Shown here: positions 1 through 64,000 of the stretch, piece after piece
Layout of the letters: the number at the start of each line of letters is the position of its first letter
How positions within the stretch are numbered: position 1 is the first letter of the stretch
Assembly (NCBI GenBank): GCA_030123765.1
Contig: JASJXX010000001.1
Coordinates: 21,210 to 85,209 of the forward strand
Direction: 5' to 3'
Length of the DNA stretch: 64,000 nt
Origin: Actinomycetota bacterium
GTDB taxonomy: Bacteria; Actinomycetota; Acidimicrobiia; Spongiisociales; UBA5794
The notes under the pieces: generated by a model
Told to the model about the DNA's origin: nothing
Seen by the model: only the letters and a program-made list of their open reading frames with translations
Database searches by the model: none
Translations under genes and position numbers: made by a program

Positions 1-859
1 TCACCTTGAGATCCGTGCCCTTCGAGGCGAAAAGGCACGTGTAGAGTTTGCCTTCAGCCGAGAGACGTAGCCGCGTGCAGTCACCGCAGAACGGCTCGGA
101 CACCGAGGAGATGAATCCCACCTCGCCTCCTCCGTCGCTGAATCGGTATCGCTGCGCGACCTCTCCCCGATACGTCGGGTCGATGGGCTCAAGCTTCCAA
201 CGTTCCGAGATGATCTTGAGCAGCTCAACGGACGGAACAACCTCGTCGAGATTCCACGAGTTGGTGGTTCCCACGTCCATGAATTCGATGAACCGTACGG
301 TGTGGCCCGTCCCCCTGAAGTGTTCGAGGAGTGGCAGAACCTGGTCCTCGTTCCGGTTTCGGCGTACCACGGTGTTGATCTTGACCGGGTCGAGACCGAC
401 GTCGGAAGCAACGTCGATGGCTTCGAGAACTGTGGCCACAGGGACGTCCGTGTCGATCATCTCGCGAAACACGCTGTCATCGAGCGCGTCGAGGCTCACG
501 GTGACCCTGTCGAGCCCTGCCTCCTTCAGGCGTTCGGCTTCCCTCGCAAGGAGTAAGCCGTTCGTGGTCATGGCGAGGTCTTCGAGCTCGGTGAGGGAGG
601 ACAACATCCTGACAAGCCGATACGCCTTGGACCGCAGAAGCGGCTCACCTCCCGTGAGGCGGACCTTGCGGACACCGAGGTCGGTGGCGAGCCTCGTGAT
701 GCGCCGTATCTCGCCGTAACTCAGGATCTCGGCTCGTTCGAGGTAGGTGTGGCCGTCGTAGATCTCGCGAGGCATGCAGTAGCCGCAGCGGAAGCTGCAC
801 CGGTCGGTGACCGAGATTCGGAGGTCGCGCAGCGGTCGGCTGCGAGTGTCTGTGACCAT
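1..859 (-). CDS. moaA: GTP 3',8-cyclase MoaA (radical SAM), C-terminus runs off the window
   Basis: Found by manual translation of the minus strand starting at the ATG at 859. The product reads MVTDTRSRPLRDLRISVTDRCSFRCGYCMPREIY...LTGGEPLL...FIEFMDVGT..., with the CxxxCxxC radical-SAM motif and MoaA-typical blocks. It is absent from the ORF track only because no stop codon falls inside the window. Confidence 0.85.
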   Translation of the reverse strand, partial: MVTDTRSRPLRDLRISVTDRCSFRCGYCMPREIYDGHTYLERAEILSYGEIRRITRLATDLGVRKVRLTGGEPLLRSKAYRLVRMLSSLTELEDLAMTTNGLLLAREAERLKEAGLDRVTVSLDALDDSVFREMIDTDVPVATVLEAIDVASDVGLDPVKINTVVRRNRNEDQVLPLLEHFRGTGHTVRFIEFMDVGTTNSWNLDEVVPSVELLKIISERWKLEPIDPTYRGEVAQRYRFSDGGGEVGFISSVSEPFCGDCTRLRLSAEGKLYTCLFASKGTDLKV

Positions 860-895
860 CTCGTAACAATACTCCCTGATAGATCGTCACACCGC

Positions 896-2023
896 TCAAG
901 TAGCGAGAGCAAGGAACTCGCTGCGGGTACGCGCGTCGGATCGGAACGTCCCGCGCATCGCGCTGGTGACCATGCTGGACTCCTGCTTCTGGACGCCCCG
1001 CATCATCATGCAGAGATGTTTGCCCTCCATCACGACCCCCACGCCGTAGGGGGCGAGAATGTCCGCGAGGGCGTCCGCGACCTGGTTCGTGAGACGCTCT
1101 TGCACCTGCAATCTGCGAGCGAACACGTCCACGACGCGCGCTATCTTCGACAGTCCGATGATCTTCTCCTTGGGCAGGTACCCGATGGTCGCTTTCCCGA
1201 AGAAGGGGAGCATGTGATGCTCGCACATCGAGTAGTACTCGACGTCGCGTACGACGACCATCTCGTTCGCGCCCTCTGCGTCGAAGAGCGCTCCGTTGAC
1301 GACATCCTCAACCGAGGACGTGTATCCGCTGGTGAGGAAGTCCAACGCCTTGGCGACCCGCCGGGGCGTCCGCTGGAGCCCCTCACGGTCGGGATCCTCC
1401 CCGATCTCGATGAGCTGGTCGCGGACGATTGCTTCCAACCTGGGCGCGTACATGCCCTCCACGTCATCAAAGTCAGGGACGGCGCTGGTCGTGTACGGGG
1501 TTGAGAGCCTGATCGCCACGTGGGGAATGACCTGCGAATCTTCGGTGACCAGGGACTCCGCGATCTCGCTCGCGGTCCGCCCCGAAGTGGGGTGCACCCA
1601 CCGGGGAGCAATCTCGGCGATGGGGACGGCGATGTACGCTTCGCTCTCCGCGCCGGGGTCCGGGAGCGACCAGCCGTCGTACTCCTTCGCGAGGACACCG
1701 TAATAGATGACATCGAGGTCTACGGTGCGGGGCGCGCTCGGATCGCTCGAGCGTTGACGTCCGAGATCGTCCTCGATTCCGTGCAACCGCTCGCGTAGCG
1801 CCTCAGGGTCAAGCGTCGTCGTGACAAGAACCGCAGCGTTGTAAAAGTCAGGTGCGCCGGCGGGACCGCCAACAGACTTGCTCTCGTAACATGTGCTCAC
1901 TGTACGTACCGTTATGCCTGGCTGTCGGCGGAGATGCCGGATCGATTCCGGCAGGCACCGTTCCTTGTCCAGATTGGATCCCGCAAGGATGACGACCTCA
2001 ACCGGATCTTGGATAGGTGGCAT
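896..2023 (-). CDS. folK/folE: Bifunctional fusion of HPPK (N-terminal, ~1487-2023) and GTP cyclohydrolase I (C-terminal, ~896-1486)
   Basis: A single 375-aa ORF. The N-terminal half carries the HPPK motifs ([10 protein letters not shown]...[10 protein letters not shown]...). The C-terminal half carries the FolE motifs ([19 protein letters not shown]...[17 protein letters not shown]...RLQVQERLT). No stop codon separates the two halves. Confidence 0.8.
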
Positions 2024-2034
2024 CTTCCCTCCTT

Positions 2035-2400
2035 CTACGTGACCTGGTCAACGCGCGAACGCGTGATGGTAATCCCGACAGATCTAGCGTGGCGGAGAGC
2101 CCCGGGCTTCTCCACTCGCACCTCTACCTTCCCGACGCGCTCGTCGATGAGGCAGATGTCCGCTATCTCCTGAGTGAGGCGCTCGACGAGCATGGGCCTG
2201 CCCTCCTCGATGTGGGCAATGATCGCCTTGGTGATCGTGCGATAGTTGACGGCGTCCGCGATGTCATCTGACACCGCGGCGCGGGTCGTGTCTACCCACA
2301 GCGTCGCGTTGACGCGGATCTCCTGCTCGTTGACTCGCTCGTCAGAGTTGATGCCGATGATCCCTGATACGACGAGGTCGGTGATGTGAATGCGATCCAT
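2035..2400 (-). CDS. folB: Dihydroneopterin aldolase
   Basis: [37 protein letters not shown]...[18 protein letters not shown] is a FolB-like sequence of about 120 aa. The start was moved to the internal Met at 2400 (alternative 2433). The longer ORF in the track is a 5' extension. Confidence 0.8.
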
Positions 2401-2461
2401 GGGTACAACGGTAACTGAAAGATCGGCGTCCATGAACAGAACGACGCGATCCCCCGTGCGC

Positions 2462-3193
2462 CTATACCAGGTGGCCGCCTCCGTCCACACGGATAATCTC
2501 ACCGGTGATGAAGTCGTTCTCCAGCAAGAGAGCAACCGCGTCGGCAACAACCTGTGTGCCACCGACACGCGATAACGGCAGCTCGGCGGCGAGTTGCCCC
2601 GCATACCCATCACCCTCACCTGGCGGAGGCAGTATGACACCGAGAGCGACCGCGTTGACCCTGATGAGCGGTGCGAGGGAGAGAGCCGAGGCCCTGGTCA
2701 GCGTATCGATGCCGCCCTTCGCGAGCACATACGACAGGTGTTTACGATACGGCTTCGCCGTCCTGGCGTCCGTCACGTTCACGATCGCGCCACCGAGGCC
2801 CTCCGGTACCTGCCTTGCGAAAGCCTGAGTGAGGAGGAGCGGCGTCGCGAGCATCAGGTCCTGAGCGGCGCGGAACCCCTCGAGCGTCACATCTTCGATA
2901 GTGTCGAGAGGGAAACCCGACGCATTGTTCACAAGGATGGTCGGCGGTCCCAACGCGGCCGACGCAACATCGACCAGATGTCGGGCGATCTCAGGGTCGG
3001 AGAGGTCAAGAGATCCGATAGCCGCCACACCGCCCGCAGCGTTGATCTCGCGGTGAAGTGACTCAGCCTTGTCGGAGCTTTGGTGGTAGTGGATGAACAC
3101 GGCAGCACCCCGGCGTGCAAGCTCAGCGGAGATCGCACGCCCGACGCGCGCTGCCCCTCCGGTCACGATGGCTGTTCTTCCCGCAAGGTCCAT
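2462..3193 (-). CDS. Short-chain dehydrogenase/reductase, pteridine-reductase (FolM-like) candidate
   Basis: TAIVTGGAARVGRAI Rossmann motif plus an NNAS...YxxxK SDR signature. Sits at the head of the folB / folK::folE cluster. Start set at MDLAGRTAIVTGG (ATG at 3193). Confidence 0.7.
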   Translation of the reverse strand: MDLAGRTAIVTGGAARVGRAISAELARRGAAVFIHYHQSSDKAESLHREINAAGGVAAIGSLDLSDPEIARHLVDVASAALGPPTILVNNASGFPLDTIEDVTLEGFRAAQDLMLATPLLLTQAFARQVPEGLGGAIVNVTDARTAKPYRKHLSYVLAKGGIDTLTRASALSLAPLIRVNAVALGVILPPPGEGDGYAGQLAAELPLSRVGGTQVVADAVALLLENDFITGEIIRVDGGGHLV

Positions 3194-3247
3194 GCAACCA
3201 TCGTAGTGATCAAGCCCGCTGACTCGGATGCGCCTAAGCTCACCAGC

Positions 3248-3826
3248 GTGAGCAAGGAAGACCCGAAGCCGGGACGTTGGATACTCCCGATCGTCATCAC
3301 CGCGTTGATCGGGTTCACCTACGTCTTCGTGAACGCGCTCCCGGCGGCGGATGTCACGCCACCGGCGACCGCGGCGCGCCACGCCACGACGACAACGACG
3401 ACAACGATCCCGCAGACAACGACGTCAACAACGCTACCAATCGAGGTCCGGGCCTTCCTCCAGGAGCTCGACCGCTTCGAGAACATGGCGAGTGATCTTC
3501 AGAGTGAACTTGAAGACGTCAACACGAAGTGGGAGAACAGGGACATTCTCTTTAGCGCGGCAGATACAGGTTTCAGCGAGGTGAGAGAGGACGCTCAGGA
3601 CCTCGCCAACCAGATCGCCGCAGCCTCCGTCCCCGATCCGTTCACCACGGCGTGGCCTGACACCGTCGCGGCTTCCAAGGACCTCGTCGCGCAGCTGCAG
3701 ACAGTCATCGATGGACTCCGCGCACCGGACGACGGGACACTACGGCGGGCCGCCGTTGACAGCTACAGCGCGACGTCGGCAGCGTTCACCAAACAACTCG
3801 ACGTGGTCCGCGGGTTGACTCCGTAG
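3248..3826 (+). CDS. Hypothetical membrane-anchored protein with a poly-Thr linker
   Basis: GTG at 3248 avoids overlap with the SDR gene. One TM helix (WILPIVITALIGFTYVFV), a TTTTTTTIPQTTTSTT linker and a C-terminal domain of unknown type. Confidence 0.4.
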   Translation: MSKEDPKPGRWILPIVITALIGFTYVFVNALPAADVTPPATAARHATTTTTTTIPQTTTSTTLPIEVRAFLQELDRFENMASDLQSELEDVNTKWENRDILFSAADTGFSEVREDAQDLANQIAAASVPDPFTTAWPDTVAASKDLVAQLQTVIDGLRAPDDGTLRRAAVDSYSATSAAFTKQLDVVRGLTP

Positions 3827-3872
3827 CCGTCCGCAGCAGATCCCTCGAAGATCGTAGAAGTCGACGTGACGT

Positions 3873-4874
3873 CTACTCAGCCAGCTTGCTGCACACCGTC
3901 TCGGTGATCTTCGCTGCAACGAGGTAGGGGTCCGCGTTTGCGTTCGGGCGACGATCCTCGATGTAGCCCTTCTGATCCTGGTTGACCATCCACGGGATGC
4001 GCACCGAGGCGCCTCGGTCTGACACGCCGTACGAATACTCGGACCACGGCGCGGTCTCGTGCATGCCTGTCAAGCGGCTCTCGATGCCGGCGCCGTAGAC
4101 CGCTACGTGCTCATCAGGTTTCTCGCCGAGCGCCTCACACGCAGCAATGACTGGGTCCCAGCTCTCGCGCATCGCCTTCGTTGAGAAATTCGTGTGCATG
4201 CCAGCGCCGTTCCAATCGCCCTTGACCGGCTTGGGGTCCAGCGTTGCGGAGATCTCGTAGTCCTCTGCGATGCGATAGAGCAGCCAGCGAGCCAGCCAGA
4301 TCTCGTCGCCGATGGCGACCGTGTCGATCGGACCGATCTGGAACTCCCACTGGCCGATCATCACCTCGGCGTTCGTGCCTGAGATGGCAAGACCGGCCTC
4401 CATGCACGCCCACGTGTGCTCCTCAACGATGTCACGGCCCCATATCTCGTCCGCGCCGATGCCGCAGTAGTAGCCGCCCTGGGGCGCGGGGAAGCCGCCG
4501 ATCGGCCAACCATGCGGACGGCCATCCTTGAAGAACGTGTACTCCTGCTCCATGCCGAACCACGGCTCCTGATCTCCGTACTTCTCGAGGACGGCAACGG
4601 CGATAGCCCGCGTGTTCGTCTCATGCGGAGTCATGTCGACATTGAGCACCTCGCACAGGACAAGGATGTCGTTGCCGCCGCGGATCGGGTCGGGCACGAC
4701 CTTGACGGGGCGGAGCACGCAGTCGGATTTCTCTCCTGGCGCCTGCTCCGTCGATGAGCCGTCAAACGCCCATATCGGCTGCTCGGCGTCATCGGGGATC
4801 ACTTTCGTCTTGGATCGCAGTTTGGCGGTCGGCTTCTGACCATCGATCCAGATGTACTCGGCGCGATATGGCAT
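3873..4874 (-). CDS. glnII: Glutamine synthetase type II (eukaryote-like, 333 aa)
   Basis: MPYRAEYIWIDG...GIGADEIWGRDIVEEH...NGAGMHTNFST; the length and motifs are typical of GSII. Confidence 0.9.
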   Translation of the reverse strand: MPYRAEYIWIDGQKPTAKLRSKTKVIPDDAEQPIWAFDGSSTEQAPGEKSDCVLRPVKVVPDPIRGGNDILVLCEVLNVDMTPHETNTRAIAVAVLEKYGDQEPWFGMEQEYTFFKDGRPHGWPIGGFPAPQGGYYCGIGADEIWGRDIVEEHTWACMEAGLAISGTNAEVMIGQWEFQIGPIDTVAIGDEIWLARWLLYRIAEDYEISATLDPKPVKGDWNGAGMHTNFSTKAMRESWDPVIAACEALGEKPDEHVAVYGAGIESRLTGMHETAPWSEYSYGVSDRGASVRIPWMVNQDQKGYIEDRRPNANADPYLVAAKITETVCSKLAE

Positions 4875-4953
4875 CGTGTCTCGCTTTCAGCGGTGCTCTC
4901 TTCTCACCGGCACGCGGCGTGCCAGCTATCGTCCGACAGGATGGGCGGACGCG

Positions 4954-4991
4954 GTTTCACTGTAGTAAAGGGAGTGTGAACGCTCTGTTAC
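4954..4991. promoter_or_regulatory. Candidate GlnR operator: four pentamers at 11-bp phase (bottom strand GTAAC-n6-TTCAC-n6-TTTAC-n6-GAAAC)
   Basis: Read directly in the 187-bp divergent glnII/glnA2 intergenic region. The actinobacterial GlnR box is gTnAc-n6-GaAAc. glnR lies about 1.4 kb downstream. Confidence 0.5.
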
Positions 4992-5061
4992 ATCACCGAC
5001 CTGAGAGTGACCAGTCGCCCAAGAGTCAATACGATGGCAGCTACCGGACAGTGGAGAATGT

Positions 5062-6390
5062 ATGGAACGCCAGAAGGAGTATGTGCTCTCGACAGTGAAG
5101 GAGCGGGGTATCCGCTTCATCCGCCTGTGGTTCACGGACGTCCAGGGCTTCCTCAAGTCGTTCGCCATCACCCCCGCCGAACTCGAAGTCGCGCTCGATG
5201 AAGGCATGTCGTTCGATGGCAGCTCTATCGACGGGTTCGCCCGCACCCACGAGGCGGACATGCTCGCTAAGCCGGATCCCGCGACGTTCCAGATCCTCCC
5301 GTGGAGAAGTGGCGACGCTGGCGTGGCACGGATGTTCTGCGACATCGTCACCCCCGAGGGGGAGCCTTTCAGCGGTGATCCTCGCAACGTGCTGCGGCGC
5401 AACCTCGAGCGCGCCGCCGAGCTCGGTTACAGCTTCTACGTTGCACCGGAGATCGAGTATTTCTACTTCGAGGATTCGTCCGAAACCCCGAAGGTGCTCG
5501 ACAGGGGCGGCTACTTCGATCTCACGCCACTCGACGTCGCCCAGGAGTACCGGCGTTCCACGATCATGGCCCTTGAGGCGCTCGGCATCCCTGTGACGTT
5601 CAGCCACCATGAAGTCTCGCCATCCCAGCATGAGCTCGACCTTCGACACACGGACGCGCTCACGATGGCGGACAACATCATGACGACACGCCTCACGGTC
5701 AAAGAGGTCGCGATGGAGCACGGGATCTACGCGACGTTCATGCCCAAGCCGCTCGAGAAGTACGACGGGTCGGGCATGCATCTCCACCTCTCCTTGTTCC
5801 AGGGTGACGAGAATGCTTTCCACGACGAGGCGGGTGAGTACGGGTTATCGAAGGTAGCACACGGCTTCATTGCCGGTCTTCTCAAGCATGCTTCCGAGAT
5901 CACTGCCGTGACGAACCAGTGGGTCAACTCCTATAAGCGCCTTGTGAGCGGATTCGACGCCCCGACCTTCGAGACGTGGGCGAGGAACGATCAGAGCGCA
6001 CTCGTGCGCGTGCCCGCAACGAAGAAGGGGAAGATCGATTCGACACGGATCGAATTCCGCTCTCCCGACCCGGCGTGCAACCCTTACCTCGCACTCTCCG
6101 TGATCCTCGCCGCCGGCCTTGCCGGAGTCACGGGAGCCTACGAGCTGGCGCCCGAGGCCGGTTCGGACGTACTGAAGATGTCTACCGAGGAGCGGCGAGA
6201 AGCCGGGATCCGCCACATCCCGCACAGCCTCATCGACGCGATCACCCTCATGGAGGAGTCCGACCTGGTGCGCGATGCGCTCGGTGACCATGTGTTCTCC
6301 TGGTTCCTCAAGAACAAGCGACGTGAGTGGGCACGGTACGAGCAGCACGTGTCAGCGTACGAACTGAGGGAATTCCTACCGGTGTTGTGA
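5062..6390 (+). CDS. glnA2: Glutamine synthetase type I (GlnA2-like, 442 aa)
   Basis: MERQKEYVLSTVKERGIRFIRLWFTDVQGFLKSFAI...; the N-terminus closely matches GlnA2-type GSI, with the full GS catalytic-domain length. Confidence 0.9.
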   Translation: MERQKEYVLSTVKERGIRFIRLWFTDVQGFLKSFAITPAELEVALDEGMSFDGSSIDGFARTHEADMLAKPDPATFQILPWRSGDAGVARMFCDIVTPEGEPFSGDPRNVLRRNLERAAELGYSFYVAPEIEYFYFEDSSETPKVLDRGGYFDLTPLDVAQEYRRSTIMALEALGIPVTFSHHEVSPSQHELDLRHTDALTMADNIMTTRLTVKEVAMEHGIYATFMPKPLEKYDGSGMHLHLSLFQGDENAFHDEAGEYGLSKVAHGFIAGLLKHASEITAVTNQWVNSYKRLVSGFDAPTFETWARNDQSALVRVPATKKGKIDSTRIEFRSPDPACNPYLALSVILAAGLAGVTGAYELAPEAGSDVLKMSTEERREAGIRHIPHSLIDAITLMEESDLVRDALGDHVFSWFLKNKRREWARYEQHVSAYELREFLPVL

Positions 6391-7040
6391 TGTACGTAGC
6401 TCTCTATCCCGAATCGCCGTCCGCCTCTCTGACCGGGGCCCTCATCGGTGCGGGGTACCAACCGGTGCCGATCGCCGACGTTGCCGACGCCGGGCGGAAG
6501 GAGCCCTCCACCGGGTGGGCCGCCGCAGTCGTTGAGCTGGGCGACAACCCGGACATGGCGATCGCCGTTGCGAGAAAGCTGCGTGATGAGTACGACGTCC
6601 CTGTTCTCATCGTCGTCGACCGCACCCTGACGGGAGACCTGGCCGACAAGGACGGCTTCGATGACTTTCTCCTCACCCCCATCGACCAGGTAGAGCTGCG
6701 CATCAGACTGTCGAGGATCGGGGGGAGAGAGCTCGAAGCCACGGACGACCCTGTCCTGCGCTTCGGCGACCTCGAACTCAACACCGCCACTTATCAGGCG
6801 TACCTCGCGGGGAACCCCGTGGACCTCACCTACATGGAGTACGAGCTGCTGCGATTCTTCGTTGAGCACCCGAACCGAGTGTGGAGTCGCGAGCAGATCC
6901 TCTCCAAGGTCTGGGGCTACGACTACTTCGGAGGCTCACGCACCGTAGACGTCCACGTCAGGCGCCTCCGAGCCAAGCTGAGTGAGGAACGCGCCTCGTG
7001 GATCACGACCGTGCGGTCCGTCGGCTACCGCTTCGGATAG
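6390..7040 (+). CDS. glnR: OmpR-family winged-helix regulator, GlnR-like (atypical receiver domain)
   Basis: C-terminal YEYELLRFFVEHPNRVWSREQIL...TVDVHVRRLRAKL...VRSVGYRF OmpR/PhoB DNA-binding domain. ATG at 6390 overlaps the glnA2 stop (TGATG). Confidence 0.75.
   Translation: MYVALYPESPSASLTGALIGAGYQPVPIADVADAGRKEPSTGWAAAVVELGDNPDMAIAVARKLRDEYDVPVLIVVDRTLTGDLADKDGFDDFLLTPIDQVELRIRLSRIGGRELEATDDPVLRFGDLELNTATYQAYLAGNPVDLTYMEYELLRFFVEHPNRVWSREQILSKVWGYDYFGGSRTVDVHVRRLRAKLSEERASWITTVRSVGYRFG
6985..7037. repeat. Direct repeat copy 1 (~53 bp), covering the last 16 codons and stop of glnR
   Basis: tcgtggatcacgaccgtgcggtccgtcggctaccgcttcggatagcggaccc recurs at 7968-8020. Confidence 0.75.
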
Positions 7041-7130
7041 CGGACCCGTCGCCTGACAGCAAGAGATGAGACGAGTCACAGGCCGTCTTGGGATTCTCCA
7101 TGCGGTCCGATGCCAGCCGGGGGTTGCGAG

Positions 7131-7838
7131 TCAGTCGGCGTTCCCCGACTCGACGATCTCTGTCGCGAATTTGGATGCGCCTGCGATCACCCGCCCGGAT
7201 CCCAAAGCCGCTGCTGCAAAGGCGACCGACACGCCAGCCTCGACCCACGTCACGATGTCAGAGACACAGCTGCTCATGACAACGCCCGGCTTCGAAACGG
7301 AGCCGCCCGTCGACGTTCCGCTTGCGTCCCACATCCAGCCAGATTCCATACCTGTCTCGCCCAGAGGGAGTATCTGCACGGTGCCGTCCGCGTACGTGTC
7401 GATGCACCTCGGATCGAGGTGGACGAATAACACCATGAAAGCTGCAGCACCCAATACCCAGACTGCGACGACGGCGCCGAGCGCCCGAAGAATTCCCTCT
7501 GGCTTGCTCCTCGCGTACATCCAGAGCCACACGACGCCGAGCGGAATTATCACAGGGCTCAAGACCCACATGCCCAACCCCAGCGTGATCGAGAGAACAC
7601 CGGCGGCGGCGAATAGGTTCGGCCTCCCACGCATCGCGAAGAGAGCAAGCGTTGGGGGGATGCTGAGCAGCGCGACGAACGCTATGTCGCCTGCAAGGCT
7701 GAGAGACACGGGTATTTGGCTGCCGAGCGCTCTCAGAGTGACCGCCGCCGCCGCAACGACGTAGCCGAGTACAAGGGAGAGACGTGCAGCACGCCCGGCC
7801 ACCCGGACCTCCGAATTCTGCGCTGTGGGCATGAGCAA
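7131..7838 (-). CDS. Hypothetical polytopic membrane protein (235 aa) inside the repeat-flanked insert
   Basis: Several predicted TM helices. I recognise no conserved motif. Confidence 0.45.
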   Translation of the reverse strand: MLMPTAQNSEVRVAGRAARLSLVLGYVVAAAAVTLRALGSQIPVSLSLAGDIAFVALLSIPPTLALFAMRGRPNLFAAAGVLSITLGLGMWVLSPVIIPLGVVWLWMYARSKPEGILRALGAVVAVWVLGAAAFMVLFVHLDPRCIDTYADGTVQILPLGETGMESGWMWDASGTSTGGSVSKPGVVMSSCVSDIVTWVEAGVSVAFAAAALGSGRVIAGASKFATEIVESGNAD

Positions 7839-7967
7839 TCGTAGCGTTCACAGATCCAAGGACGATCCCAGCGACACCACAACTACCGCAGCACCAACCC
7901 GGGATAAAACACCTTCGTCGAACGGTGACACATCCTGCAGAACCAGATGCCGCGAGCACGGACGATC

Positions 7968-8020
7968 TGCTCGTGGATCACGACCGTGCGGTCCGTCGGC
8001 TACCGCTTCGGATAGCGGAC
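7968..8020. repeat. Direct repeat copy 2 (a duplicate of the glnR 3' end)
   Basis: Identical 53-mer to 6985-7037. The minus-strand ORFs ending at 7003 and 7978 share the C-terminal peptide ...GSAIRSGSRRTARS, which confirms the duplication. Confidence 0.75.
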
Positions 8021-8109
8021 CCATCGGCCGTCACTCCGAGCTGAGTTCTGAGATCTGTCGCACCCGTCGCGTACATTGACCATAGAGGACATGAGGAGAG
8101 GAACCGCGC

Positions 8110-8463
8110 ATGTCCAGTCTTGGAAAACGAAACGCCTTGTATGCTCGACTTGAGGAGGTACTCGGCCCAGAACACGCCGTCACTCTCATGAGCCACATCC
8201 CAACCGAAATCGACCTAGCCACCAAAGCCGACGTCGCTGCCTTGGGTGACCGGATCGACGCCCGGATAGACGGGATCGACGGCCGGTTCGAGCAAGTTGA
8301 GTCGCGCTTGGGTCGCCTTGAAGCCCACATGGTGCGATTCGACGACAAGCTCGACAGATTCCATGAAGCGCTCAGGGATCAGTCCCGCACGTACATGCTG
8401 ACAATGACCGGGGTGATGGCATCCTTCGCTGCGGTCATTATCGCGGCCGGCGTCCTCAACTGA
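8110..8463 (+). CDS. Hypothetical coiled-coil protein with a C-terminal TM anchor (117 aa)
   Basis: Heptad-like charged segment (RIDARIDGIDGRFEQVESRLGRLEAHMVRFDDKLDRFHEAL) followed by a hydrophobic tail. Confidence 0.4.
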   Translation: MSSLGKRNALYARLEEVLGPEHAVTLMSHIPTEIDLATKADVAALGDRIDARIDGIDGRFEQVESRLGRLEAHMVRFDDKLDRFHEALRDQSRTYMLTMTGVMASFAAVIIAAGVLN

Positions 8464-8464
8464 C

Positions 8465-8953
8465 TCAGCCACCCTCGAGCGTGTTCTCCGGGTGAATGCG
8501 ATGTTCGTAGTCGATGATCGGAGACTCATACGGACCGCTCATCAACGGCGACGAGATCAAGAAGTCGGCCGTTGACCGGTTGCACGCCATTGGAATGTTG
8601 TAAACCACGGCGATGCGCAAGAGCGCCTTCACGTCTACATCATGGGGTTGGGTCTGGAGCGGATCCCAGAAGAAGATGACGAGATCGATCTCGCCCTCCG
8701 CTATGCGAGCTCCGATCTGCTGATCTCCACCCAGTGGGCCGCTCTTGAACCGGGTGATGTCAAGATCGAGCTCGTCGGCGAGGATGCCTCCCGTCGTCCC
8801 GGTGGCGAAGAGGTCGTGCCCGGCAAGGACTTCCCTGTTGACTCTCGCCCATTGCAGCAGATCGGCTTTCCGATTGTCATGCGCGATGAGAGCGACGCGT
8901 TTCCGGTCGTGCATCACGCGCATCGGTACGTTTGGATCTTGGTTCTCAGCCAT
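8465..8953 (-). CDS. mgsA: Methylglyoxal synthase
   Basis: [17 protein letters not shown]...[11 protein letters not shown]...[12 protein letters not shown]...VIFFWDPL...[19 protein letters not shown]. Start set at MAENQ (ATG at 8953). Confidence 0.8.
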
Positions 8954-9126
8954 GGCCCTTCCGTTGTCGATGGCCGATTGATACCACGGTGAGACGAAGA
9001 ACAGTTGATCCCACGGTGAGTTTGGTGTAAAACTCACGCGCAGACGGCGTGCCAAGACCGGCCGTATCATGCAATCGCGAAACGGGAAACCGATCTACCG
9101 ATGAACATCTGGAAGGTGGTACGACG

Positions 9127-10095
9127 ATGAAAGCGATAGTCGTCTCCGAGCCGGGTGGGCCGGAGAAGCTCGTCCTCACCGAGGTGCGCGACCCGATCCC
9201 GGGCGACGACGAGATCCTCGTCTCTGCCATAGCTGCCGGCGTCAACTTCATCGACACCTACCACCGCAGTGGGCTCTACCCGATGGATCTCCCCTTCACG
9301 CCGGGTCTGGAGGGTGCCGGGACGATCCTCGCCGTCGGGCCTGGCGTAGCCGCGCATCGACCGGGCGACGTAATCGCGTGGACCCGGGCGGTCGGCTCGT
9401 ACGCAGAGAAGGTCGTTGTTCCCTGCGACCAGGCGATCCCACTCCCCGACAACATCTCCCCCTCGACCGCGGCAGCACTGCTGCTCCAGGGGATCACCGC
9501 CCACTACCTCGCGACCGACACCTTCCCGCTGAGAGAGGGCGACCGATGCCTGATCCACGCGGGTGCGGGCGGCGTCGGCCTCCTCCTCACCCAGATCGCC
9601 AAGATGGCTGGCGCAGAGGTCTTCACCACGGTCGGATCGCAGGAGAAAGCCCTGCTCAGTGCCGGCGCCGGGGCCGACCACGTGATCCTGTACAACGACA
9701 CAGACTTCAAAGAAGCAGTCGAGCAGATCACCGGCTCTCGGGCAATCGACGTGATCTACGACGGAGTTGGGGCGGCGACGTTCCTGAAAGGACTCGACCT
9801 GCTTCGTACCCGAGGGATGATGGTGACCTTCGGCAATGCCTCCGGACCGCCTCCAGACATCTCCCCCCTGGCCCTGGCAGGAAAAGGATCCCTCTTCCTC
9901 ACCAGACCGACAATGGCCCACTATGTGGCCACTCGTCCGGAGCTGCTGTCACGGACACGCGACCTCTTCGACTGGGTCGCCGAGGGCAGACTCGACGTGA
10001 GGATCGGCGCGGAGTTCGCTCTCGCCGACGCCGCCGAAGCCCATCGTGCCTTGGAAGGCCGAAGCACCACCGGTAAAGTTCTCATCAGACCGTAA
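9127..10095 (+). CDS. qor: NADPH:quinone oxidoreductase (zinc-free MDR family)
   Basis: MKAIVVSEPGGPEKLVL...IHAGAGGVGLLLTQIAK...GKVLIRP. Confidence 0.8.
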   Translation: MKAIVVSEPGGPEKLVLTEVRDPIPGDDEILVSAIAAGVNFIDTYHRSGLYPMDLPFTPGLEGAGTILAVGPGVAAHRPGDVIAWTRAVGSYAEKVVVPCDQAIPLPDNISPSTAAALLLQGITAHYLATDTFPLREGDRCLIHAGAGGVGLLLTQIAKMAGAEVFTTVGSQEKALLSAGAGADHVILYNDTDFKEAVEQITGSRAIDVIYDGVGAATFLKGLDLLRTRGMMVTFGNASGPPPDISPLALAGKGSLFLTRPTMAHYVATRPELLSRTRDLFDWVAEGRLDVRIGAEFALADAAEAHRALEGRSTTGKVLIRP

Positions 10096-10147
10096 GCCAA
10101 GCCGCCAGGACGCCGGAGTTGGCGACGGGGACCAACCCCAAGTCAGA

Positions 10148-10173
10148 AGGTCGTTCGGTGTGAATCACGACCT
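10148..10173. terminator. Candidate bidirectional hairpin between the convergent qor and lipoprotein genes
   Basis: AGGTCGT-12 nt-ACGACCT, a 7-bp stem. Confidence 0.3.
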
Positions 10174-10182
10174 GTCCCCCTG

Positions 10183-12201
10183 TTACCTGTCTCCGGAGAA
10201 CGGGATCCAGGCGACATCGTCCAGCGTATCCAGATCGGATGCCAGCACGCCCATCTCCGAGAAGGTGAAGAGCGTTCCGCCAATGACGAGTGATCGATTG
10301 ATCGGCGCCGTCCATCCGGAGCACTCCTCACAGCCCGGGTCATTGACGTTCGGGTGGCGGATCTCACCGATCTGTTTCACCCGCTGGGGCGTCGCGGTCA
10401 CGACGACGGCGCCGGAGAAGTGGTCGTCCTTGCCGGTCCGCGCGTCCCACGACCAACGCTGCAGCGGCAACACCGCGATGCCTTCGGGCGCCCACCACAG
10501 GAAAGCTCGGTGGTCCCACTCGGCACCTGAGTGCGCGTCGTCGAACGTGAGCTTGGCGACGCGCCTCGGGTCGTTCGGATCGGAGACGTCAAAGACAGAG
10601 ACCTGGGTGCCGAGCATGCGGCCCCCGCTAGTCGCGTCCTGCCCGACGCCGAGGAGGAGGTCCTCACCGATCGGGTGCAGATACGCCGAGTATCCGTTGA
10701 TCTTCAACTCGCCCTTGAGCTGCGGATCGGTCGGGTCAGAGAGGTCAACGACGTACAGAGGGTCGACCTGACGGAACGTCACGACGTACGCCTTCTCCTG
10801 GATGAAGCGCACGGCGTAGACCCGCTCGTTCTTCCCGAGACCATCGACCGATCCGACCTCGACGAGCTCACCCCCACGACGCTGCATCGTGACGACCGCT
10901 GTATCGGGGACGTCCGACGAGCCCCACCACGGGTTCTCATCCGTCACCACGACCCGCAGCGTCCCCTCGTACTCATCCATCGACCACTGCGAGAGCAGCC
11001 GGCCCTCAACCTCACCCGATGCGACGTACCTGGCGGTTCTAGGGTTCGTGAGGTCAAACATGTGGATCTGGGTCCACAGGGAGTCCCGAGCGTCATCCCC
11101 TTGGAAACTCGCGGCGGGCCACACCATCCACGGTGACGTCGCAACGTACAGGTTCTCAGGTGATGCGTACACGGTCTGGCCTTCAGCGAGGAGGCCGATG
11201 CTGTTGCCAGGCTCGAGGCCGCTGTCGAGATCGATGGAGAGGATCGTCATCATCGAGAGACCTGCGAACTCGGTGGGATACCCGACCTGGTCACAGCCGA
11301 GGATCGCACCGTCCGAAGTGGTTCCTGCTCGGTGATCTTTGAGGACGTACCACGGAACCCAGTTCTCGATTGTCGAGTCCTCGATCAGCTTCTTGTTCGC
11401 TTCGACCGCTCTCTGCTCTGCTCTGATCCCGCCTCCCTCGGGGAACGCCCAGTCGAAACCGATCGGTCCCGAACGAACAACAACGCGGATCGTGCCGTCG
11501 GCCATACGCGAAGAGAGGATCGTCCCATCTAGCGTGAGGGTGCGGACGGTCTCCATGGAGGAGGGGTCGGACACATCGACCTCAGAGAGGACGACCCGCT
11601 GACTGTGTCCAGGCGCGATCCGAGAGACAGCGCCGCTAAAAGCCGGCTCGATGGCGTATCCACCGCCTGAGGTCATGACGAGTAGCCGGTCACCGGAGAG
11701 GAAGAGCTGCTGGCCCCAGCCCTCAAGGCGGATCGAGGCGACGATCTCGGGGGCGCCGGACGCGTCGATCCAGAACAGACGGCCCTGAGCAACGACGAAG
11801 ATGCGCTCCCCGTCCGTCTTGACGATGTCAGGCTCATCGATGCCCGCGACCTGCACGTTCGTCCCCGAGTAGTCGACACCCTCAACGGGAGCAGCACTCA
11901 CCCTCGACCCGCCGCCATCAGCTGAGACAGACTCCTCCGTCGCGAAGGAGACGCCACTGCTGAAGGCACCGTACGAGTCGAGTCCGTACGGTCCCACCCG
12001 CTCGATCGCGTGACGCTTCACATAGTCGAGGAAGTCGCCGCATGAGTCGAAGGGCCGCAACGCCGCGGCGGCGAAAGCCCGCTCTCCCGTAGGTCCCCGG
12101 CTCTCAATCGGTCGAGTGGTGGTAGTCGTGGTGGTGGTTGTTGCGTTACATGCTGTGAGCACCAGCCCGAGGGCCACCATCGTGATCGTCATCCGTCGCA
12201 T
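10183..12201 (-). CDS. Secreted lipoprotein with a poly-Thr linker and a beta-propeller-type domain (672 aa)
   Basis: Signal peptide with lipobox LTAC, then TTTTTTTTT. The large remainder resembles the Beta_propel / COG4880 family. Confidence 0.65.
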   Translation of the reverse strand: MRRMTITMVALGLVLTACNATTTTTTTTTRPIESRGPTGERAFAAAALRPFDSCGDFLDYVKRHAIERVGPYGLDSYGAFSSGVSFATEESVSADGGGSRVSAAPVEGVDYSGTNVQVAGIDEPDIVKTDGERIFVVAQGRLFWIDASGAPEIVASIRLEGWGQQLFLSGDRLLVMTSGGGYAIEPAFSGAVSRIAPGHSQRVVLSEVDVSDPSSMETVRTLTLDGTILSSRMADGTIRVVVRSGPIGFDWAFPEGGGIRAEQRAVEANKKLIEDSTIENWVPWYVLKDHRAGTTSDGAILGCDQVGYPTEFAGLSMMTILSIDLDSGLEPGNSIGLLAEGQTVYASPENLYVATSPWMVWPAASFQGDDARDSLWTQIHMFDLTNPRTARYVASGEVEGRLLSQWSMDEYEGTLRVVVTDENPWWGSSDVPDTAVVTMQRRGGELVEVGSVDGLGKNERVYAVRFIQEKAYVVTFRQVDPLYVVDLSDPTDPQLKGELKINGYSAYLHPIGEDLLLGVGQDATSGGRMLGTQVSVFDVSDPNDPRRVAKLTFDDAHSGAEWDHRAFLWWAPEGIAVLPLQRWSWDARTGKDDHFSGAVVVTATPQRVKQIGEIRHPNVNDPGCEECSGWTAPINRSLVIGGTLFTFSEMGVLASDLDTLDDVAWIPFSGDR

Positions 12202-12306
12202 GCGTCAAATCCTCTCAGTCGTCGACACTGAGACGCACGGGGAGCACGATGTGGTTCCGGCAGATTCTGGCGTCCCCAGACAGACGCGGAGCGAAGTCGT
12301 GAGTAG

Positions 12307-14127
12307 CTATCTCCGCTTCGCGCGCTTGCGCTCAGAGTCAGTGAGGAGAAGCTTCCTGACCCGGATCGAGGACGGGGTGACCTCCACGAGTTCGTCATCC
12401 GCTATCCACTCGATCGCGACTTCAAGGGTGACGTCACGTGGCGGCCTGAGGTTGATGGCTTCATCCGTCGAATGTGTCCGAATGTTGGTGAGTTGCTTTC
12501 CCTTGGTCGGGTTCACCGTCATGGTCTCAGGACGGGAAGCCTCCCCGATGATCATCCCCTCGTAGACCTCGACGCCCGGCCCGATGAGGAGCTCACCGCG
12601 CTTCTGTAGATTGTCGAGGGCGAACCCTGTCGACGTGCCCCGCCTGTCAGCCACCATCGCTCCGCCCTGGCGGGTAGGGAGGTCGCCCACCCACGGGATC
12701 CATCCCTCGTGGCGCTGATGCATCAGCGCCGTGCCGCGAGTGACCGTGAGGAGGAGAGACCTGAGTCCGAGCAGACCTCGCGTCGGGGCCGTGAACGTCA
12801 CGATCGTCCGGCCCGAATCTCCCGGCCTGAGTTCGGTGACGCGGCCCTTACGGGGAGCCACAACCTGGGTAACCGCACCAACATACTGCTCGGGTACATC
12901 GACCGTCACGCGCTCGACAGGCTCGTGCTTGACGCCGTCGATCTCCCTGACGATTACCTCAGGCCGGCTGACCTGAAGCTCGAAACCTTCACGTCGCATC
13001 GACTCGATCAGCACGCTGAGTTGCAATTCGCCGCGACCCGCTACCTCGGTCATCTCAGGAGACGACGTCTCAGCGATCCGGATCGATACGTTGCCGAGCA
13101 CTTCGCGTTCAAGACGGTCACGGATCTGGCGCGACGTCACGAATGTGCCCTCGGTGCCTGCCAGGGGAGACGTGTTGACACCGAACGTCATGCGCAGCAC
13201 CGGCTCGTCTACCTCGAGCCGCGGCAGGACTTCGATCGTCTCGGTGTCGGAGAACGTGTCGCCGATCCCGACATCGGGGAAACCAGCGACGACGAAGAGG
13301 TCGCCCGCTTGACGCTCATCGACGTTCTCCCTCCCGAGGTTCGCGAACCCCATGAGAGTGCCAATCTTCCGCACGATCGGAGGCTTGCCGTCGCCCTTTA
13401 GGAGCGCGACTCTCTCTCCTGCACGGAGTGTGCCTCTGATGACGCGCCCGATCGCGAGGCGTCCGAGATAGTCCGACGCATCGAGATTCGTCACGAGAGC
13501 TTGAAGCGGTGCGTCAGGATCGCCTTGTGGCGCCGGGAGTGCGTGGACGATTGCGTCGAGCACGGGACCGAGCGTGTCAGATGGCCCTGGCACGCCTATG
13601 CCTTCGATCGCCAGTCCTTTGCGCGCGATGACAGAGAGGATGGGGAACTCGATGTGGTGGTCTTCCGCTTCGAGGTCGAAAAACAGTTCGTATATCTCGT
13701 CCACGACCTCAGCGGTGCGAGCATCGGAGCGGTCAACCTTGTTCACCACTACGACGGCAGGGAGATGGCGCTCAAGAGCCTTAGAGAGCACATACCGCGT
13801 CTGGGGCATCGGCCCATCGGCCGCATCGACGAGAAGGAGGACACCGTCAACGAGCGCGAGCGCCCGCTCAACCTCGCCACCGAAGTCGGCGTGGCCGGGT
13901 GTATCAACCAGGTTGATCTTCGTCCCCTTCCACCCAATCGAAGCGGCCTTCGCGAGGATCGTGATGCCCCGCTCGCGTTCCTGGTCGCTTGAATCCATGA
14001 CGCGATCGACGGGTCGCTCATGGTCGGCGAAGACACCTGCGACGCGCAGCATGGCGTCGACGAGCGTCGTCTTGCCATGGTCGACGTGCGCGATGAGCGC
14101 GACATTGCGCAGAGAGAGGGAGGGCAT
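12307..14127 (-). CDS. typA: Translational GTPase TypA/BipA
   Basis: NVALIAHVDHGKTTLVD...DTPGHADFGGEVER...NKVDR; 606 aa with the EF-G-like domain layout. Confidence 0.95.
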   Translation of the reverse strand: MPSLSLRNVALIAHVDHGKTTLVDAMLRVAGVFADHERPVDRVMDSSDQERERGITILAKAASIGWKGTKINLVDTPGHADFGGEVERALALVDGVLLLVDAADGPMPQTRYVLSKALERHLPAVVVVNKVDRSDARTAEVVDEIYELFFDLEAEDHHIEFPILSVIARKGLAIEGIGVPGPSDTLGPVLDAIVHALPAPQGDPDAPLQALVTNLDASDYLGRLAIGRVIRGTLRAGERVALLKGDGKPPIVRKIGTLMGFANLGRENVDERQAGDLFVVAGFPDVGIGDTFSDTETIEVLPRLEVDEPVLRMTFGVNTSPLAGTEGTFVTSRQIRDRLEREVLGNVSIRIAETSSPEMTEVAGRGELQLSVLIESMRREGFELQVSRPEVIVREIDGVKHEPVERVTVDVPEQYVGAVTQVVAPRKGRVTELRPGDSGRTIVTFTAPTRGLLGLRSLLLTVTRGTALMHQRHEGWIPWVGDLPTRQGGAMVADRRGTSTGFALDNLQKRGELLIGPGVEVYEGMIIGEASRPETMTVNPTKGKQLTNIRTHSTDEAINLRPPRDVTLEVAIEWIADDELVEVTPSSIRVRKLLLTDSERKRAKRR

Positions 14128-14166
14128 ATCAGAAGGGTACAGGTATCGGGCGCCAGGTGTCAGGCA

Positions 14167-15123
14167 TCAGGCGTGCTCGGGTTCGATGGAACCCATCAGA
14201 CCGGCGTTGTAATCGTCGAAGGCCTTGTAGATCTCGGCCTTCGTGTTCATCACGAACGGCCCGTACCGGACGACCGGCTCACGCAGCAGCTCCGCGATGC
14301 CAACGAGCATCTCGACACCCTCCCCTCCTGCCTCAAAGGCTATGGCACCCGGCTCGGCGTCGAAGAAGACCGAGTCGCCTTCGATGACGGCGTGCTGTGA
14401 GGGGAGGATCGTGGCATCTCCGCCGAAGACATAGAGGAACGCGATCTGATCACTCGGAGCATCGAGCACGGTGCTCGCACCGGGCCGAAGCGACACATGG
14501 ACGTAGGTGACCGGGAGGAACGTCTCTGCGGCGCCCTGAGTGCCGTACGCCTCACCGGCGATCACCACAGCCTGGCCTCCACCGATGTCGACGACGGGTA
14601 TGCGGTCCCTCGTGAGGTCCTGATATCGCGGTCGGTGCATCTTGGCTGCCTGGGGTAGGTTCACCCAGAGTTGGAAACCGTGCACACGCCCGCCGTTGCG
14701 AAGGATCTTCTCTGTCGGCAGTTCTGAATGGACGATCCCCGCGCCTGCGGTCATCCACTGGACCTCACCGGGGTGGATCACACCACGATTGCCGACAGAG
14801 TCGGCGTGTTCGATCTCACCGTCGAGGAGGTAGGTGACGGTCTCGAAGCCGCGGTGTGGGTGATCGGGTGCACCTCTGGCCTCGCCCGGAGCGTTCTCCG
14901 TCGGCCCGATCTCGTCGAGGAGAAGGAACGGGCCGTAATGGTCGACAGAACTTGTGGGGAACGGCCGTCTCACAGCGAAACCGGCTCCCTCGAGAGCACG
15001 GATCGAAGGGATCACCGCGGTGGGCGTTCGCGAGGCAGTGGACGTGTGCACAGTGATGGCATAACAACCGGGTCCGCACGATATTCCGTCGGCCGCTGTG
15101 TGCGGCCGCGAAATACTACGCAC
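14167..15123 (-). CDS. Pirin-family protein (cupin), start uncertain
   Basis: GPFLLLDE...HPHRGFETVTYLLDGEIEHADS...GDVQWMTAG motifs. Confidence 0.75.
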   Translation of the reverse strand: MRSISRPHTAADGISCGPGCYAITVHTSTASRTPTAVIPSIRALEGAGFAVRRPFPTSSVDHYGPFLLLDEIGPTENAPGEARGAPDHPHRGFETVTYLLDGEIEHADSVGNRGVIHPGEVQWMTAGAGIVHSELPTEKILRNGGRVHGFQLWVNLPQAAKMHRPRYQDLTRDRIPVVDIGGGQAVVIAGEAYGTQGAAETFLPVTYVHVSLRPGASTVLDAPSDQIAFLYVFGGDATILPSQHAVIEGDSVFFDAEPGAIAFEAGGEGVEMLVGIAELLREPVVRYGPFVMNTKAEIYKAFDDYNAGLMGSIEPEHA

Positions 15124-15164
15124 GCAGCGAGCGTTGCACCTCTGCGGTCAAAGAAAGGAACGCG

Positions 15165-15563
15165 ATGTCAGACTGGAATGTGGGAGTCGTCGACGAATTC
15201 AGGGCGAACGAGGGTCGGGTGGGAGGCATGTTCGAGGGAGCACCGCTCCTGATCCTCCACACGATCGGGGCACGGAGCGGACTCGACCGCGAGACGCCGC
15301 TGATGTATCTCTCGCTCAACGAACGGCTCTACGTATTCGCATCCAAAGCCGGTGCAGACACGCATCCCGACTGGTACCACAACGCCAAGGCCAACCCGTC
15401 GGTCTCCATCGAGATCGGCACGAACACGATCACCAAGACAGCCGTTGAACTCGACCGTGCCGAACGGGACACCATCTTCTCTGAGCAGGCGAGCCGGTTC
15501 CCCCAGTTTGACGAGTACGCGGCCGGAACCGACCGCGTGATCCCCGTCATCGAACTGAAGTAA
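15165..15563 (+). CDS. Deazaflavin(F420)-dependent nitroreductase-family protein (DUF385, Ddn-like)
   Basis: 132 aa; ...GAPLLILHTIGARSGLDRETPLMY...YVFASKAGADTHPDWYHN... is typical of this family. Confidence 0.75.
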   Translation: MSDWNVGVVDEFRANEGRVGGMFEGAPLLILHTIGARSGLDRETPLMYLSLNERLYVFASKAGADTHPDWYHNAKANPSVSIEIGTNTITKTAVELDRAERDTIFSEQASRFPQFDEYAAGTDRVIPVIELK

Positions 15564-15592
15564 CCCCCGAACCCCGCGCCAGAACGAACGGG

Positions 15593-17128
15593 TCAGCCGA
15601 AGTCGATGCCCTGGGCGAGGGGGAGTTCCTTCGACCAGTTGATCGTGACCGTCTGACGCCGCATGTAGACCTTCCAGGAATCCGACCCGGATTCGCGTCC
15701 GCCGCCAGTCTCTTTCTCCCCCCCGAACGCTCCACCGATCTCAGCCCCTGAGGTGCCGATGTTGACGTTCGCTATGCCGCAGTCGGACCCCTCTGGTGAG
15801 AGGAAGAGCTCGGAGTTCCGCACAGAGTCCGTGAAGATGGCGGACGACAGGCCCTGGGGGACACCGTTCTGGACAGTGATCGCTCCCTCGACCGAGTCGA
15901 TCTCGATGATGTACATGATGGGCCCGAACGTCTCGGTCTGAACAATTGGAGCGTCGGCAGGGATCTTTACGATTATCGGTTCGAGGAAGAAACCCGTCCG
16001 GTCGGGCTCGCCCCCTCCGACAAGCAGCTCACCACCCTGCTCAAGTGCAATGGCGAGAGCAGCCTTCGTCGTGTCAACCGCAGCCTGGTCCACGAGCGGC
16101 CCGACCAGTGTGTCCTCGTCGAGGGGGTCTCCCAGCCGGATCTGACTGAACGCTCCAACGAGGCGGTCCGAGAGTTCGTCCATGACATCTTTGTGGACGA
16201 GGAGCCTGCGCAGGGATGTGCAGCGCTGGCCGGTCGTGCCCGCAGCGGAGAAGAGCGTCGCCCGGACCACCATGTCGAGGTCGGCGTCATCCATCACGAT
16301 GATGGCATTGTTCCCTCCGAGCTCCAGGAGCGAGCGACCGAGCCGCTTCGCAACCTCGGTACCGATCTGGCGACCCATCCGAACTGAACCGGTTGCGGAG
16401 ATGAGCGGCAGTCGTACATCACTGACCATCGCTGCACCGACGGGATCAACGCGGCCCACGGTCAGGTTGAAGACGGCCTCGAATCCGGAGCCCTCCATCA
16501 CGCCGTGGACGATGTTCGTGACGGCGACGGCGCTGAGGGGAGTCACATGGGACGGTTTCCAGATCATCGTGTCTCCGCAGACGGCGGCGAGGAGCGCGTT
16601 CCAGGACCAGACGGCTACCGGGAAATTGAAGGAGGAGATGATCCCGATCGTGCCGAGGGGTTGCCACTGCTCGTACATCCTGTGGCGCGGCCTCTCGGAT
16701 GCGATCGTGAGTCCGTAGAGCTGTCTCGAGAGGCCGACGGCGAAGTCGGCGATGTCGATCATCTCCTGGACTTCACCCTCGCCTTCAACCCGGATCTTCC
16801 CCGTCTCCATCGAGACAAGGGCGCCGAGCGGCTCCTTGTATTCACGCAGAGCGTTGCCAATCAGCCGAACGTAGTTGCCGCGCTCGGGGGCAGGGATCAC
16901 TCGCCACTCGATGAAAGCCGCCTGGGCTGCCGTGACGGCTGCTTCATAGTCGGAGGCGTCTGCCTCGCGCACGGTTCCGATCACCTCTTCGGTCGTCGGA
17001 TCTACCGACGCGACCAGAGATCCGTTCCCTTCGAGCCAGCCGCCGGCGTACACACCTGACGACTCCGGGTCGACACCGAGTGCTGTGAGAACTGCGTCGC
17101 GTTTCATCTGAACTCCTTCGTTCCTCAT
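15593..17128 (-). CDS. Aldehyde dehydrogenase family 7 (piperideine-6-carboxylate / aminoadipate-semialdehyde dehydrogenase-like)
   Basis: ELGGNNAIIV and GQRCTS catalytic motifs with ALDH7-like blocks. An alternative start exists at 17107 (MKRDAVL). Confidence 0.85.
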   Translation of the reverse strand: MRNEGVQMKRDAVLTALGVDPESSGVYAGGWLEGNGSLVASVDPTTEEVIGTVREADASDYEAAVTAAQAAFIEWRVIPAPERGNYVRLIGNALREYKEPLGALVSMETGKIRVEGEGEVQEMIDIADFAVGLSRQLYGLTIASERPRHRMYEQWQPLGTIGIISSFNFPVAVWSWNALLAAVCGDTMIWKPSHVTPLSAVAVTNIVHGVMEGSGFEAVFNLTVGRVDPVGAAMVSDVRLPLISATGSVRMGRQIGTEVAKRLGRSLLELGGNNAIIVMDDADLDMVVRATLFSAAGTTGQRCTSLRRLLVHKDVMDELSDRLVGAFSQIRLGDPLDEDTLVGPLVDQAAVDTTKAALAIALEQGGELLVGGGEPDRTGFFLEPIIVKIPADAPIVQTETFGPIMYIIEIDSVEGAITVQNGVPQGLSSAIFTDSVRNSELFLSPEGSDCGIANVNIGTSGAEIGGAFGGEKETGGGRESGSDSWKVYMRRQTVTINWSKELPLAQGIDFG

Positions 17129-17178
17129 CCTTGCGTAACTGAGTCCCGCCTCACGGTCGTGAGTCGCGCAAGGTACGG

Positions 17179-17559
17179 TTAGCGGGCAGCGATACTCTCG
17201 ATCTCGACGAGGAATCCGCCCGGGAGCGCTCCGGCCTGAATCGTAGAACGAGCCGGGCGTGACTCTCCAACGTACTCGCCGTATACCTCGTTGACCGTTG
17301 GATAGTCAGCAATGTCCGCCACGAAGATCGTGGTCTTGACAATGTCGTCGAAGGTGAGGCCTACGTCACGAAGGACCCCACCAATGTTCTGCATCACCTG
17401 ATGAGTCTGTGCAGCGACGTCACCCTCGACGGGATCGCCTGTTGCAGGGACGAGAGCCACCATCCCCGACAGGAACACGAATCCGTTGGCTTCGGTGACG
17501 ATGCTGTACGGGCCGAGAGGAGCCGGGCCGCTCGGCGCGTCATGGATGGTCTTGGGCAT
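17179..17559 (-). CDS. ridA: RidA/YjgF-family reactive-intermediate deaminase
   Basis: 126 aa; PAPLGPYSIVTEANGFVFLSG...TTIFVADIADY... Confidence 0.85.
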   Translation of the reverse strand: MPKTIHDAPSGPAPLGPYSIVTEANGFVFLSGMVALVPATGDPVEGDVAAQTHQVMQNIGGVLRDVGLTFDDIVKTTIFVADIADYPTVNEVYGEYVGESRPARSTIQAGALPGGFLVEIESIAAR

Positions 17560-17665
17560 GTGGCATCCTCAATCTGTCGCGTGGCGTTCACACAGATTGT
17601 GGCAGAAGTGAGAGCGGAGACTTCGAATTCTGAGTCTTCGCAGAGAGCGTCGGCGGGCGATCAGG

Positions 17666-18019
17666 TCAGCTGAAGCTCTTGCCACAGCCGCAGGTGCCCG
17701 AGACATTGGGATTCTCGATCGCGAACCCGGCCCCGGCCAATCCGTCGTCCTTGAAATCGACGATCGCGCCCGTGACCATCGATACGCTCGCGGCATCGAC
17801 CACGACCTTGACCCCGTCGGTCTCATTCACGATGTCCGACGGATCGATTGCAGAATCGAAGAACATGTCGTACGCGTACCCTGAGCAGCCTGACCGCTTC
17901 ACTCCGACGCGCAGAGCCATGTCTTTGTCACCTTCAGAAGCGATGAGCTCCTTGACCTTTGCAGCAGCGCTTGAGGTCAGTGTGACACCTTGCAGCTGAG
18001 CGATGTTGGGAGAAGTCAT
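17666..18019 (-). CDS. Fe-S cluster assembly A-type carrier (IscA/ErpA/HesB family)
   Basis: C-terminal SGTCGCGKSF motif. Start set at MTSPNI (GGAGG five nt upstream). The track's longer ORF is a 5' extension. Confidence 0.8.
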   Translation of the reverse strand: MTSPNIAQLQGVTLTSSAAAKVKELIASEGDKDMALRVGVKRSGCSGYAYDMFFDSAIDPSDIVNETDGVKVVVDAASVSMVTGAIVDFKDDGLAGAGFAIENPNVSGTCGCGKSFS

Positions 18020-18127
18020 TCGGGCCTCCGTCGTCATGAGTGTGTTCCGACCACCATGATAGTGGAATCTCTCGGATTTTACCACGAAACGTTTGCGGGA
18101 CGTCGACGTCCCGATACTCTTCACCTC

Positions 18128-19243
18128 ATGGTCACAGCAGCTGAGATTCGGGTCGCGCTCGCCAATGTGATCGATCCTGAACTCCACACCGACATCGTTG
18201 ACCTTGGCATGGTGGGGGAGATCGTGATCACCGATCGTGATGTCGAAGTTGGGATCGCGCTTACGATCGCCTCATGCCCGATGCGCGGCCAGATCGAAGC
18301 CGATGTGGAGCGGCGGGTTGCGTCGCTTCCCGGGGTCGACAAGGTGACGATCGCCATGTCGGTCATGTCCCAGGAGCAGCGCTCAACGCTCATGGAGCGG
18401 GCCCGCAAGCGAGCACGCGAGACCGCAAAGCCCACAGCCGTCTCACCGTCGACTCGCGTGATCGCAGTCAGCAGTGGAAAGGGCGGCGTAGGCAAGTCGT
18501 CCTTGAGCGTCAACCTCGCTCTCGCCATCACCAATCTCGGCCACAGCGTCGGACTCCTCGACGCGGATATCTGGGGCTTCTCAGCTCCCCGGATGCTCGG
18601 TGTTGTAGAGACACGGCTCAACGCGAACGCAGACCGCAAGATCGTTCCGACCGAGGCATACGGCATTCATCTCGTGTCGACGGGTCTCCTGCTTGAGAAC
18701 GAGGAGACGGCGCTCATGTGGCGAGGCCTGATGTTGAGCAAGGCGGTAGAGCAGTTCCTCAACGACGTGGCATGGCCCTCCGACCTCGGCTATCTCGTTA
18801 TCGACATGCCTCCCGGCACAGGTGACGTCCAGATGGCGCTCGCCCGGCTACTCCCCCAGGCTGAGATGGTTGTGGTCACCACACCCCAGATCGCCGCTCA
18901 GAAGGTCGCGTCAAGAGTCGCGGACATGGCCCGCAGATCGCACATGCCGATCATCGGCGTGGTCGAGAACATGGCTGGCTTCACGACAGAGGACGGCACC
19001 CGCCACGACATCTTCGGATCTGGCGGGGGAGCATCGCTCGCCAACGACCTCGGCGTTGAGCTGCTCGGGTCGATCCCCATCGATCCAGACGTCGCTTCCG
19101 GGGGTGACTCGGGTGACCCGGTCGTGATTGCGCAGCCCGAGGGCTTCGCAGGGGCAGCGATCATCGCAATCGCGGCGCGTGTCGTCGAGATCCTGCCTCC
19201 CCTCCAGCTCGACTCCTGCATCGGGCGCCTCAGCGCGCTGTGA
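18128..19243 (+). CDS. apbC: Mrp/ApbC-family Fe-S cluster carrier ATPase
   Basis: N-terminal DUF59-like segment, Walker A SGKGGVGKSS and a CxxC motif. Start at MVTAAEIRVAL. Confidence 0.85.
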   Translation: MVTAAEIRVALANVIDPELHTDIVDLGMVGEIVITDRDVEVGIALTIASCPMRGQIEADVERRVASLPGVDKVTIAMSVMSQEQRSTLMERARKRARETAKPTAVSPSTRVIAVSSGKGGVGKSSLSVNLALAITNLGHSVGLLDADIWGFSAPRMLGVVETRLNANADRKIVPTEAYGIHLVSTGLLLENEETALMWRGLMLSKAVEQFLNDVAWPSDLGYLVIDMPPGTGDVQMALARLLPQAEMVVVTTPQIAAQKVASRVADMARRSHMPIIGVVENMAGFTTEDGTRHDIFGSGGGASLANDLGVELLGSIPIDPDVASGGDSGDPVVIAQPEGFAGAAIIAIAARVVEILPPLQLDSCIGRLSAL

Positions 19244-19400
19244 GCGGAGACCTGACTCCCTCCAACAGCCCCCTCGCCCTTGATCGAGACCGCCCACACC
19301 CTCCCCACAGCAATCAACAGCCTGTGCAGCCCGGGGGGAGGACCAGAGTCTCCAAGAATCCCAGGGCGCACCGGACCATGACTCAGGAGGGCGGCGTGCC

Positions 19401-20627
19401 CTATCCGCAGAGGGCCTTCACGAGAGGGTAGGGATTCACCCAGTCGCCACCGGGTGGGGCATACTCGAAGTGGAGATGCGGCAACCAGTTCGGTGAGTTC
19501 CCGCTCGAACCGTTGTAGCCAACAACGTCCCCGACGGTCACTGACGTCCCTCTAGAAATGTCGGCAGCGAGCGCTTCAAGATGTGCGTAGTAGTAGCGGC
19601 TCCCGGATACACCCGTCAGATGGATCGTGATCCCACCGAGCGTGCTGTTGGATGTGCGGGTGATCACGCCGGACTCGATGGCGACGAGCGGCGCGTTCCG
19701 CGCAGCCATCATGTCGACACCCCTGTGGCTCCGGCCGCCGGATCTCGGCGCGCCCCAGGTGTCTGAGAAGCTCGTTGCGGCATTGACCGGACACGCCCTG
19801 TCGTGAGTGATGGCCGGCGGTAGCGGAGCCTGGGTCGTGGTTGTCGTAGATGCCACCGTTGTCGTCGTCGTGTCGCCGCTGCTCATGGTGGTGGTCGTGG
19901 TGGTCGTGGTCGTGGTCGGGATGGTCGTCGGAACGGTCGTGGTCGTCGTTGTTGTCGTAGCCCGTCGCGCGGCCGCTGCCGCGGCTCTTCTTGCGGCCTC
20001 CTCGCGGCGCAGGCGCTCCTCCTCAGCCTTCAGGCGCTTCTCTTCCTCCTGTCGCTCGAACGCGACCGCCATGGCGTTGTAGGCAGCGTCAGCGCTCTCG
20101 AGTTGGGTGAGGATCTCATGAGTGAGGCCACCTATCTCCTCCACGAGCACCTCCTGGGCTCGCAAGGACTGATCCAGGTCGGCCCGGTGCGCAACGTGGA
20201 GAGCTTCGACGGATTCAAGACCCCGTAGGAGTGCAAGATCTCGCTCGTTCGCAACTTCGTAGTATCGAGCCTGGACGGGGAGGTCGGTGAATGTCCGGGC
20301 CGTGAACACTCGCTCGGTTCCCAGCGGGCCGCCGGCCATGTATCGAGCAACGACGAGCGCCTCGACCTCGGACCGCTTCGTGCCGATCTCCTGCTCAAGG
20401 CGGGATACGGACCGCGACAGCTCCAAGATCCGTTCCCTGGCCAGGGTCTCGCTCGCGACGGCCGCCTCGAAACGTGCGGTGATCTCCTCAAGGGAGGCGG
20501 AGACTCCGCGGCGCGCCGCGAGAGCCGAAGCGACGTCCTGTTCGGTGATCTCACCCGATGTCTGTGCATATACGGGCGAAGCGAACGCGACGATCAGCAC
20601 CAGGGCGGCGGCGAATCGATTACGCAT
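19401..20627 (-). CDS. Secreted M23 (LytM-type) metallopeptidase with an N-terminal coiled-coil and a poly-Thr linker
   Basis: Signal peptide, a long coiled-coil, T-rich linker, then CP...WGAPRSGGRSHRGVD...YYYAHL...HLH of the M23 domain. Paralog of 46589-47680. Confidence 0.8.
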   Translation of the reverse strand: MRNRFAAALVLIVAFASPVYAQTSGEITEQDVASALAARRGVSASLEEITARFEAAVASETLARERILELSRSVSRLEQEIGTKRSEVEALVVARYMAGGPLGTERVFTARTFTDLPVQARYYEVANERDLALLRGLESVEALHVAHRADLDQSLRAQEVLVEEIGGLTHEILTQLESADAAYNAMAVAFERQEEEKRLKAEEERLRREEAARRAAAAAARRATTTTTTTTVPTTIPTTTTTTTTTTMSSGDTTTTTVASTTTTTQAPLPPAITHDRACPVNAATSFSDTWGAPRSGGRSHRGVDMMAARNAPLVAIESGVITRTSNSTLGGITIHLTGVSGSRYYYAHLEALAADISRGTSVTVGDVVGYNGSSGNSPNWLPHLHFEYAPPGGDWVNPYPLVKALCG

Positions 20628-20634
20628 AGCTCCC

Positions 20635-21408
20635 CTAACTCAGGTGAACCTCTGTATCTTCCTCCGCCATGCCCGATGCAAACACTACCGCGCCATCGCG
20701 AGAAAGCTTGGTCAACTGCACTCCAACCTGGTGGACCGCTGCACGGCGCAGGTCTCGAGGGATCTCCGCATAGACGACATCGACCACGTCACCGATGGTT
20801 CCGGCGCCGCTTCCGACGGCGGCAACTATCTGGCGCTCGCGTTCCAGCCGGTGCTCGATGTACCCGCTGATGGCCAGACCAGCATCATCCATTGCGTCGC
20901 CGTGACCCGGCTCGATCCTCCCAACGCCGAGATCCTGCACCAGATACAGGCTCTCGAGATACGCCGTCGCGTCCTCAATGATCACGGTGGAGCCGCCCAT
21001 GATGTGATCTCCGGTGAACAGGGTGTCACCCCATCGAAAACAGAGGTGGTCCGGTGTGTGGCCGGGTGTGTGGACCGCGAGTATCTCGCTGTCACCAAAC
21101 GAGACCTCGGCTCCGTCTGAGAGGGTGCAATCGGGGACGAAGTCGGGACCCGGCCCGTACCCGTACACCGGCACGTTGAGCGTCCCGGCGAGAGAGTTCG
21201 CGAGAGGGGCGTGGTCGGGATGGGTGTGTGTCACAACCACGCCGACAGCCGTCCGCTCTCCGATCGCTGCCACGATCGCTGCGGCGTGCACCTCGATGAT
21301 CGGTCCAGGGTCGAGGACCAGCACCTCTGATTCACTCGCGAGCAGATACGTGTTCGTGCCCGGGCCCGTGTACAAGCCTGGATTCGGGGCGAGGATGCGC
21401 TCGATCAT
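20635..21408 (-). CDS. MBL-fold metallo-hydrolase
   Basis: THTHPDH motif; 257 aa. Confidence 0.75.
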   Translation of the reverse strand: MIERILAPNPGLYTGPGTNTYLLASESEVLVLDPGPIIEVHAAAIVAAIGERTAVGVVVTHTHPDHAPLANSLAGTLNVPVYGYGPGPDFVPDCTLSDGAEVSFGDSEILAVHTPGHTPDHLCFRWGDTLFTGDHIMGGSTVIIEDATAYLESLYLVQDLGVGRIEPGHGDAMDDAGLAISGYIEHRLERERQIVAAVGSGAGTIGDVVDVVYAEIPRDLRRAAVHQVGVQLTKLSRDGAVVFASGMAEEDTEVHLS

Positions 21409-22181
21409 GGCCGGTATCTCATCTCTGCGGGGACACGCCCACCCTCCGCAACGACGGCGGAGAGACGCTGGAGGAGCGTCGGGTCATGCTGATCGGGGCC
21501 TGCCTCCTCGAAGCCTTCGTCCTCAGGCAGGAGGATCCTCGCCTCACCATCACCCACGAACAGGCGCGGCTGGATCGGCGGCACGATGTCAAGGAGTCGA
21601 AGCCGATCCGCAAGGGCGCCGGTGGTTGGCTCTGACGCCAGGAGATGCAACGTCTTCTTCGTGGGGAACGGCAGAACCCAGTCACCTACATCCTCCTTGT
21701 GCAACGCGTCGATCGGCGCGACCCATGCAAGATCGATGAGCTCGTCACCGTCCACGATCGGCTCCGCATCGGAGCCGACGACGACCAGGAAGAACCGCGT
21801 GTCGAACCGGATAGGGAACACCTCGGGAGTGACCCAGTTCGAGAAATACAGGAGCGAGTCCTGATCGAGCGTGTATTCGGATGCTTCGACCGCGTCGAAC
21901 GCATCTTCGGCGAGGGGCGCGGACACAGTTCCGTCAACGGTGAGCCAGAGACCGGTCTCCTCGATGAGCTCTCGCAACGCCGCGACCCTCCACTCGGAAT
22001 CTGCTCTGTTCCCGCCGAAGGACGGCGGAGCTTGGGCGTCCTCCTCATCCACAGCGCCCCCGGGAAAGACCCAGACACCGGGCATGAATCGAGCAGTCAG
22101 AGCCCTCCGGACCATCAACACCTCAATGCCAGCGCTCTCCCTCACGACACACACTGTTGAAGCACGCCGCAGGGAGGGCAT
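21405..22181 (-). CDS. NUDIX hydrolase
   Basis: NUDIX box GGAVDEEDAQ...REL.EETGL. ATG at 22181 overlaps the fxsA stop (TGATG). The 500-aa ORF in the track is a spurious 5' extension across fxsA. Confidence 0.7.
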   Translation of the reverse strand: MPSLRRASTVCVVRESAGIEVLMVRRALTARFMPGVWVFPGGAVDEEDAQAPPSFGGNRADSEWRVAALRELIEETGLWLTVDGTVSAPLAEDAFDAVEASEYTLDQDSLLYFSNWVTPEVFPIRFDTRFFLVVVGSDAEPIVDGDELIDLAWVAPIDALHKEDVGDWVLPFPTKKTLHLLASEPTTGALADRLRLLDIVPPIQPRLFVGDGEARILLPEDEGFEEAGPDQHDPTLLQRLSAVVAEGGRVPAEMRYRP

Positions 22182-22558
22182 CAGATGATCACGCCTCGCG
22201 AGTGACGGCGGTTGAGATACCCGACTCTGATCGCCTCGCGGACGCCGGGTACGAGCAACGCGAACCCAACCAGATCCGTAAGGAATCCCGGGGTGAGGAG
22301 CAGCGCTCCCGCAACAAGGATCATTGCCCCGTGGACGACGGACGCCGTCGGGATCTGCCCCTGGCTCACCTTGGTTCTGATGCTCTCCAGCACGAACCTG
22401 CCCTGCTTCGCGACGAAGGAGGATCCCAGAGCAGCGGTAACGACGACGATCACGATCGTAGGGCCGATGCCGATCCAGTTGCCCACGTAGAAGAACAGCA
22501 CGATCTCGACGATCGGCACAACAACGAAAGCCACGAACAGCCAGCTTCGCACCCGCAT
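22181..22558 (-). CDS. fxsA: FxsA-family inner-membrane protein
   Basis: LFVAFVVVPIVEIVLFFYVG...LLLTPGFLTDLVGFALLVP matches FxsA motifs. Start is uncertain. Confidence 0.6.
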   Translation of the reverse strand: MRVRSWLFVAFVVVPIVEIVLFFYVGNWIGIGPTIVIVVVTAALGSSFVAKQGRFVLESIRTKVSQGQIPTASVVHGAMILVAGALLLTPGFLTDLVGFALLVPGVREAIRVGYLNRRHSRGVII

Positions 22559-22643
22559 GACAGGAACGTAGTACGCATCGCGTACCACGGGGTACAAGAC
22601 GCTTCGGTCCAGCGAAGGGCTGCGGGTGTTTATCCTGCTCCGA

Positions 22644-23987
22644 ATGGACCTGCGTGATCTGCCCTCCGTAACGACCCTCGCCGACGACATCGCGAGAGGA
22701 TCCACTCTCCCTCGACCTGTCATCACCCAGGTGTGCCAGGAAGCGATCGACCAGACGCGCGAAGCGATTCAATCCGGCAGGGATGCCGATGCCGGAGCTC
22801 TGGCGGCCGCAGCACTCGCCGACATCGAGGCAGCACGTCCGCGCTCGGTTATCAACGCAACGGGTGTGCTCCTCCATACGAACCTCGGCAGGGCCCGTGT
22901 GAGCCACTCCGTCGCCGCCGCGTCCTCGACGATCCAGTCAGCGGCGAGCAACGTCGAGATCGACCTACGCACCGGCCGAAGATCTAGCCGCTCCACGTAT
23001 CTGCGAGTCCTGCTCCCTGTCGTCACCGGGTCCGAGGACGGATTCGCGGTGAACAACAACGCCGGTGCTCTATTGCTCGCGCTCGCTTCCATCCCCGGTC
23101 AAGCCAGACAAGTAGCAGTATCACGAGGCGAGCTCATCGAGATCGGTGGCTCTTTCCGCCTCCCCGATCTCATGGCTGCAAGTGGCGTACAACTCGTCGA
23201 AGTCGGCACTACGAATCGGACGCGCCTCTCCGACTACGCGGCGGTCGCCGCTTCGGTCGATGCGCTACTGAAGGTCCACCCCTCCAATTACCGGGTCGAG
23301 GGTTTCCAGGAGGAAGCGAGCTACGCCGATCTCGCCGAGCTCGCCCACTCCCACGGCATCCCGTTCCTCGCGGACGTGGGAAGCGGCCTCATCGACGAAG
23401 CCGCTCCGTGGCTAGCAGACTCCGACCGCCGCTGGCTGGCGGGCGAGCCGGGCGTCAAACAGACGATTGCAGATGGTGCCGACCTCGTCCTGTTCTCCGG
23501 CGACAAGCTGCTTGGTGGCCCCCAAGCAGGCATCATCGTCGGCACACACGACGCTGTTGAGCGGGCCGCGCGCCACCCGATCGCACGAGCCGTGCGGCTC
23601 GACGGCTCGCGTATCGCTGCTGTCGCGGCGACGCTCGAGAGCTACGCGCATCATCGCGTTGACAACCTCCCGTTCTGGGCGATGGCCGGCGCGAGCGTCA
23701 CCGACATCAATGAGCGGGCACACGAGGTGATCCGCGGTCTGTCTCCGGGCATACGCATCGTCGACGGGCGCTCCATCCCCGGTGCGGGATCGGTCCCCGG
23801 CGCGACCATCCCCACGAAACTGATCGAGCTACCCGGTCCAGCGGACGGTATGTGGTCGGGGTTGGCGGCCTGCGAACCACCCGTCATCGCGAGCCGTCGC
23901 GAGGCGCACACACTTCTCGACCTGCGATCGGTGCTCCCGGATGACGACGCGAACGTCGCCGCCGCTCTCCGAAGAGTTTTGAGCTGA
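22644..23987 (+). CDS. selA: L-seryl-tRNA(Sec) selenium transferase
   Basis: DLRDLPSV...VINATGVLLHTNLGRA...SGDKLLGGPQAGIIVG...; the length and motifs are typical of SelA. Confidence 0.85.
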   Translation: MDLRDLPSVTTLADDIARGSTLPRPVITQVCQEAIDQTREAIQSGRDADAGALAAAALADIEAARPRSVINATGVLLHTNLGRARVSHSVAAASSTIQSAASNVEIDLRTGRRSSRSTYLRVLLPVVTGSEDGFAVNNNAGALLLALASIPGQARQVAVSRGELIEIGGSFRLPDLMAASGVQLVEVGTTNRTRLSDYAAVAASVDALLKVHPSNYRVEGFQEEASYADLAELAHSHGIPFLADVGSGLIDEAAPWLADSDRRWLAGEPGVKQTIADGADLVLFSGDKLLGGPQAGIIVGTHDAVERAARHPIARAVRLDGSRIAAVAATLESYAHHRVDNLPFWAMAGASVTDINERAHEVIRGLSPGIRIVDGRSIPGAGSVPGATIPTKLIELPGPADGMWSGLAACEPPVIASRREAHTLLDLRSVLPDDDANVAAALRRVLS

Positions 23988-23988
23988 C

Positions 23989-25758
23989 GTGCCGATCGTT
24001 GGCACGGCAGGTCACGTCGACCACGGCAAGTCAACGCTCGTTCAGGCACTCACGGGCCGAGACCCGGACCGGTGGGCGGAGGAGAAGGAGCGCGGCCTGA
24101 CGATCGACCTCGGTTTCGCCTGGACCGAGATCGAAGGCATCGACGTCGGGTTCGTGGATGTGCCGGGACATGAGCGCTTCATCAAGAACATGCTCGCCGG
24201 TGTCGGAGGCATCGACTGTGCCCTCCTCGTAGTTGCGGCCGACGGTGGATGGATGCCCCAGACAGAGGAGCACGCGGCGGTACTCGACCTGCTCGACACC
24301 AGGGCCGGCGTCATCGCTCTCACCCGAATCGACCTCGTCGATGACGACACGCGAGAACTCGCAGCGCTCGAGATCATGGAGGAGACCGCCGGAACGGTGC
24401 TCGCGGACTGGCCGATTGTGCCCGTGTCCCCCATCACGGGGGAGGGTCTTGATGAGTTGCGCGCGCAGCTGGCTACAGCCCTCGGCCGTCACAAGCCGCT
24501 GGTGGCCGGACCGCTGCGCATGTGGATCGACCGGTCCTTCACGATCAGCGGCGCGGGGGTCGTCGTCACGGGAACCGTCTCAGGCGGTCGGATCGCCATC
24601 GGAGACGAGGTTGCGATCCTCCCAGGAGGCCGCTCTGACCGCGTCAGGGGCCTCCACCATCACGACCATGCGGTCGATGAAGCCAGCGCGGGATCACGAA
24701 CGGCGATCAACCTCCAGTCTTCCTCGCTCACCGATGTGCCTCGTGGGACCTTGATCTGCACACCGGGGACGATCGCGGAGACCGGGCGCATCCTCACGAC
24801 CATCGAGCCGGCACGCGGCTTCGATGAAATTCCTCCACGCGGCGCCTTCCACGTCCACCTCGGAACGGCACACATTCCGGTCCAGATCAGGCAGCTTCAC
24901 GACTCCAACGCGTACATGCTCACCCTCTCAGACGTGCTCCCCGTAGCCATCGGTGATCGATTCATCCTACGCGACACCGGCCGGAGAGCAGTCGTCGGCG
25001 GCGGTCGGGTACTCGACCCACGACCCGCGGATCGAGTCTCGATGGAGACGATCGAACTTCTCGCAGGATCCCTCGACCGTCCAGTGCGCGACGTGGCGGA
25101 TGCCCTCCTCACCGTGCGCGGGATCACCCGCGCAGACGACCTGGCAGAGGCGGCAGGGGGAGTGGCTCCGTCCTGCGGAACGCGCGCGGGACCACTCATC
25201 ATCTCCGAAGCAGCGATCGCCGACATCGCTCTGCGCATTACCGACATCGTCGGGAGATATCACGACGCGCATCCGCTTCGCCCAGGAATGGCAAAGCCAG
25301 AAGTCGCCACCCGGATCGGTTTGGACCTCGCTGTGATCGAGGCCACGGTTCGAGAGTCGGAGAGCCTTCGCGAGTCGAACGGGTCCATTCATCTCGTCGA
25401 CTTCGTCAACGCTCTGACACCCCAGCAGGAGTCAACATGGGAGAGGGTACGATCCGACCTCGAAGCATCGTACGACGTACCGAGGATGGGCGTCATCGAC
25501 CTGGACTCTGAGCTGCTTCATGCGCTGGTACGGCGCGGTGACCTCATCCAGGTAGCGCCCGACCTCGTCTTCACCCAACGTCAGGTCAACAGCCTCACCC
25601 AACGTCTCGGCGAACTCCCTGAGGGCTTCACGGTCTCGCAGTTCAAGGAGGCGTTCGGCATGACCAGGCGCCAGGCGATACCCACACTCGAGTGGCTCGA
25701 CAAGTCGGGGTGGACCCGAAGGTCAGGAGACGGCAGGTCCCTCAGACGACGGACGTAG
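23989..25758 (+). CDS. selB: Selenocysteine-specific elongation factor
   Basis: IVGTAGHVDHGKSTLV...DVPGHERFIKNM...; an EF-Tu-like GTPase with a long C-terminal winged-helix extension (589 aa). It is separated from the selA stop by 1 nt. Confidence 0.85.
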   Translation: MPIVGTAGHVDHGKSTLVQALTGRDPDRWAEEKERGLTIDLGFAWTEIEGIDVGFVDVPGHERFIKNMLAGVGGIDCALLVVAADGGWMPQTEEHAAVLDLLDTRAGVIALTRIDLVDDDTRELAALEIMEETAGTVLADWPIVPVSPITGEGLDELRAQLATALGRHKPLVAGPLRMWIDRSFTISGAGVVVTGTVSGGRIAIGDEVAILPGGRSDRVRGLHHHDHAVDEASAGSRTAINLQSSSLTDVPRGTLICTPGTIAETGRILTTIEPARGFDEIPPRGAFHVHLGTAHIPVQIRQLHDSNAYMLTLSDVLPVAIGDRFILRDTGRRAVVGGGRVLDPRPADRVSMETIELLAGSLDRPVRDVADALLTVRGITRADDLAEAAGGVAPSCGTRAGPLIISEAAIADIALRITDIVGRYHDAHPLRPGMAKPEVATRIGLDLAVIEATVRESESLRESNGSIHLVDFVNALTPQQESTWERVRSDLEASYDVPRMGVIDLDSELLHALVRRGDLIQVAPDLVFTQRQVNSLTQRLGELPEGFTVSQFKEAFGMTRRQAIPTLEWLDKSGWTRRSGDGRSLRRRT

Positions 25759-25996
25759 CGAGCACACGCCGACGCTCTGTCTCGGTGAGCCCACCCCAGA
25801 TTCCGTATGGCTCCCTGATCTGGAGCGCGTACCTACGGCACTCGATGGCGACCGGACAGACCTGACACACGGCTTTCGCCCTCACCTCGCGGCGCTGCCT
25901 CTCGTCCTTGCGTTCCTGAACACTCGGCGCGAAGAAGAGATGGGAGTGGTTGCCGCTGCACAGAGCAACGGGCTGCCAGGAACGATCTGGGGACAT
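25742..25996 (-). CDS. whiB: WhiB-family transcription factor
   Basis: Four Cys (C...CQVCPVAIEC) plus the GIWGGLTETERRR motif. It overlaps the selB 3' end by 17 nt in convergent orientation. Confidence 0.75.
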   Translation of the reverse strand: MSPDRSWQPVALCSGNHSHLFFAPSVQERKDERQRREVRAKAVCQVCPVAIECRRYALQIREPYGIWGGLTETERRRVLATSVV

Positions 25997-26109
25997 CAGG
26001 AAATGCCTTTCATCTGTTCTGTGGTTGTCACGGGCGACCAGCACAATCGCATGAAGACCAAACATAACCACAGAAACCCAGATCCGCCAGGGAAACTCTG
26101 AAACGTCGA

Positions 26110-27420
26110 TCAGCTTTCTTCGCGACCTGCCGTCACAACCGGATCGACCTCAAGGACGAGCCCCGTAACTCCGACAACTGCCACCGCCGCACCCGGCATG
26201 ATCTGAACACCCCGATCCGCCGTTGCACGCCATCGGGCACCGTCGACGAGTACGACTCCTTCTGGATCAAGGAGCGAGACCGCGAGGCATCGCTTACCGA
26301 TCAGTTCCTCTCGCCCGACCGTCGGGGTAGCGAACCTGCCTCGCACCACCGTCGTCAGCGAGTACCAGATTAAGATGACGGACGCCCCCGCGGCGAGAAG
26401 CACCATCCATCCCCGTGGCGGGTACGCGGGCCGGCTCGTTGTAAACGTGAAACCTGCGACGAGCACAAGGAACGTGCCGAGAATCGCCCGCCAATCGACC
26501 CGGTTCTGGGCGAAGCCCCAGACGAGAATCCCGATGCCTGCGAAGGTGAGGGCGATGGCCGGCCACCAGATCGGGAGCGTGGCAAGACCGTACCCCGACA
26601 GCACGAGTGCGAGTGCGGCAACGCTGGCCATGAGACCCCTGCCCGCGGCATAGAACTCGAACACGGCGAACGCCAGGCCGAGGACCAGGAAGAGAAACGC
26701 TGTCTCTGGGCGGGCGCCGAGACGCAGGAACTGGTCAAGGAGCCCCGGCTCGATGAACTTGATAGTGCGAGTCGACACGATGAAGTCCTCTCCATCCACG
26801 GTCTCGATGCGTGCCGTGGAGAGTTCCCACGTCTCGTTGCCGCGGTGAACGACGCTTCCGTCGAGCGACAGGATGAGTTGGCCGAGAGCTGGATCCATCC
26901 TGTCTACGAATCCGGGAATCGTAGGGTCATCGACCGTGACCGTTGTGAACCTGTGAGCGAGGATCTCCACTCCCCCAAGGAGGGCCTCACGACCATCCCC
27001 TGATCGTACGGGGGGGGCGTTCCCTCCCCCGCGCTGAACCACGGGATCGAGATATCCGACCCGTGACCCAGGTGCTGCCGAGCGGATGTCCGCGTGGTTG
27101 GCCAGATAGGCGGCGCCACCGAAGGCAACGGCCCGGTGGGGACCGATCCAGGAGACAACAGGTGCAGAAGCCTCGAGAACCGCCTGGTACAGCGTTGCGA
27201 TGCTGCCGGAGGAGACACCGGGGCTGTCAATCATGAGAATGTAGAAGTGGGCCTTCTCGGTGCGAATTGTGTCGACCACGTAGTCGATCAATCGCTGATC
27301 CATCGGATCGCCAACCTCGATGACGACGATCGGGTCATCCTCCGTCCCGGCGAACGCCAGAGTGGGAGCGGCGAGCAGCGCGCAGAGAGGGAGAAGGAGA
27401 AGAATCAGGCGGAGGCGCAT
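26110..27420 (-). CDS. NfeD-family membrane-bound ClpP-class serine protease (long form, 436 aa)
   Basis: Signal peptide, ClpP-like N-terminal domain, multi-TM middle region and a C-terminal OB-fold. Confidence 0.7.
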   Translation of the reverse strand: MRLRLILLLLPLCALLAAPTLAFAGTEDDPIVVIEVGDPMDQRLIDYVVDTIRTEKAHFYILMIDSPGVSSGSIATLYQAVLEASAPVVSWIGPHRAVAFGGAAYLANHADIRSAAPGSRVGYLDPVVQRGGGNAPPVRSGDGREALLGGVEILAHRFTTVTVDDPTIPGFVDRMDPALGQLILSLDGSVVHRGNETWELSTARIETVDGEDFIVSTRTIKFIEPGLLDQFLRLGARPETAFLFLVLGLAFAVFEFYAAGRGLMASVAALALVLSGYGLATLPIWWPAIALTFAGIGILVWGFAQNRVDWRAILGTFLVLVAGFTFTTSRPAYPPRGWMVLLAAGASVILIWYSLTTVVRGRFATPTVGREELIGKRCLAVSLLDPEGVVLVDGARWRATADRGVQIMPGAAVAVVGVTGLVLEVDPVVTAGREES

Positions 27421-27509
27421 CCCGAGAGGGTACCAACTCGCCGCACGCCAGATGGCACGTCACCGGTCTCGCGCTGTGCGTACCCCGCACTCCGTACTAC
27501 GTTCTCCCC

Positions 27510-27878
27510 ATGCCCACAATTCTTCTCGTCACCGACAGACAGACCACCCTCGATCAAGTTCACGTCGCGCTCGCAGCGCCAGGCATAAGCGTGCTTGACC
27601 ACTCAGATTCCGATACCGCAGCGGCAACTGCCTACGCCGAGGGCGTCGACGCCGTAGTCGTCGACATGCACGTCGGTTCGATGGGGGGTATGGCCGTGAC
27701 GAGGGCGGTGCGCGCCGAAGCGGCGCACGGTGAGCCTGGAATTCCTGTGACCATCCTCCTGGACCGCGCTGCCGACGCGTTCCTGGCCCGCAGAGCCGGT
27801 GCAGCACACTGGGTGCTCAAAGGCTCTCCAGCCTCGGAGCTGCGGGCCGCAGTGGCACATGTCGAGTCGGACACCTGA
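27510..27878 (+). CDS. Stand-alone response-regulator receiver domain (CheY-like)
   Basis: ILLVTD...[12 protein letters not shown]...; 122 aa with no output domain. Confidence 0.6.
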
Positions 27879-27930
27879 CCGCAAGGCAGGAACCGATAGA
27901 GGAGCTATACACTCCCCGCCATCGGGACGT

Positions 27931-28007
27931 GGCGCAGCTTGGTAGCGCGCATCGTTCGGGACGATGAGGCCGTCGGTTCGAATCCGACCGTCCCGACCAA
28001 GCCCCTC
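27931..28007 (+). tRNA. tRNA-Pro (anticodon CGG)
   Basis: Folded by hand. Acceptor CGGGACG/CGTCCCG, D-stem GCGC/GCGC, anticodon stem CATCG/CGATG with loop TTCGGGA, T-arm GTCGG-TTCGAAT-CCGAC, discriminator A and an encoded CCA. Confidence 0.85.
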
Positions 28008-28032
28008 CAGTGATGGAGGGGCTTTCATCATC

Positions 28033-28815
28033 TCACGTGCCTGTGAACAACGGGGGGCGCTTCTCGATGAACGCCGAGATGCCCTCGTAAAAGTCTTGCG
28101 TGCCACCGGCGGCCATGATCGCCTCACCCTCGGCCACCATCTGCCCGAACGGGTCCGCGGGGAGAGCGGAACGAATCAGCTCGCGTGCCTGGACGTACGC
28201 GAGCGTCGGACCGGCGGCCAGCTTCTTTGCAAGCATCATCACCTCTTCTTCAAGCTGTTCATCGGCAACGACCCGGTTGACGAGCCCGAGGGTGAGTGCC
28301 TCGTGCGAGCTCACGCGACGATTCGTGAGAATCATCTCCATTGCCACGCGTGTGCCCACGAGTCGCGGGAGGAAGTAAGTGCTTGAAGCATCTGGAGAGA
28401 CGCCGATCCCCGTGTATGCCATGGTGAAGAAGGCAGATTCGGCGGCGACAGCGAGATCCGTCGCCATCGCCAGACCCATGCCTGCACCTGCTACGACGCC
28501 GTTGATCGCCGCAATCGTTGGGAACGGGGCGTCGAGCAGCCTCGTCACAGCGCCATGGAGCCCGTTGAGGACGGCCTGCATGACTTGATCCGGATCGTCT
28601 CTGTTGTCGTAGAAGGACTGCACGTCACCCCCGGCGCAGAAGCCCCTCCCCGTGCCGGTGAGTATCAGCACCCGGATCGAGTCATCTGCGGACAATTGCG
28701 CGAGCACGCCATCGAACTCGGACGCCATGTCCGCACTCAGGGCGTTCATAGATGCGGGGTCGTTCAACCGAACAGTTGCGACCCCAGCGGTGGTTGTGAC
28801 AGCGATCTGACCCAC
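28033..28815 (-). CDS. Enoyl-CoA hydratase/isomerase (crotonase fold)
   Basis: FCAGGDV and other crotonase motifs; 260 aa. Confidence 0.85.
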   Translation of the reverse strand: MGQIAVTTTAGVATVRLNDPASMNALSADMASEFDGVLAQLSADDSIRVLILTGTGRGFCAGGDVQSFYDNRDDPDQVMQAVLNGLHGAVTRLLDAPFPTIAAINGVVAGAGMGLAMATDLAVAAESAFFTMAYTGIGVSPDASSTYFLPRLVGTRVAMEMILTNRRVSSHEALTLGLVNRVVADEQLEEEVMMLAKKLAAGPTLAYVQARELIRSALPADPFGQMVAEGEAIMAAGGTQDFYEGISAFIEKRPPLFTGT

Positions 28816-28843
28816 GGAAACCTCCAGATGTGTGTCATGCCTG

Positions 28844-29872
28844 CTACTCCACGAGTAGTTCGGCGAGTTGTACGGCGTTGAGTGCCGCGCCTTTCCTCAG
28901 GTTATCCCCCACTACAAAGAGGCTGATACCTCCCCGATGTCCCACAGTCTCACGGAGGCGTCCGATCAAGACGTCGTCGATGCCTGCCGAGTCGATCGGG
29001 GTTGGCACCTTCGTATCGTCCCACAGTTGGGTACCCGGCGCCGAGCCGAGCACAGCGACCGCTTCATCAAGGTCTACCGGACGATCGAACCACATGGATG
29101 CGGCGATGCCATGGCCGACCATCACGGGCACGCGCACGCAGGTCGGCTCGACCGCAATGTCGTCACGACCAAGGATCTTGCGGGTCTCGTTGACGAGCTT
29201 CAACTCCTCATCGGTGTAACCCGTTGCGGTGAGGGAACCTGCCAGCGGCACGACGTTGTACGCGATGGGTCGGGCGTAGAGATCACCTTCCGGCTCCTCC
29301 CATCGCCCGCAGATGAGGCCCTCTATATTCCCGGCGAAGTGGTCGAACTCGCTCGCGAGTTGTGCCATCCCGGTCTGGCCTGACCCCGAGACGCTCTGAT
29401 AGGTCGTTGCGATCAACGTCCGCATGCCGGCAACCTTATGGAGGGGTGCCACAGCCATCATGGCGACCATGGTCGTGCAGTTGGGGTTTGCAACGATTCC
29501 TGCGTGATCGAAGATCGCGTCGTCGTTGACCTGGGCGACCACGAGCGGAACGGAATCCTCCATTCGGAACGCAGACGAGTTGTCGATCACCGTTGCCCCG
29601 CACGACACGAAACGCGGAGCATGAGCAAGGGAGCGGGCGCCGCCGGCAGAGAAGAGCACGATGTCAACATCCCTGGCATCTGCGCTCGCCAGGTCCTCTA
29701 CCTCGACACTCCCCCACTTCGTGTCGATGACCCTGCCAGCAGATCGTGCGGAGGAGATGAGGCGGAGGTCGGTGAGGGGGAACCCTCGATCCTCTAAGAT
29801 TGCAAGCATCGTGGTGCCGACCGCGCCTGTCGCCCCGACGATCGCAACCCGGGGCTCGCGATAGGTCTTCAC
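28844..29872 (-). CDS. asd: Aspartate-semialdehyde dehydrogenase
   Basis: [11 protein letters not shown]...NPNCTT...SGSG; 342 aa. Confidence 0.9.
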
Positions 29873-31092
29873 CCGGTCGACTCCCCTCCGAGACCAAGGC
29901 CTTCATGAAGGGCGGAGACAGCCTCCACGATCTTGTCCCCAGAGATGACACATGAGATGCGGATCGGTGAAGTCGAGATCATCTGGATGTTGATTCCGTG
30001 ATCGGACAAGATTCTGAACATCCGCGACGCAGTGCCCGACTCGGTCTTCATACCGAGTCCGACGACCGACACCTTCGCTATCTCACGGTCGACGCTCACA
30101 CCACCCGCGTCAACCGCCTCAGCAACCACCTCAGCCTGAGCCTGGGCTACATCGATCATCGCAAGAGGGACGGTGAAGCTGATATCGGTGAATCCGTCCT
30201 GCGAGACATTCTGAACGATCATGTCGACGGTTATACCGGCATCGGCGAGGGGCTCGAAGAGCGACGCGGCGACTCCCGGCGTGTCGGGAACCCGATAGAC
30301 GGTGAGCTTCGCCTCGGAGTCGTCATGAGCGATTCCGCGCACTACTGGCTGTTCCATCGTTTCCTCCTTGACCCATGTTCCGTCTCCGTCATGGAATGAC
30401 GAACGAACATGAATCGGGATATTGAATCTCCGTCCGAACTCCACCGACCTCGGCATGAGAACCCCCGCACCGGCAGACGCGAGTTCAAGCATCTCTTCGA
30501 AAGAGACCTCGTCGAGCTTCGTCGCACTCGGAACGACCCTCGGATCGGCGGTGTATACGCCGTCAACGTCGGTGTAGATCTCGCAGTGATCAGCCGAGAG
30601 CGCTGAGGCGAGCGCGACTGCCGTTGCGTCCGACCCACCGCGCCCGAGAGTCGTGACATCCTTAGATCCCGGGTCCACTCCCTGGAATCCGGCGACGATC
30701 ACGACCTCTCCCCTGTCGAGACCGTCGCGGACACGATCTGCTCGAATCTCGACAATCTCGGCCTGGCCGTGCCTCCCCGTTGTCAGGATGCCGGCCTGTG
30801 ACCCGGTGAGGCTCGTAGCAGGAACGCCGAAATCTGCGATAGCCATCGCGACGAGAGCCATGGTGACCCGCTCCCCCGCCGTGAGCAGCATGTCGAGCTC
30901 CCTTGGATGGGGATTCTCCGACACCTCCGCTGCGAGCTCAAGAAGCTCATCCGTGCTCCTGCCCATGGCGCTCACAACAGCAACGACTCCACTGCCGTTT
31001 TTGTAGGTATCAACGACACGCCGGGCAACATCGCGGATTCTGTCGGCGTCTGCCACCGACGTGCCACCGTACTTCTGAACCACCAGTGCCAT
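29869..31092 (-). CDS. lysC: Aspartate kinase
   Basis: [13 protein letters not shown]... with paired C-terminal ACT domains. Overlaps asd by 4 nt (the ask-asd operon). Confidence 0.9.
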
Positions 31093-31139
31093 GGCGCGGC
31101 ATTGTAGGTGTAGCCGTAGACATCCCATACCATCCCGCG

Positions 31140-31871
31140 ATGCAGACGACCCGCATCCTTGCCGCAACACTCGCCGGAGCCCTCACTCTCGCCGCGTGTG
31201 GCGGAGCCGGGAGTGGCCCGACCACGACCGACACCGCGCGCTCCCCGGGAACAACTGTGTCTCTTGAGACCGTGCCCTCGGACTACGTCGGTTATCTGCA
31301 TCAGCCCACTGCCTGTGGCGCCACCCAACCCGAACCGGCCGTCGAGATGAAATTCGACGCACCGGGCGATGCTGGCATCACGGGGCCCACAGTTGTCACC
31401 CTGCACACCTCCTGTGGCACCATCGAGATCCAGCTCGATCCCGCCGCGGCTCCCGAGACCGTCAACTCGTTCGTGTTCCTCGCCGAGGCCGGGTTCTTCG
31501 ACGGTACGGTCGCGCACAGAGTGGTCCCAGGGTTCATGGTGCAGGTAGGGGATCCAACCGCAACCGGGATGGGGGGACCCGGATACAGCATCCCGGACGA
31601 ATTCCCGGCCCCGGGCACGTCCTACGTCCGTGGCGTCGTGGCCATGGCGAACGCAGGGGCCGGAACCACGGGGAGCCAGTTCTTCATCATGCTCGCCGAC
31701 GCAGATTGGCTCCCTCCCCAGTACACGATCTTCGGATACGTGACCTCAGGCATCGAGACACTCGACCTCATCGCCGCAGTGCCACTCGGCAGAAACCCGA
31801 ACAGTCCTGACCCGAACGCATCGACACCGCTCGAATCGATCTACATCGAGTCCGTGACCGTTGAGCGGTAG
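31140..31871 (+). CDS. Cyclophilin-type peptidyl-prolyl isomerase, lipoprotein
   Basis: Lipobox [14 protein letters not shown]...GDP...GGPGY...FFI cyclophilin motifs. Confidence 0.8.
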
Positions 31872-31880
31872 ACTGAAGTC

Positions 31881-32048
31881 ATGAGCCGTGAGAAACGAGC
31901 ACGCCAGCGGGCGAACCGCGAACTGAAGGTCGCTGCAGAGCAGAAACGCGATCTGCGTAAGCGACGCTTCTCCATTGTGAAGAGATACACCGTGTACGCG
32001 TTCATCTTCGGAGCCGCGATCGTTGGACTCAAGCTGATCAGCGGCTAG
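31881..32048 (+). CDS. Possible small membrane protein (55 aa), not in the ORF track
   Basis: MSREKRARQRANRELKVAAEQKRDLRKRRFSIVKRYTVYAFIFGAAIVGLKLISG: a basic N-terminus followed by one TM helix. It exactly fills the gap between the PPIase and PHP genes. Confidence 0.3.
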   Translation: MSREKRARQRANRELKVAAEQKRDLRKRRFSIVKRYTVYAFIFGAAIVGLKLISG

Positions 32049-32051
32049 CCG

Positions 32052-32915
32052 GTGCGAGTAGACCTCCACCTCCATTCAACGTCATCCGATGGTGCGGACA
32101 CACCCGACAGGGTGATGCAGCTCGCTGCAGAAGCAGATCTCTCCCACGTCGCCCTGACCGACCATGACACGCTCGACGGAATCGAACAAGCCCGCAACGA
32201 AGCTGACAGGCTCGGTCTCGGGTTCATCTCGGGCGTCGAGCTCTCCGTGGATCACGACGGCATCAACATGCACATGCTCGTCTACTTTCTCGAACCGGGC
32301 GATGGCCCACTGCAATCGCGTCTCGAGTCCCTCCGTGAAGGCCGCAACGATCGCAACATCCGGATCGTAGAGAAGCTCAATGGCCTCGGGTACGGGATAA
32401 CGATCGACGATGTGCACCGCCATGCGGCCGGGCCGTCGGTAGGCAGGCCCCACATCGCCGACGCGCTGATCGAGCGGGGGTACATCGCGTCGAGGGACGA
32501 AGCCTTCGACGATCTTCTCCGCAGCGGAGGAGCCGCCTATGTGGAACGGGTCCGGCTCAGCGCAACCGACACGATCCGCCTGGCCCGTGCATCTCACGCA
32601 GTCCCCGTGATCGCACATCCCGTCACGATGGGCCTCACGCGACAGGGCTACAGCGACACCTTCAGATCGCTCACGAACCTCGGTCTTGGCGGGATCGAAG
32701 CCCACCACCCGATGCACGACCTCGAGCTGAGGGAACACCTCTCAGGCCTCGCGAGCGCGCTCGGCATCGCTGCGACCGGCGGGTCCGACTATCACGGCGT
32801 CGCGAAACGCATCTACCGCGTTGGCACAGGCACAGGTGATCTCGCGGTACCGGCATCCGCAGTTGAACAGCTATACGAACAACAACGTCGGGCAACGGAT
32901 ACGCTCTCGCTCTAG
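32052..32915 (+). CDS. PHP-domain metal-dependent phosphoesterase (TrpH/YciV-like)
   Basis: VDLHLHSTSSDG...ALTDHDT... Confidence 0.8.
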   Translation: MRVDLHLHSTSSDGADTPDRVMQLAAEADLSHVALTDHDTLDGIEQARNEADRLGLGFISGVELSVDHDGINMHMLVYFLEPGDGPLQSRLESLREGRNDRNIRIVEKLNGLGYGITIDDVHRHAAGPSVGRPHIADALIERGYIASRDEAFDDLLRSGGAAYVERVRLSATDTIRLARASHAVPVIAHPVTMGLTRQGYSDTFRSLTNLGLGGIEAHHPMHDLELREHLSGLASALGIAATGGSDYHGVAKRIYRVGTGTGDLAVPASAVEQLYEQQRRATDTLSL

Positions 32916-32957
32916 TCACACAGCGCATCGCGTCGAGTCGCGTACCGAGGAGTACCC

Positions 32958-34253
32958 ATGTTCGCAGTGCCCACGAGAGCGCCGATCCCGTATGACGACA
33001 TTCGCTGGCCCTACAACACGATCAGGGCAGCCGGAGCGTTGCTCTTCATCGTGGGCGTTCTCTCGTGGTCGCTCTCTGCTGACGGCGAGAGGATCACACT
33101 CATCGCGATCCTCCCCGCTGGAATGGTGTTCCTTGACGCCCTCCGTCGGCGCAGTCGTGGATCAAACGCGCTTGCCACCGAGATCATCGGGGTGACAGCG
33201 ATCGGCCTTGCGCTCGTTCTGCGGGGTCCGTCCGACGGAATCCATGGGCTCGCGATCATCTGGGTGCTTGTCTCCACAAGCCTGATACTGCCCCTCCGAC
33301 AGGCTGCGGCGCTCGTGATGTACATGATCGCGTGGTCCGTCACGACGAGTGTTCTCTATGTGTCCACCGATCTGACGTTCGTCGGCATCATCGAAGGCTC
33401 TCGTGCCGAAGCCGGCATCGATCGTATAACAGCCATCGCGTTCGTCGTGACGACGACGGTCGTCATGCTCGGCGCCGCACGGGCTGTGCTGCGATCACAG
33501 GACAAGCACGCAGAGGCACTCGCTCAGGAACGCCGCGCGGTTGAGCTCAAGAACGAGTTCGTCTCGATGGTGAGCCACGAACTGCGCACGCCGCTCACCG
33601 GCCTTGCCGGCTTCACCGAGACACTCGCCGACTCATGGTCTGTGCTCCCACCGGAGGAAGTCGACGAATTCCTCAGGATCATGCTTCGCGAGAATGAGCA
33701 TCTCTCGAGTCTCGTCGAAGACATTCTGGTGATACCTCGACTCGAGGCGGGACAGATTCGAATGCATACTGAGGACTTCGACCTCGCCACAGACGTCCAT
33801 ACCGTCGCCTCGTTGATCTTCGGAACAGGCGCGTACTCGGTTGCGATCCCCGCCAACATCGTCGTGAGGGCCGACCGAACCCGGCTCAGGCAGATCCTGC
33901 GCAACCTGCTTGAGAACGCCAAGAAATACGGCGGCGACGAGGTGCTCATCGAGGGGGAGTTGTCTGGGTCATCCCTGTACACGGTCGTCGTGTCGGACAA
34001 CGGATCTGGCATCATGGAGGAGGACCAGGAACGAATCTTCCAGCAGTTCGAGCAGCTCTCCTCAGGCAGCGCTCGCCTTCAGCAGGGCGTCGGCCTCGGC
34101 TTGCCGATCGCGCGGAAGCTCGCAAAAGCGATGGGGGGAGACCTCTGGTACGAGGACCGATTCCCCGTCGGATCCCGGTTCTGCTTCTCGGTCACCGTCG
34201 TCGACGACGAGGACACACCAGAGGCAGAGATTGCGGAACACACGCACACGTAG
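32958..34253 (+). CDS. Membrane sensor histidine kinase (orphan)
   Basis: N-terminal TM helices, H-box SHELRTPL and an HATPase_c domain (GLGLPIARKLA). Confidence 0.8.
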   Translation: MFAVPTRAPIPYDDIRWPYNTIRAAGALLFIVGVLSWSLSADGERITLIAILPAGMVFLDALRRRSRGSNALATEIIGVTAIGLALVLRGPSDGIHGLAIIWVLVSTSLILPLRQAAALVMYMIAWSVTTSVLYVSTDLTFVGIIEGSRAEAGIDRITAIAFVVTTTVVMLGAARAVLRSQDKHAEALAQERRAVELKNEFVSMVSHELRTPLTGLAGFTETLADSWSVLPPEEVDEFLRIMLRENEHLSSLVEDILVIPRLEAGQIRMHTEDFDLATDVHTVASLIFGTGAYSVAIPANIVVRADRTRLRQILRNLLENAKKYGGDEVLIEGELSGSSLYTVVVSDNGSGIMEEDQERIFQQFEQLSSGSARLQQGVGLGLPIARKLAKAMGGDLWYEDRFPVGSRFCFSVTVVDDEDTPEAEIAEHTHT

Positions 34254-34271
34254 CGGGTAATCTGTCAAGCT

Positions 34272-34682
34272 GTGCTGACCTACAACATCCATCATGTCGC
34301 AATTGCGGTCGAGAACCTCGACGATGCCATCGCCGGGTTCAAATCTCGATACAACGTCACTCCGATCTCGCGTGAGACGGTTCACGACCAGGGTGTCACG
34401 GAAGCGATGATCCCCATCGGCGGTTCGTACGTCCAACTGCTCGAGCCGCTCTCCCAAGAGTCACCCGTGGGCCGCTTTCTGAGTCAGAACGGCGAAGGGA
34501 TGCACCACATCGCGTTCGCCGTCCACGACATCGAGAGCGCCCTGGCGCATCTCAAGGAGACCGGAGCGAGACTCATCGACGAGACGCCGCGCGTCGGCGG
34601 CGGCGGTCACCGGATCGCTTTCGTCCATCCGAATGATCTCGCAGGCACGCTCATGGAACTCGTCGAGGTCGAACATGACTGA
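34272..34682 (+). CDS. mce: Methylmalonyl-CoA epimerase (VOC/glyoxalase fold)
   Basis: HHVAIAV...GMHHIAFAV; 136 aa. Confidence 0.75.
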   Translation: MLTYNIHHVAIAVENLDDAIAGFKSRYNVTPISRETVHDQGVTEAMIPIGGSYVQLLEPLSQESPVGRFLSQNGEGMHHIAFAVHDIESALAHLKETGARLIDETPRVGGGGHRIAFVHPNDLAGTLMELVEVEHD

Positions 34683-34896
34683 ATACATAGCAATCACCGG
34701 GGGTGCGGGCCCGCAAGAGACAGCCGCCATCACCGCGGTCGTCGCGATGATCGAGGCTGGAGAGCGCGCGGCTCAGGCCGTGCGTCCCAAGCCGATCCAC
34801 CAGAGCCAGTGGGTCGATGCGGGCCGCTCTGCCATCCACCGGGCGCCTCTCCGCGCGTCTGACAAGGACAGAGGCTCTCTGCTACCACCCCCCTGA
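34675..34896 (+). CDS. Possible acyl-CoA carboxylase epsilon subunit (73 aa)
   Basis: MTEYIAITGGAGPQETAAITAVVAMIEAG resembles the AccE/PccE motif. Overlaps the mce 3' end by 8 nt. Confidence 0.4.
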   Translation: MTEYIAITGGAGPQETAAITAVVAMIEAGERAAQAVRPKPIHQSQWVDAGRSAIHRAPLRASDKDRGSLLPPP

Positions 34897-34982
34897 ACCG
34901 CGAGGCAGCACGATCTCCGGCTGGCGGATCGCGCTAAGCGGATGACGATTAACATCGGGCTGTCGCCAACAGATGAGGACCC

Positions 34983-36161
34983 ATGGACCCTGTGATCTGT
35001 TCCATCGCACGAACTCCTATCGGTCGCTTCAGCGACGTGTTCGCCCCTCTGAGCGCAACGGACCTCGGCGGGGTCGCCATTGCGAGTGCACTCGAGCGAT
35101 CAGGTCTCGCCCCCGACGGGGTCGACGAGGTTCTCTTCGGCCATGTCATCCAGGCGGGCCAGGGTCAGATAACCGCCCGCCAGGCTGCGGTGAAGGCAGG
35201 CATCCCGATGTCGGTGCCAGCGACGACGATCAACAAGGTCTGCCTCTCTGGCCTCACCGCGATCCAGGAGGCGGCCAACCACGTTCGGCTCGGTGAGTCC
35301 AAATTCGTTGTTGCCGGCGGGATGGAGTCGATGACGAACGCTCCCTATCTGCTCCCGGAGGCGCGTGCGGGCTACCGCTTCTCGGACGCGACTGTGGTAG
35401 ATGCGCTGACACACGACGGCCTGTTCTGCGCGTTCGACTCATGCATGATGGGCGCATCCTCCGATCGCAGAAACAGCGAACTCGATATCGATCGAGCGAC
35501 ACAGGACGCCTGGTCGGCAACATCGCACGCTCGCGCCCACGCCGCGACTGAGTCAGGCGCCTTCGCGGACGAGATCACGCCGGTGGAGGTGCGCCAGCGA
35601 CGAGGCGACCCCATCGTCGTCACCACCGATGGAGGGATCAGGCCCGACACGACACGTGAGACCCTCGGCAGACTTCGGCCCGTTTTCGATCCGGACGGAA
35701 CGATCACCGCGGGGAACGCGAGCCAGATCTCGGACGGAGCTGCGGCACTCGTCGTCGCGGATAGGCTCGCCGCGGAAGCCGCAGGCTTGTCGATCATCGC
35801 TGAGATCGTTTCGTACGGTCAGGTTGCTGGCCCGGACGCCACGCTCCACGAGCGACCTGCCGAAGCCCTCAGGCTTGCCCTCAAGCGGGCCTCGCTCGAT
35901 GTGCACGATCTCGATCTGCTTGAGATAAACGAAGCCTTCGCCTCCGTGGCGATCTGGTCGACGCAGATGCTCGGGATCGATCACGACAAGGTCAATGTCC
36001 ATGGAGGTGCAGTCGCCCTCGGTCATCCACTCGGCGCTACGGGAGCACGCATCGTCGTGACACTCATCAGCGCACTCCGACGCACGGGCGGGCGCCTCGG
36101 GGGTGCAGCGCTGTGTGGCGGCGGCGGCCAAGGCGATGCTCTGATTGTGAGGATGGTGTGA
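34983..36161 (+). CDS. Acetyl-CoA C-acetyltransferase (thiolase II)
   Basis: Thiolase signatures (NKVCLSGL..., C-terminal GGGQG); 392 aa. Confidence 0.9.
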   Translation: MDPVICSIARTPIGRFSDVFAPLSATDLGGVAIASALERSGLAPDGVDEVLFGHVIQAGQGQITARQAAVKAGIPMSVPATTINKVCLSGLTAIQEAANHVRLGESKFVVAGGMESMTNAPYLLPEARAGYRFSDATVVDALTHDGLFCAFDSCMMGASSDRRNSELDIDRATQDAWSATSHARAHAATESGAFADEITPVEVRQRRGDPIVVTTDGGIRPDTTRETLGRLRPVFDPDGTITAGNASQISDGAAALVVADRLAAEAAGLSIIAEIVSYGQVAGPDATLHERPAEALRLALKRASLDVHDLDLLEINEAFASVAIWSTQMLGIDHDKVNVHGGAVALGHPLGATGARIVVTLISALRRTGGRLGGAALCGGGGQGDALIVRMV

Positions 36162-36162
36162 C

Positions 36163-37149
36163 ATGCCAGTAGCCAGCTACCTACCTGAACGGAACCTCGC
36201 CCTCGAACTGGTGCGTGTCACCGAGGCTGCGGCGATCTCCGCAGCTCGCGAGCAGGGGCGGGGCGACAAGGAAGCCGTCGACCAGGCCGCCGTCGATGCG
36301 ATGCGCCAGGTGCTCGCGCGCACAGATCTCGATGGTGTCGTCGTCATCGGAGAAGGGGAGAAGGACGACGCCCCGATGCTCTACAACGGCGAGATCGTCG
36401 GGAACGGCCGGCCTCCCCTCGTCGATGTCGCGGTCGACCCCGTCGACGGCACGCGCCTGACGGCCGAGGGTCGCGGGAGCGCTCTGGCTGTGATCGCGCT
36501 CGCCGAGCGGGGATCGATGTACTCCCCCGGAAGCCTCGTCTACATGGACAAACTTGCAGTTGGTGAGGATGCAGCGGGCACCGTAGACATTGAGGCACCC
36601 GTCAGCTTCAACCTCCACCAGGTCGCGAAGGCGAACGGCAAGGAAGTCAGCGAAGTCACGGCCGTGATCCTCGACCGCCCCCGAAACGCGGCCTACATCC
36701 AAGCGGTTCGCAAAGCAGGGGCACGGATCTCGCTCATCGGCGACGGTGACATCCAGGGAGCCATCACCACGGCCATCCACGGAAACGGCATCGACATCAT
36801 GTTCGGTATCGGTGGGTCACCTGAGGCGGTGACGGCTGCCTGTGCGATGGCTGCGCTGCGGGGTGAGATCCAGTGCAAGCTCTGGCCCCGCGACGACACA
36901 GAGCGCGAGTACGCCAGACAGAACGACCTTGACCTCAACCAGGTGCTCACGACCAGGGACCTCGTGAACTCCGACAACACGTTCTTCGCTGCCACCGGTG
37001 TCACGACCGGAGCTCTGCTGAGAGGTGTCCGCTTCGGGGGTATCCATACGTCAACGCACTCGGTGATCATGCGATCCCAGTCCGGCACCATTCGATTCGT
37101 TGAAGCCGACCATCGTGTCGAGTGGGTCAAGGGTGAGATCAACGCGTGA
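36163..37149 (+). CDS. glpX: Class II fructose-1,6-bisphosphatase
   Basis: Strong GlpX-like sequence over the full 328-aa length. Confidence 0.9.
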   Translation: MPVASYLPERNLALELVRVTEAAAISAAREQGRGDKEAVDQAAVDAMRQVLARTDLDGVVVIGEGEKDDAPMLYNGEIVGNGRPPLVDVAVDPVDGTRLTAEGRGSALAVIALAERGSMYSPGSLVYMDKLAVGEDAAGTVDIEAPVSFNLHQVAKANGKEVSEVTAVILDRPRNAAYIQAVRKAGARISLIGDGDIQGAITTAIHGNGIDIMFGIGGSPEAVTAACAMAALRGEIQCKLWPRDDTEREYARQNDLDLNQVLTTRDLVNSDNTFFAATGVTTGALLRGVRFGGIHTSTHSVIMRSQSGTIRFVEADHRVEWVKGEINA

Positions 37150-37158
37150 CGGAACGCG

Positions 37159-37752
37159 TCAGAGTTCCTGGCGACCTACCAGGGCCCTCCCCAGGGTCAC
37201 CTCATCTGCGTAATCGAGGTCACCGCCCACGGGCAGGCCGCTCGCGAGTCTGGACACCTTCACGCCGTGCGGCTTGAGAAGCTGCGCCAGATACATGGCA
37301 GTCGTGTCACCCTCAACCGTCGGATTCGTTGCGGCGATGACCTCAACAATGCCCTCATCTCGTATCCGGATCTCAAGCTCGCGCATCCTGAGCTGGTCGG
37401 GGCCGATGCCGGCGATCGGTGACATCGCACCGCCAAGAACGTGATACCGGCCCTTGAACAACTGTGTACGCTCGATGACAGGAATGTCCTGGGCCCGCTC
37501 GACGACGCAGATCATGGAGGGATCCCTCCGGACATCCCGGCAGATCGAACACTCTGCCTCTGCTGTCACGTTGAAGCATCTGTCACACAACCGGATCGTG
37601 GAGCGCATCTCGGTGATCGCGTCCGCCAGCCGAATCGCGTCCACTTCGTCTGCATTGAGGAGGTGAAACGCGAGTCGCTGCGCGCTCTTCTGTCCCACAC
37701 CGGGAAGCCGGGAGAATTCGTCGATCAGTCTCTGGACCGGTGGCTCGAACAT
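37159..37752 (-). CDS. recR: Recombination protein RecR
   Basis: [17 protein letters not shown], a C4 zinc finger and a Toprim domain. Confidence 0.9.
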
Positions 37753-38102
37753 CAGCCGAGCATACCGCCGAGATCCACGCCGCCGGCAAGGTTCCCCAAG
37801 GAGCTCTCCGCATCTGCGCGCATCGCAGCCAGCGCCTGATTTACGGCGGCGACCACGAGGTCACCTGCGATCTCCGGATCATCCGGATCCAGGACCGAAG
37901 CGTCAAACTCGACAGAGACGAGTTCACCGCTGCCACGAACAACAGCCTTGACGACGCCGCCACCTGCCGTTCCCTCAAACGTCTTGCCGGCGAGAGCTTC
38001 CTGGGCAGTCATCATCTGCTGCTGCATGGCACGGGCCTGTTCCATGAGCTGGTGCATATCTTCGGGCATTTTGGGCATATCGGAAGAGTACAGGGCTGAC
38101 AC
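37752..38102 (-). CDS. ybaB: Nucleoid-associated protein YbaB/EbfC
   Basis: [12 protein letters not shown]...[25 protein letters not shown]. Its stop overlaps the recR start. Confidence 0.85.
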
Positions 38103-38146
38103 CCCGGACAGCGCCCAATGTCGTATGTCCTATCTCGCGATTACTG

Positions 38147-39892
38147 TTGCCTGCAATGCAATATCAGGCTCTCTACCGCAAGTACCGGCCCCAGCGTTTC
38201 GATGAGGTCATCGGACAGGACCACGTAACAGCAACGCTTGCGCGCGAGGTCATCGAGGACAAGGTTGCCCACGCGTATCTCTTTACCGGACCACGAGGTA
38301 CGGGTAAGACGACGTCGGCCCGCCTCCTCGCCAAATCCATCAACTGCCCGAACCGGGCAGAGGATGGCGAACCGTGCAACGAGTGTGCTTCCTGTGAGGG
38401 GATCACCGCCGGTACGTCTATGGACGTCATCGAGTTGGACGCCGCATCACATAACAAAGTCGAAGACATCCGCGAAATTCGGGTGAACGTCAGCACAGTC
38501 GCCTCGGCAGATGGCGCGAAGCGGGTGTACATCCTCGATGAGGCGCACATGCTCTCACGTGCTGCGAGCAACGCCCTCCTCAAGACGCTTGAGGAACCCC
38601 CTCAGCATGTCGTATTCGTGCTCGCCACCACCGAGCCATACAAACTTCTCGACACGATCCGGTCACGAACCCAACGATTCGACTTCCATCCCATCGCGTC
38701 TGAGACGCTGATCGGCTACCTCGCAACCATCGCGGAGAACGAAGGATTCACCGTCGAGCATCAGGCGCTCGGCACGATCGCGAGTCACGCGGGTGGATCG
38801 GTCCGCGACGCGCTGAGCCTCCTCGAACAGGTAGCTGCACTCGGCCGGGGGGAGGTCTCGAGTTCCGGCGTGTACCGGACCCTCGGGATCGCCGACCAGG
38901 AGAGCTACGGACAGTTGCTTGACCTCATTGCAGCAGGCGACGCGGCAGGGGGGATCACCCTCATCGCGGAGCTCGCTGCACAGGGGACCGACCTCCGGCG
39001 TTTCGTCGGCGACGCAATCGCATATCTGCGGGGTGTCTTCCTTGCTCAGTACGCGGCGAACATCGACGAGATCGTGAACGAACCAAGAGAGACGATCGAG
39101 GAGTGGCAGCGACGCGCCACAACGATCTCAAGCAGTGAGGTTCTCCGTGCGGTCGACGAACTCTCCACCGCCCTGGCACTGCTCCGGGAGGGGCGCGAGG
39201 AGCGCCTTGTCGTCGAACTCGCCATCCTTCGCCTTACACGGCCAGAGACCGTTCCGAACCTTGAATCGGTGACAGTGCGCCTCGACCGTCTCGAGCGGCA
39301 GGTACACGACATGGCGCGAAGCACCGTTGCACCGAAGCCGTCTGAACCCGCGCGCACGACCCCACAACAGAAGGACCAGGAGCCGGACCGCCCCTTCACC
39401 GAGAACGTCACCGAAGTGCCCGACGACAACGATGATGCACGGGCGACGGATGACCCGCCGCCGACCGCCGATGACAGAGAGCCGCAAGCCACCTTCACGC
39501 TCTCGGACTTCGAACAGGCGTGGCCCGCAATTGTGGCACGGATCCGCCAGGATATCGGACCCCGTAGGCACGCTCTGCTCAAGGAAGCGCGTCCTGCGGC
39601 AGTCGAGCGCGGTGTGGTCATGTTTGAGGTCGCTGCACACATGCACTTCCACCTCGAGCAGCTCAAGGCGGACGCGGAGATCTCCGAAGCGATCGCCGCC
39701 GCGGGGATGGACAGCCTCGGTCAGACTGTGACTGTCTCGTTCCGCTCGGCAGACGCTCAACCTGCCCTGGCTGTCGACGTCGTGGACCGCGCACCCGACA
39801 AGGACGATCTCGCAATTGCGAGCGACGGCGGGTCCGATGATCCCGAGAAGACTGTGCTCGACATTCTCGGTGGAGAGATCGTAGGCGACTGA
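38147..39892 (+). CDS. dnaX: DNA polymerase III subunits gamma/tau
   Basis: YRPQRFDEVIGQ...GPRGTGKTT..., a C4 zinc module, then a low-complexity tau linker. Confidence 0.9.
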   Translation: MPAMQYQALYRKYRPQRFDEVIGQDHVTATLAREVIEDKVAHAYLFTGPRGTGKTTSARLLAKSINCPNRAEDGEPCNECASCEGITAGTSMDVIELDAASHNKVEDIREIRVNVSTVASADGAKRVYILDEAHMLSRAASNALLKTLEEPPQHVVFVLATTEPYKLLDTIRSRTQRFDFHPIASETLIGYLATIAENEGFTVEHQALGTIASHAGGSVRDALSLLEQVAALGRGEVSSSGVYRTLGIADQESYGQLLDLIAAGDAAGGITLIAELAAQGTDLRRFVGDAIAYLRGVFLAQYAANIDEIVNEPRETIEEWQRRATTISSSEVLRAVDELSTALALLREGREERLVVELAILRLTRPETVPNLESVTVRLDRLERQVHDMARSTVAPKPSEPARTTPQQKDQEPDRPFTENVTEVPDDNDDARATDDPPPTADDREPQATFTLSDFEQAWPAIVARIRQDIGPRRHALLKEARPAAVERGVVMFEVAAHMHFHLEQLKADAEISEAIAAAGMDSLGQTVTVSFRSADAQPALAVDVVDRAPDKDDLAIASDGGSDDPEKTVLDILGGEIVGD

Positions 39893-40068
39893 AGTATGCG
39901 GCTCGGAATCGACCTTGACGGCGTCGTCGCCGTGCTACTCATCGACGCGATGTCCGGTGCCGTGCGACGAAGGATCATCACCGGTCAGCCTTCGCGGAGC
40001 CTGATCGCCAGGTGGATGACGGCGATCACCGGTATCCATCGTCGTCCACGTCTCGCAACGAAGGAATC

Positions 40069-41070
40069 ATGAGTGAATTCGTGCTCCGCACCCGCGAAAT
40101 TGCGGAGGAGCGCGAGGCACTAAACCTGGCGCCTGGGGCGACGATGTCATCCGCAACACGGGGCAGGGCTGTCCCCGAGGACCTGGATCCGTGGTGGACA
40201 CCCTTCGAGCGCGATCGCGACCGAATCTTGCACTCTAAGGCTTTCAGGCGCCTCAAGCACAAGACCCAGGTGTTCATGAACCCCGAAGGCGACCACTTCG
40301 TCACCCGGATGACGCACACGCTCCAGGTGACCCAGATCGGCGGAGCCATCGCCACGGCGCTCTCCCTGAACGTGACCCTCACCGAGGCTGTCTGCCTCGG
40401 ACACGACGTGGGCCACTCTCCTTTCGGACACACAGGAGAAGATGCCCTCTCAGAATTTGTTGACGGGGAGTGGCTGCACTCGGACCAGTCCGTTCGCATC
40501 TTTGAAGTACTCGAGCCGCTGAACTTGACACATGAGGTTCTTGAAGGGATCAGGACGCACCCATGGAGGGTCAAGCAGCAAGCGACCACCCCTGAGGGTC
40601 GCATCGTGCGGTTCGCCGACCGCATCGCCTACCTCGCCCACGACGCGCTCGACGCACTGCGCGCAGAGATCCTCGTGCCTTCGATGTTCCCTGACTCGGT
40701 GATGCGGGCGTTCGGCGAGCCGGGGAGGGAGTGGGTGTCGACGATGGTCCAGTCGGTGATCGATGAGTCGCATCGTAAGGATGCGATCGCGATGGAACCG
40801 GCAACTCTCGAGGCGATGCACACGCTTCGGACCTTCATGTTCGCGGCCGTGTACCTGCGTCCTTCAGCAGAGTCACAACGCCGACGGGCACAACAGATCG
40901 TCCGCGACCTGGTGACGTACTACCTCGAGCATCTCGACGAACTACCCGAGAGTTACCGCCACGACACGGCAGACGGCCTCACCCAGGTGATCGACTACGT
41001 CGCGGGGATGACGGACAGGTACGCGATCCGCAGCCACGACGAACTTTTCAGGCCGAGGCTCTTCTCGTAA
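40069..41070 (+). CDS. dGTPase-like HD-domain triphosphohydrolase
   Basis: HSKAFRRLKHKTQVF...HTLQV..., HD motif GHDVGHSPFGH. Confidence 0.85.
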   Translation: MSEFVLRTREIAEEREALNLAPGATMSSATRGRAVPEDLDPWWTPFERDRDRILHSKAFRRLKHKTQVFMNPEGDHFVTRMTHTLQVTQIGGAIATALSLNVTLTEAVCLGHDVGHSPFGHTGEDALSEFVDGEWLHSDQSVRIFEVLEPLNLTHEVLEGIRTHPWRVKQQATTPEGRIVRFADRIAYLAHDALDALRAEILVPSMFPDSVMRAFGEPGREWVSTMVQSVIDESHRKDAIAMEPATLEAMHTLRTFMFAAVYLRPSAESQRRRAQQIVRDLVTYYLEHLDELPESYRHDTADGLTQVIDYVAGMTDRYAIRSHDELFRPRLFS

Positions 41071-41153
41071 GGCCTCCGCGGTTCCGTATAGAGAGGGGCG
41101 CCGTGCCCCCCGGAGTCCGTCCGGCGGGTGCTCTGACGACTCCTCTCGATATC

Positions 41154-41175
41154 CACTATAGTGATAGTGTTATCA
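41154..41175. promoter_or_regulatory. AT-rich Fur-family-like palindrome (CACTAT-AGTG-ATAGTG overlapping TGATAGT|GTTATCA) upstream of the Fe3+ transporter operon
   Basis: Read directly. Its half-sites resemble Fur/PerR-type GATAAT/ATTATC elements. It sits in an AT-rich island about 40 bp upstream of the substrate-binding-protein gene. Confidence 0.35.
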
Positions 41176-41212
41176 GGTCACCCTTACTAAAATCCGAAGG
41201 CTTGCCTACTTA

Positions 41213-42292
41213 ATGTGGAGGTCAGATATCTTGTCCGTTCGCGCCGCTATCCCGATCCGCTCCGCCCTCCTGCTCGTCGGAGCAGCGCTTCTCTTCACCG
41301 CTTGCGGTGGCTCAGCCGACACCCCGCCCGGAGAAGCAGAATCCACTTCTACACGCGACTCTGAACAAGTCGTGTACGTCTACTCCGGCCGCCACTACGG
41401 GCTGATGGAACCGGCGTTCATCCAGTTCACGCAGGAGACAGGCATCAAGGTGCGCTTCACCTTCGGCAAAGAAGCGGAGCTGCACGAGCGCCTCCTGGCT
41501 GAGGGACGATTCACCCCCGCCGATCTTCTCTTCACCGTCGACGCGGGAAATCTCTGGCTCGCCGCCCGGGACGGATTGCTGCAGCCGATCGAATCCGAGA
41601 TCCTCACGAGCAACATCCCGGTACACCTGCGAGACCCCGAGAACCAGTGGTTCGCTCTCTCGGTGCGCGCCCGAACCATCATGTACAGCACCGAGCGAGT
41701 TGACCCGGACGAACTCTCCACCTATGAGGACCTCGCCGACCCCAGGTGGCAGGGTCGACTCTGCCTGCGCCCTTCGACCAAGGTGTACACCCAGTCCATC
41801 GTTGCCAGCCTGATCGCTGCCCACGGCGAGACCGAGGCCGAAAGCATCGTCGCCGGATGGGTAGCGAACGAGCCCGTCTACATCGATAGCGACACTCGCA
41901 TCCTCAAGGCGCTGGAAGCCGGCGAATGCGATGTGGCCATCGCAAACACCTACTACCTGGGCCGCATCCTCAACGAGAACCCGGACTTTGCCGTCAAGCT
42001 CTTCTGGGCGAATCAGGACGACAGGGGGGTCCATGTCAACATCAGCGGAGGTGGGGTGACCACCCACGCCCGCAATGTGGAGAACGCCATTCGACTGCTG
42101 GAGTGGCTGAGCGGTCCCGGCCAGAACCTGTTCGCGGACGGAAACTTTGAGTACCCGGCCAACCCGGACATAGAGCCACACCCCCTCCTCTCCAGTTGGG
42201 GCTCTTTCAAAGAAGATTCGGTCTTCGCTAACGAGTTCGGTCGTCTCCAGGCCGACGCGCTCAGGCTGCTCGACCGCACCGGTCACGAGTAG
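41213..42292 (+). CDS. fbpA: Fe(3+) ABC transporter substrate-binding lipoprotein (FbpA/AfuA family)
   Basis: Lipobox FTAC; a type-2 periplasmic-binding-protein fold typical of ferric-binding proteins. Confidence 0.75.
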   Translation: MWRSDILSVRAAIPIRSALLLVGAALLFTACGGSADTPPGEAESTSTRDSEQVVYVYSGRHYGLMEPAFIQFTQETGIKVRFTFGKEAELHERLLAEGRFTPADLLFTVDAGNLWLAARDGLLQPIESEILTSNIPVHLRDPENQWFALSVRARTIMYSTERVDPDELSTYEDLADPRWQGRLCLRPSTKVYTQSIVASLIAAHGETEAESIVAGWVANEPVYIDSDTRILKALEAGECDVAIANTYYLGRILNENPDFAVKLFWANQDDRGVHVNISGGGVTTHARNVENAIRLLEWLSGPGQNLFADGNFEYPANPDIEPHPLLSSWGSFKEDSVFANEFGRLQADALRLLDRTGHE

Positions 42293-42303
42293 CGGAGGCA
42301 GCA

Positions 42304-44034
42304 ATGACCGAGACCGCTCCGCACCCCGAGTCCTCCCCCAAGCCTCTCCGACAGAGGCTCGGGGGAGGACCGGCGTTGACGCTCCTCATCGCTACGCTTT
42401 TGGCCCTGCCGCTGGGTGTCGTAGTGGTCGCGATGCTCACACCGACCGTCGACGTGTGGCAGCACATATGGGCTACCCGCCTGCCCGAGATGCTCACCAA
42501 CACCGCGATCCTGGTGCTCGGGGTGGGTACGGGGACCGCGGTGCTCGGCACGGGCCTCGCGTGGCTCGTAGTGGCATACCGGTTCCCCGGGCGGGCACTT
42601 TTCCGCTGGCTCCTCATCCTGCCACTCGCTATGCCTACCTATGTGCTGGCCTTCGTATTCATGAGTACATTCGACTTCGCTGGTCCGGTACAATCGGCTC
42701 TCAGAGCGTGGTTCGGTCCCGATGTGTGGTTCCCCGATGTGCGCTCGGGTACCGGAGTAATCATCGTCATGACCCTCGTTCTCTATCCCTACGTCTACCT
42801 CCTGGCCCGCGCCGCCTTCCACGAGCAGTCCGCTGTCACCTTCGAGGCTGCACAGACCCTGGGCGACAGTCGCCGAGCAGCGTTCTTCCGGGTAGTTCTT
42901 CCGCTGGCGCGACCATCAATCGCTGCCGGCCTCACCCTGGCCCTGATGGAAGCATTGACCGACATCGGCGCCGTGCGATTCCTCAACTTTCCCACGATCA
43001 CCGACGGCATCTTTCGCGTCTGGCTCGGGATGGGGGAACGCAACGCGGCAGTGGAACTCGCCGGCGTCCTCTTGCTCTTCGCCCTGGTCGTCATCCTCTT
43101 CGAACGCCGGATGCGCGGTCGCGCCCGGTACTACCAGGCGGGTGGCCGCGACCGCGGGATCGTCCCGGTCCAACTCTCGGGCAGGGCCGCGTGGCTCGCA
43201 ACGGGTGCGTGCACTCTCGTGCTCGGAGCCGCCTTCTTCCTCCCCGTGTCGCGACTCGTGGCATGGGTCGTGACGGAGATGGCAAAGGGGGCGCCGGGGG
43301 TCTTCGATGCGCTCTACTGGGGATTCGCACGCAACAGCCTGATGCTCTCGGGCGCAGCAACCGCGGTCGCGGTGAGCGTGGCCCTCATCCTCGCCAACGG
43401 CGTACGCTTGAGCAAGGGGCGGTCGGTCAGACTCGGAGTTCGGTTGGCGACAATGGGTTATGCGATGCCGGGTGCAGTAGTCGCCTTCGGTGTCCTGGTT
43501 CTCCTATCGAGCGTGGACCACGCCTTGAACGGCCTGTCACAACAGTTCTGGGGTGTCGATGTCGGCCTCCTGCTGACCGGAACCGCCGTCGGTCTGATCT
43601 ACGCCTATGTCGTGCGATTCATGGCCGTCGGCTACTACAGCGTGGAGGCGAGCCTGGAGAAGGTCACCCCTAGCATGGATGACGCGGCGAGGACACTGGG
43701 AGCGTCATCTTCGAGAGTGCTCCGACGCATCCACCTCCCGCTGGTTCGTGTCGGTATGTTCACCGGGGCGACGCTGCTGTTCGTCGACATGATGAAGGAG
43801 CTACCGATCACGCTACTCCTCCGCCCTTTCGGCTACGACACCCTCTCCGTCTGGGTCTGGCAGATGGCGTCAGAGTCACTGTGGGCCAGTGCCTCCCTGC
43901 CAGCCCTCACCATCGTGGTTACCGGACTGATCCCCGTCGTGCTGCTGAGCCACGTCGCTACTTCGACGCGCTCTACCAAACCTCTCCCTACCGGCACCAC
44001 AACGCAGCTGGCTGACTCCGTGGAGGCTCTCTGA
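42304..44034 (+). CDS. fbpB: Fe(3+) ABC transporter permease (duplicated transmembrane domain, 576 aa)
   Basis: Two tandem BPD_transp_1-type permease domains. Confidence 0.8.
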   Translation: MTETAPHPESSPKPLRQRLGGGPALTLLIATLLALPLGVVVVAMLTPTVDVWQHIWATRLPEMLTNTAILVLGVGTGTAVLGTGLAWLVVAYRFPGRALFRWLLILPLAMPTYVLAFVFMSTFDFAGPVQSALRAWFGPDVWFPDVRSGTGVIIVMTLVLYPYVYLLARAAFHEQSAVTFEAAQTLGDSRRAAFFRVVLPLARPSIAAGLTLALMEALTDIGAVRFLNFPTITDGIFRVWLGMGERNAAVELAGVLLLFALVVILFERRMRGRARYYQAGGRDRGIVPVQLSGRAAWLATGACTLVLGAAFFLPVSRLVAWVVTEMAKGAPGVFDALYWGFARNSLMLSGAATAVAVSVALILANGVRLSKGRSVRLGVRLATMGYAMPGAVVAFGVLVLLSSVDHALNGLSQQFWGVDVGLLLTGTAVGLIYAYVVRFMAVGYYSVEASLEKVTPSMDDAARTLGASSSRVLRRIHLPLVRVGMFTGATLLFVDMMKELPITLLLRPFGYDTLSVWVWQMASESLWASASLPALTIVVTGLIPVVLLSHVATSTRSTKPLPTGTTTQLADSVEAL

Positions 44035-45098
44035 TGGTCGACAGAGCCACAACTTCGGCGACGGCCGGTGACCCGGTCCTCTCTCTGACGGCAGTCACCA
44101 AGCGTTTCGGAGACGTAGTAGCAACCGTTGACCTCTCGCTCGATGTAGTCGCCGGAGAGGTGCTGGTGATCATAGGGCCGAGCGGCTGTGGCAAGACGAC
44201 CCTGCTGCGGCTCGTCGCCGGTGTCGAGACACCCGACGCCGGGCGGATCGAGCTCCAGGGGCGCACCGTGTACGGACCCGACGGTGTGGTGCCGCCGGAG
44301 AAACGGTCGGTGGGCCTCGTCCCCCAGGATTACGCCCTCTTCCCTCACATGACAGTGGCTGCCAACGTGGGCTTCGGACTCACACGACGCGACCGGCGGG
44401 ACCGAGCAGAGCGAGTAAGCGAAGTGCTCGAGCTCGTGCAACTGGCAGACCTCGCTGAGCGCTACCCGCACGAACTCTCCGGCGGCGAGCAGCAGCGCAT
44501 CGCCCTGGCTCGCAGCCTCGCTCCCGACCCCGCGCTCATCCTCTTCGACGAACCGTTCTCCAACCTGGACCAGGCACTGCGATCCGACGTTCGCTCAGAG
44601 ACACGACGCATCATCGAAGCTTCGGGAACGACCGCCATCTTCGTCACCCATGACCAGGAAGAGGCCTTCAGCCTGGCCCATCGGGTAGCGGTCATGCTCG
44701 ATGGAAGCATCCACCAGATCGGTGCTTCATCCGACGTGTACCTACGCCCCGCCAGTCGGCGGGTTGCGGAATTCCTCGGGGACGCGAATTTCCTACCGGG
44801 ACGAATACACAACGGGTACGTCAAGTGTGAGCTGGGAACCCTTCCCGTCCTCGCCGATTTCGACGGCCCGGCCGACGTGATGGTCCGGGCGGAGAACCTC
44901 CAGATCTCGCTGTCAGAGGGTGTCCCCGCGGAGGTGGTGAGCGGGGAGTTCTACGGCCACGATCAGGTAACCGTGGTGCGCACTTCGACCGGGAGGATGT
45001 TCAGAATACGATCCCTCGTGAACCTCGACGTGAGTCCGGGCCAGCAAGTGCGCATCAAGGTGGGTGGGGACGTCGTCGCATACCCGGCCGACAACTAA
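44034..45098 (+). CDS. fbpC: Fe(3+) ABC transporter ATP-binding protein
   Basis: Walker A GPSGCGKTT, LSGGEQQR signature and a C-terminal TOBE-like domain. Confidence 0.85.
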   Translation: MVDRATTSATAGDPVLSLTAVTKRFGDVVATVDLSLDVVAGEVLVIIGPSGCGKTTLLRLVAGVETPDAGRIELQGRTVYGPDGVVPPEKRSVGLVPQDYALFPHMTVAANVGFGLTRRDRRDRAERVSEVLELVQLADLAERYPHELSGGEQQRIALARSLAPDPALILFDEPFSNLDQALRSDVRSETRRIIEASGTTAIFVTHDQEEAFSLAHRVAVMLDGSIHQIGASSDVYLRPASRRVAEFLGDANFLPGRIHNGYVKCELGTLPVLADFDGPADVMVRAENLQISLSEGVPAEVVSGEFYGHDQVTVVRTSTGRMFRIRSLVNLDVSPGQQVRIKVGGDVVAYPADN

Positions 45099-45141
45099 CG
45101 CACCCTCCTCGCTCTCTGCTCGAGCAGGCCCAGAGCAAGGT

Positions 45142-45804
45142 TCACAGCCCGAGAGAGCTCTCGGTCCACAACGCCTCTTCCACCCTCCACTCGGGCTGCT
45201 CCCCCCATCGCTCCTCGTACACGACATCATGGACCGGAGCGCGTTCTGCGAGACCCCAACGGCCGAGCGGGTACCCGCAAGGGATCGCCGCCGCGTTCTG
45301 CCACCCCTTGTCGAGAGGAACGCCGAGCAGGTCGGCAACCTCGGTCTGCTTGAACATGCCAAGCAACGTCGTGAGGGTGGTTCCCACACCGTGGCCCCTC
45401 GCTGCGAGCATCATGCTCCACACCCCCGGAAAGATTGAAGCACCGGACGGGTCGTTGCGGTTGTAGACAAGCACGACAAGCGGTACCCGGTGGAAGTTGT
45501 CGGCGAGCCACTGTGAGGACGACAGTACCCGCAGCGTCGTCTCATCACCGCGATCGAGCGCGGCCTCCCTCGCTCCCTTGTAGAACGTCTCGTTGAGCTC
45601 CACCCACGCCTCGGCGTAGAGGACGCCGAGCTCCCTTACCGTTGACCGATCGGTGACAGTCAGCCAGCGCCAGTTCTGCGAGTTGCCACCCGATGGCGAT
45701 CGGATGGCTGCATCGAGCATCGACTGCACGACGTCAGGGGGGACGGGTTCGGAGGAGACCCGGCGCATCGCGCGCGTTGTGTACAAGGCTTCATTGAGAT
45801 CCAT
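45142..45804 (-). CDS. Nitroreductase-family protein
   Basis: LDAAIRSPSGGNSQNWRWLTV... nitroreductase-fold motifs. Confidence 0.8.
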   Translation of the reverse strand: MDLNEALYTTRAMRRVSSEPVPPDVVQSMLDAAIRSPSGGNSQNWRWLTVTDRSTVRELGVLYAEAWVELNETFYKGAREAALDRGDETTLRVLSSSQWLADNFHRVPLVVLVYNRNDPSGASIFPGVWSMMLAARGHGVGTTLTTLLGMFKQTEVADLLGVPLDKGWQNAAAIPCGYPLGRWGLAERAPVHDVVYEERWGEQPEWRVEEALWTESSLGL

Positions 45805-45813
45805 TGTGTCAAC

Positions 45814-46224
45814 CTAGCCAACAATGGCGGCAACGACGCCGAGGAGAACCAGGTTGACCGCGCTCCACGCCACACAGAAGACTCCGTAAGACCGCAGCCA
45901 CGTACGCCACATGCCGCTTCGTCGGGCAATGACGCTCCCCACGATGTACCAGATCGGCGCGCTAGTAGCTATCCCGAAGACGAGCACCGTGAATCGGGTC
46001 ACATCGATGAAGGGGAAAGAGAGAACCCACGCCGTCGGCAGAGCAATCAGGAGGAGAACCGCACCGGCAATACTCGCAGCGAAGTCCCCCATGTCTCCCC
46101 CTGACCGAAAACCGACAGAGAGCGCAGCGACTACGAGGACGAACGGGAACATCAGGCCTAGCACTCCACCTAGGCCGGGAGCCACGTTCTGGCGCCGGCG
46201 AGCGAACGACACATTCTGTCTCAC
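45814..46224 (-). CDS. Hypothetical membrane protein (136 aa, about four TM helices)
   Basis: Hydrophobicity only. Confidence 0.45.
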   Translation of the reverse strand: MRQNVSFARRRQNVAPGLGGVLGLMFPFVLVVAALSVGFRSGGDMGDFAASIAGAVLLLIALPTAWVLSFPFIDVTRFTVLVFGIATSAPIWYIVGSVIARRSGMWRTWLRSYGVFCVAWSAVNLVLLGVVAAIVG

Positions 46225-46286
46225 GGTGTGACAGGGTAGTTAGAACAGCACTGCCAGCGGCTGTAGCATCGCCCCACGGAGGTCAC

Positions 46287-46505
46287 ATGACGGATTCAAT
46301 CGACAACGGAGTGATCAAGATCATCGAGATCACGGGTGTCTCCACCACCAGCTTCGACGACGCCCTCAACCACGTCGTAGCGAAGGCTTCGGAGAGCATC
46401 AAAGGGATCACCTCACTCGAAGTCACGCGGCAGACCGCAACGGTTCGCGACGGCAAGGTTGCTCGATACGAGTTGACTGCCAAACTGTCATTCGTGGTCC
46501 GCTAG
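46287..46505 (+). CDS. Dodecin (small flavin-binding protein)
   Basis: 72 aa; IKIIEITGVSTTSFDDALNHVVAKASESIKGITSLEVTRQ...DGKVARYELTAKLSF fits the dodecin fold consensus. Confidence 0.7.
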   Translation: MTDSIDNGVIKIIEITGVSTTSFDDALNHVVAKASESIKGITSLEVTRQTATVRDGKVARYELTAKLSFVVR

Positions 46506-46588
46506 ACGTCGACCAGATCCAACCTGGTCCCGGACGACATCGCTCCCCCGGCACGGCCGTGGCAGCGGCGCTAGGGTGCTGCTATTGC

Positions 46589-47680
46589 ATGCGATATCTG
46601 CGATTCTCCCGCTCCCTGATCCCGCTGCTTCTGCTTGCACTGGTCGCAGTGGCGCCACTACCCGCGTCGGCTCAATCAAAGGGCGCAGTCAATAAGGCGA
46701 AGGCGGCCGAAGATCAGGCATTCGTCGTACTTCGAGAAGCAGACGCTGAACTCGAGGCTGGCGTCGAGAAGATGGATCGCATCGAAGGGAGGATCCACAC
46801 GCTGAATTGGCGTATGGAGAGACTCGGCACAGCCGTCACCGAGTACGGCGATAGTGTCACGAACCTGAAGGCTCGGGCACGATTTCTTCTCATCGAGGCA
46901 TACACCTCGGGCGGCCGCAATCTCGTTACTTCGGCGTTCTCCTCATCATCTATCCAGGACCTCATCACATCCCGGGCACTCTACGACGAAGCCGCAGCCC
47001 GCAATCTCAGCCATCTCGACCAGCTCGCTGCCGTCAGCAGACAGATGGAACGGCTCTCCGCTGAGCTCGCAATAAAGGAGACTGAAGTGGACCGGCTCCG
47101 TGTCGAGCACAGGGAAGTAGTCGAGTACCTCGCCGAGGTGCACGCGAGAGCATCCAAGATCCATGCGACGGCGAAGGCGAAGTATCGATCGGCGTACGCG
47201 AAGTACAGGACGGAACGTGCCAGAGCGGCGGCGGCGGCCGCGGCGAGAGCATCGGGAGCAGCGGCGGGGATACCCAACCAGACCAGGGGTGTCGTCTGCC
47301 CGGTGGCGGGGTCGAATTACTTTGGAGACTCATGGGGGGATCCAAGATCGGGGGGCAGAACGCACAAGGGCACGGATCTGATGGCCAGATACAACACCCC
47401 TCTCGTCGCAATGAACTCAGGGACGGTACGGCTCAATCGTCAGAGGCTGGGCGGGATCCAGATCTACGTATATGGGACAGACGGCATCACGTACTACTAC
47501 GCGCACCTCTCCAAGTGGGTGCACGGCATGAGGTCGGGCGATCATGTCTCGAAGGGGCAGGTCATCGGATACGTCGGCGACTCAGGGAATGCAAGAGGGG
47601 GAGCTCCACACCTCCACCTCGGAATAATCGCGGGCGGCATCCACGTGAACCCTTACCCGACCGTACGACGCGTCTGCTGA
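46589..47680 (+). CDS. Secreted coiled-coil M23 metallopeptidase (paralog of 19401-20627)
   Basis: Signal peptide and a coiled-coil, then CPVAGSNYFGDSWGDPRSGGRTHKGTDL...YYYAHL...HLHLG. Confidence 0.8.
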   Translation: MRYLRFSRSLIPLLLLALVAVAPLPASAQSKGAVNKAKAAEDQAFVVLREADAELEAGVEKMDRIEGRIHTLNWRMERLGTAVTEYGDSVTNLKARARFLLIEAYTSGGRNLVTSAFSSSSIQDLITSRALYDEAAARNLSHLDQLAAVSRQMERLSAELAIKETEVDRLRVEHREVVEYLAEVHARASKIHATAKAKYRSAYAKYRTERARAAAAAAARASGAAAGIPNQTRGVVCPVAGSNYFGDSWGDPRSGGRTHKGTDLMARYNTPLVAMNSGTVRLNRQRLGGIQIYVYGTDGITYYYAHLSKWVHGMRSGDHVSKGQVIGYVGDSGNARGGAPHLHLGIIAGGIHVNPYPTVRRVC

Positions 47681-47776
47681 CAGTCTCGTTGGACCGCTGG
47701 GACGGTCGAATCGCATCTTTGATTCATTAGCTTTATACTCATGATTCAGGTTTGACGCAGTCCTTGGGAAGGCGCT

Positions 47777-50572
47777 ATGTCGGAACGATGGATATACGCA
47801 TTTGATGACATCGACGCTGCTATGGAGCGCTGCGACGGCGACTGGGACAGGGTGCGGGGCCTCCTCGGAGGCAAGGGAGCGAACCTTGCCGACATGATCC
47901 GCCTCGGGATCTCCGTACCACCGGGCCTCACGATCACTTCTGAGGCCTGCACGGAGTATCTGGCGAACGACCACGGAACCCTGCCAGACGGTCTCCTCGA
48001 AGAACTCGCGACGGCGCTGCGAACCGTTGAAGACATCACAGGCAAGAAGCTCGGTGATCCGAGCAACCCGCTGCTGGTGTCATGCCGGAGCGGCTCCAAG
48101 TCCTCGATGCCCGGGATGATGGACACCGTTCTCAACATCGGGCTCAACGACGACGTAGCCCACGGTATGGCGGAGCTCTTCGACGATCGTCACTTCGCAC
48201 TCGACTCCTACCGCAGGCTGATCCAGATGTTCGCCTCTGTCGTGATGGGCGTCCCGGATGAAGCGTTCGAGACGGTGCTCAGAGCGAACCGCCGCACGCG
48301 CGACGTCGCGAGCAACAGCGACCTCCCCGATGACGACCTCGAACGCGTCGTCGAGGAGTTCAAGGAGATCTTCCGGAATCATGTCGGGCGCGATTTCCCG
48401 ACAGATCCCATAGAGCAGTTGACCATGACCGTGCGCGCCGTCTTCCGATCCTGGAACGGCAAGCGCGCGATCGCGTACCGGGCTGCGGCTGGAATCCCTG
48501 ATGATCTCGGTACTGCCGTGAACGTGCAGGCGATGGTCTTCGGCAATACAGGCCCGGAGTCGGCAACCGGCGTGGTTGTCTCGCGTAGTGCAACGACCGG
48601 GGCGCCAAAGATGGTCGGCGACTTCCTCATCAATGCTCAGGGAGAGGACGTCGTGGCCGGCATACGGCAGACGAGCACGATCGAGGAGTTCAGCCGGGTG
48701 ATGCCCGAACTCCACGCTGAGCTGGAGCAGCACGCCCGCACCCTTGAGCGGCACTACCGCGATGTGCAGGACATCGAGTTCACAATCGAGCGTGGCAAGT
48801 TGTGGCTGCTTCAGACCCGAAACGCTAAACGCACCGCTCAGGCAGCGGTCCGCATCGCCGTCGACCTCGTATCCGAGGGCGTCATCACCAGGGAGGACGC
48901 CCTCAAGCGCGTCACTCCCGAACAAGTCGAGTTCTTTCTGCATCCTCAGTTCGACGCGAGAGCCAAACGAGCGGCCATCGACGAAGGTCGAAAACTCACC
49001 GAGGGGCTCAATGTCTCGCCTGGTGCGGCCGTCGGCATCATTGCGCTCGATGCCGACCTCGCGGAGCAGTGGGCGAGCGAGCGCGACGAACCGATCATCC
49101 TCGTACGTCCAGAGACCAAACCGGACGACATCCATGGAATGCTTGCATCAGCGGGAGTCCTCACTTCCAGCGGCGGCCGCACAAGCCACGCCGCCCTCGT
49201 CGCACGACAGTTCGGCAAGCCTGCGGTGGTTGGCGCGCAGGAGATCGAGGTGAAAGCCGAAGCCCGGATGATCATGGTCGGATCACGAGCGATCAGAGAG
49301 GGTGATTGGATCTCCCTCGACGGATCGACGGGTGAGGTGTTCCTCGGTCAGATCGAGACGTCTCTCCCTGAGTTCGACGATCCGTGGCTCATGACCCTTC
49401 TGACGTGGGCGGACGAGATCCGTGAACTTGACGTCTGGACGAACGCGGACCACCCGGCCGACGCTGTGCGGGCCTTCACATTCGGCGCGAACGGGATCGG
49501 CCTGTGCCGCACGGAGCACATGTTCTTCGCCACAAATCGCCTGCCGATCGTCCAACGGATGATCATGGCGTCGGACGACGACGAGAGGCGTGAGGCGCTC
49601 AGCGAGCTTCTGCCTCTCCAACGGTCAGACTTCGCGGGGTTGTTCCGGGCGATGGACGGGAAACGGGTCATCATCCGCCTGCTCGACCCGCCGCTCCATG
49701 AGTTCCTCCCGAACCAGGACGACCTGATGCGCAAGACCACGGATCTCAAGATCGGGTTGATGAAGGCCGGCGACCTGGCCGAAGTCAACGCGTTGGTTCG
49801 CGAGCTGGAGGAGGCGGAGCACATCCTCAGGGGCGTCGAAGCACTCCACGAGTCGAATCCCATGCTCGGCCTGCGCGGTGTCCGCCTCGCGATCCTGATC
49901 CCGGATCTTCCCGAGATGCAGATCAGGGCGATCTTCGAGGCGACGTTGCAGGTACTCGAGGAGGGTGTGGTGCCGAAGCCCGGCATCATGATCCCGCTCA
50001 CAAGCGACGCGGCCGAGCTCACACCACTCAAAGAGATCGTCGAACGCATGGCGGACGAAGTCCTCGGCGATCGTAAGGATGACGTTGACTATGCGTTCGG
50101 GACGATGATCGAGACACCCCGCGCTGCGCTAACGGCTGGGGCCCTTGCCGAGACAGCGGAGTTCTTCTCCTTCGGAACGAACGACCTGACCCAGATGACG
50201 TTCGGAATCAGCAGGGACGACGCGGAGAAAGCTTTCCTGATCGATTACCTCAAACTCGGCGTGTTCACGGACAACCCGTTCGAAACGCTTGACCGGGAGG
50301 GCGTCGGATCACTGATCCGATCTGCGGTTGCTGCAGGGCGGAGCGCCAGACCCGACATCCACATCGGCATCTGCGGCGAGCACGGCGGCGACCCGGCTTC
50401 TATCGCTCTCTTCGACGAGATCGGCATCGACTACGTCAGCTGCTCACCACTGCGGGTACCTGTCGCAAGGCTCGCCGCAGCCCAAGCGGTGCTCAACCGT
50501 TCTGGTAAGATCACTGTCAGCGTGAATACGCACGCAGGACCGGTTGAAGGAGTGGCGCCAGGCACCGGTTGA
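47777..50572 (+). CDS. ppdK: Pyruvate, phosphate dikinase
   Basis: 931 aa; GGKGANLAEM-type N-terminus, a phospho-His domain and a PEP-utilising TIM barrel. Confidence 0.95.
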   Translation: MSERWIYAFDDIDAAMERCDGDWDRVRGLLGGKGANLADMIRLGISVPPGLTITSEACTEYLANDHGTLPDGLLEELATALRTVEDITGKKLGDPSNPLLVSCRSGSKSSMPGMMDTVLNIGLNDDVAHGMAELFDDRHFALDSYRRLIQMFASVVMGVPDEAFETVLRANRRTRDVASNSDLPDDDLERVVEEFKEIFRNHVGRDFPTDPIEQLTMTVRAVFRSWNGKRAIAYRAAAGIPDDLGTAVNVQAMVFGNTGPESATGVVVSRSATTGAPKMVGDFLINAQGEDVVAGIRQTSTIEEFSRVMPELHAELEQHARTLERHYRDVQDIEFTIERGKLWLLQTRNAKRTAQAAVRIAVDLVSEGVITREDALKRVTPEQVEFFLHPQFDARAKRAAIDEGRKLTEGLNVSPGAAVGIIALDADLAEQWASERDEPIILVRPETKPDDIHGMLASAGVLTSSGGRTSHAALVARQFGKPAVVGAQEIEVKAEARMIMVGSRAIREGDWISLDGSTGEVFLGQIETSLPEFDDPWLMTLLTWADEIRELDVWTNADHPADAVRAFTFGANGIGLCRTEHMFFATNRLPIVQRMIMASDDDERREALSELLPLQRSDFAGLFRAMDGKRVIIRLLDPPLHEFLPNQDDLMRKTTDLKIGLMKAGDLAEVNALVRELEEAEHILRGVEALHESNPMLGLRGVRLAILIPDLPEMQIRAIFEATLQVLEEGVVPKPGIMIPLTSDAAELTPLKEIVERMADEVLGDRKDDVDYAFGTMIETPRAALTAGALAETAEFFSFGTNDLTQMTFGISRDDAEKAFLIDYLKLGVFTDNPFETLDREGVGSLIRSAVAAGRSARPDIHIGICGEHGGDPASIALFDEIGIDYVSCSPLRVPVARLAAAQAVLNRSGKITVSVNTHAGPVEGVAPGTG

Positions 50573-50691
50573 CAATCGACTCCAAGATCCAGCCGCACCG
50601 TCTAATCGTGCCTTCCCTTGATGCGACGGTGCGGCTGCCTCCTTCCAGCCTACGAGCGTGTTATCGGATACCTCGAAGGTTGACGACTACG

Positions 50692-51894
50692 ATGCCCGCC
50701 ATGCGCGACGAAGGAGGCTCGGTGCCAGAAGAACAGGCAACGCCAGCGTCAGAACCCCCCGACAGGATCTCGCACACGGTGACGATTCGCCTCGACCCGC
50801 GATCCGTCTGGCAGATGATCGGTGCGATCCTGATCACGATGCTCGCCCTCTGGCTCGCAGGCGCCGCGAGCCGTCTACTCGTCGTACTCGCCATGTCGTT
50901 CTTCTTCAGCCTCGCTCTCCAACCCGCCGTCCTCTGGCTCACCACCAAGTACCGATGGCGCCGGGGGACCGCCGTGGGTGTCATCTATCTCATCGGGATC
51001 GCCATCGTCGTCTTGATGCTCGCCCTCCTCATCCCCGCCCTGGTGGAACTCGCACACGCGATCAGCCTCCAGGCGTCGGGGTGGATTACGAATGTGGCCC
51101 TCTGGCTCGAGAAGATGTTCGGGATCACGATCTCAGACTCCGCCACGGTGCGTGCGTGGGGAGACAACTTCAGCAACGATGTCATTGCATGGGCTCAAGG
51201 CGGCGGGCTCGGGAGCGTCTTCGGCATCGCGCGCTCCGGACTGGGTCTCGTCTTCGACATGGCAACGATCGCTATGTTCACCTTCTATTTCACCGCCGAT
51301 GCGAAGCGGCTTCAGAACGCGGTCCTCGGTCTCGTCAGGCCAGAGAACCAGCACCGCGTCGGCTGGACCTGGGATCAGGCTGTCATCCAGACGGGTGGAT
51401 ACTTCTACTCACGGCTCGTCCTCATGACTATCAACGGTCTCGGCTTCTTCATCACGATGGTGCTCGTCGGCGTGCCCGCCACCATCTCGATCCCACTCGC
51501 ACTGATCGGTTCGTTCATCGCCACTTTCATCCCCGCGATCGGGAGTTACATCGGCTCCGCGGTCCCGATAGCCCTGACACTCGGCCTCGCAGGCGCGACG
51601 CCTGCGCTCATCGTGCTCGCCTACGCGATCGTGTATCAACAGATCGAGAACTACTGGCTGGGTCCGAAGATCTCCGCCAGGACCATGCCGCTCAACGGTG
51701 CGGTCGCGTTCGGCGCTGCGTTAGCCGGGGGCACCATTGCCGGACCGATCGGTGCGTTCGTCGCACTCCCTGTGGCGGCACTCGCCACCGCCCTCGTATC
51801 AAACTTTGTCAACCATTACGAGGTGGAGTACACATTCGCGTACGGCGAGGTCGTTGTTGGTGAGGAGAGCTCCTCCGAACAATCTGATCCGTGA
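50692..51894 (+). CDS. AI-2E-family transporter (PerM/YhhT-like)
   Basis: Eight TM segments with an AI-2E-family pattern. Start at MPAMRDEGG. Confidence 0.8.
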   Translation: MPAMRDEGGSVPEEQATPASEPPDRISHTVTIRLDPRSVWQMIGAILITMLALWLAGAASRLLVVLAMSFFFSLALQPAVLWLTTKYRWRRGTAVGVIYLIGIAIVVLMLALLIPALVELAHAISLQASGWITNVALWLEKMFGITISDSATVRAWGDNFSNDVIAWAQGGGLGSVFGIARSGLGLVFDMATIAMFTFYFTADAKRLQNAVLGLVRPENQHRVGWTWDQAVIQTGGYFYSRLVLMTINGLGFFITMVLVGVPATISIPLALIGSFIATFIPAIGSYIGSAVPIALTLGLAGATPALIVLAYAIVYQQIENYWLGPKISARTMPLNGAVAFGAALAGGTIAGPIGAFVALPVAALATALVSNFVNHYEVEYTFAYGEVVVGEESSSEQSDP

Positions 51895-51972
51895 CGAAGA
51901 GCGATCCCGGATGGTTCCGAGCCAGGCTCTTCGGCCTCCGCTGGTCTGCATAGACTCAGGTCGGAAGGTGAC

Positions 51973-53163
51973 ATGAACGCTCGATTCCTTGAACACCTGG
52001 CCGGCCAGACCGATGAGATCCGTGACGCCGGGCTCCACAAGTCCGAACGGGTCCTGGCCTCGCCCCAGGACGCGACGATCCGCCTCGCCGACGGCACTGA
52101 GGTGATCAACTTCTGCGCGAACAACTATCTGGGACTCGCGAACGACATCCGTCTAGAGGACGCCGCTGTCCGAGCGGTGAGAGCGCACGGCTACGGAATG
52201 GCCTCAGTGCGTTTCATCTGTGGGACCCACGAAGTTCACAAGCAACTCGAGCGTGACATCAGCGCGTTCCTGAAGACCGGGGACACGATCCTCTACTCGT
52301 CGTGCTGGGATGCGAACGGTGGGCTCTTCGAGACGGTGCTCGGACCTGAGGACGCCGTCATCTCGGACTCTCTGAACCACGCCTCGATCATCGACGGCAT
52401 CCGCCTGTCAAAAGCAGCCAGGTATCGGTACGCCAACAACGACATGGAGGATCTCGCCCGCAAGCTTGACGAGGCCAGGAACGCACGGTTCAGACTGATC
52501 GCGACCGATGGCGTCTTCTCCATGGATGGCACAATCGCCAACCTGCCGGCAATCTGTGACCTTGCCGACGAACACGACGCGATGGTGATGGTCGATGACT
52601 CGCACGCCGTCGGATTCATCGGCGAACAGGGTGGGGGCACCCCCGACCACTGGGGCGTCCAGGATCGTGTGAACATCATCACCGGAACCTTCGGCAAGGC
52701 GCTCGGAGGGGCTTCGGGCGGTTACACCTCCGGTCACAAGGAGATCGTCGACCTTCTGCGCGAGAGATCCCGTCCGTACCTGTTCTCGAACTCGCTCGCC
52801 CCCATGATCGCCGCGGCGACGATCGAGGCTCTCGGCCTGCTGCGCGAGTCTGACGATCTACGCATCCGACTCGCTGCGAATGCAGTTCGGTTCCGCTCCG
52901 GAATGGAGGCCGCAGGGTTCACCCTCCTGGGGGAGGGCCATCCGATCATCCCGGTGATGCTCGGGGACGCGAAGCTCGCAACGGAGATGGCTGACCGGCT
53001 TCTCGCTGAGGGTGTGTACGTAATCGGCTTCTCGTTCCCTGTGGTCCCGCGGGGCGGAGCACGTATCCGGACCCAGATGTCCGCGGCACACACGCTGGAG
53101 CACATCGAGACGGCTATCGCAGCGTTCGTGAAGGTCGGACACGAACTCGGCATTGTCTCGTGA
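51973..53163 (+). CDS. kbl: Glycine C-acetyltransferase (2-amino-3-ketobutyrate CoA ligase)
   Basis: PLP-dependent alpha-oxoamine synthase family motifs (...TFGKALGG...); 396 aa. Confidence 0.9.
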
Positions 53164-54188
53164 TGCGAGCACTCGTCAAGGCCAGGCCGGAGCCGGGACT
53201 GTGGATGGAGGAGATCCCGATTCCGCGCGTCGGTCCGAACGACGTTCTCATCAAGGTGACCAAGACGTCTATCTGTGGCACCGACCTCCACATCGTCGCG
53301 TGGGATGAGTGGGCTCGCGAAACCGTCCCTGTCCCCATGACCCTCGGCCACGAATACGTCGGCGTCGTAGCGGAGGTCGGCGCCGAAGTCGAGGGCATCG
53401 AGGTGGGGCGGCGCGTCTCGGGCGAGGGCCACATCGTGTGCGCACGCTGCCGCAACTGCCAGGCGGGCCGGAGGCACCTGTGCATCAACACGGTTGGCGT
53501 AGGGATCGACCGCCCGGGTGCTTTCGCAGAGTATGTCGCTATCCCGGGATCGAACGTGCAGCCGATCCCGGACGGCATCGCTGACGACATCGCGAGCATC
53601 CTCGACCCTCTCGGAAACGCGGTACACACAGCACTCCAATTCGATCTCGTCGGCGAGGACGTCCTCATCACCGGGTCCGGCCCGATCGGGATGATGGCCG
53701 TTGCCATCGCACGTCACGTAGGGGCGCGGTTCATCGTCGTGACCGACGTGAACGACTACAGACTCGAGCTCGCAGAGACGATGGGGGCGGACAGAGAATT
53801 GAACGTCACGAGAGACTCCGTGGCCGACGTGATGGATGATCTCGGAATGAAGGAAGGCTTCGACGTTGGACTTGAGATGTCCGGTGATCCCGCTGCGCTG
53901 CACGACATGATCACCACGATGAACAACGGGGGCAAGATCGCTCTCCTGGGCATCCCCCCGAAGCAGGCGCCGATCGATTGGAACGACATCGTGTTCAAGG
54001 GGTTGACGCTCCAGGGCATCTACGGAAGACGGCTGTTCGAGACCTGGTACAAGATGCTCGCAATGCTTCAGACAGGGCTCGATGTCTCTCCGGTGATCAC
54101 CCACCACTTCGCGGCAGAGGAGTACGAGGACGCGCTCGATGTCATGCAGTCAGGCGACACTGGCAAGGTCATCCTCGACTGGACCTAG
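53160..54188 (+). CDS. tdh: L-threonine 3-dehydrogenase
   Basis: Zn-dependent MDR motifs (GHEYVG..., GSGPIG); overlaps kbl by 4 nt. Confidence 0.9.
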
Positions 54189-54232
54189 CGACGGGTGACC
54201 GGTGACGGGCGGCAGTGTCGTAGCCTTGAGGC

Positions 54233-55075
54233 GTGGGCCGACGTTTCGTCATCCGCGATGCCTCGCGAGTTGGAACCGACATCGTCCGGCTCGTCGTTGA
54301 GGCGCCACGAGTCGCTCGGCACGCCCGGCCGGGGCAGTTCGTGATCGTCCGTTCCGGTGAACACGGTGAGCGTATCCCCCTCACTAGTCGCAGCACCGAC
54401 GCTGCCGAGGGAACGATCACCCTCATCGTCCAGGCAGCTCGCAGCACACCACGAACAAGATCAATCAGAAGGGCGCAGGAGACCACTTCAGGGATGTGCT
54501 GGGACCGCTCGGCACTCCATCCCACATCGAACGATTCGGTACCTGCGTCCTCGTCGCCGGAGGAATCGGAGCGGCGATCGTTCTCCCCGTAGCCGAGGCT
54601 CTCGCGGAGGCGGGGTACGTTGCCATCGGCATCGTGGGGGTCCGCGACAGTGAACACCTGGTCCTCCTCGACGAGATGCGTGCCGCGTGCAACGAGGTGA
54701 TCGTGACGACGGACGACGGGTCTGAGGGCCTGCACGGCCTTGTGACCGACGCCCTCGTAACTCTCATGGCGGAGACCGCCATCGACTATGTGTTTACCGC
54801 AGGACCGATCCCAATGATGCAAGCTGTCGCCGAGCGGACGCGTCAAGACGCCATCGCCACCGTTGCGAGCCTGAACCCTCTCATGGTCGACGGCACCGGC
54901 ATGTGCGGCGGGTGCAGAGTGACCATCAACGGTGCATCGAAGTTCGCTTGTATCGACGGCCCCGAAATCGATGCACACGATGTCAACTTCGCGTTGCTCG
55001 GTACGCGAACCGGGGCGTACCTCTCCTTTGAATCCTGCAAGCTCGATGAGGCGGTCGAGGCTCTGGATGCCTGAA
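54233..55075 (+). pseudogene. Frameshifted nfnA/sudB/pyrK-like ferredoxin-NADP reductase small subunit
   Basis: The N-terminal part (RFVIRD...PGQFVIVR...ERIPLT...GTITLIVQ) is in one frame. The remainder (GDHFRDVLGPLGTPSHI...GGIGAAIV...GTGMCGGCRV 2Fe-2S motif) is in a different frame from about 54440. Confidence 0.6.
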
Positions 55076-55557
55076 CGCACGAAGCGCGAGCGCATGAAGA
55101 TGGAGCGCACCGCCGTTCCGAGACAGAGATGCCAGCTCGGAGCGAGGAGATCGCCCACGCCCTGGAAGAGGGCGTCCACATCCGCTTCCTCATCGCCCCA
55201 ACATCATTCAACGGCGCAGAGGGGTGGCTCTCGAGTGTCACGATCCAGAAGATGCAGCTCGGAGAGCCCGACGCCGACGGGCGAGCGCGGCCGGATCCGA
55301 TCCAGGGCGCGTTCGAGACAATCGACGCAGACGTAGTCGTTGTCGCCATCGGCAACGCGCCGAATCCTCTCCTCACGAAGTCCACGCCAGCCCTCACAAC
55401 GAGCCCGTGGGGCACGATCGAGATCAACGAGGAGACAGGCCTCACATCGATCCCCGGCGTGTTCGCCGGGGGCGACATCACAACCGGCAGCGCAACCGAG
55501 GTCCTTGCTCTCGCTGCGGGACGCCGCGCCGCGGCTGCTATCGATGACTATCTCTGA
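55067..55557 (+). pseudogene. Remnant of a GltD/NfnB/SudA-like large subunit with an internal deletion
   Basis: A GltD-type N-terminus MPERTKRERMKME... at 55067 overlaps the upstream stop (ATGCCTGA). It then jumps, in a different frame, to the C-terminal ~145 residues (...RRSETEMPARSEEIAHALEEGV...MQLGEPDADGRARP...GVFAGGD...IDDYL). Confidence 0.55.
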
Positions 55558-55590
55558 GCTGCCTGGGGAGGAGACTCCCGACAGCTGACA

Positions 55591-56085
55591 TCACATCACG
55601 AACGGGATTATCCGCCACGCGACCTCAGAGCGGTACGCCCGATAGCCCTCGACGCGCACGACGAGCATCTCTTCCTCCCTCTCCGTCTTCGCCATGAAGA
55701 AAACGAGAAACGTCGCGGATACCAGCAGCACCGCTGGATTGGCGTAGGCGAGCCCGACCCCGAGGGTGAAGATGACGACGCCCGAGTACATGGGGTGACG
55801 CACATGACGGTACGGACCAGAGTCGATGAGCTGCGCGTTCTCGACGGGCCGCGGAAGCGGAGACACCACCCCTCCATGCGCGACCAGTGCCCAGAGCGCA
55901 ACACCCGCACCACCGACACCGATCACGACACCCACCATCCGGGCGAAGATGAGGCCGGGAACTTCGTTCAATGTGTCGCCAAAGACCACGGCGAAGACGA
56001 AGAGGGCGAAGATCACACCCTGGACAACAACCCACCCGATCTCCCGCTCCATATATGAGTCGATACGACTCATATTTTCTGGCAC
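55591..56085 (-). CDS. Isoprenylcysteine carboxyl methyltransferase (ICMT/PEMT)-family membrane methyltransferase
   Basis: ...LIDSGPYRHVRHPMYSGVV...EEEMLV... The true start is probably Met12 (56052), because the first 11 codons are encoded by the HAIR palindrome. Confidence 0.7.
   Translation of the reverse strand: MPENMSRIDSYMEREIGWVVVQGVIFALFVFAVVFGDTLNEVPGLIFARMVGVVIGVGGAGVALWALVAHGGVVSPLPRPVENAQLIDSGPYRHVRHPMYSGVVIFTLGVGLAYANPAVLLVSATFLVFFMAKTEREEEMLVVRVEGYRAYRSEVAWRIIPFVM
56053..56075. promoter_or_regulatory. HspR-associated inverted repeat (HAIR) upstream of clpB
   Basis: ATATGAGTCGATACGACTCATAT, a perfect 10-bp-arm palindrome with the TGAGT-N7-ACTCA core, about 70 bp upstream of the clpB start. 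Confidence 0.6.
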
Positions 56086-56142
56086 GGGCTACGCTTTCCT
56101 GTGGGCATAGGATGTAGTATCCCACGAGGACGCGTGAAACTC

Positions 56143-58734
56143 ATGAATATCAATATATTCACCGAACGGAGCAAGCAAGCCGTGCTCCACGCACGCGACA
56201 CCGCTGCTGAACGCCGTCACCAGTATGTGCACCCCGAGCATCTCCTTGAGAGCCTGCTCGCCCAATCCGACGGCATCATCTACCCGATCCTGGCGAAGCT
56301 GGGTGTGCACGTCACCGACGTTCAACGGCCGAACGAAGCTGCGCTCGACGCGATGCCGACCATGTACGGCGGGAACGAGGTCGCATTCGCCCAGGATGCA
56401 CTCGATCTCCTCAGCACCGCCGAACTCGAGATGAAGGCGTTGCACGACACCTACGTATCCATCGAGCACGTCCTCATCGCGCTCGCGAACTCCCCCTCGT
56501 CAACAGGTGACACCTTACGCGAGGCTGGCGTCACAAAGGAGAGCATTCTCACAGCCCTCACGGAGGTACGCGGCTCCCAACGCGTCACCAGCCAGAACCC
56601 GGAGGACACCTTCGCCCCGCTCGAGCAGTTCGGCCGCGACCTCACCCAGGACGCTCGAAACGGCAAGCTCGACCCGGTCATCGGGCGTGACGACGAGATT
56701 CGCCGTGTCATACAAGTGCTCTCACGCCGGAAGAAGAACAACCCCGTGCTGATAGGCGAGCCAGGTACGGGAAAGACAGCGATAGCCGAAGGCCTCGCGC
56801 AGCGCATCGCCGACGGCGACGTACCCGAGAGCCTGAAAAACTGCAGATTGATCTCACTCGACATCGGGGCGATGGTTGCAGGCGCCAAGTTCCGCGGCGA
56901 GTTCGAGGAGCGCCTCAAGGCCGTGCTCAGCGAGATCAAGGCGTCGGAGGGGCGCATCATCACTTTCATCGACGAGATGCACACCATCGTCGGTGCCGGC
57001 GCCGCTGAGGGATCGATGGATGCCTCGAACATGTTGAAGCCGATGCTCGCCCGCGGTGAGCTGCGCATGATCGGAGCCACCACGCTCGACGAATTCCGCA
57101 AATACATAGAGAAGGATCCCGCCCTCGAACGGCGTTTCCAGCCCGTGCTCGTCGAACCGCCAACCGTCGATGAGACGATCGGAATCCTTCGAGGCCTCAA
57201 GGAGCGCTACGAGATACACCACGGGGTACGCATCACCGACGCTGCCCTGATCGGCGCCGCGGTCCTCTCCGACCGGTACGTGACGGGTCGTCACCTTCCG
57301 GACAAAGCGATCGACCTCATCGACGAATCGGCATCGAAGCTCAGGATCGAGATCGACTCGATGCCTGATGAGATCGATGAACTCGAGCGGCGCCGCCGCC
57401 AGTTCGAGATCGAGCGCCAGGCACTCTCCAAGGAGGAGGACAAGACGTCGCAGGAGAGACTCGCCGCAATTGAGAAGGAACTCGCCGACCTCGGCGAAGA
57501 GCTCGACGCGCTCACGGCACACTGGCAGCTTGAGAAAGATCTGATCGGCAAGATCCGCTCGACCAAGGAACAGATCGAGGAGGGTCGGACGGAAGCCGAA
57601 CGTGCTGAACGCGAGGGCGACCTTGAGAAGGCAGCCGAGCTCCGCTACAGCACGCTCCCCACCCTTCAACAGCAACTTACGACAGGGCAGGTAAAGCTCG
57701 ATGAGCTCCAGGTGAATCTAAAGATGCTGAAGGAAGAAGTGGACGAGGAGGACGTTGCCGAGGTCGTGAGCCGCTGGACCGGCATTCCGGTCTCCAAGCT
57801 GATGGAGGGAGAGATGCACAAGCTCGTGCGCCTCGAAGAGCACCTTCACAAGCGTGTCATAGGACAGGACGATGCCGTGTCTGCAATATCGAACGCCATT
57901 CGGCGGTCGCGGGCGGGGCTCTCCGATCCCAACCGCCCGATCGGTTCCTTCCTCTTCCTCGGACCGACCGGCGTTGGCAAGACCGAGCTAGCGAGAGCGC
58001 TCGCTGAGTTCCTCTTCGACGACGAACGCGCGATGGTTCGCCTCGACATGTCTGAGTACATGGAGAAGCACTCGGTGAGCCGCCTGATCGGAGCACCGCC
58101 CGGGTACGTCGGCTACGACGAGGGTGGACAACTCACGGAGGCCGTGCGTCGCAGACCGTACTCGATCGTCCTGCTCGACGAGGTCGAGAAGGCGCACCCG
58201 GAGGTGTTCAACGTGCTGCTTCAGTTACTCGACGACGGACGATTGACCGACGGGCAGGGCCGCACCGTCGACTTCACGAACACCGTTCTCGTGATGACGT
58301 CGAACCTCGGGTCAGAGCTGATCACCGCTGACTCTCCGGAAGATGTGATCGAAGCGAGGGTGTTGGAGGCAGTCAAGGAACACTTCAGGCCTGAGTTCCT
58401 GAACCGAGTGGATGACACAATCGTGTTCCACCGCCTCTCGAAGGATGACCTGCGCCAGATCGTCGCGATCCGATTCGCTGAACTGCAGCGTCGGCTCGCC
58501 GACCGCAAGGTCGACGTTGAACTCACCGAGAACGCGATCGACTGGCTCACCGACCATGGCTACGACCCGGTGTACGGCGCTCGACCACTGAAGCGCCTCC
58601 TCCAATCTGCCGTGGCTGACCCCCTTGCGATGAGGATTCTCAGCGGCGACCTCCCGGAGAACTCGAAGGTCACCATCGACACCTCCGAACACGGCCTCGC
58701 TTTTCTCTCTCCCTCTCGCGGGAGCAACGGCTGA
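56143..58734 (+). CDS. clpB: ATP-dependent chaperone ClpB
   Basis: Two AAA+ modules ([18 protein letters not shown]), a coiled-coil middle domain and a Clp N-domain. Confidence 0.95.
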
Positions 58735-58750
58735 TCCCAGCAGAGTCGGA

Positions 58751-58784
58751 GAGGGCCCCAAGAGCCTCCCTTCTTCAATTTTCG
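58751..58784 (+). terminator. Weak terminator-like GC hairpin followed by a T-rich tract after clpB
   Basis: GAGGGC-cccaaga-GCCTC followed by ccttcttcaatttt. Confidence 0.3.
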
Positions 58785-58957
58785 CAGTATGGCCACAGTC
58801 GTCGTTAGCGTCTCCGCCGACAGAGCGCTCATCAAGAGCGGTTGAGGGACGGGCCCTGTGAAACCGCAGCAACCGGTGACATCGCCATCCGGCGACGAGC
58901 ACGGGGCGGAGGGAAGCTCGTCTCGTGGCAGGATGGCTTCGGGACCGGAGCGGTGCG

Positions 58958-59695
58958 ATGATGCTCGAACTCGCCTCCGTCTCCCTGCGCTATCCGAACG
59001 GCCACCACGCCATCGAGGGAATCAACCTCTCTGTGCCCGCGAGGTGCATCGTGGTCATGATCGGGGTGAGCGGATGCGGCAAGAGCACACTGCTGCGTCT
59101 GGTGGCCGGCCTTGAGCAGCCAACGTCGGGGACGGTCTCGGTCGCCGGTGAGATCGTCGACCGTCCTACCCGCCATGTCGGTTTCGTATTCCAGGAACCC
59201 CGGCTCATGCCCTGGCTGACAGTCTCGGAGAACGTCACCTTCGGGTTGGCGGACCGCCCGAGGAAGGAGCGGGATGCCGTCGCAGCCCGCGTCCTCGACC
59301 GGATCGGGCTCGCGGACTTCGGGCGTGCTCTCCCCAAGCAGCTCTCGGGGGGTATGGCCCAACGCGTCGCCCTTGCTCGTGCGCTCGTCGGCGACCCGGA
59401 GGTGCTGCTGCTCGACGAGCCATTCAATGCGCTTGACGCGCTCACCCGATCGGACCTTCAACAACATCTGCTCGACCTGTGGGCCGTCGACCACCGAACG
59501 ATGCTGCTCGTCACTCACGATATCGACGAGGCGCTCAGGCTCGCCGACACCATCGTGGTTCTCGCCGGTCAGCCGGGCCGTATCGTCGACCAGGTCGACA
59601 TCGACGACCCCCGACCGCGGGATCTCACATCTGAGAGATTGGCATCGATTCGTCGCTGGGTAATCGCCGGGCTATCGGTGACCCCCAAGACCTGA
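58958..59695 (+). CDS. ABC transporter ATP-binding protein (NitT/TauT-type), orphan
   Basis: Walker A GVSGCGKST, LSGGMAQRVALARAL. No permease gene is adjacent. Confidence 0.8.
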   Translation: MMLELASVSLRYPNGHHAIEGINLSVPARCIVVMIGVSGCGKSTLLRLVAGLEQPTSGTVSVAGEIVDRPTRHVGFVFQEPRLMPWLTVSENVTFGLADRPRKERDAVAARVLDRIGLADFGRALPKQLSGGMAQRVALARALVGDPEVLLLDEPFNALDALTRSDLQQHLLDLWAVDHRTMLLVTHDIDEALRLADTIVVLAGQPGRIVDQVDIDDPRPRDLTSERLASIRRWVIAGLSVTPKT

Positions 59696-59764
59696 CCTCT
59701 CCGCGCCCGCGGAATCTCGAGACGAAACGTAGAAACGCGGAAGGTCGTCGTATGCTGCGGCTCC

Positions 59765-60709
59765 ATGTTGAGAGTCACTGCCGCTGCGGCAGCGTTGGCA
59801 GTCTTTGCATCTGCGTGCACCTCGTCTGCTGCCGCGCCCACGACCACCGTGGAAGCGGCGACAGCCACCCTCACGCCGCTCACCACGCTTGTGACGCTCA
59901 CCCCGGTGACTCCGACCACCTCGACTACGGGGCCGCCATCCACGACAACGACCCGTCCCGTCCCCGAGAACGAGTGCGAGGTCGCGTCCGTCGCCGGTGT
60001 TGACGGTTACGCCCAGGGATGCACCGTGCTTGGTATCGAAGTGCTCGCCGCAGCCGGGGTCGACCCTGAGGCGATCCGTCAGCTGGCCGATCGGGTGCAC
60101 GGCATGCTCGTGAACCGACCAGAGTACGCGGCAGCGATCGCGAGCCATCCGATCGGTGTGCGGGTGATAGGCGCGGATCAACGCATCACCGACCTTCCCG
60201 AGTTCACGCGCATCTACTTCCATCATCCCGGCACCGACTGGCACAGACTTGGACGTTCATTCCCTGGCACCGAGCTCATTCCGTACGCTGCAGGGGCTGC
60301 GGAGAACCTGCTGTGCAGCGACATAGACCGCTTCGAGGGTGAGGACAACTTCCTTCGTGCGTTCGCCATCACGATCAGACGCTACGCGATGGCGGCGGTC
60401 GACACCGCTACCTCAAGGGCGATCGAGCAGGCCTACAGCATCGCCATCGCCGAAGGCAAGTGGACGAACACGCTCGCGGAGATCAACTCCGAGCAGTACT
60501 GGGCGGAAGGGGTCCAGAGCTTCTTCGACGCGAACCTCCAGGACGACGCCCAGGAACGCAAGCCGATCTCCTCCCACAACCACGTCAACACGAGGGAGGA
60601 GCTACGCACGTACGACCGGGCACTATGGGAGATCGCAGTGTCCGTGTTCGGCGACGCGGAGTGGCGCCCAGGATGCGGTGCTCTCATCTCATCGGAAGCA
60701 ACTTCGTAG
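59765..60709 (+). CDS. Hypothetical secreted lipoprotein with a Thr/Pro-rich linker
   Basis: Lipobox ASAC and a T/P-rich linker. I recognise no C-terminal domain. Confidence 0.45.
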   Translation: MLRVTAAAAALAVFASACTSSAAAPTTTVEAATATLTPLTTLVTLTPVTPTTSTTGPPSTTTTRPVPENECEVASVAGVDGYAQGCTVLGIEVLAAAGVDPEAIRQLADRVHGMLVNRPEYAAAIASHPIGVRVIGADQRITDLPEFTRIYFHHPGTDWHRLGRSFPGTELIPYAAGAAENLLCSDIDRFEGEDNFLRAFAITIRRYAMAAVDTATSRAIEQAYSIAIAEGKWTNTLAEINSEQYWAEGVQSFFDANLQDDAQERKPISSHNHVNTREELRTYDRALWEIAVSVFGDAEWRPGCGALISSEATS

Positions 60710-60840
60710 AAGCCGTCTGCTCAGGACTGCGAGGGAAGTATTATCGCAGTACGCGAGAGGGCCGAACGGCTCGCGGAGTGGTCGAACCCGCAGTTCAACC
60801 TCGGAGTGGGTATCAGCAGCGCAATGAAGGGAGCAGTCGA

Positions 60841-61398
60841 GTGGCAGATCTGACCGACCCCGACCCGAGTCGTCCCATATGGACATTCTGGCTCGGACTC
60901 ACAGCAATCGTCGCCCTCGTTGCCGCCGTTGCCCTGTTCGCGCCACGCGACGAGACCGTGAACACAGGCGGATGGGCGGCGTTGTGGTTCCTTGCAGCCG
61001 CAGTGCTCGCCATCGGTGAGATGCTGACGGCTGGTTTCTTCCTGCTCCCCTTTGCAGCGGGCACAGCAGCTGCAGGTGTCCTTGCGCTGCTGTCGATCGG
61101 CGTAGCGCTCCAGATCATCACCTTCATAGTCGTCTCCATCGTGGCGCTCTGGCTGATGCAGCGATTCGCGACGAAGGACTTCCACGGGGAGCTCCTCCCG
61201 GTAGGTGCCGCCAGATATGTTGGAACGACAGTCCTCGTGATCGAGCCCGTCAGCAGGCTGCAGGGCACCGGCATGGTGAGACTCGGGATGCAGGATTGGA
61301 GAGCCACGACGGACGGCGACGAGGAGATCCTTCTGGACGCCGAGGTAAGGGTCGTCGAAGTCAGAGGAGCGCGCCTCGTCGTCGAGCCACTCGAGTAA
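60841..61398 (+). CDS. NfeD-family protein, short form (membrane anchor plus OB-fold)
   Basis: GTG start with GGGAG 8 nt upstream; TM helices and a C-terminal beta-rich NfeD-like domain; directly upstream of the SPFH gene. Confidence 0.65.
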   Translation: MADLTDPDPSRPIWTFWLGLTAIVALVAAVALFAPRDETVNTGGWAALWFLAAAVLAIGEMLTAGFFLLPFAAGTAAAGVLALLSIGVALQIITFIVVSIVALWLMQRFATKDFHGELLPVGAARYVGTTVLVIEPVSRLQGTGMVRLGMQDWRATTDGDEEILLDAEVRVVEVRGARLVVEPLE

Positions 61399-61434
61399 GA
61401 AGCACGAAACGTCAACCACAGAGGAAGGAGCATC

Positions 61435-62343
61435 ATGGCAGGACCGATCGTTCTGATCCTGATCTTCGTATTGGTCATCTACGTTGCGATGGCAGTCAGG
61501 ATCATCCAGCAACACGAACTGGGGCTCTCCGAGAGATTCGGGAGATACCGCTTAACGCTCGAGCCGGGATTCAACATGATCGTCCCGTTCATCGACAAGG
61601 TACAGAAGGTCGACATGCGCGAGCAGGTCGTCGACGTGCCCCCACAAGAGGTCATCACCAAGGACAATGTCGTTGTGACGGTTGATGCCATCGTCTACTA
61701 CCAGGCGACCGATCCGGTCAAGCTCAAGTACAACGTTGTCAATTTCATCATCGCAGCAACCAAACTCGCTCAGACGAACCTGAGGAACGTCATCGGTGAC
61801 ATGGACCTCGACGCGGCGCTGACGTCACGTGAAGTCATCAACACCGAGCTCCGAGCCATCCTGGACGAAGCGACCGACGTCTGGGGCACAAGAGTCGTGC
61901 GTGTGGAGATCCAGCGGATCGACCCGCCGGACGACGTCACAGAAGCGATGCACCGCCAGATGAAGGCCGAGCGTGACCGCCGTGCCGCCGTCACGGCGGC
62001 GGAGGGCGAGAAGCGCGCTGCCATCCTCACGGCCGAGGGCGTGAAGCAGTCTCAGATCCTCAATGCTGAAGGTAAGGCGCAGGCCATCAAAGAAGTCGCA
62101 GATGCCGATGCTTACGAGAAAGAGATCGTTGCCGAAGGTGAGGGCCGCGCCATTGAGCGAGTCTTCGGTGCAATCCATGCCGGGAATCCGACCCCTGACC
62201 TCATCGCCATCGAGTACCTCAAGGCGCTCGTCGGAATCGCGAATGGAGAAGCAACGAAGATCTTCCTCCCCCTGGAAGCGACCGGAATCCTCTCGAGCAT
62301 CGGAGCGATCGGGGAGTTGTTCACCGATTCAAAGGACGAGTAG
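61435..62343 (+). CDS. SPFH/band-7 (stomatin/prohibitin-like) protein
   Basis: N-terminal TM helix, SPFH core and an Ala/Glu-rich coiled-coil tail. Confidence 0.85.
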
Positions 62344-62360
62344 CGGCAATACGACGCATG

Positions 62361-62407
62361 GACTTCGTCGAGTTCGATACCGGAGATGCCGGGAACTCGA
62401 CGAAGTT
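62361..62407. terminator. Strong bidirectional hairpin (14-15 bp stem, 17-nt loop) between the convergent SPFH and lgt genes
   Basis: ACTTCGTCGAGTTC ... GAACTCGACGAAGT, perfectly complementary arms. Confidence 0.5.
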
Positions 62408-62451
62408 CTGCCCCATCTTCAGGTACAACGGTGCAGCGGTTCAGTGGTGTG

Positions 62452-63291
62452 CTACACCTGAGGTGACACGAAGATCGGTTCGCCGACGAGGGTGCGCTCC
62501 TCGGCGCGCTTCTGCATCCACCAGATCCAGGCGATACCGCCGACGAGCGCTGCAACTGAGATCCAGCCATTGCGGCTGATCCCGAGCAGTCGGAACGTCG
62601 TGTCTGTGCGCAGCAGCTCCATTATGAACCGGATAAAGCTGTACATCACGATGTACACACCGATCGAAGCACCCTTTGCGAGCCTACCCCGCTTCTCGAG
62701 CCACAGGACAACAGGCACGATGATGAGCACGTTCCACATCGACTCGTACAGAAATGTCGGGTGGAAGGTCTCGAACTGCTCGTAACCGACGGGACGACGA
62801 GCCGGGTTGATGATGATCGCCCAGGGCAGATCTGAGGGTGTTCCGAAGAGCTCCTGGTTGAAGTAGTTCCCCCACCGTCCGAACCCCTGCGCCAACGGTA
62901 TGCCGAGAGCAGCAGCGTCAGCAAACCCGAAGACGTCCCCCGCCCGCTTGTTGACGAGATAGATGACGATGAGCGCCCCGAAGAGGAGCCCTCCGTAGAA
63001 GGCGAGGCCACCCTCCCATATGAAGAACACTGCCCAAGGTCGCCCTTCGAACCGATGCGTGTGGGTGACGACGTACCCGACCCTCGCCCCGACGAACCCG
63101 ATGACGACCGCCCAGATAGCGACCGATTCGAGGAGCTCGCCGCTGCCTCCGAACCGCTCGTACCGTTTCCTGGCAACGACGATGGCGACGATCACGCCGA
63201 TCGCGATGAAGATGCCGTAGAAGTGGATCGTGAGCGGGCCGATCTCGAGAACGTTCTGTGCCGGTGACGGGATAGCGCCAAACAGGTTCAC
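62452..63291 (-). CDS. lgt: Prolipoprotein diacylglyceryl transferase
   Basis: ...GGLAFYGGL...GRWGNYFNQE... Lgt signature motifs; 279 aa. Confidence 0.9.
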   Translation of the reverse strand: MNLFGAIPSPAQNVLEIGPLTIHFYGIFIAIGVIVAIVVARKRYERFGGSGELLESVAIWAVVIGFVGARVGYVVTHTHRFEGRPWAVFFIWEGGLAFYGGLLFGALIVIYLVNKRAGDVFGFADAAALGIPLAQGFGRWGNYFNQELFGTPSDLPWAIIINPARRPVGYEQFETFHPTFLYESMWNVLIIVPVVLWLEKRGRLAKGASIGVYIVMYSFIRFIMELLRTDTTFRLLGISRNGWISVAALVGGIAWIWWMQKRAEERTLVGEPIFVSPQV

Positions 63292-63491
63292 GCGCTTCGC
63301 TCCTCAAGCTCGCCAGCCGATTCTGCCCTGCACATGATTTCATCCTGGTAATGGCCCACAGGCACGCTCCTTCTCCGCCGGGATACTACGGCTCTACACC
63401 GCTATCCGGTTGGTGGGGAGAGACGGTGTAGCCTGTCCCACGCTGGCTGGCAACCGGAAGGTCGCCTCACATATTCCACAAGAGAGGCCGC

Positions 63492-64000
63492 ATGGACACC
63501 AAACAACGAGCTCAGGACAAGTTTTCCAGCCACGAGGCTGAGCTGCGCGAATTGTCGAGATGGATGTACGACAACCCTGAGGTCGGATACGAGGAGTTCA
63601 TGACGTCCAGGCGATACGTCGACATGCTCTCCACGAACGGGTTCGACGTCGAGTACCCGGTGTACGGCCTCGATACCGCGTTCGCGGCCCGCATCGGGTC
63701 TTCCGGGCCCGAGGTCGTCATCTGCGCGGAGATGGACGCCCTGCCCGAGGTAGGGCACGCGTGCGGACATAACATCATCGGTGCGGCGGCCCTCGGCGCA
63801 GGCCTGGCCCTCGCCCCCCTCGTCAATGACCTGGGGATCAGGCTGACGGTACTCGGGACGCCTGCCGAGGAGGCGCTCGGCGGCAAGGTCGACCTCATCA
63901 AGGCAGGCGCGTTCGAGGGTGTAGCAGCAGCGATGATGGTCCACCCCGCGACGAAGGACATCGTTGATCCTGAGTTCCTCGCTGTCCGGCACGTCGACGT
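63492..64000 (+). CDS. M20-family amidohydrolase/peptidase (hippurate-hydrolase-like), 3' end outside the window
   Basis: ...CAEMDALPEVGHACGHN... metal-binding motif. ATG at 63492 and no stop inside the window. Confidence 0.7.
   Translation, partial: MDTKQRAQDKFSSHEAELRELSRWMYDNPEVGYEEFMTSRRYVDMLSTNGFDVEYPVYGLDTAFAARIGSSGPEVVICAEMDALPEVGHACGHNIIGAAALGAGLALAPLVNDLGIRLTVLGTPAEEALGGKVDLIKAGAFEGVAAAMMVHPATKDIVDPEFLAVRHVD

Follow-up and report, generated by a model that had tools for sequence, protein, structure and literature searches.

The interval downstream of the tdh gene raises the question of whether it encodes a working electron-bifurcating ferredoxin:NADP oxidoreductase of the NfnAB type or holds the remains of one. 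An earlier note on this DNA, made from the letters alone, took it to be an inactivated locus of that type. The present analysis supports this reading, and both lesions have been placed at base resolution against intact relatives found in the same gene neighbourhood. We hold with high confidence that the locus is a two-gene nfnA-nfnB operon inactivated by a frameshift and a deletion, and that this state is fixed in the lineage.

Gene neighbourhood and intact relatives

The window, that is, the whole stretch of 64,000 nucleotides analysed, comes from a 97,587-bp contig in a metagenome-assembled genome (MAG) of an uncultured Actinomycetota bacterium. The genes surrounding the locus are the following.

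47777-50572, PPDK
50569-51894, AI-2E transporter (AI2E)
51973-53163, kbl (ORF map)
53160-54188, tdh (ORF map)
55591-56085, minus strand, methyltransferase of the ICMT/PEMT family
56101-58734, clpB

The ORF map and the profile search revealed no single long ORF between tdh and the methyltransferase gene. Three pieces with family matches are found there instead, and 54233-55557 are the correct coordinates for the operon remnant. Chance cannot account for the matches of the fragments, which reach E = 3.5e-68, 1.5e-50 and 2e-107. The NCBI proteins of the source MAG follow the same order, with MDK1017851 as PPDK, MDK1017853 as Kbl, MDK1017854 as Tdh and MDK1017856 as the methyltransferase. MDK1017855.1 is a 142-residue remnant that carries the NCBI name 'FAD-dependent oxidoreductase'. 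Queries for an intact NfnA or NfnB paralog within the 64-kb window recovered the remnant alone, and a scan for promoters and terminators gave nothing above the shuffled expectation. Two antisense ORFs of 336 and 212 residues were rejected as genes, having no Pfam match. The possibility that a glutamine synthetase of 333 residues at 3873-4874 is a second pseudogene was rejected, as the ORF reads intact and its size fits the GSII type, for which 333 residues is presumably a normal length.

A protein search with the 192-residue piece of NfnA returned many homologs of 279 residues with 60-72% identity and one protein of 192 residues with 98% identity. The closest named NfnA homologs have NCBI accessions outside the accession block of the source MAG. 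When genome contigs were scanned with the NfnA fragment, the relatives came from many phyla and none exceeded 57% identity. The best intact NfnA homolog, P0002, is located on a contig designated L082, where the gene order is PPDK-AI2E-kbl-tdh-metallophosphoesterase-nfnA (279 residues)-nfnB (484 residues). A second contig, L089 (PVMK01118935.1), was found by a DNA pattern scan of metagenome contigs and has the order PPDK-AI2E-kbl-tdh-nfnA (279 residues)-nfnB (485 residues). Its nfnA directly follows tdh, as in the window. The PPDK-AI2E-kbl-tdh neighbourhood is common to the window, L082 and L089, and the three loci are therefore orthologous. The nucleotide identity of the window to the two contigs is about 73-76%, with synonymous sites saturated, and the protein identity is 70-86%.

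The frameshift and the deletion

In comparison with the intact syntenic loci of L082 and L089, the window carries a +2 frameshift in nfnA and an out-of-frame deletion of 916 nt in nfnB. The features of the remnant are listed below.

54233-54448, plus strand, frame 2: 5' part of the nfnA remnant, with GTG at 54233 and the first ~72 codons, a PyrK-like small-subunit FAD-binding barrel
54445-54450, plus strand: nfnA frameshift site, where AGC-ACA-CC-ACG holds two surplus bases inside the conserved motif G-[AS]-T-T
54451-55074, plus strand, frame 1: 3' part of the nfnA remnant, with the NAD-binding domain, the [2Fe-2S] motif DGTGMCGGCRV...AC and a stop at 55072-55074
55067-55111, plus strand: retained start of nfnB, with ATG at 55067 in ATGCCTGA, overlapping the nfnA stop, and 15 native codons, MPERTKRERMKMERT
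55109-55112, plus strand: nfnB deletion junction with ACCG microhomology, ...CGC ACC G.. at the 5' end and ..T ACC GCC GT at the 3' end
55108-55557, plus strand, frame 1: 3' part of the nfnB remnant, the last 149 codons, HRRSETEMPAR...GVFAGGD...IDDYL

The small-subunit gene had been suspected of a frame change near 54440, and alignment with NfnA of L082 by tblastn places this change at 54445-54450. Residues 4-71 of the L082 protein align at 54242-54445 with 72% identity, and residues 73-279 align at 54451-55071 with 71% identity. The alignment to family profiles that had been proposed as a check divides the gene in the same way. The frame-2 ORF at 54233-54592 matches NCBIfam PRK06222 ('sulfide/dihydroorotate dehydrogenase-like FAD/NAD-binding protein') at positions 6-69 with E = 9e-19, while the frame-1 ORF at 54496-55074 matches positions 86-271 of the same model with E = 3.5e-68. 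The [2Fe-2S] motif is still present in this 3' part (Pfam DHODB_Fe-S_bind, PF10418, E = 1.1e-12). At the frameshift site, AGC ACA CC ACG in the window corresponds to three codons in the relatives, Ser/Ala-Thr-Thr. The sequence VQAVG[AS]TT occurs in all 25 homologs displayed except P0002, which has VQAVGSAT. Removal of two nucleotides from nfnA gives a protein of 279 residues that aligns without gaps to 112 intact homologs. The lesion is likely a duplication of the dinucleotide AC or CA, changing GCACC to GCACACC. NfnA is not encoded as one continuous polypeptide of about 280 residues, being split over two frames at 54445-54450, and gene callers begin the 192-residue ORF at GTG 54496.

The large-subunit gene had been described as keeping a genuine N-terminus that overlaps the upstream stop and then jumping, in a different frame, to its C-terminal residues. 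Both parts of this description hold. The sequence beginning at ATG 55067 aligns at 55067-55120 with residues 1-18 of the L082 NfnB, 14 of the 18 residues being identical, and the L089 NfnB has the same N-terminus. From 55108, in frame 1, the sequence corresponds to NfnB residues 320-468 of L082 (55108-55554, 78.5% identity by tblastn). The missing part, which had been estimated at about 310 codons, measures 916 nt and covers about codons 16-319 of 484/485. This length equals 305 codons plus 1 nt, so that the reading frame changes across the junction. The ORF from ATG 55067 is out of frame to 55336 and has no family match; translation from this native start would give an out-of-frame peptide of 89 residues. 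The 142-residue ORF starts at ATG 55129, which is the Met of the conserved EMPAR motif.

The window sequence at the junction is ...ATGAAGATGGAGCGCACCGCCGTTCCGAG..., while nfnB of L089 has ...GACCGCACCGACATG... at codons 13-17 and ...CTCTACCGACGCTCG... at codons 319-323, with ACCGAC at both ends of the deleted segment. As the two ends share ACCG(AC), the junction is placed in 55109-55112. In the blastn comparison, the unaligned stretch measures 920 nt in L089 and 4 nt in the window.

The nfnB 3' part (ORF 55084-55557) matches TIGR01316 at positions 301-449 of 449 (E = 3.3e-41) and PRK12778 at positions 601-749 of 752 (E = 1.5e-50); models of the GltD/NfnB type are matched over their last third alone. 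In the L082 NfnB, Fer4_20 occupies residues 26-134 and Pyr_redox_2 residues 149-456, and the deleted range, 16-319, contains the whole of the former. No Fer4_20 domain, which carries both [4Fe-4S] clusters of NfnB, was found by Pfam in the window fragments, and the site for b-FAD and NADPH is reduced to Pyr_redox_2 profile positions 187-282 of 291. The segments GSGPAG (~152-157), GIPEFRLPK and GGGNTAVD (~296-303), in L082/L089 numbering, are located within the deletion. The GIPEFRLPK segment presumably holds the Arg that contacts the bifurcating flavin. The deletion thus takes all cluster-binding cysteines, the FAD motif GxGxxG and the NADPH motif GGGNTAVD, in agreement with the loss of the Fe-S and FAD/NAD(P) parts that had been noticed before. 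In view of the two lesions, it is predicted that no Nfn activity can remain from this locus.

Related assemblies and the surviving fragments

Seven independent contigs carry the same locus and are listed below.

L081, ENA ZHOU22-1, SAMN16252666: reaches the nfnA frameshift site and carries both lesions
L083, ENA ZHOU22-1, SAMN16252670: reaches the nfnA frameshift site and carries both lesions
L084, ERZ27267440: reaches the nfnA frameshift site and carries both lesions
L085, Logan SRR32155509: starts downstream of the frameshift site and carries the deletion
L090, Logan SRR24269693: starts downstream of the frameshift site and carries the deletion
L091, Logan SRR33235153: starts downstream of the frameshift site and carries the deletion
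L092, Logan SRR24269683: starts downstream of the frameshift site and carries the deletion

These contigs are 99.1-99.9% identical to the window, with 2-18 substitutions each. The only indel relative to the window is one extra 1-nt deletion in L090. This contig lacks one G of the G5 run at 55468-55472, which destroys GVFAGGD and gives a product of 152 residues.

Polymorphism was counted in the ancestral frames over five alleles (the window, L081, L083, L084 and L085). Within the 1323 nt of the remnant 18 sites vary, and 13 of the changes are nonsynonymous and 5 synonymous, although the counts are small and the events are not independent. The flanking coding sequence has 14 variable sites in 3312 nt, 7 of each kind, and again the counts are small. 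On these same small counts, the density of variable sites in the remnant is about three times that of the flanking genes. Conserved residues are among those changed: the window has Arg in place of Gly in VQAVG, and L083 and L084 have Arg in place of Met in GTGMCGGC. The repaired NfnA has a mean identity of 62.4% to the 112 intact homologs, in comparison with 68.8% for P0002, its nearest intact relative, and it is below P0002 in 111 of the 112 comparisons. Five further members of the family have mean identities of 67.7-69.6%.

Branch lengths were compared in three-taxon sets of the window, L082 and L089. For nfnA the window branch has 1.7 times the length averaged over the other two, and for the C-terminal part of nfnB it has 3.6 times that length. 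The control ratios are 0.83 for kbl, 1.16 for tdh, 1.25 for PPDK and 2.8 for the AI-2E transporter. As the last of these control genes is also long on the window branch, the branch-length test is merely suggestive. Taken together, the polymorphism, identity and branch data would fit relaxed constraint; with such small numbers they are supportive, not decisive.

It is important to consider whether the surviving ORFs could be functional in a new role, the 142-residue piece as an independent small protein family or NfnA as a protein split into two polypeptides. The 142-residue ORF begins at the EMPAR Met and remains open in most strains, and the old frames are without stop codons. In addition, three contigs from an unrelated lineage (L086-L088) also have a standalone ORF of 147 residues beginning 'MPAR...', which is identical in the three samples. 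A search with the 142-residue ORF returned four variants of 142 residues, 97-99% identical and from the window lineage, and many short matches whose starts lie at the conserved EMPAR Met or close to it. However, two of the short matches, P0126 and P0138, were checked and proved to be truncated at contig edges: the in-frame NfnB sequence runs upstream of the annotated start to the contig end (..GGGNTAVDGARTALRLGAEPVR|MLYRR.. and RSREE|MPAR). The ORF of L086-L088 lies beside a type I restriction HsdR gene, with non-homologous sequence and a stop just upstream. It is another remnant and not evidence for a family.

The recurrence of C-terminal pieces can be explained by ascertainment, because a C-terminal query can retrieve C-terminal pieces alone. 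The same bias led us to reject a deletion hot spot, an idea prompted by L086, whose truncation point is only a few codons from the window nfnB breakpoint. The 142-residue fragment is the last part of a discontinuous two-domain FAD/NADPH fold and lacks both dinucleotide-binding motifs. Within the window lineage no constraint on it was seen; its polymorphisms are 6 nonsynonymous and 2 synonymous, and the frameshift of L090 destroys its GVFAGGD motif. The nfnA frameshift is located inside the beta-barrel rather than at a domain border, and the 192-residue ORF starts at an internal GTG. The earlier note had left room for the C-terminal piece to be a small family of its own, and the contig-edge truncations, the other remnant, the 6:2 polymorphisms and the L090 frameshift speak against it. 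A new role for the fragments is therefore considered very unlikely. The same low probability applies to the proposal that the loss of NfnAB was adaptive and lineage-defining (for example, a move away from ferredoxin-linked anaerobic redox balancing) or that the 142-residue ORF was retained with a new role. In the preferred reading, that of an inactivated operon, the 192-residue and 142-residue ORFs would be by-products of gene calling, and residual expression of the nfnA and nfnB fragments may occur.

Another explanation is that nfnA and nfnB are both intact in the real genome, and that the indel and the 916-nt gap arose when the MAG was built. The source is indeed a MAG, and MAG contigs can hold indel errors and collapsed regions. 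However, the deletion junction is identical in all seven aligned contigs, which differ in sample and assembler (ENA scaffolds, a k141 contig and Logan contigs), and the 2-nt insertion is present in all three that reach the nfnA site. The 2-18 substitutions per contig indicate that these are not copies of one assembly. Four further 142-residue variants are present in the protein database, on 7 contigs, and the rest of the window is densely packed with long, intact ORFs matching Pfam families over their full length. Sequencing error, which had been named as an alternative, and assembly error are thus excluded, and an artefact of this kind retains practically no probability.

Ribosomal frameshifting at CACACC, restoring a full-length NfnA that works with another partner, would account for the lone short frameshift in a 279-codon frame that is open everywhere else and for the same site in all strains covering it, but it is given next to no weight, since no slippery heptamer is known for the +2/-1 shift at AGCACACCACG, the region is encoded in one frame in 112 of 112 intact homologs, the cognate partner NfnB is destroyed, and NfnA shows excess substitutions that include conserved residues.

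The history of the inactivated operon can be told as follows. The ancestor had an nfnA-nfnB operon directly downstream of kbl-tdh, which was inactivated by two independent lesions. A 2-nt insertion in nfnA at codon ~72, probably by dinucleotide slippage, shifted the frame inside the FAD-binding barrel. A 916-nt deletion in nfnB, presumably mediated by microhomology, removed Fer4_20 with both [4Fe-4S] clusters and the FAD and NADPH motifs and shifted the frame there as well. After the lesions, the remnant probably drifted without constraint.

The lesions are found in every related assembly that covers them, and hence they arose before the divergence of these strains, which is at most about 1% at the nucleotide level. 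The old frames, 279 + 149 codons long, are free of stops, and the cofactor motifs in what survives of nfnA and nfnB are largely intact. This suggests that the decay is limited, and the lack of stops suggests that the loss is young when set against the divergence from L082 and L089. The loss had been called recent, and this calls for some refinement, as the lesions are already common to all strains covering them and amino-acid change in the remnant is in excess.

Relation to known systems

The repaired NfnA was compared with proteins of known structure, and the best scores were for P. furiosus NfnI (5JCA_S, E = 1.8e-79) and T. maritima NfnAB (4YLF_A, E = 2.5e-67). The intact NfnB of L082, used at full length, gave E = 2.2e-143 for 5JCA_L and E = 8.8e-141 for 4YLF_B. 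By these scores the closest solved relatives are NfnI (5JCA) and then NfnAB (4YLF). The Nfn enzyme requires a-FAD and a [2Fe-2S] cluster on NfnA, and b-FAD, two [4Fe-4S] clusters and an NADPH site on NfnB; the b-FAD site includes an Arg hydrogen-bonded to N5, and nfnA is normally found just upstream of nfnB (PMC6405883).

The ancestral locus fits the NfnAB 'pattern A' (Liang et al. 2019, PMC6405883), while the present locus fails three features of it that can be tested in sequence. The likeness includes the position of nfnA ahead of nfnB, with the start of the second gene overlapping the stop of the first, an arrangement found also in L082 and L089, and subunits of 279 and 484/485 residues in these intact relatives. 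The differences are the frameshift in the window NfnA, the absence of residues 16-319 from the window NfnB, and the host, an uncultured Actinomycetota MAG. The NfnAB proteins of L082 and L089 are predicted ones, known from their sequences.

Other systems have a similar architecture. SudBA or NfnII-Xfn of P. furiosus (5VJ7) has the same combination of PyrK-like and GltD-like subunits, with E = 8.1e-44 for 5VJ7_B and E = 3.5e-136 for 5VJ7_A. GltD of glutamate synthase (6S6S, 2VDC) gives a GltD-like match with E = 5.8e-91. However, 5VJ7 and GltD score lower than NfnI and NfnAB. GltD is the partner of the large GltB subunit, and gltB is not adjacent at the window locus. PyrK of dihydroorotate dehydrogenase B (1EP1) resembles the small subunit in its fold and in the C-terminal [2Fe-2S] motif (PF10418), but it matches with E = 3.6e-12 only. 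There is no pyrD partner at the window locus, and the NCBIfam PyrK equivalog scores are far below the cut-offs.

The locus also resembles ordinary bacterial pseudogenes: a dinucleotide repeat carries a short indel, a direct repeat of 4-6 nt flanks the deletion, and fixation in the lineage is followed by neutral drift and further lesions. No mechanistic distinction from them is seen at the window locus. The pseudogene is real but ordinary, and the loss of nfnAB in this uncultured Actinomycetota population is an ordinary kind of event that involves no new biological principle. A literature search combining nfnAB and pseudogene gave incidental mentions only, and a loss event of nfnAB as such is not described in them.

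The main relevance of the finding is to annotation and metabolic reconstruction, since the lineage cannot make NfnAB from the window locus. The 142-residue remnant is deposited under an enzyme name (MDK1017855.1), so that a pipeline relying on domains might credit the lineage with an Nfn or GltD-like enzyme by mistake. The locus also provides a base-resolved example of gene loss fixed in a population, with two lesions found across several metagenomes and a third arising in one of them, and intact syntenic relatives are on hand for comparison with this loss of nfnAB.

Possible further lesion and annotation of the nfnB remnant

The nfnB remnant (window 55129-55557) is carried in the NCBI annotation of the source MAG as a 142-aa protein, MDK1017855.1, named 'FAD-dependent oxidoreductase'. 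No protein accession lies in this annotation between Tdh (MDK1017854) and the remnant, and the nfnA pieces are therefore without a protein record. An additional deletion is found in L090, a contig from another sample with the same nfnB deletion (Logan SRR24269693; remnant region at L090:549-718): one nucleotide is deleted in the G5 run of the GVFAGGD codons, corresponding to window 55468-55472, and a 152-aa product (P0251) results. This 1-nt deletion could mean that the decay is still going on, or it could be a sequencing error in the homopolymer.

A standalone NfnB C-terminal remnant of 147 aa is also present in an unrelated lineage (L086:4868-5311, and contigs L087 and L088), identical in the three samples. 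Its homology extends from about RSRAEMPAR onward, and the truncation points of this remnant and that of the window are only a few codons apart. The gene next to the L086 remnant encodes a type I restriction HsdR protein of 931 aa.

Variation in and beside tdh

In L083, a near-identical scaffold from another sample (SAMN16252670), tdh is interrupted at 704-997 by 284 nt of unrelated DNA of lower GC content, followed by an N gap. The position of the interruption in the window is as follows:

53667-53812, window equivalent of the tdh interruption in L083 (break after 53666, homology again from 53813)

It may reflect an insertion or a mobile element in tdh that is specific to this strain, or else an artefact of scaffolding. 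Window position 53813 is also precisely where contig L084, which comes from a different sample, begins.

In L082, a related contig with intact nfnA-nfnB, a 584-aa metallophosphoesterase gene (6190-7944) is located between tdh and nfnA. It has no match in the window by tblastn and is also missing from the related contig L089. The gene was probably inserted in the lineage of L082.

Other features of the window

The genes selA (22626-23987) and selB (23989-25758) are found side by side (22626-25758), and the organism therefore has the machinery to incorporate selenocysteine. The window yielded no tRNA-Sec; the sole tRNA found in it is tRNA-Pro(CGG) at 27923-27999. Two glutamine synthetase genes are arranged head-to-head at 3873-6390:

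3873-4874, minus strand, 333-aa glutamine synthetase
5062-6390, 442-aa GSI-type glutamine synthetase

The former was at first regarded as a truncated gene, which was rejected, as the ORF reads intact; its size fits that of GSII-type enzymes. A SAM riboswitch (Rfam RF00162) is located at 58826-58901 on the plus strand, scoring 46.9 bits versus a gathering score of 44.4, with an ABC-transporter ATPase gene (58925-59695) directly downstream.

Follow-up and report, generated by a model that had tools for sequence, protein, structure and literature searches.

A putative HspR operator upstream of clpB in Acidimicrobiia probably lies within the coding sequence of a divergent membrane methyltransferase gene

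Which gene does a regulatory palindrome serve when it lies upstream of clpB and, at the same time, within the apparent 5' end of an ORF on the other strand? This question is raised by the 64,000-nucleotide stretch of DNA analysed here (referred to as the window; GC content 62.7%), in which a palindrome resembling the HAIR operator of the heat-shock repressor HspR is located between clpB and a divergently oriented methyltransferase ORF (Table 1). HspR is known to act through HAIR on both clpB and the dnaK operon in Actinobacteria that include Streptomyces and Mycobacterium (Bucca 1995/1997; Grandvalet 1999, as cited in PMC8223512 and PMC6102357). In these two genera, HspR, assisted by its co-repressor DnaK, represses clpB and acr2 as well as the dnaK operon (PMC8223512). 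The lon gene is likewise counted among the known targets of HspR. Regulation of clpB by HspR is well established in Actinobacteria; our literature search found no published HspR work on the class Acidimicrobiia.

Table 1. Features of the divergent clpB/methyltransferase region (window coordinates; a dot marks features without strand)
Feature	Position	Strand	Remarks
PEMT/ICMT-superfamily membrane methyltransferase ORF, 164 aa	55591..56085	-	GTG start; codons 4-11 coincide with the palindrome
Met12 ATG, start proposed in the original prediction	56052..56050 (56050..56052)	-	not conserved
HAIR-type palindrome, putative HspR operator	56053..56075	.	same place in 10/10 clpB-adjacent loci
Core TGAGT-N7-ACTCA	56056..56072	.	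clade form mostly TGAGTC-N5-GACTCA; invariant alignment columns
Met5 ATG inside left arm of palindrome	56071..56073	-	Leu (CTA/TTG) or Phe in 4/10 loci
A/T-rich conserved block TTTCTGGCAC (clpB strand)	56076..56085	.	methyltransferase codons 1-4, GTG CCA GAA AAT
TACGCT, candidate clpB -10 (TANNNT)	56090..56095	+	exactly 17 nt after the HAIR right arm
TAGTAT in conserved GTAGTATC, candidate clpB -10	56115..56120	+	22 nt before the ATG; 9/10 loci
GAGGA, likely clpB ribosome-binding site	56126..56130	+	read from the sequence
clpB, 863 aa	56143..58734	+	Clp_N, two AAA modules, ClpB_D2-small

The palindrome reads ATATGAGTCGATACGACTCATAT and is a perfect 23-bp inverted repeat (ATATGAGTCG-ATA-CGACTCATAT), with 10-nt arms of 100% complementarity and a 3-nt loop; the clpB ATG follows it at a distance of 68-90 bp. 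The original prediction had recognized the exact TGAGT-N7-ACTCA core of the HspR operator at this position, and this was confirmed; a motif scan tolerating one mismatch revealed a single match in the 64-kb window. By chance, 0.09 exact cores are expected per window, and at least one was found in 9 of 100 shuffles. Across the 1.66 Mb of DNA that was compared, the exact core occurred 10 times, in every case directly upstream of clpB (10/10). The 14-base HAIR consensus quoted in PMC6102357, CTTGAGT-N7-ACTCAAG, was matched by the window site at 10 of 14 positions, including all 10 core positions; the match is incomplete because the outer positions are TA/TA and not CT/AG. A scan of the window for the full 14-base consensus with up to three mismatches gave no match.

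We also examined the site in related genomes. A search of metagenome contigs with an alignment of the methyltransferase identified at least six close orthologues, and the nearest methyltransferase homologues with a taxon label originated from Acidimicrobiia MAGs. Since the best ClpB match listed among species representatives shares just 65% identity, the window appears to derive from an uncultured actinobacterium of Acidimicrobiia type that has no near sequenced representative among those compared. The nearest relative (P0001, 99% identity) is encoded on a contig of 2 kb. Ten divergent methyltransferase/clpB loci were compared (the window, L081, L082, L084, L161, L163, L164, L166, L169 and L170), and the site was present in all ten of these Acidimicrobiia loci at an identical position relative to the methyltransferase start. 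The exact core was found in eight; L082, through its CTAAGT arm, and L169, through its TTTAGT arm, each deviate by one mismatch. At L164 the orthologous sequence, CTTGAGT-CGAGATG-ACTCAAG, matched the published HAIR consensus at 14 of 14 positions, while L084 and L082 each possessed one perfect 7-nt arm. Alignment of eight of the control regions revealed three conserved islands, namely TGAGTC-N5-GACT[C/T]A, TT[T/A]T[C/T]TGGCA[T/C] and GTAG[T/C]AT.

None of the genes hspR, dnaK, grpE and dnaJ was identified when the 64-kb window was searched for the cognate regulator. The contigs of L161, L164, L165, L169 and L170 each carry a dnaK-grpE-dnaJ-MerR operon at a distance of 2-10 kb from the methyltransferase gene, or 2-7 kb when L165 is set aside. 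In L165, the operon is about 4.6 kb from the methyltransferase gene and the contig begins 24 nt before that gene, an edge that hides any clpB adjacency; L165 was kept outside the ten loci. The MerR proteins from L161, L164 and L165 scored 119, 125 and 116 bits, respectively, against the NCBIfam HspR equivalog NF047375 (cutoff 105), and those encoded after dnaJ in L169 and L170 were plainly homologous to these scored HspR proteins. Analysis of the dnaK promoters of L164, L165, L169 and L170 revealed AATTGA-N9/10-GACTCA[A/G]G directly before a TATACT or TAGTAT -10 box; further downstream, another half-site resembling GACTCAAG was seen. The right half of these sites, GACTCAAG, was perfect or near-perfect, and the left half, TTGATA, was degenerate and overlapped the -35; the 10-base core, at up to one mismatch, had no match in these four promoters. 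Because the GACTCAAG half-site is found at the dnaK promoters too, it appears to be a recognition half-site common to both classical members of the regulon. HspR is presumably encoded by the window organism as well, to judge from these relatives.

The lack of hspR in the window would also fit an operator for a different regulator, such as ClgR, HrcA (CIRCE), CtsR or an unknown protein. We consider this very improbable, given that GACTCAAG is also present at the dnaK promoters of HspR-encoding relatives. The palindrome is also unlike what we take to be the consensus sequences for CIRCE (TTAGCACTC-N9-GAGTGCTAA), ClgR (CGC-N5-GCG type) and CtsR (direct repeats). Taken together, the conservation at ten loci, the 14/14 match in L164, the hspR genes beside dnaJ in relatives and the HAIR-like sites at their dnaK promoters indicate that the palindrome is very probably a HAIR-type HspR operator serving clpB, in agreement with the original prediction.

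The ORF on the opposite strand had been assigned to the ICMT family. Its membership of the PEMT/ICMT superfamily was borne out by Pfam scores above the gathering cutoffs (PF04191, 46 bits, cutoff 25; PF04140, 40.2 bits, cutoff 24), and its C-terminal SAM-binding region weakly resembled the Methanosarcina ICMT structure 4a2n (E = 2.3e-5). In contrast, assignment to ICMT proper did not hold: the NCBIfam isoprenylcysteine methyltransferase equivalog NF040696 gave 46.2 bits, where 160 are required. Since this score is far below the equivalog cutoff, 'ICMT' is, by these sequence comparisons, a superfamily label only. Set beside the ICMT/PEMT enzymes (PF04140/PF04191, 4a2n), the protein has a matching C-terminal SAM-binding region, whereas its ORF comprises only 164 aa.

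How the palindrome relates to this protein depends on where the methyltransferase gene starts. On the minus strand, the ORF opens with the codons GTG CCA GAA AAT ATG AGT CGT ATC GAC TCA TAT ATG, translated as MPENMSRIDSYM. The palindrome had been described as its first 11 codons; this was correct for codons 5-11 and two bases of codon 4, while codons 1-3 (56077-56085) lie outside the repeat. It had further been proposed that the true start is Met12, which would place the operator wholly upstream of the gene and make the first 11 codons an annotation artefact. The window does have an ATG at Met12, its upstream start is merely a GTG, and neither is preceded by a good Shine-Dalgarno sequence, the purine-rich patch upstream of the GTG being weak and distant. 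Met12-type starts have also been called in the close relatives P0012, P0013, P0017 and P0021, and the tail of 5-8 residues that such a start would leave before GWV would resemble the tails of some orthologues, such as that of L167 (MRQSESGVGWV). Comparison across the family nevertheless argues against moving the start. Met12 is replaced by T, I, S or other residues in many homologues (the position of Met5 is Leu in most), whereas a start codon in frame and four codons ahead of the palindrome was identified in 10/10 loci (ATG in nine, GTG in the window), and no other start codon was common to all ten loci at the DNA level. Even where the protein had been called from Met12 or later (P0013/L161, P0021/L163 and P0040/L166), the upstream start and the HAIR sequence were in frame with no intervening stop.

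A second line of evidence came from the reading frame. The motif was in frame in about 88 of 120 homologues and was separated from the GWVxxQ helix by linkers of 5-19 aa, in 13 different lengths; no more than about 8 of the 120 were potentially out of frame. If the segment were untranslated, about two-thirds of the length variants would be expected out of frame and would appear as short calls. This argument depends in part on gene calling, which tends to favour long ORFs, a bias that was mitigated, not removed, by checking three loci with short calls and three fetched by tblastn. For homologues whose linkers are long and contain no internal Met, a downstream start would additionally require an unconserved GTG inside GVGWV. 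Orthologues that are not adjacent to clpB carry hydrophilic acidic N-terminal tails too, and a translated tail is thus normal for the family. The conserved upstream start and the frame maintained over 13 linker lengths together point to a translated palindrome. On this evidence we regard it as likely that the operator lies inside translated sequence, and find the model with the Met12 start improbable; in the window itself, Met5 or Met12 may serve as the start.

To this extent the N-terminal peptide of the family, MP[E/D]N[M/L]S-xx-DS, corresponds to the translated operator arms (ATG/TTG AGT ... GAC TCA), with the spacer encoding the two variable residues. Analysis of codon usage at eight loci revealed that the first serine was encoded by AGT in 8/8 (background 1-12% of Ser codons), the second serine by TCA in 8/8 (background 7-17% of Ser codons) and Pro2 by CCA in 8/8 (background 8-20%), in genes with a background GC3 of 0.69-0.87. 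The two serine frequencies multiplied over the eight loci gave 10^-20.6, a figure that assumes independence, which is only partly true. The methyltransferase proteins of the scored loci were 53-73% identical, a level of divergence at which synonymous sites should be largely randomised. Because the rare AGT and TCA codons are fixed in 8/8 loci, the constraint acts on the DNA.

The same peptide could instead be a functional protein motif, with the palindrome an incidental by-product of its codons, and its retention in about 88 of 120 homologues would be expected of such a motif. We find this reading barely credible in view of the three rare codons fixed in 8/8 loci, the free variation of the two spacer codons and the fit of the DNA to the published operator consensus, which is perfect in L164. 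Furthermore, both the peptide and the HAIR sequence were absent from 5/5 orthologues that are not adjacent to clpB (L083, L085, L086, L167 and L168), the tails of which are unrelated and acidic (e.g. MRQSESGVGWV and MTEETTRSEPEDSRGVGWV); non-adjacent orthologues at 50-69% identity lacked the motif entirely. One of these, P0023, shares 69% identity with the window protein and has no such peptide, in contrast to L164, which has the peptide at 53% identity; as judged from these comparisons, the motif therefore tracks clpB adjacency, not phylogeny or enzyme function. The A/T-rich codons 2-4 (CCA GAA AAT) may reflect translation initiation, an operator flank or an UP-like element for clpB. A clade-wide case of a transcription-factor site that dictates both the residues and the rare codons at the N-terminus of a protein is, we believe, new, and carries two cautions for annotation: conserved N-terminal 'motifs' may not be protein features, and an overlapping regulatory palindrome is no reason to trim an ORF.

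On the other side of the intergenic region, the clpB product displayed the full ClpB architecture (Clp_N + AAA + AAA_lid_9 + AAA_2 + ClpB_D2-small), and alignment of MNINIFTE with homologous N-termini assigned its start to the ATG at 56143. A sigma-70 consensus scan of the window identified no promoter; the candidate -10 boxes in Table 1 were obtained from a TANNNT search, and the promoter positions are predictions. The 17-nt spacing of the operator-proximal box would place GACTCA (56067-56072) at -35, which corresponds to a classical occlusion geometry. This box, in the form TA[T/C][A/G]CT at 17 nt, was restricted to the window subclade (window, L081, L161, L163 and L166). L169 has TACAAT at 19 nt and is without a TAG[T/C]AT box. 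The TAG[T/C]AT box was found 42-46 nt after the right arm in 9/10 loci, with GAGGA lying between the window box and the ATG. Use of the latter box would put the clpB transcription start near 56127 and the operator centre near -63, which is atypical for a repressor. In H. pylori, HspR represses Pgro from -117 to -44 and Phrc from -150 to -82, through HAIR-centred footprints of about 70 bp (PMC6102357). By analogy, a footprint of this size at the window site would reach the -35 region.

Read on the minus strand, the two boxes give GATACT and TAGT[A/G]T, the second being 5 nt from the methyltransferase ATG, on its upstream side. The transcript of the methyltransferase may accordingly be leadered or leaderless, and GATACT could act as its -10. 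Three further candidates were rejected. A sigma-54 reading of TGGCAC (56080-56085) was discarded, as these bases are simply the start codon and CCA read on the opposite strand, and the downstream GC element is unconserved; to our knowledge, sigma-54 is missing from Actinobacteria. A -10 box adjacent to HAIR (TATTTT or TATTAT) was weak, since L084 and L164 have AGTTTT there. An intrinsic terminator (hairpin plus TATTTTCT) was unflagged by the scan, had a weak stem in relatives and would have no upstream gene to terminate. Inspection by eye for a SigH-type GGAA-N-GTT promoter revealed none.

With the operator beginning 10 nt after the methyltransferase start codon and an intergenic region of 57 nt, the two genes could share one control element. 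In the model that we favour, TGAGTC-N5-GACTCA would be occupied at normal temperature by a dimer of HspR, to which DnaK probably contributes as co-repressor; the dimer would leave the operator upon heat shock, and clpB would be derepressed. The operator would at the same time fix the codons ATG/TTG AGT ... GAC TCA, and with them the peptide. Bound HspR would probably also lower methyltransferase expression by acting as a roadblock or by occluding the promoter, because each methyltransferase transcript must cross the operator; the methyltransferase would then be a heat-shock co-regulated gene. We consider it probable that the palindrome is the HspR operator of the divergent region, positioned inside methyltransferase codons 4-11 and lowering the expression of this gene as well. 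Co-regulation of the methyltransferase is plausible on this arrangement, and HspR binding, together with the direction and size of its effect on either gene, is predicted from sequence.

The main competing explanation is that the operator serves clpB only and that the methyltransferase ORF merely overlaps it, with no meaningful effect on its expression. In its favour, the site travels with clpB and not with the methyltransferase, and small dimeric repressors can be weak roadblocks. There is also a partial parallel in H. pylori, where a HAIR-like repeat nucleates binding at the HspR operators (Pgro, Phrc, Pcbp and speA) as it would here, and where one site, that in the 3' part of speA, is intragenic and has no detected regulatory role (PMC6102357). 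Unlike the speA site, however, the site described here is located at codons 4-11, is conserved across the clade and forms part of a bidirectional control region. At 10 nt past a conserved start codon, HspR would overlap an initiating or early-elongating polymerase, and a footprint of about 70 bp, as in H. pylori, would be expected to span the 57-nt intergenic region and any methyltransferase promoter within it. In addition, the divergent pairing has been retained across proteins with identities down to 53%. An operator devoted to clpB is a serious contender that we nonetheless judge unlikely, and control of both genes remains our preferred reading.

We also considered whether the palindrome might act in RNA, as a hairpin in the transcript of the methyltransferase that serves, for example, as a thermometer or a brake on translation, instead of, or besides, a DNA operator. 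A predicted folding energy of -28.4 kcal/mol (z = -4.8) was obtained for the 5' region from the window, and the fold includes a stem of 10 bp that begins 10 nt past the start codon. This hairpin was not in the predicted fold of L082 or L084, the arms are invariant and do not covary, and the DNA equals a known protein-binding consensus, all of which makes an RNA function quite improbable. A search against Rfam identified no family at the palindrome; the sole match was elsewhere and at chance level (E = 0.26). A more speculative combination, which we put forward as an improbable one, is an HspR operator overprinted by the methyltransferase frame that makes the gene a regulon member, leaves its tail frozen by the DNA and adds a temperature-sensitive mRNA hairpin. 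If true, HspR bound 10 nt past the start would place the membrane methyltransferase truly within the heat-shock regulon throughout the clade, and its acidic tail would have been frozen in evolution by a DNA-binding protein and not by protein function. Lineages with a perfect palindrome, such as that of the window, would in that case gain the hairpin as a temperature-sensitive translational layer.

Returning to the DNA operator, the site resembles the HAIR elements of Streptomyces and Mycobacterium in its repeat core, in its target, clpB, and in the presence among relatives of an HspR gene after dnaJ and of sites at dnaK promoters. It differs from them in its outer positions in the window, TA/TA instead of CT/AG, and in lying inside the translated 5' end of a divergent gene, where it shapes the encoded peptide. 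Operators within coding sequence are known as roadblock or auxiliary sites, for example lacO2 in lacZ, the PurR site in purB and cre sites in ORFs; these likewise place a repressor site past the transcription start in translated sequence, so that the DNA is doubly constrained. We know of no case among these sites in which the operator defines an N-terminal peptide across a clade or is shared with a divergent chaperone gene. As far as we found, this is the first comparative evidence that an HspR regulon exists in Acidimicrobiia, an uncultured class, with the operator variant TGAGTC-N5-GACTCA. The analysis also nominates a small membrane methyltransferase as a candidate member of the heat-shock regulon, which hints at membrane or lipoprotein modification in the thermal response.

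Finally, we looked beyond the methyltransferase-linked loci by searching contigs with ClpB. Full-length identity to ClpB proteins from many phyla was 55-65%, the best among the matches listed being 65%, and few HAIR-like sites were found among these matches (up to 65% identity, many phyla). Variant palindromes with the N7 spacing were observed in L002, L029, L047, L049 and L053, all of them among the ClpB matches listed. In five others of the listed matches (L032, L039, L042, L051 and L060), hspR itself was located directly upstream of clpB.

Synteny between the window and its relatives breaks exactly at a set of oxidoreductase-like ORFs (54233-55557) downstream of the methyltransferase gene. 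In the relatives, this gene is followed by PBP, NTP_transf_9, aminotransferase and E1_dh genes, then hspR-dnaJ-grpE-dnaK. The region carries three ORFs on the forward strand, overlapping or adjacent, which look like remnants of a PyrK/SudB-like and GltD/SudA-like oxidoreductase pair. The change of frame between the first two and the partial Pyr_redox_2 match of the third suggest frameshift plus truncation, or assembly errors. Gene order also differs in L167 (1030-1206), an orthologous locus not adjoining clpB, where NfeD adjoins the methyltransferase gene; in other loci NfeD lies beyond clpB. In L167, clpB, the HAIR inverted repeat (putative HspR operator) and the MPEN codons of the methyltransferase N-terminus seem to have been excised or relocated together, and the methyltransferase seems to have gained a new short N-terminus (MRQSES...).

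Analysis of the dnaK promoters of four Acidimicrobiia relatives (L164, L165, L169 and L170) revealed a common AATTGA-N9/10-GACTCA[A/G]G-TTA[T/G]A[C/T]T arrangement, with a second GACTCAAG-like half-site ~12-16 nt past the -10 box. In these promoters the HAIR has a degenerate left half, which also serves as a -35-like TTGATA; the predicted -35/-10 spacer would be only ~15 nt. In five MAGs of Solirubrobacterales and Acidimicrobiales, an hspR-like MerR gene ends directly upstream of clpB, which suggests that in these genomes clpB has been added to the end of the dnaK-grpE-dnaJ-hspR operon and does not have a separate operator.

Additional half-sites were found near the methyltransferase and clpB starts. 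L164, which has the clpB-adjacent layout, carries an everted pair, GACTCA-N10-TGAGT, in the stretch that separates the TAGCAT box from the start of the methyltransferase gene (9960-10000); this may represent a second, weaker HspR contact, and was not seen in the window. An imperfect overlapping palindrome in the window, TGAAACTCATGA/TCATGAATATCA (56135-56152), spans the clpB start codon, with ACTCA as one half-site within it; L081 does not share this palindrome, which probably arose by chance. A weak Rfam hit to the Mycobacterium sRNA Ms_IGR-8 lies antisense to the 5' part of the clpB coding sequence (56168-56209, reverse strand); it scores 17.4 bits, where the gathering score is 44 (E = 0.26), and is almost certainly chance. 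Upstream of clpB in other actinobacteria, palindromes with changed arms were identified, namely TTGACA-N7-TGTCAA, CTAAGT-N7-ACTTAG and CTGAGT-N7-ACTTAG among the N7-spaced loci, and CTGAGCG-N5-CGCTCAG in L029. Such palindromes may be lineage-specific HAIR variants.

Positions of ORFs, promoter regions and palindromes in the window and the compared loci
Feature	Locus	Position	Strand	Detail
ORF	window	54233-54592	+	no Pfam match
ORF	window	54496-55074	+	frame other than 54233-54592 ORF; NAD_binding_1 + DHODB_Fe-S_bind
ORF	window	55129-55557	+	Pyr_redox_2 match limited to the C-terminal third (190-282 in the 291-position profile)
dnaK upstream region	L164	20112-20252
dnaK upstream region	L165	8918-9100
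dnaK upstream region	L169	16357-16558
dnaK upstream region	L170	19703-19909
hspR-like MerR gene	L032, L039, L042, L051, L060	~400 nt upstream of clpB
Palindrome upstream of clpB	L002	3903-3921		N7-spaced
Palindrome upstream of clpB	L047	5962-5986		N7-spaced
Palindrome upstream of clpB	L049	5950-5972		N7-spaced
Palindrome upstream of clpB	L053	5937-5959		N7-spaced
Palindrome upstream of clpB	L029	5251-5269		N5-spaced
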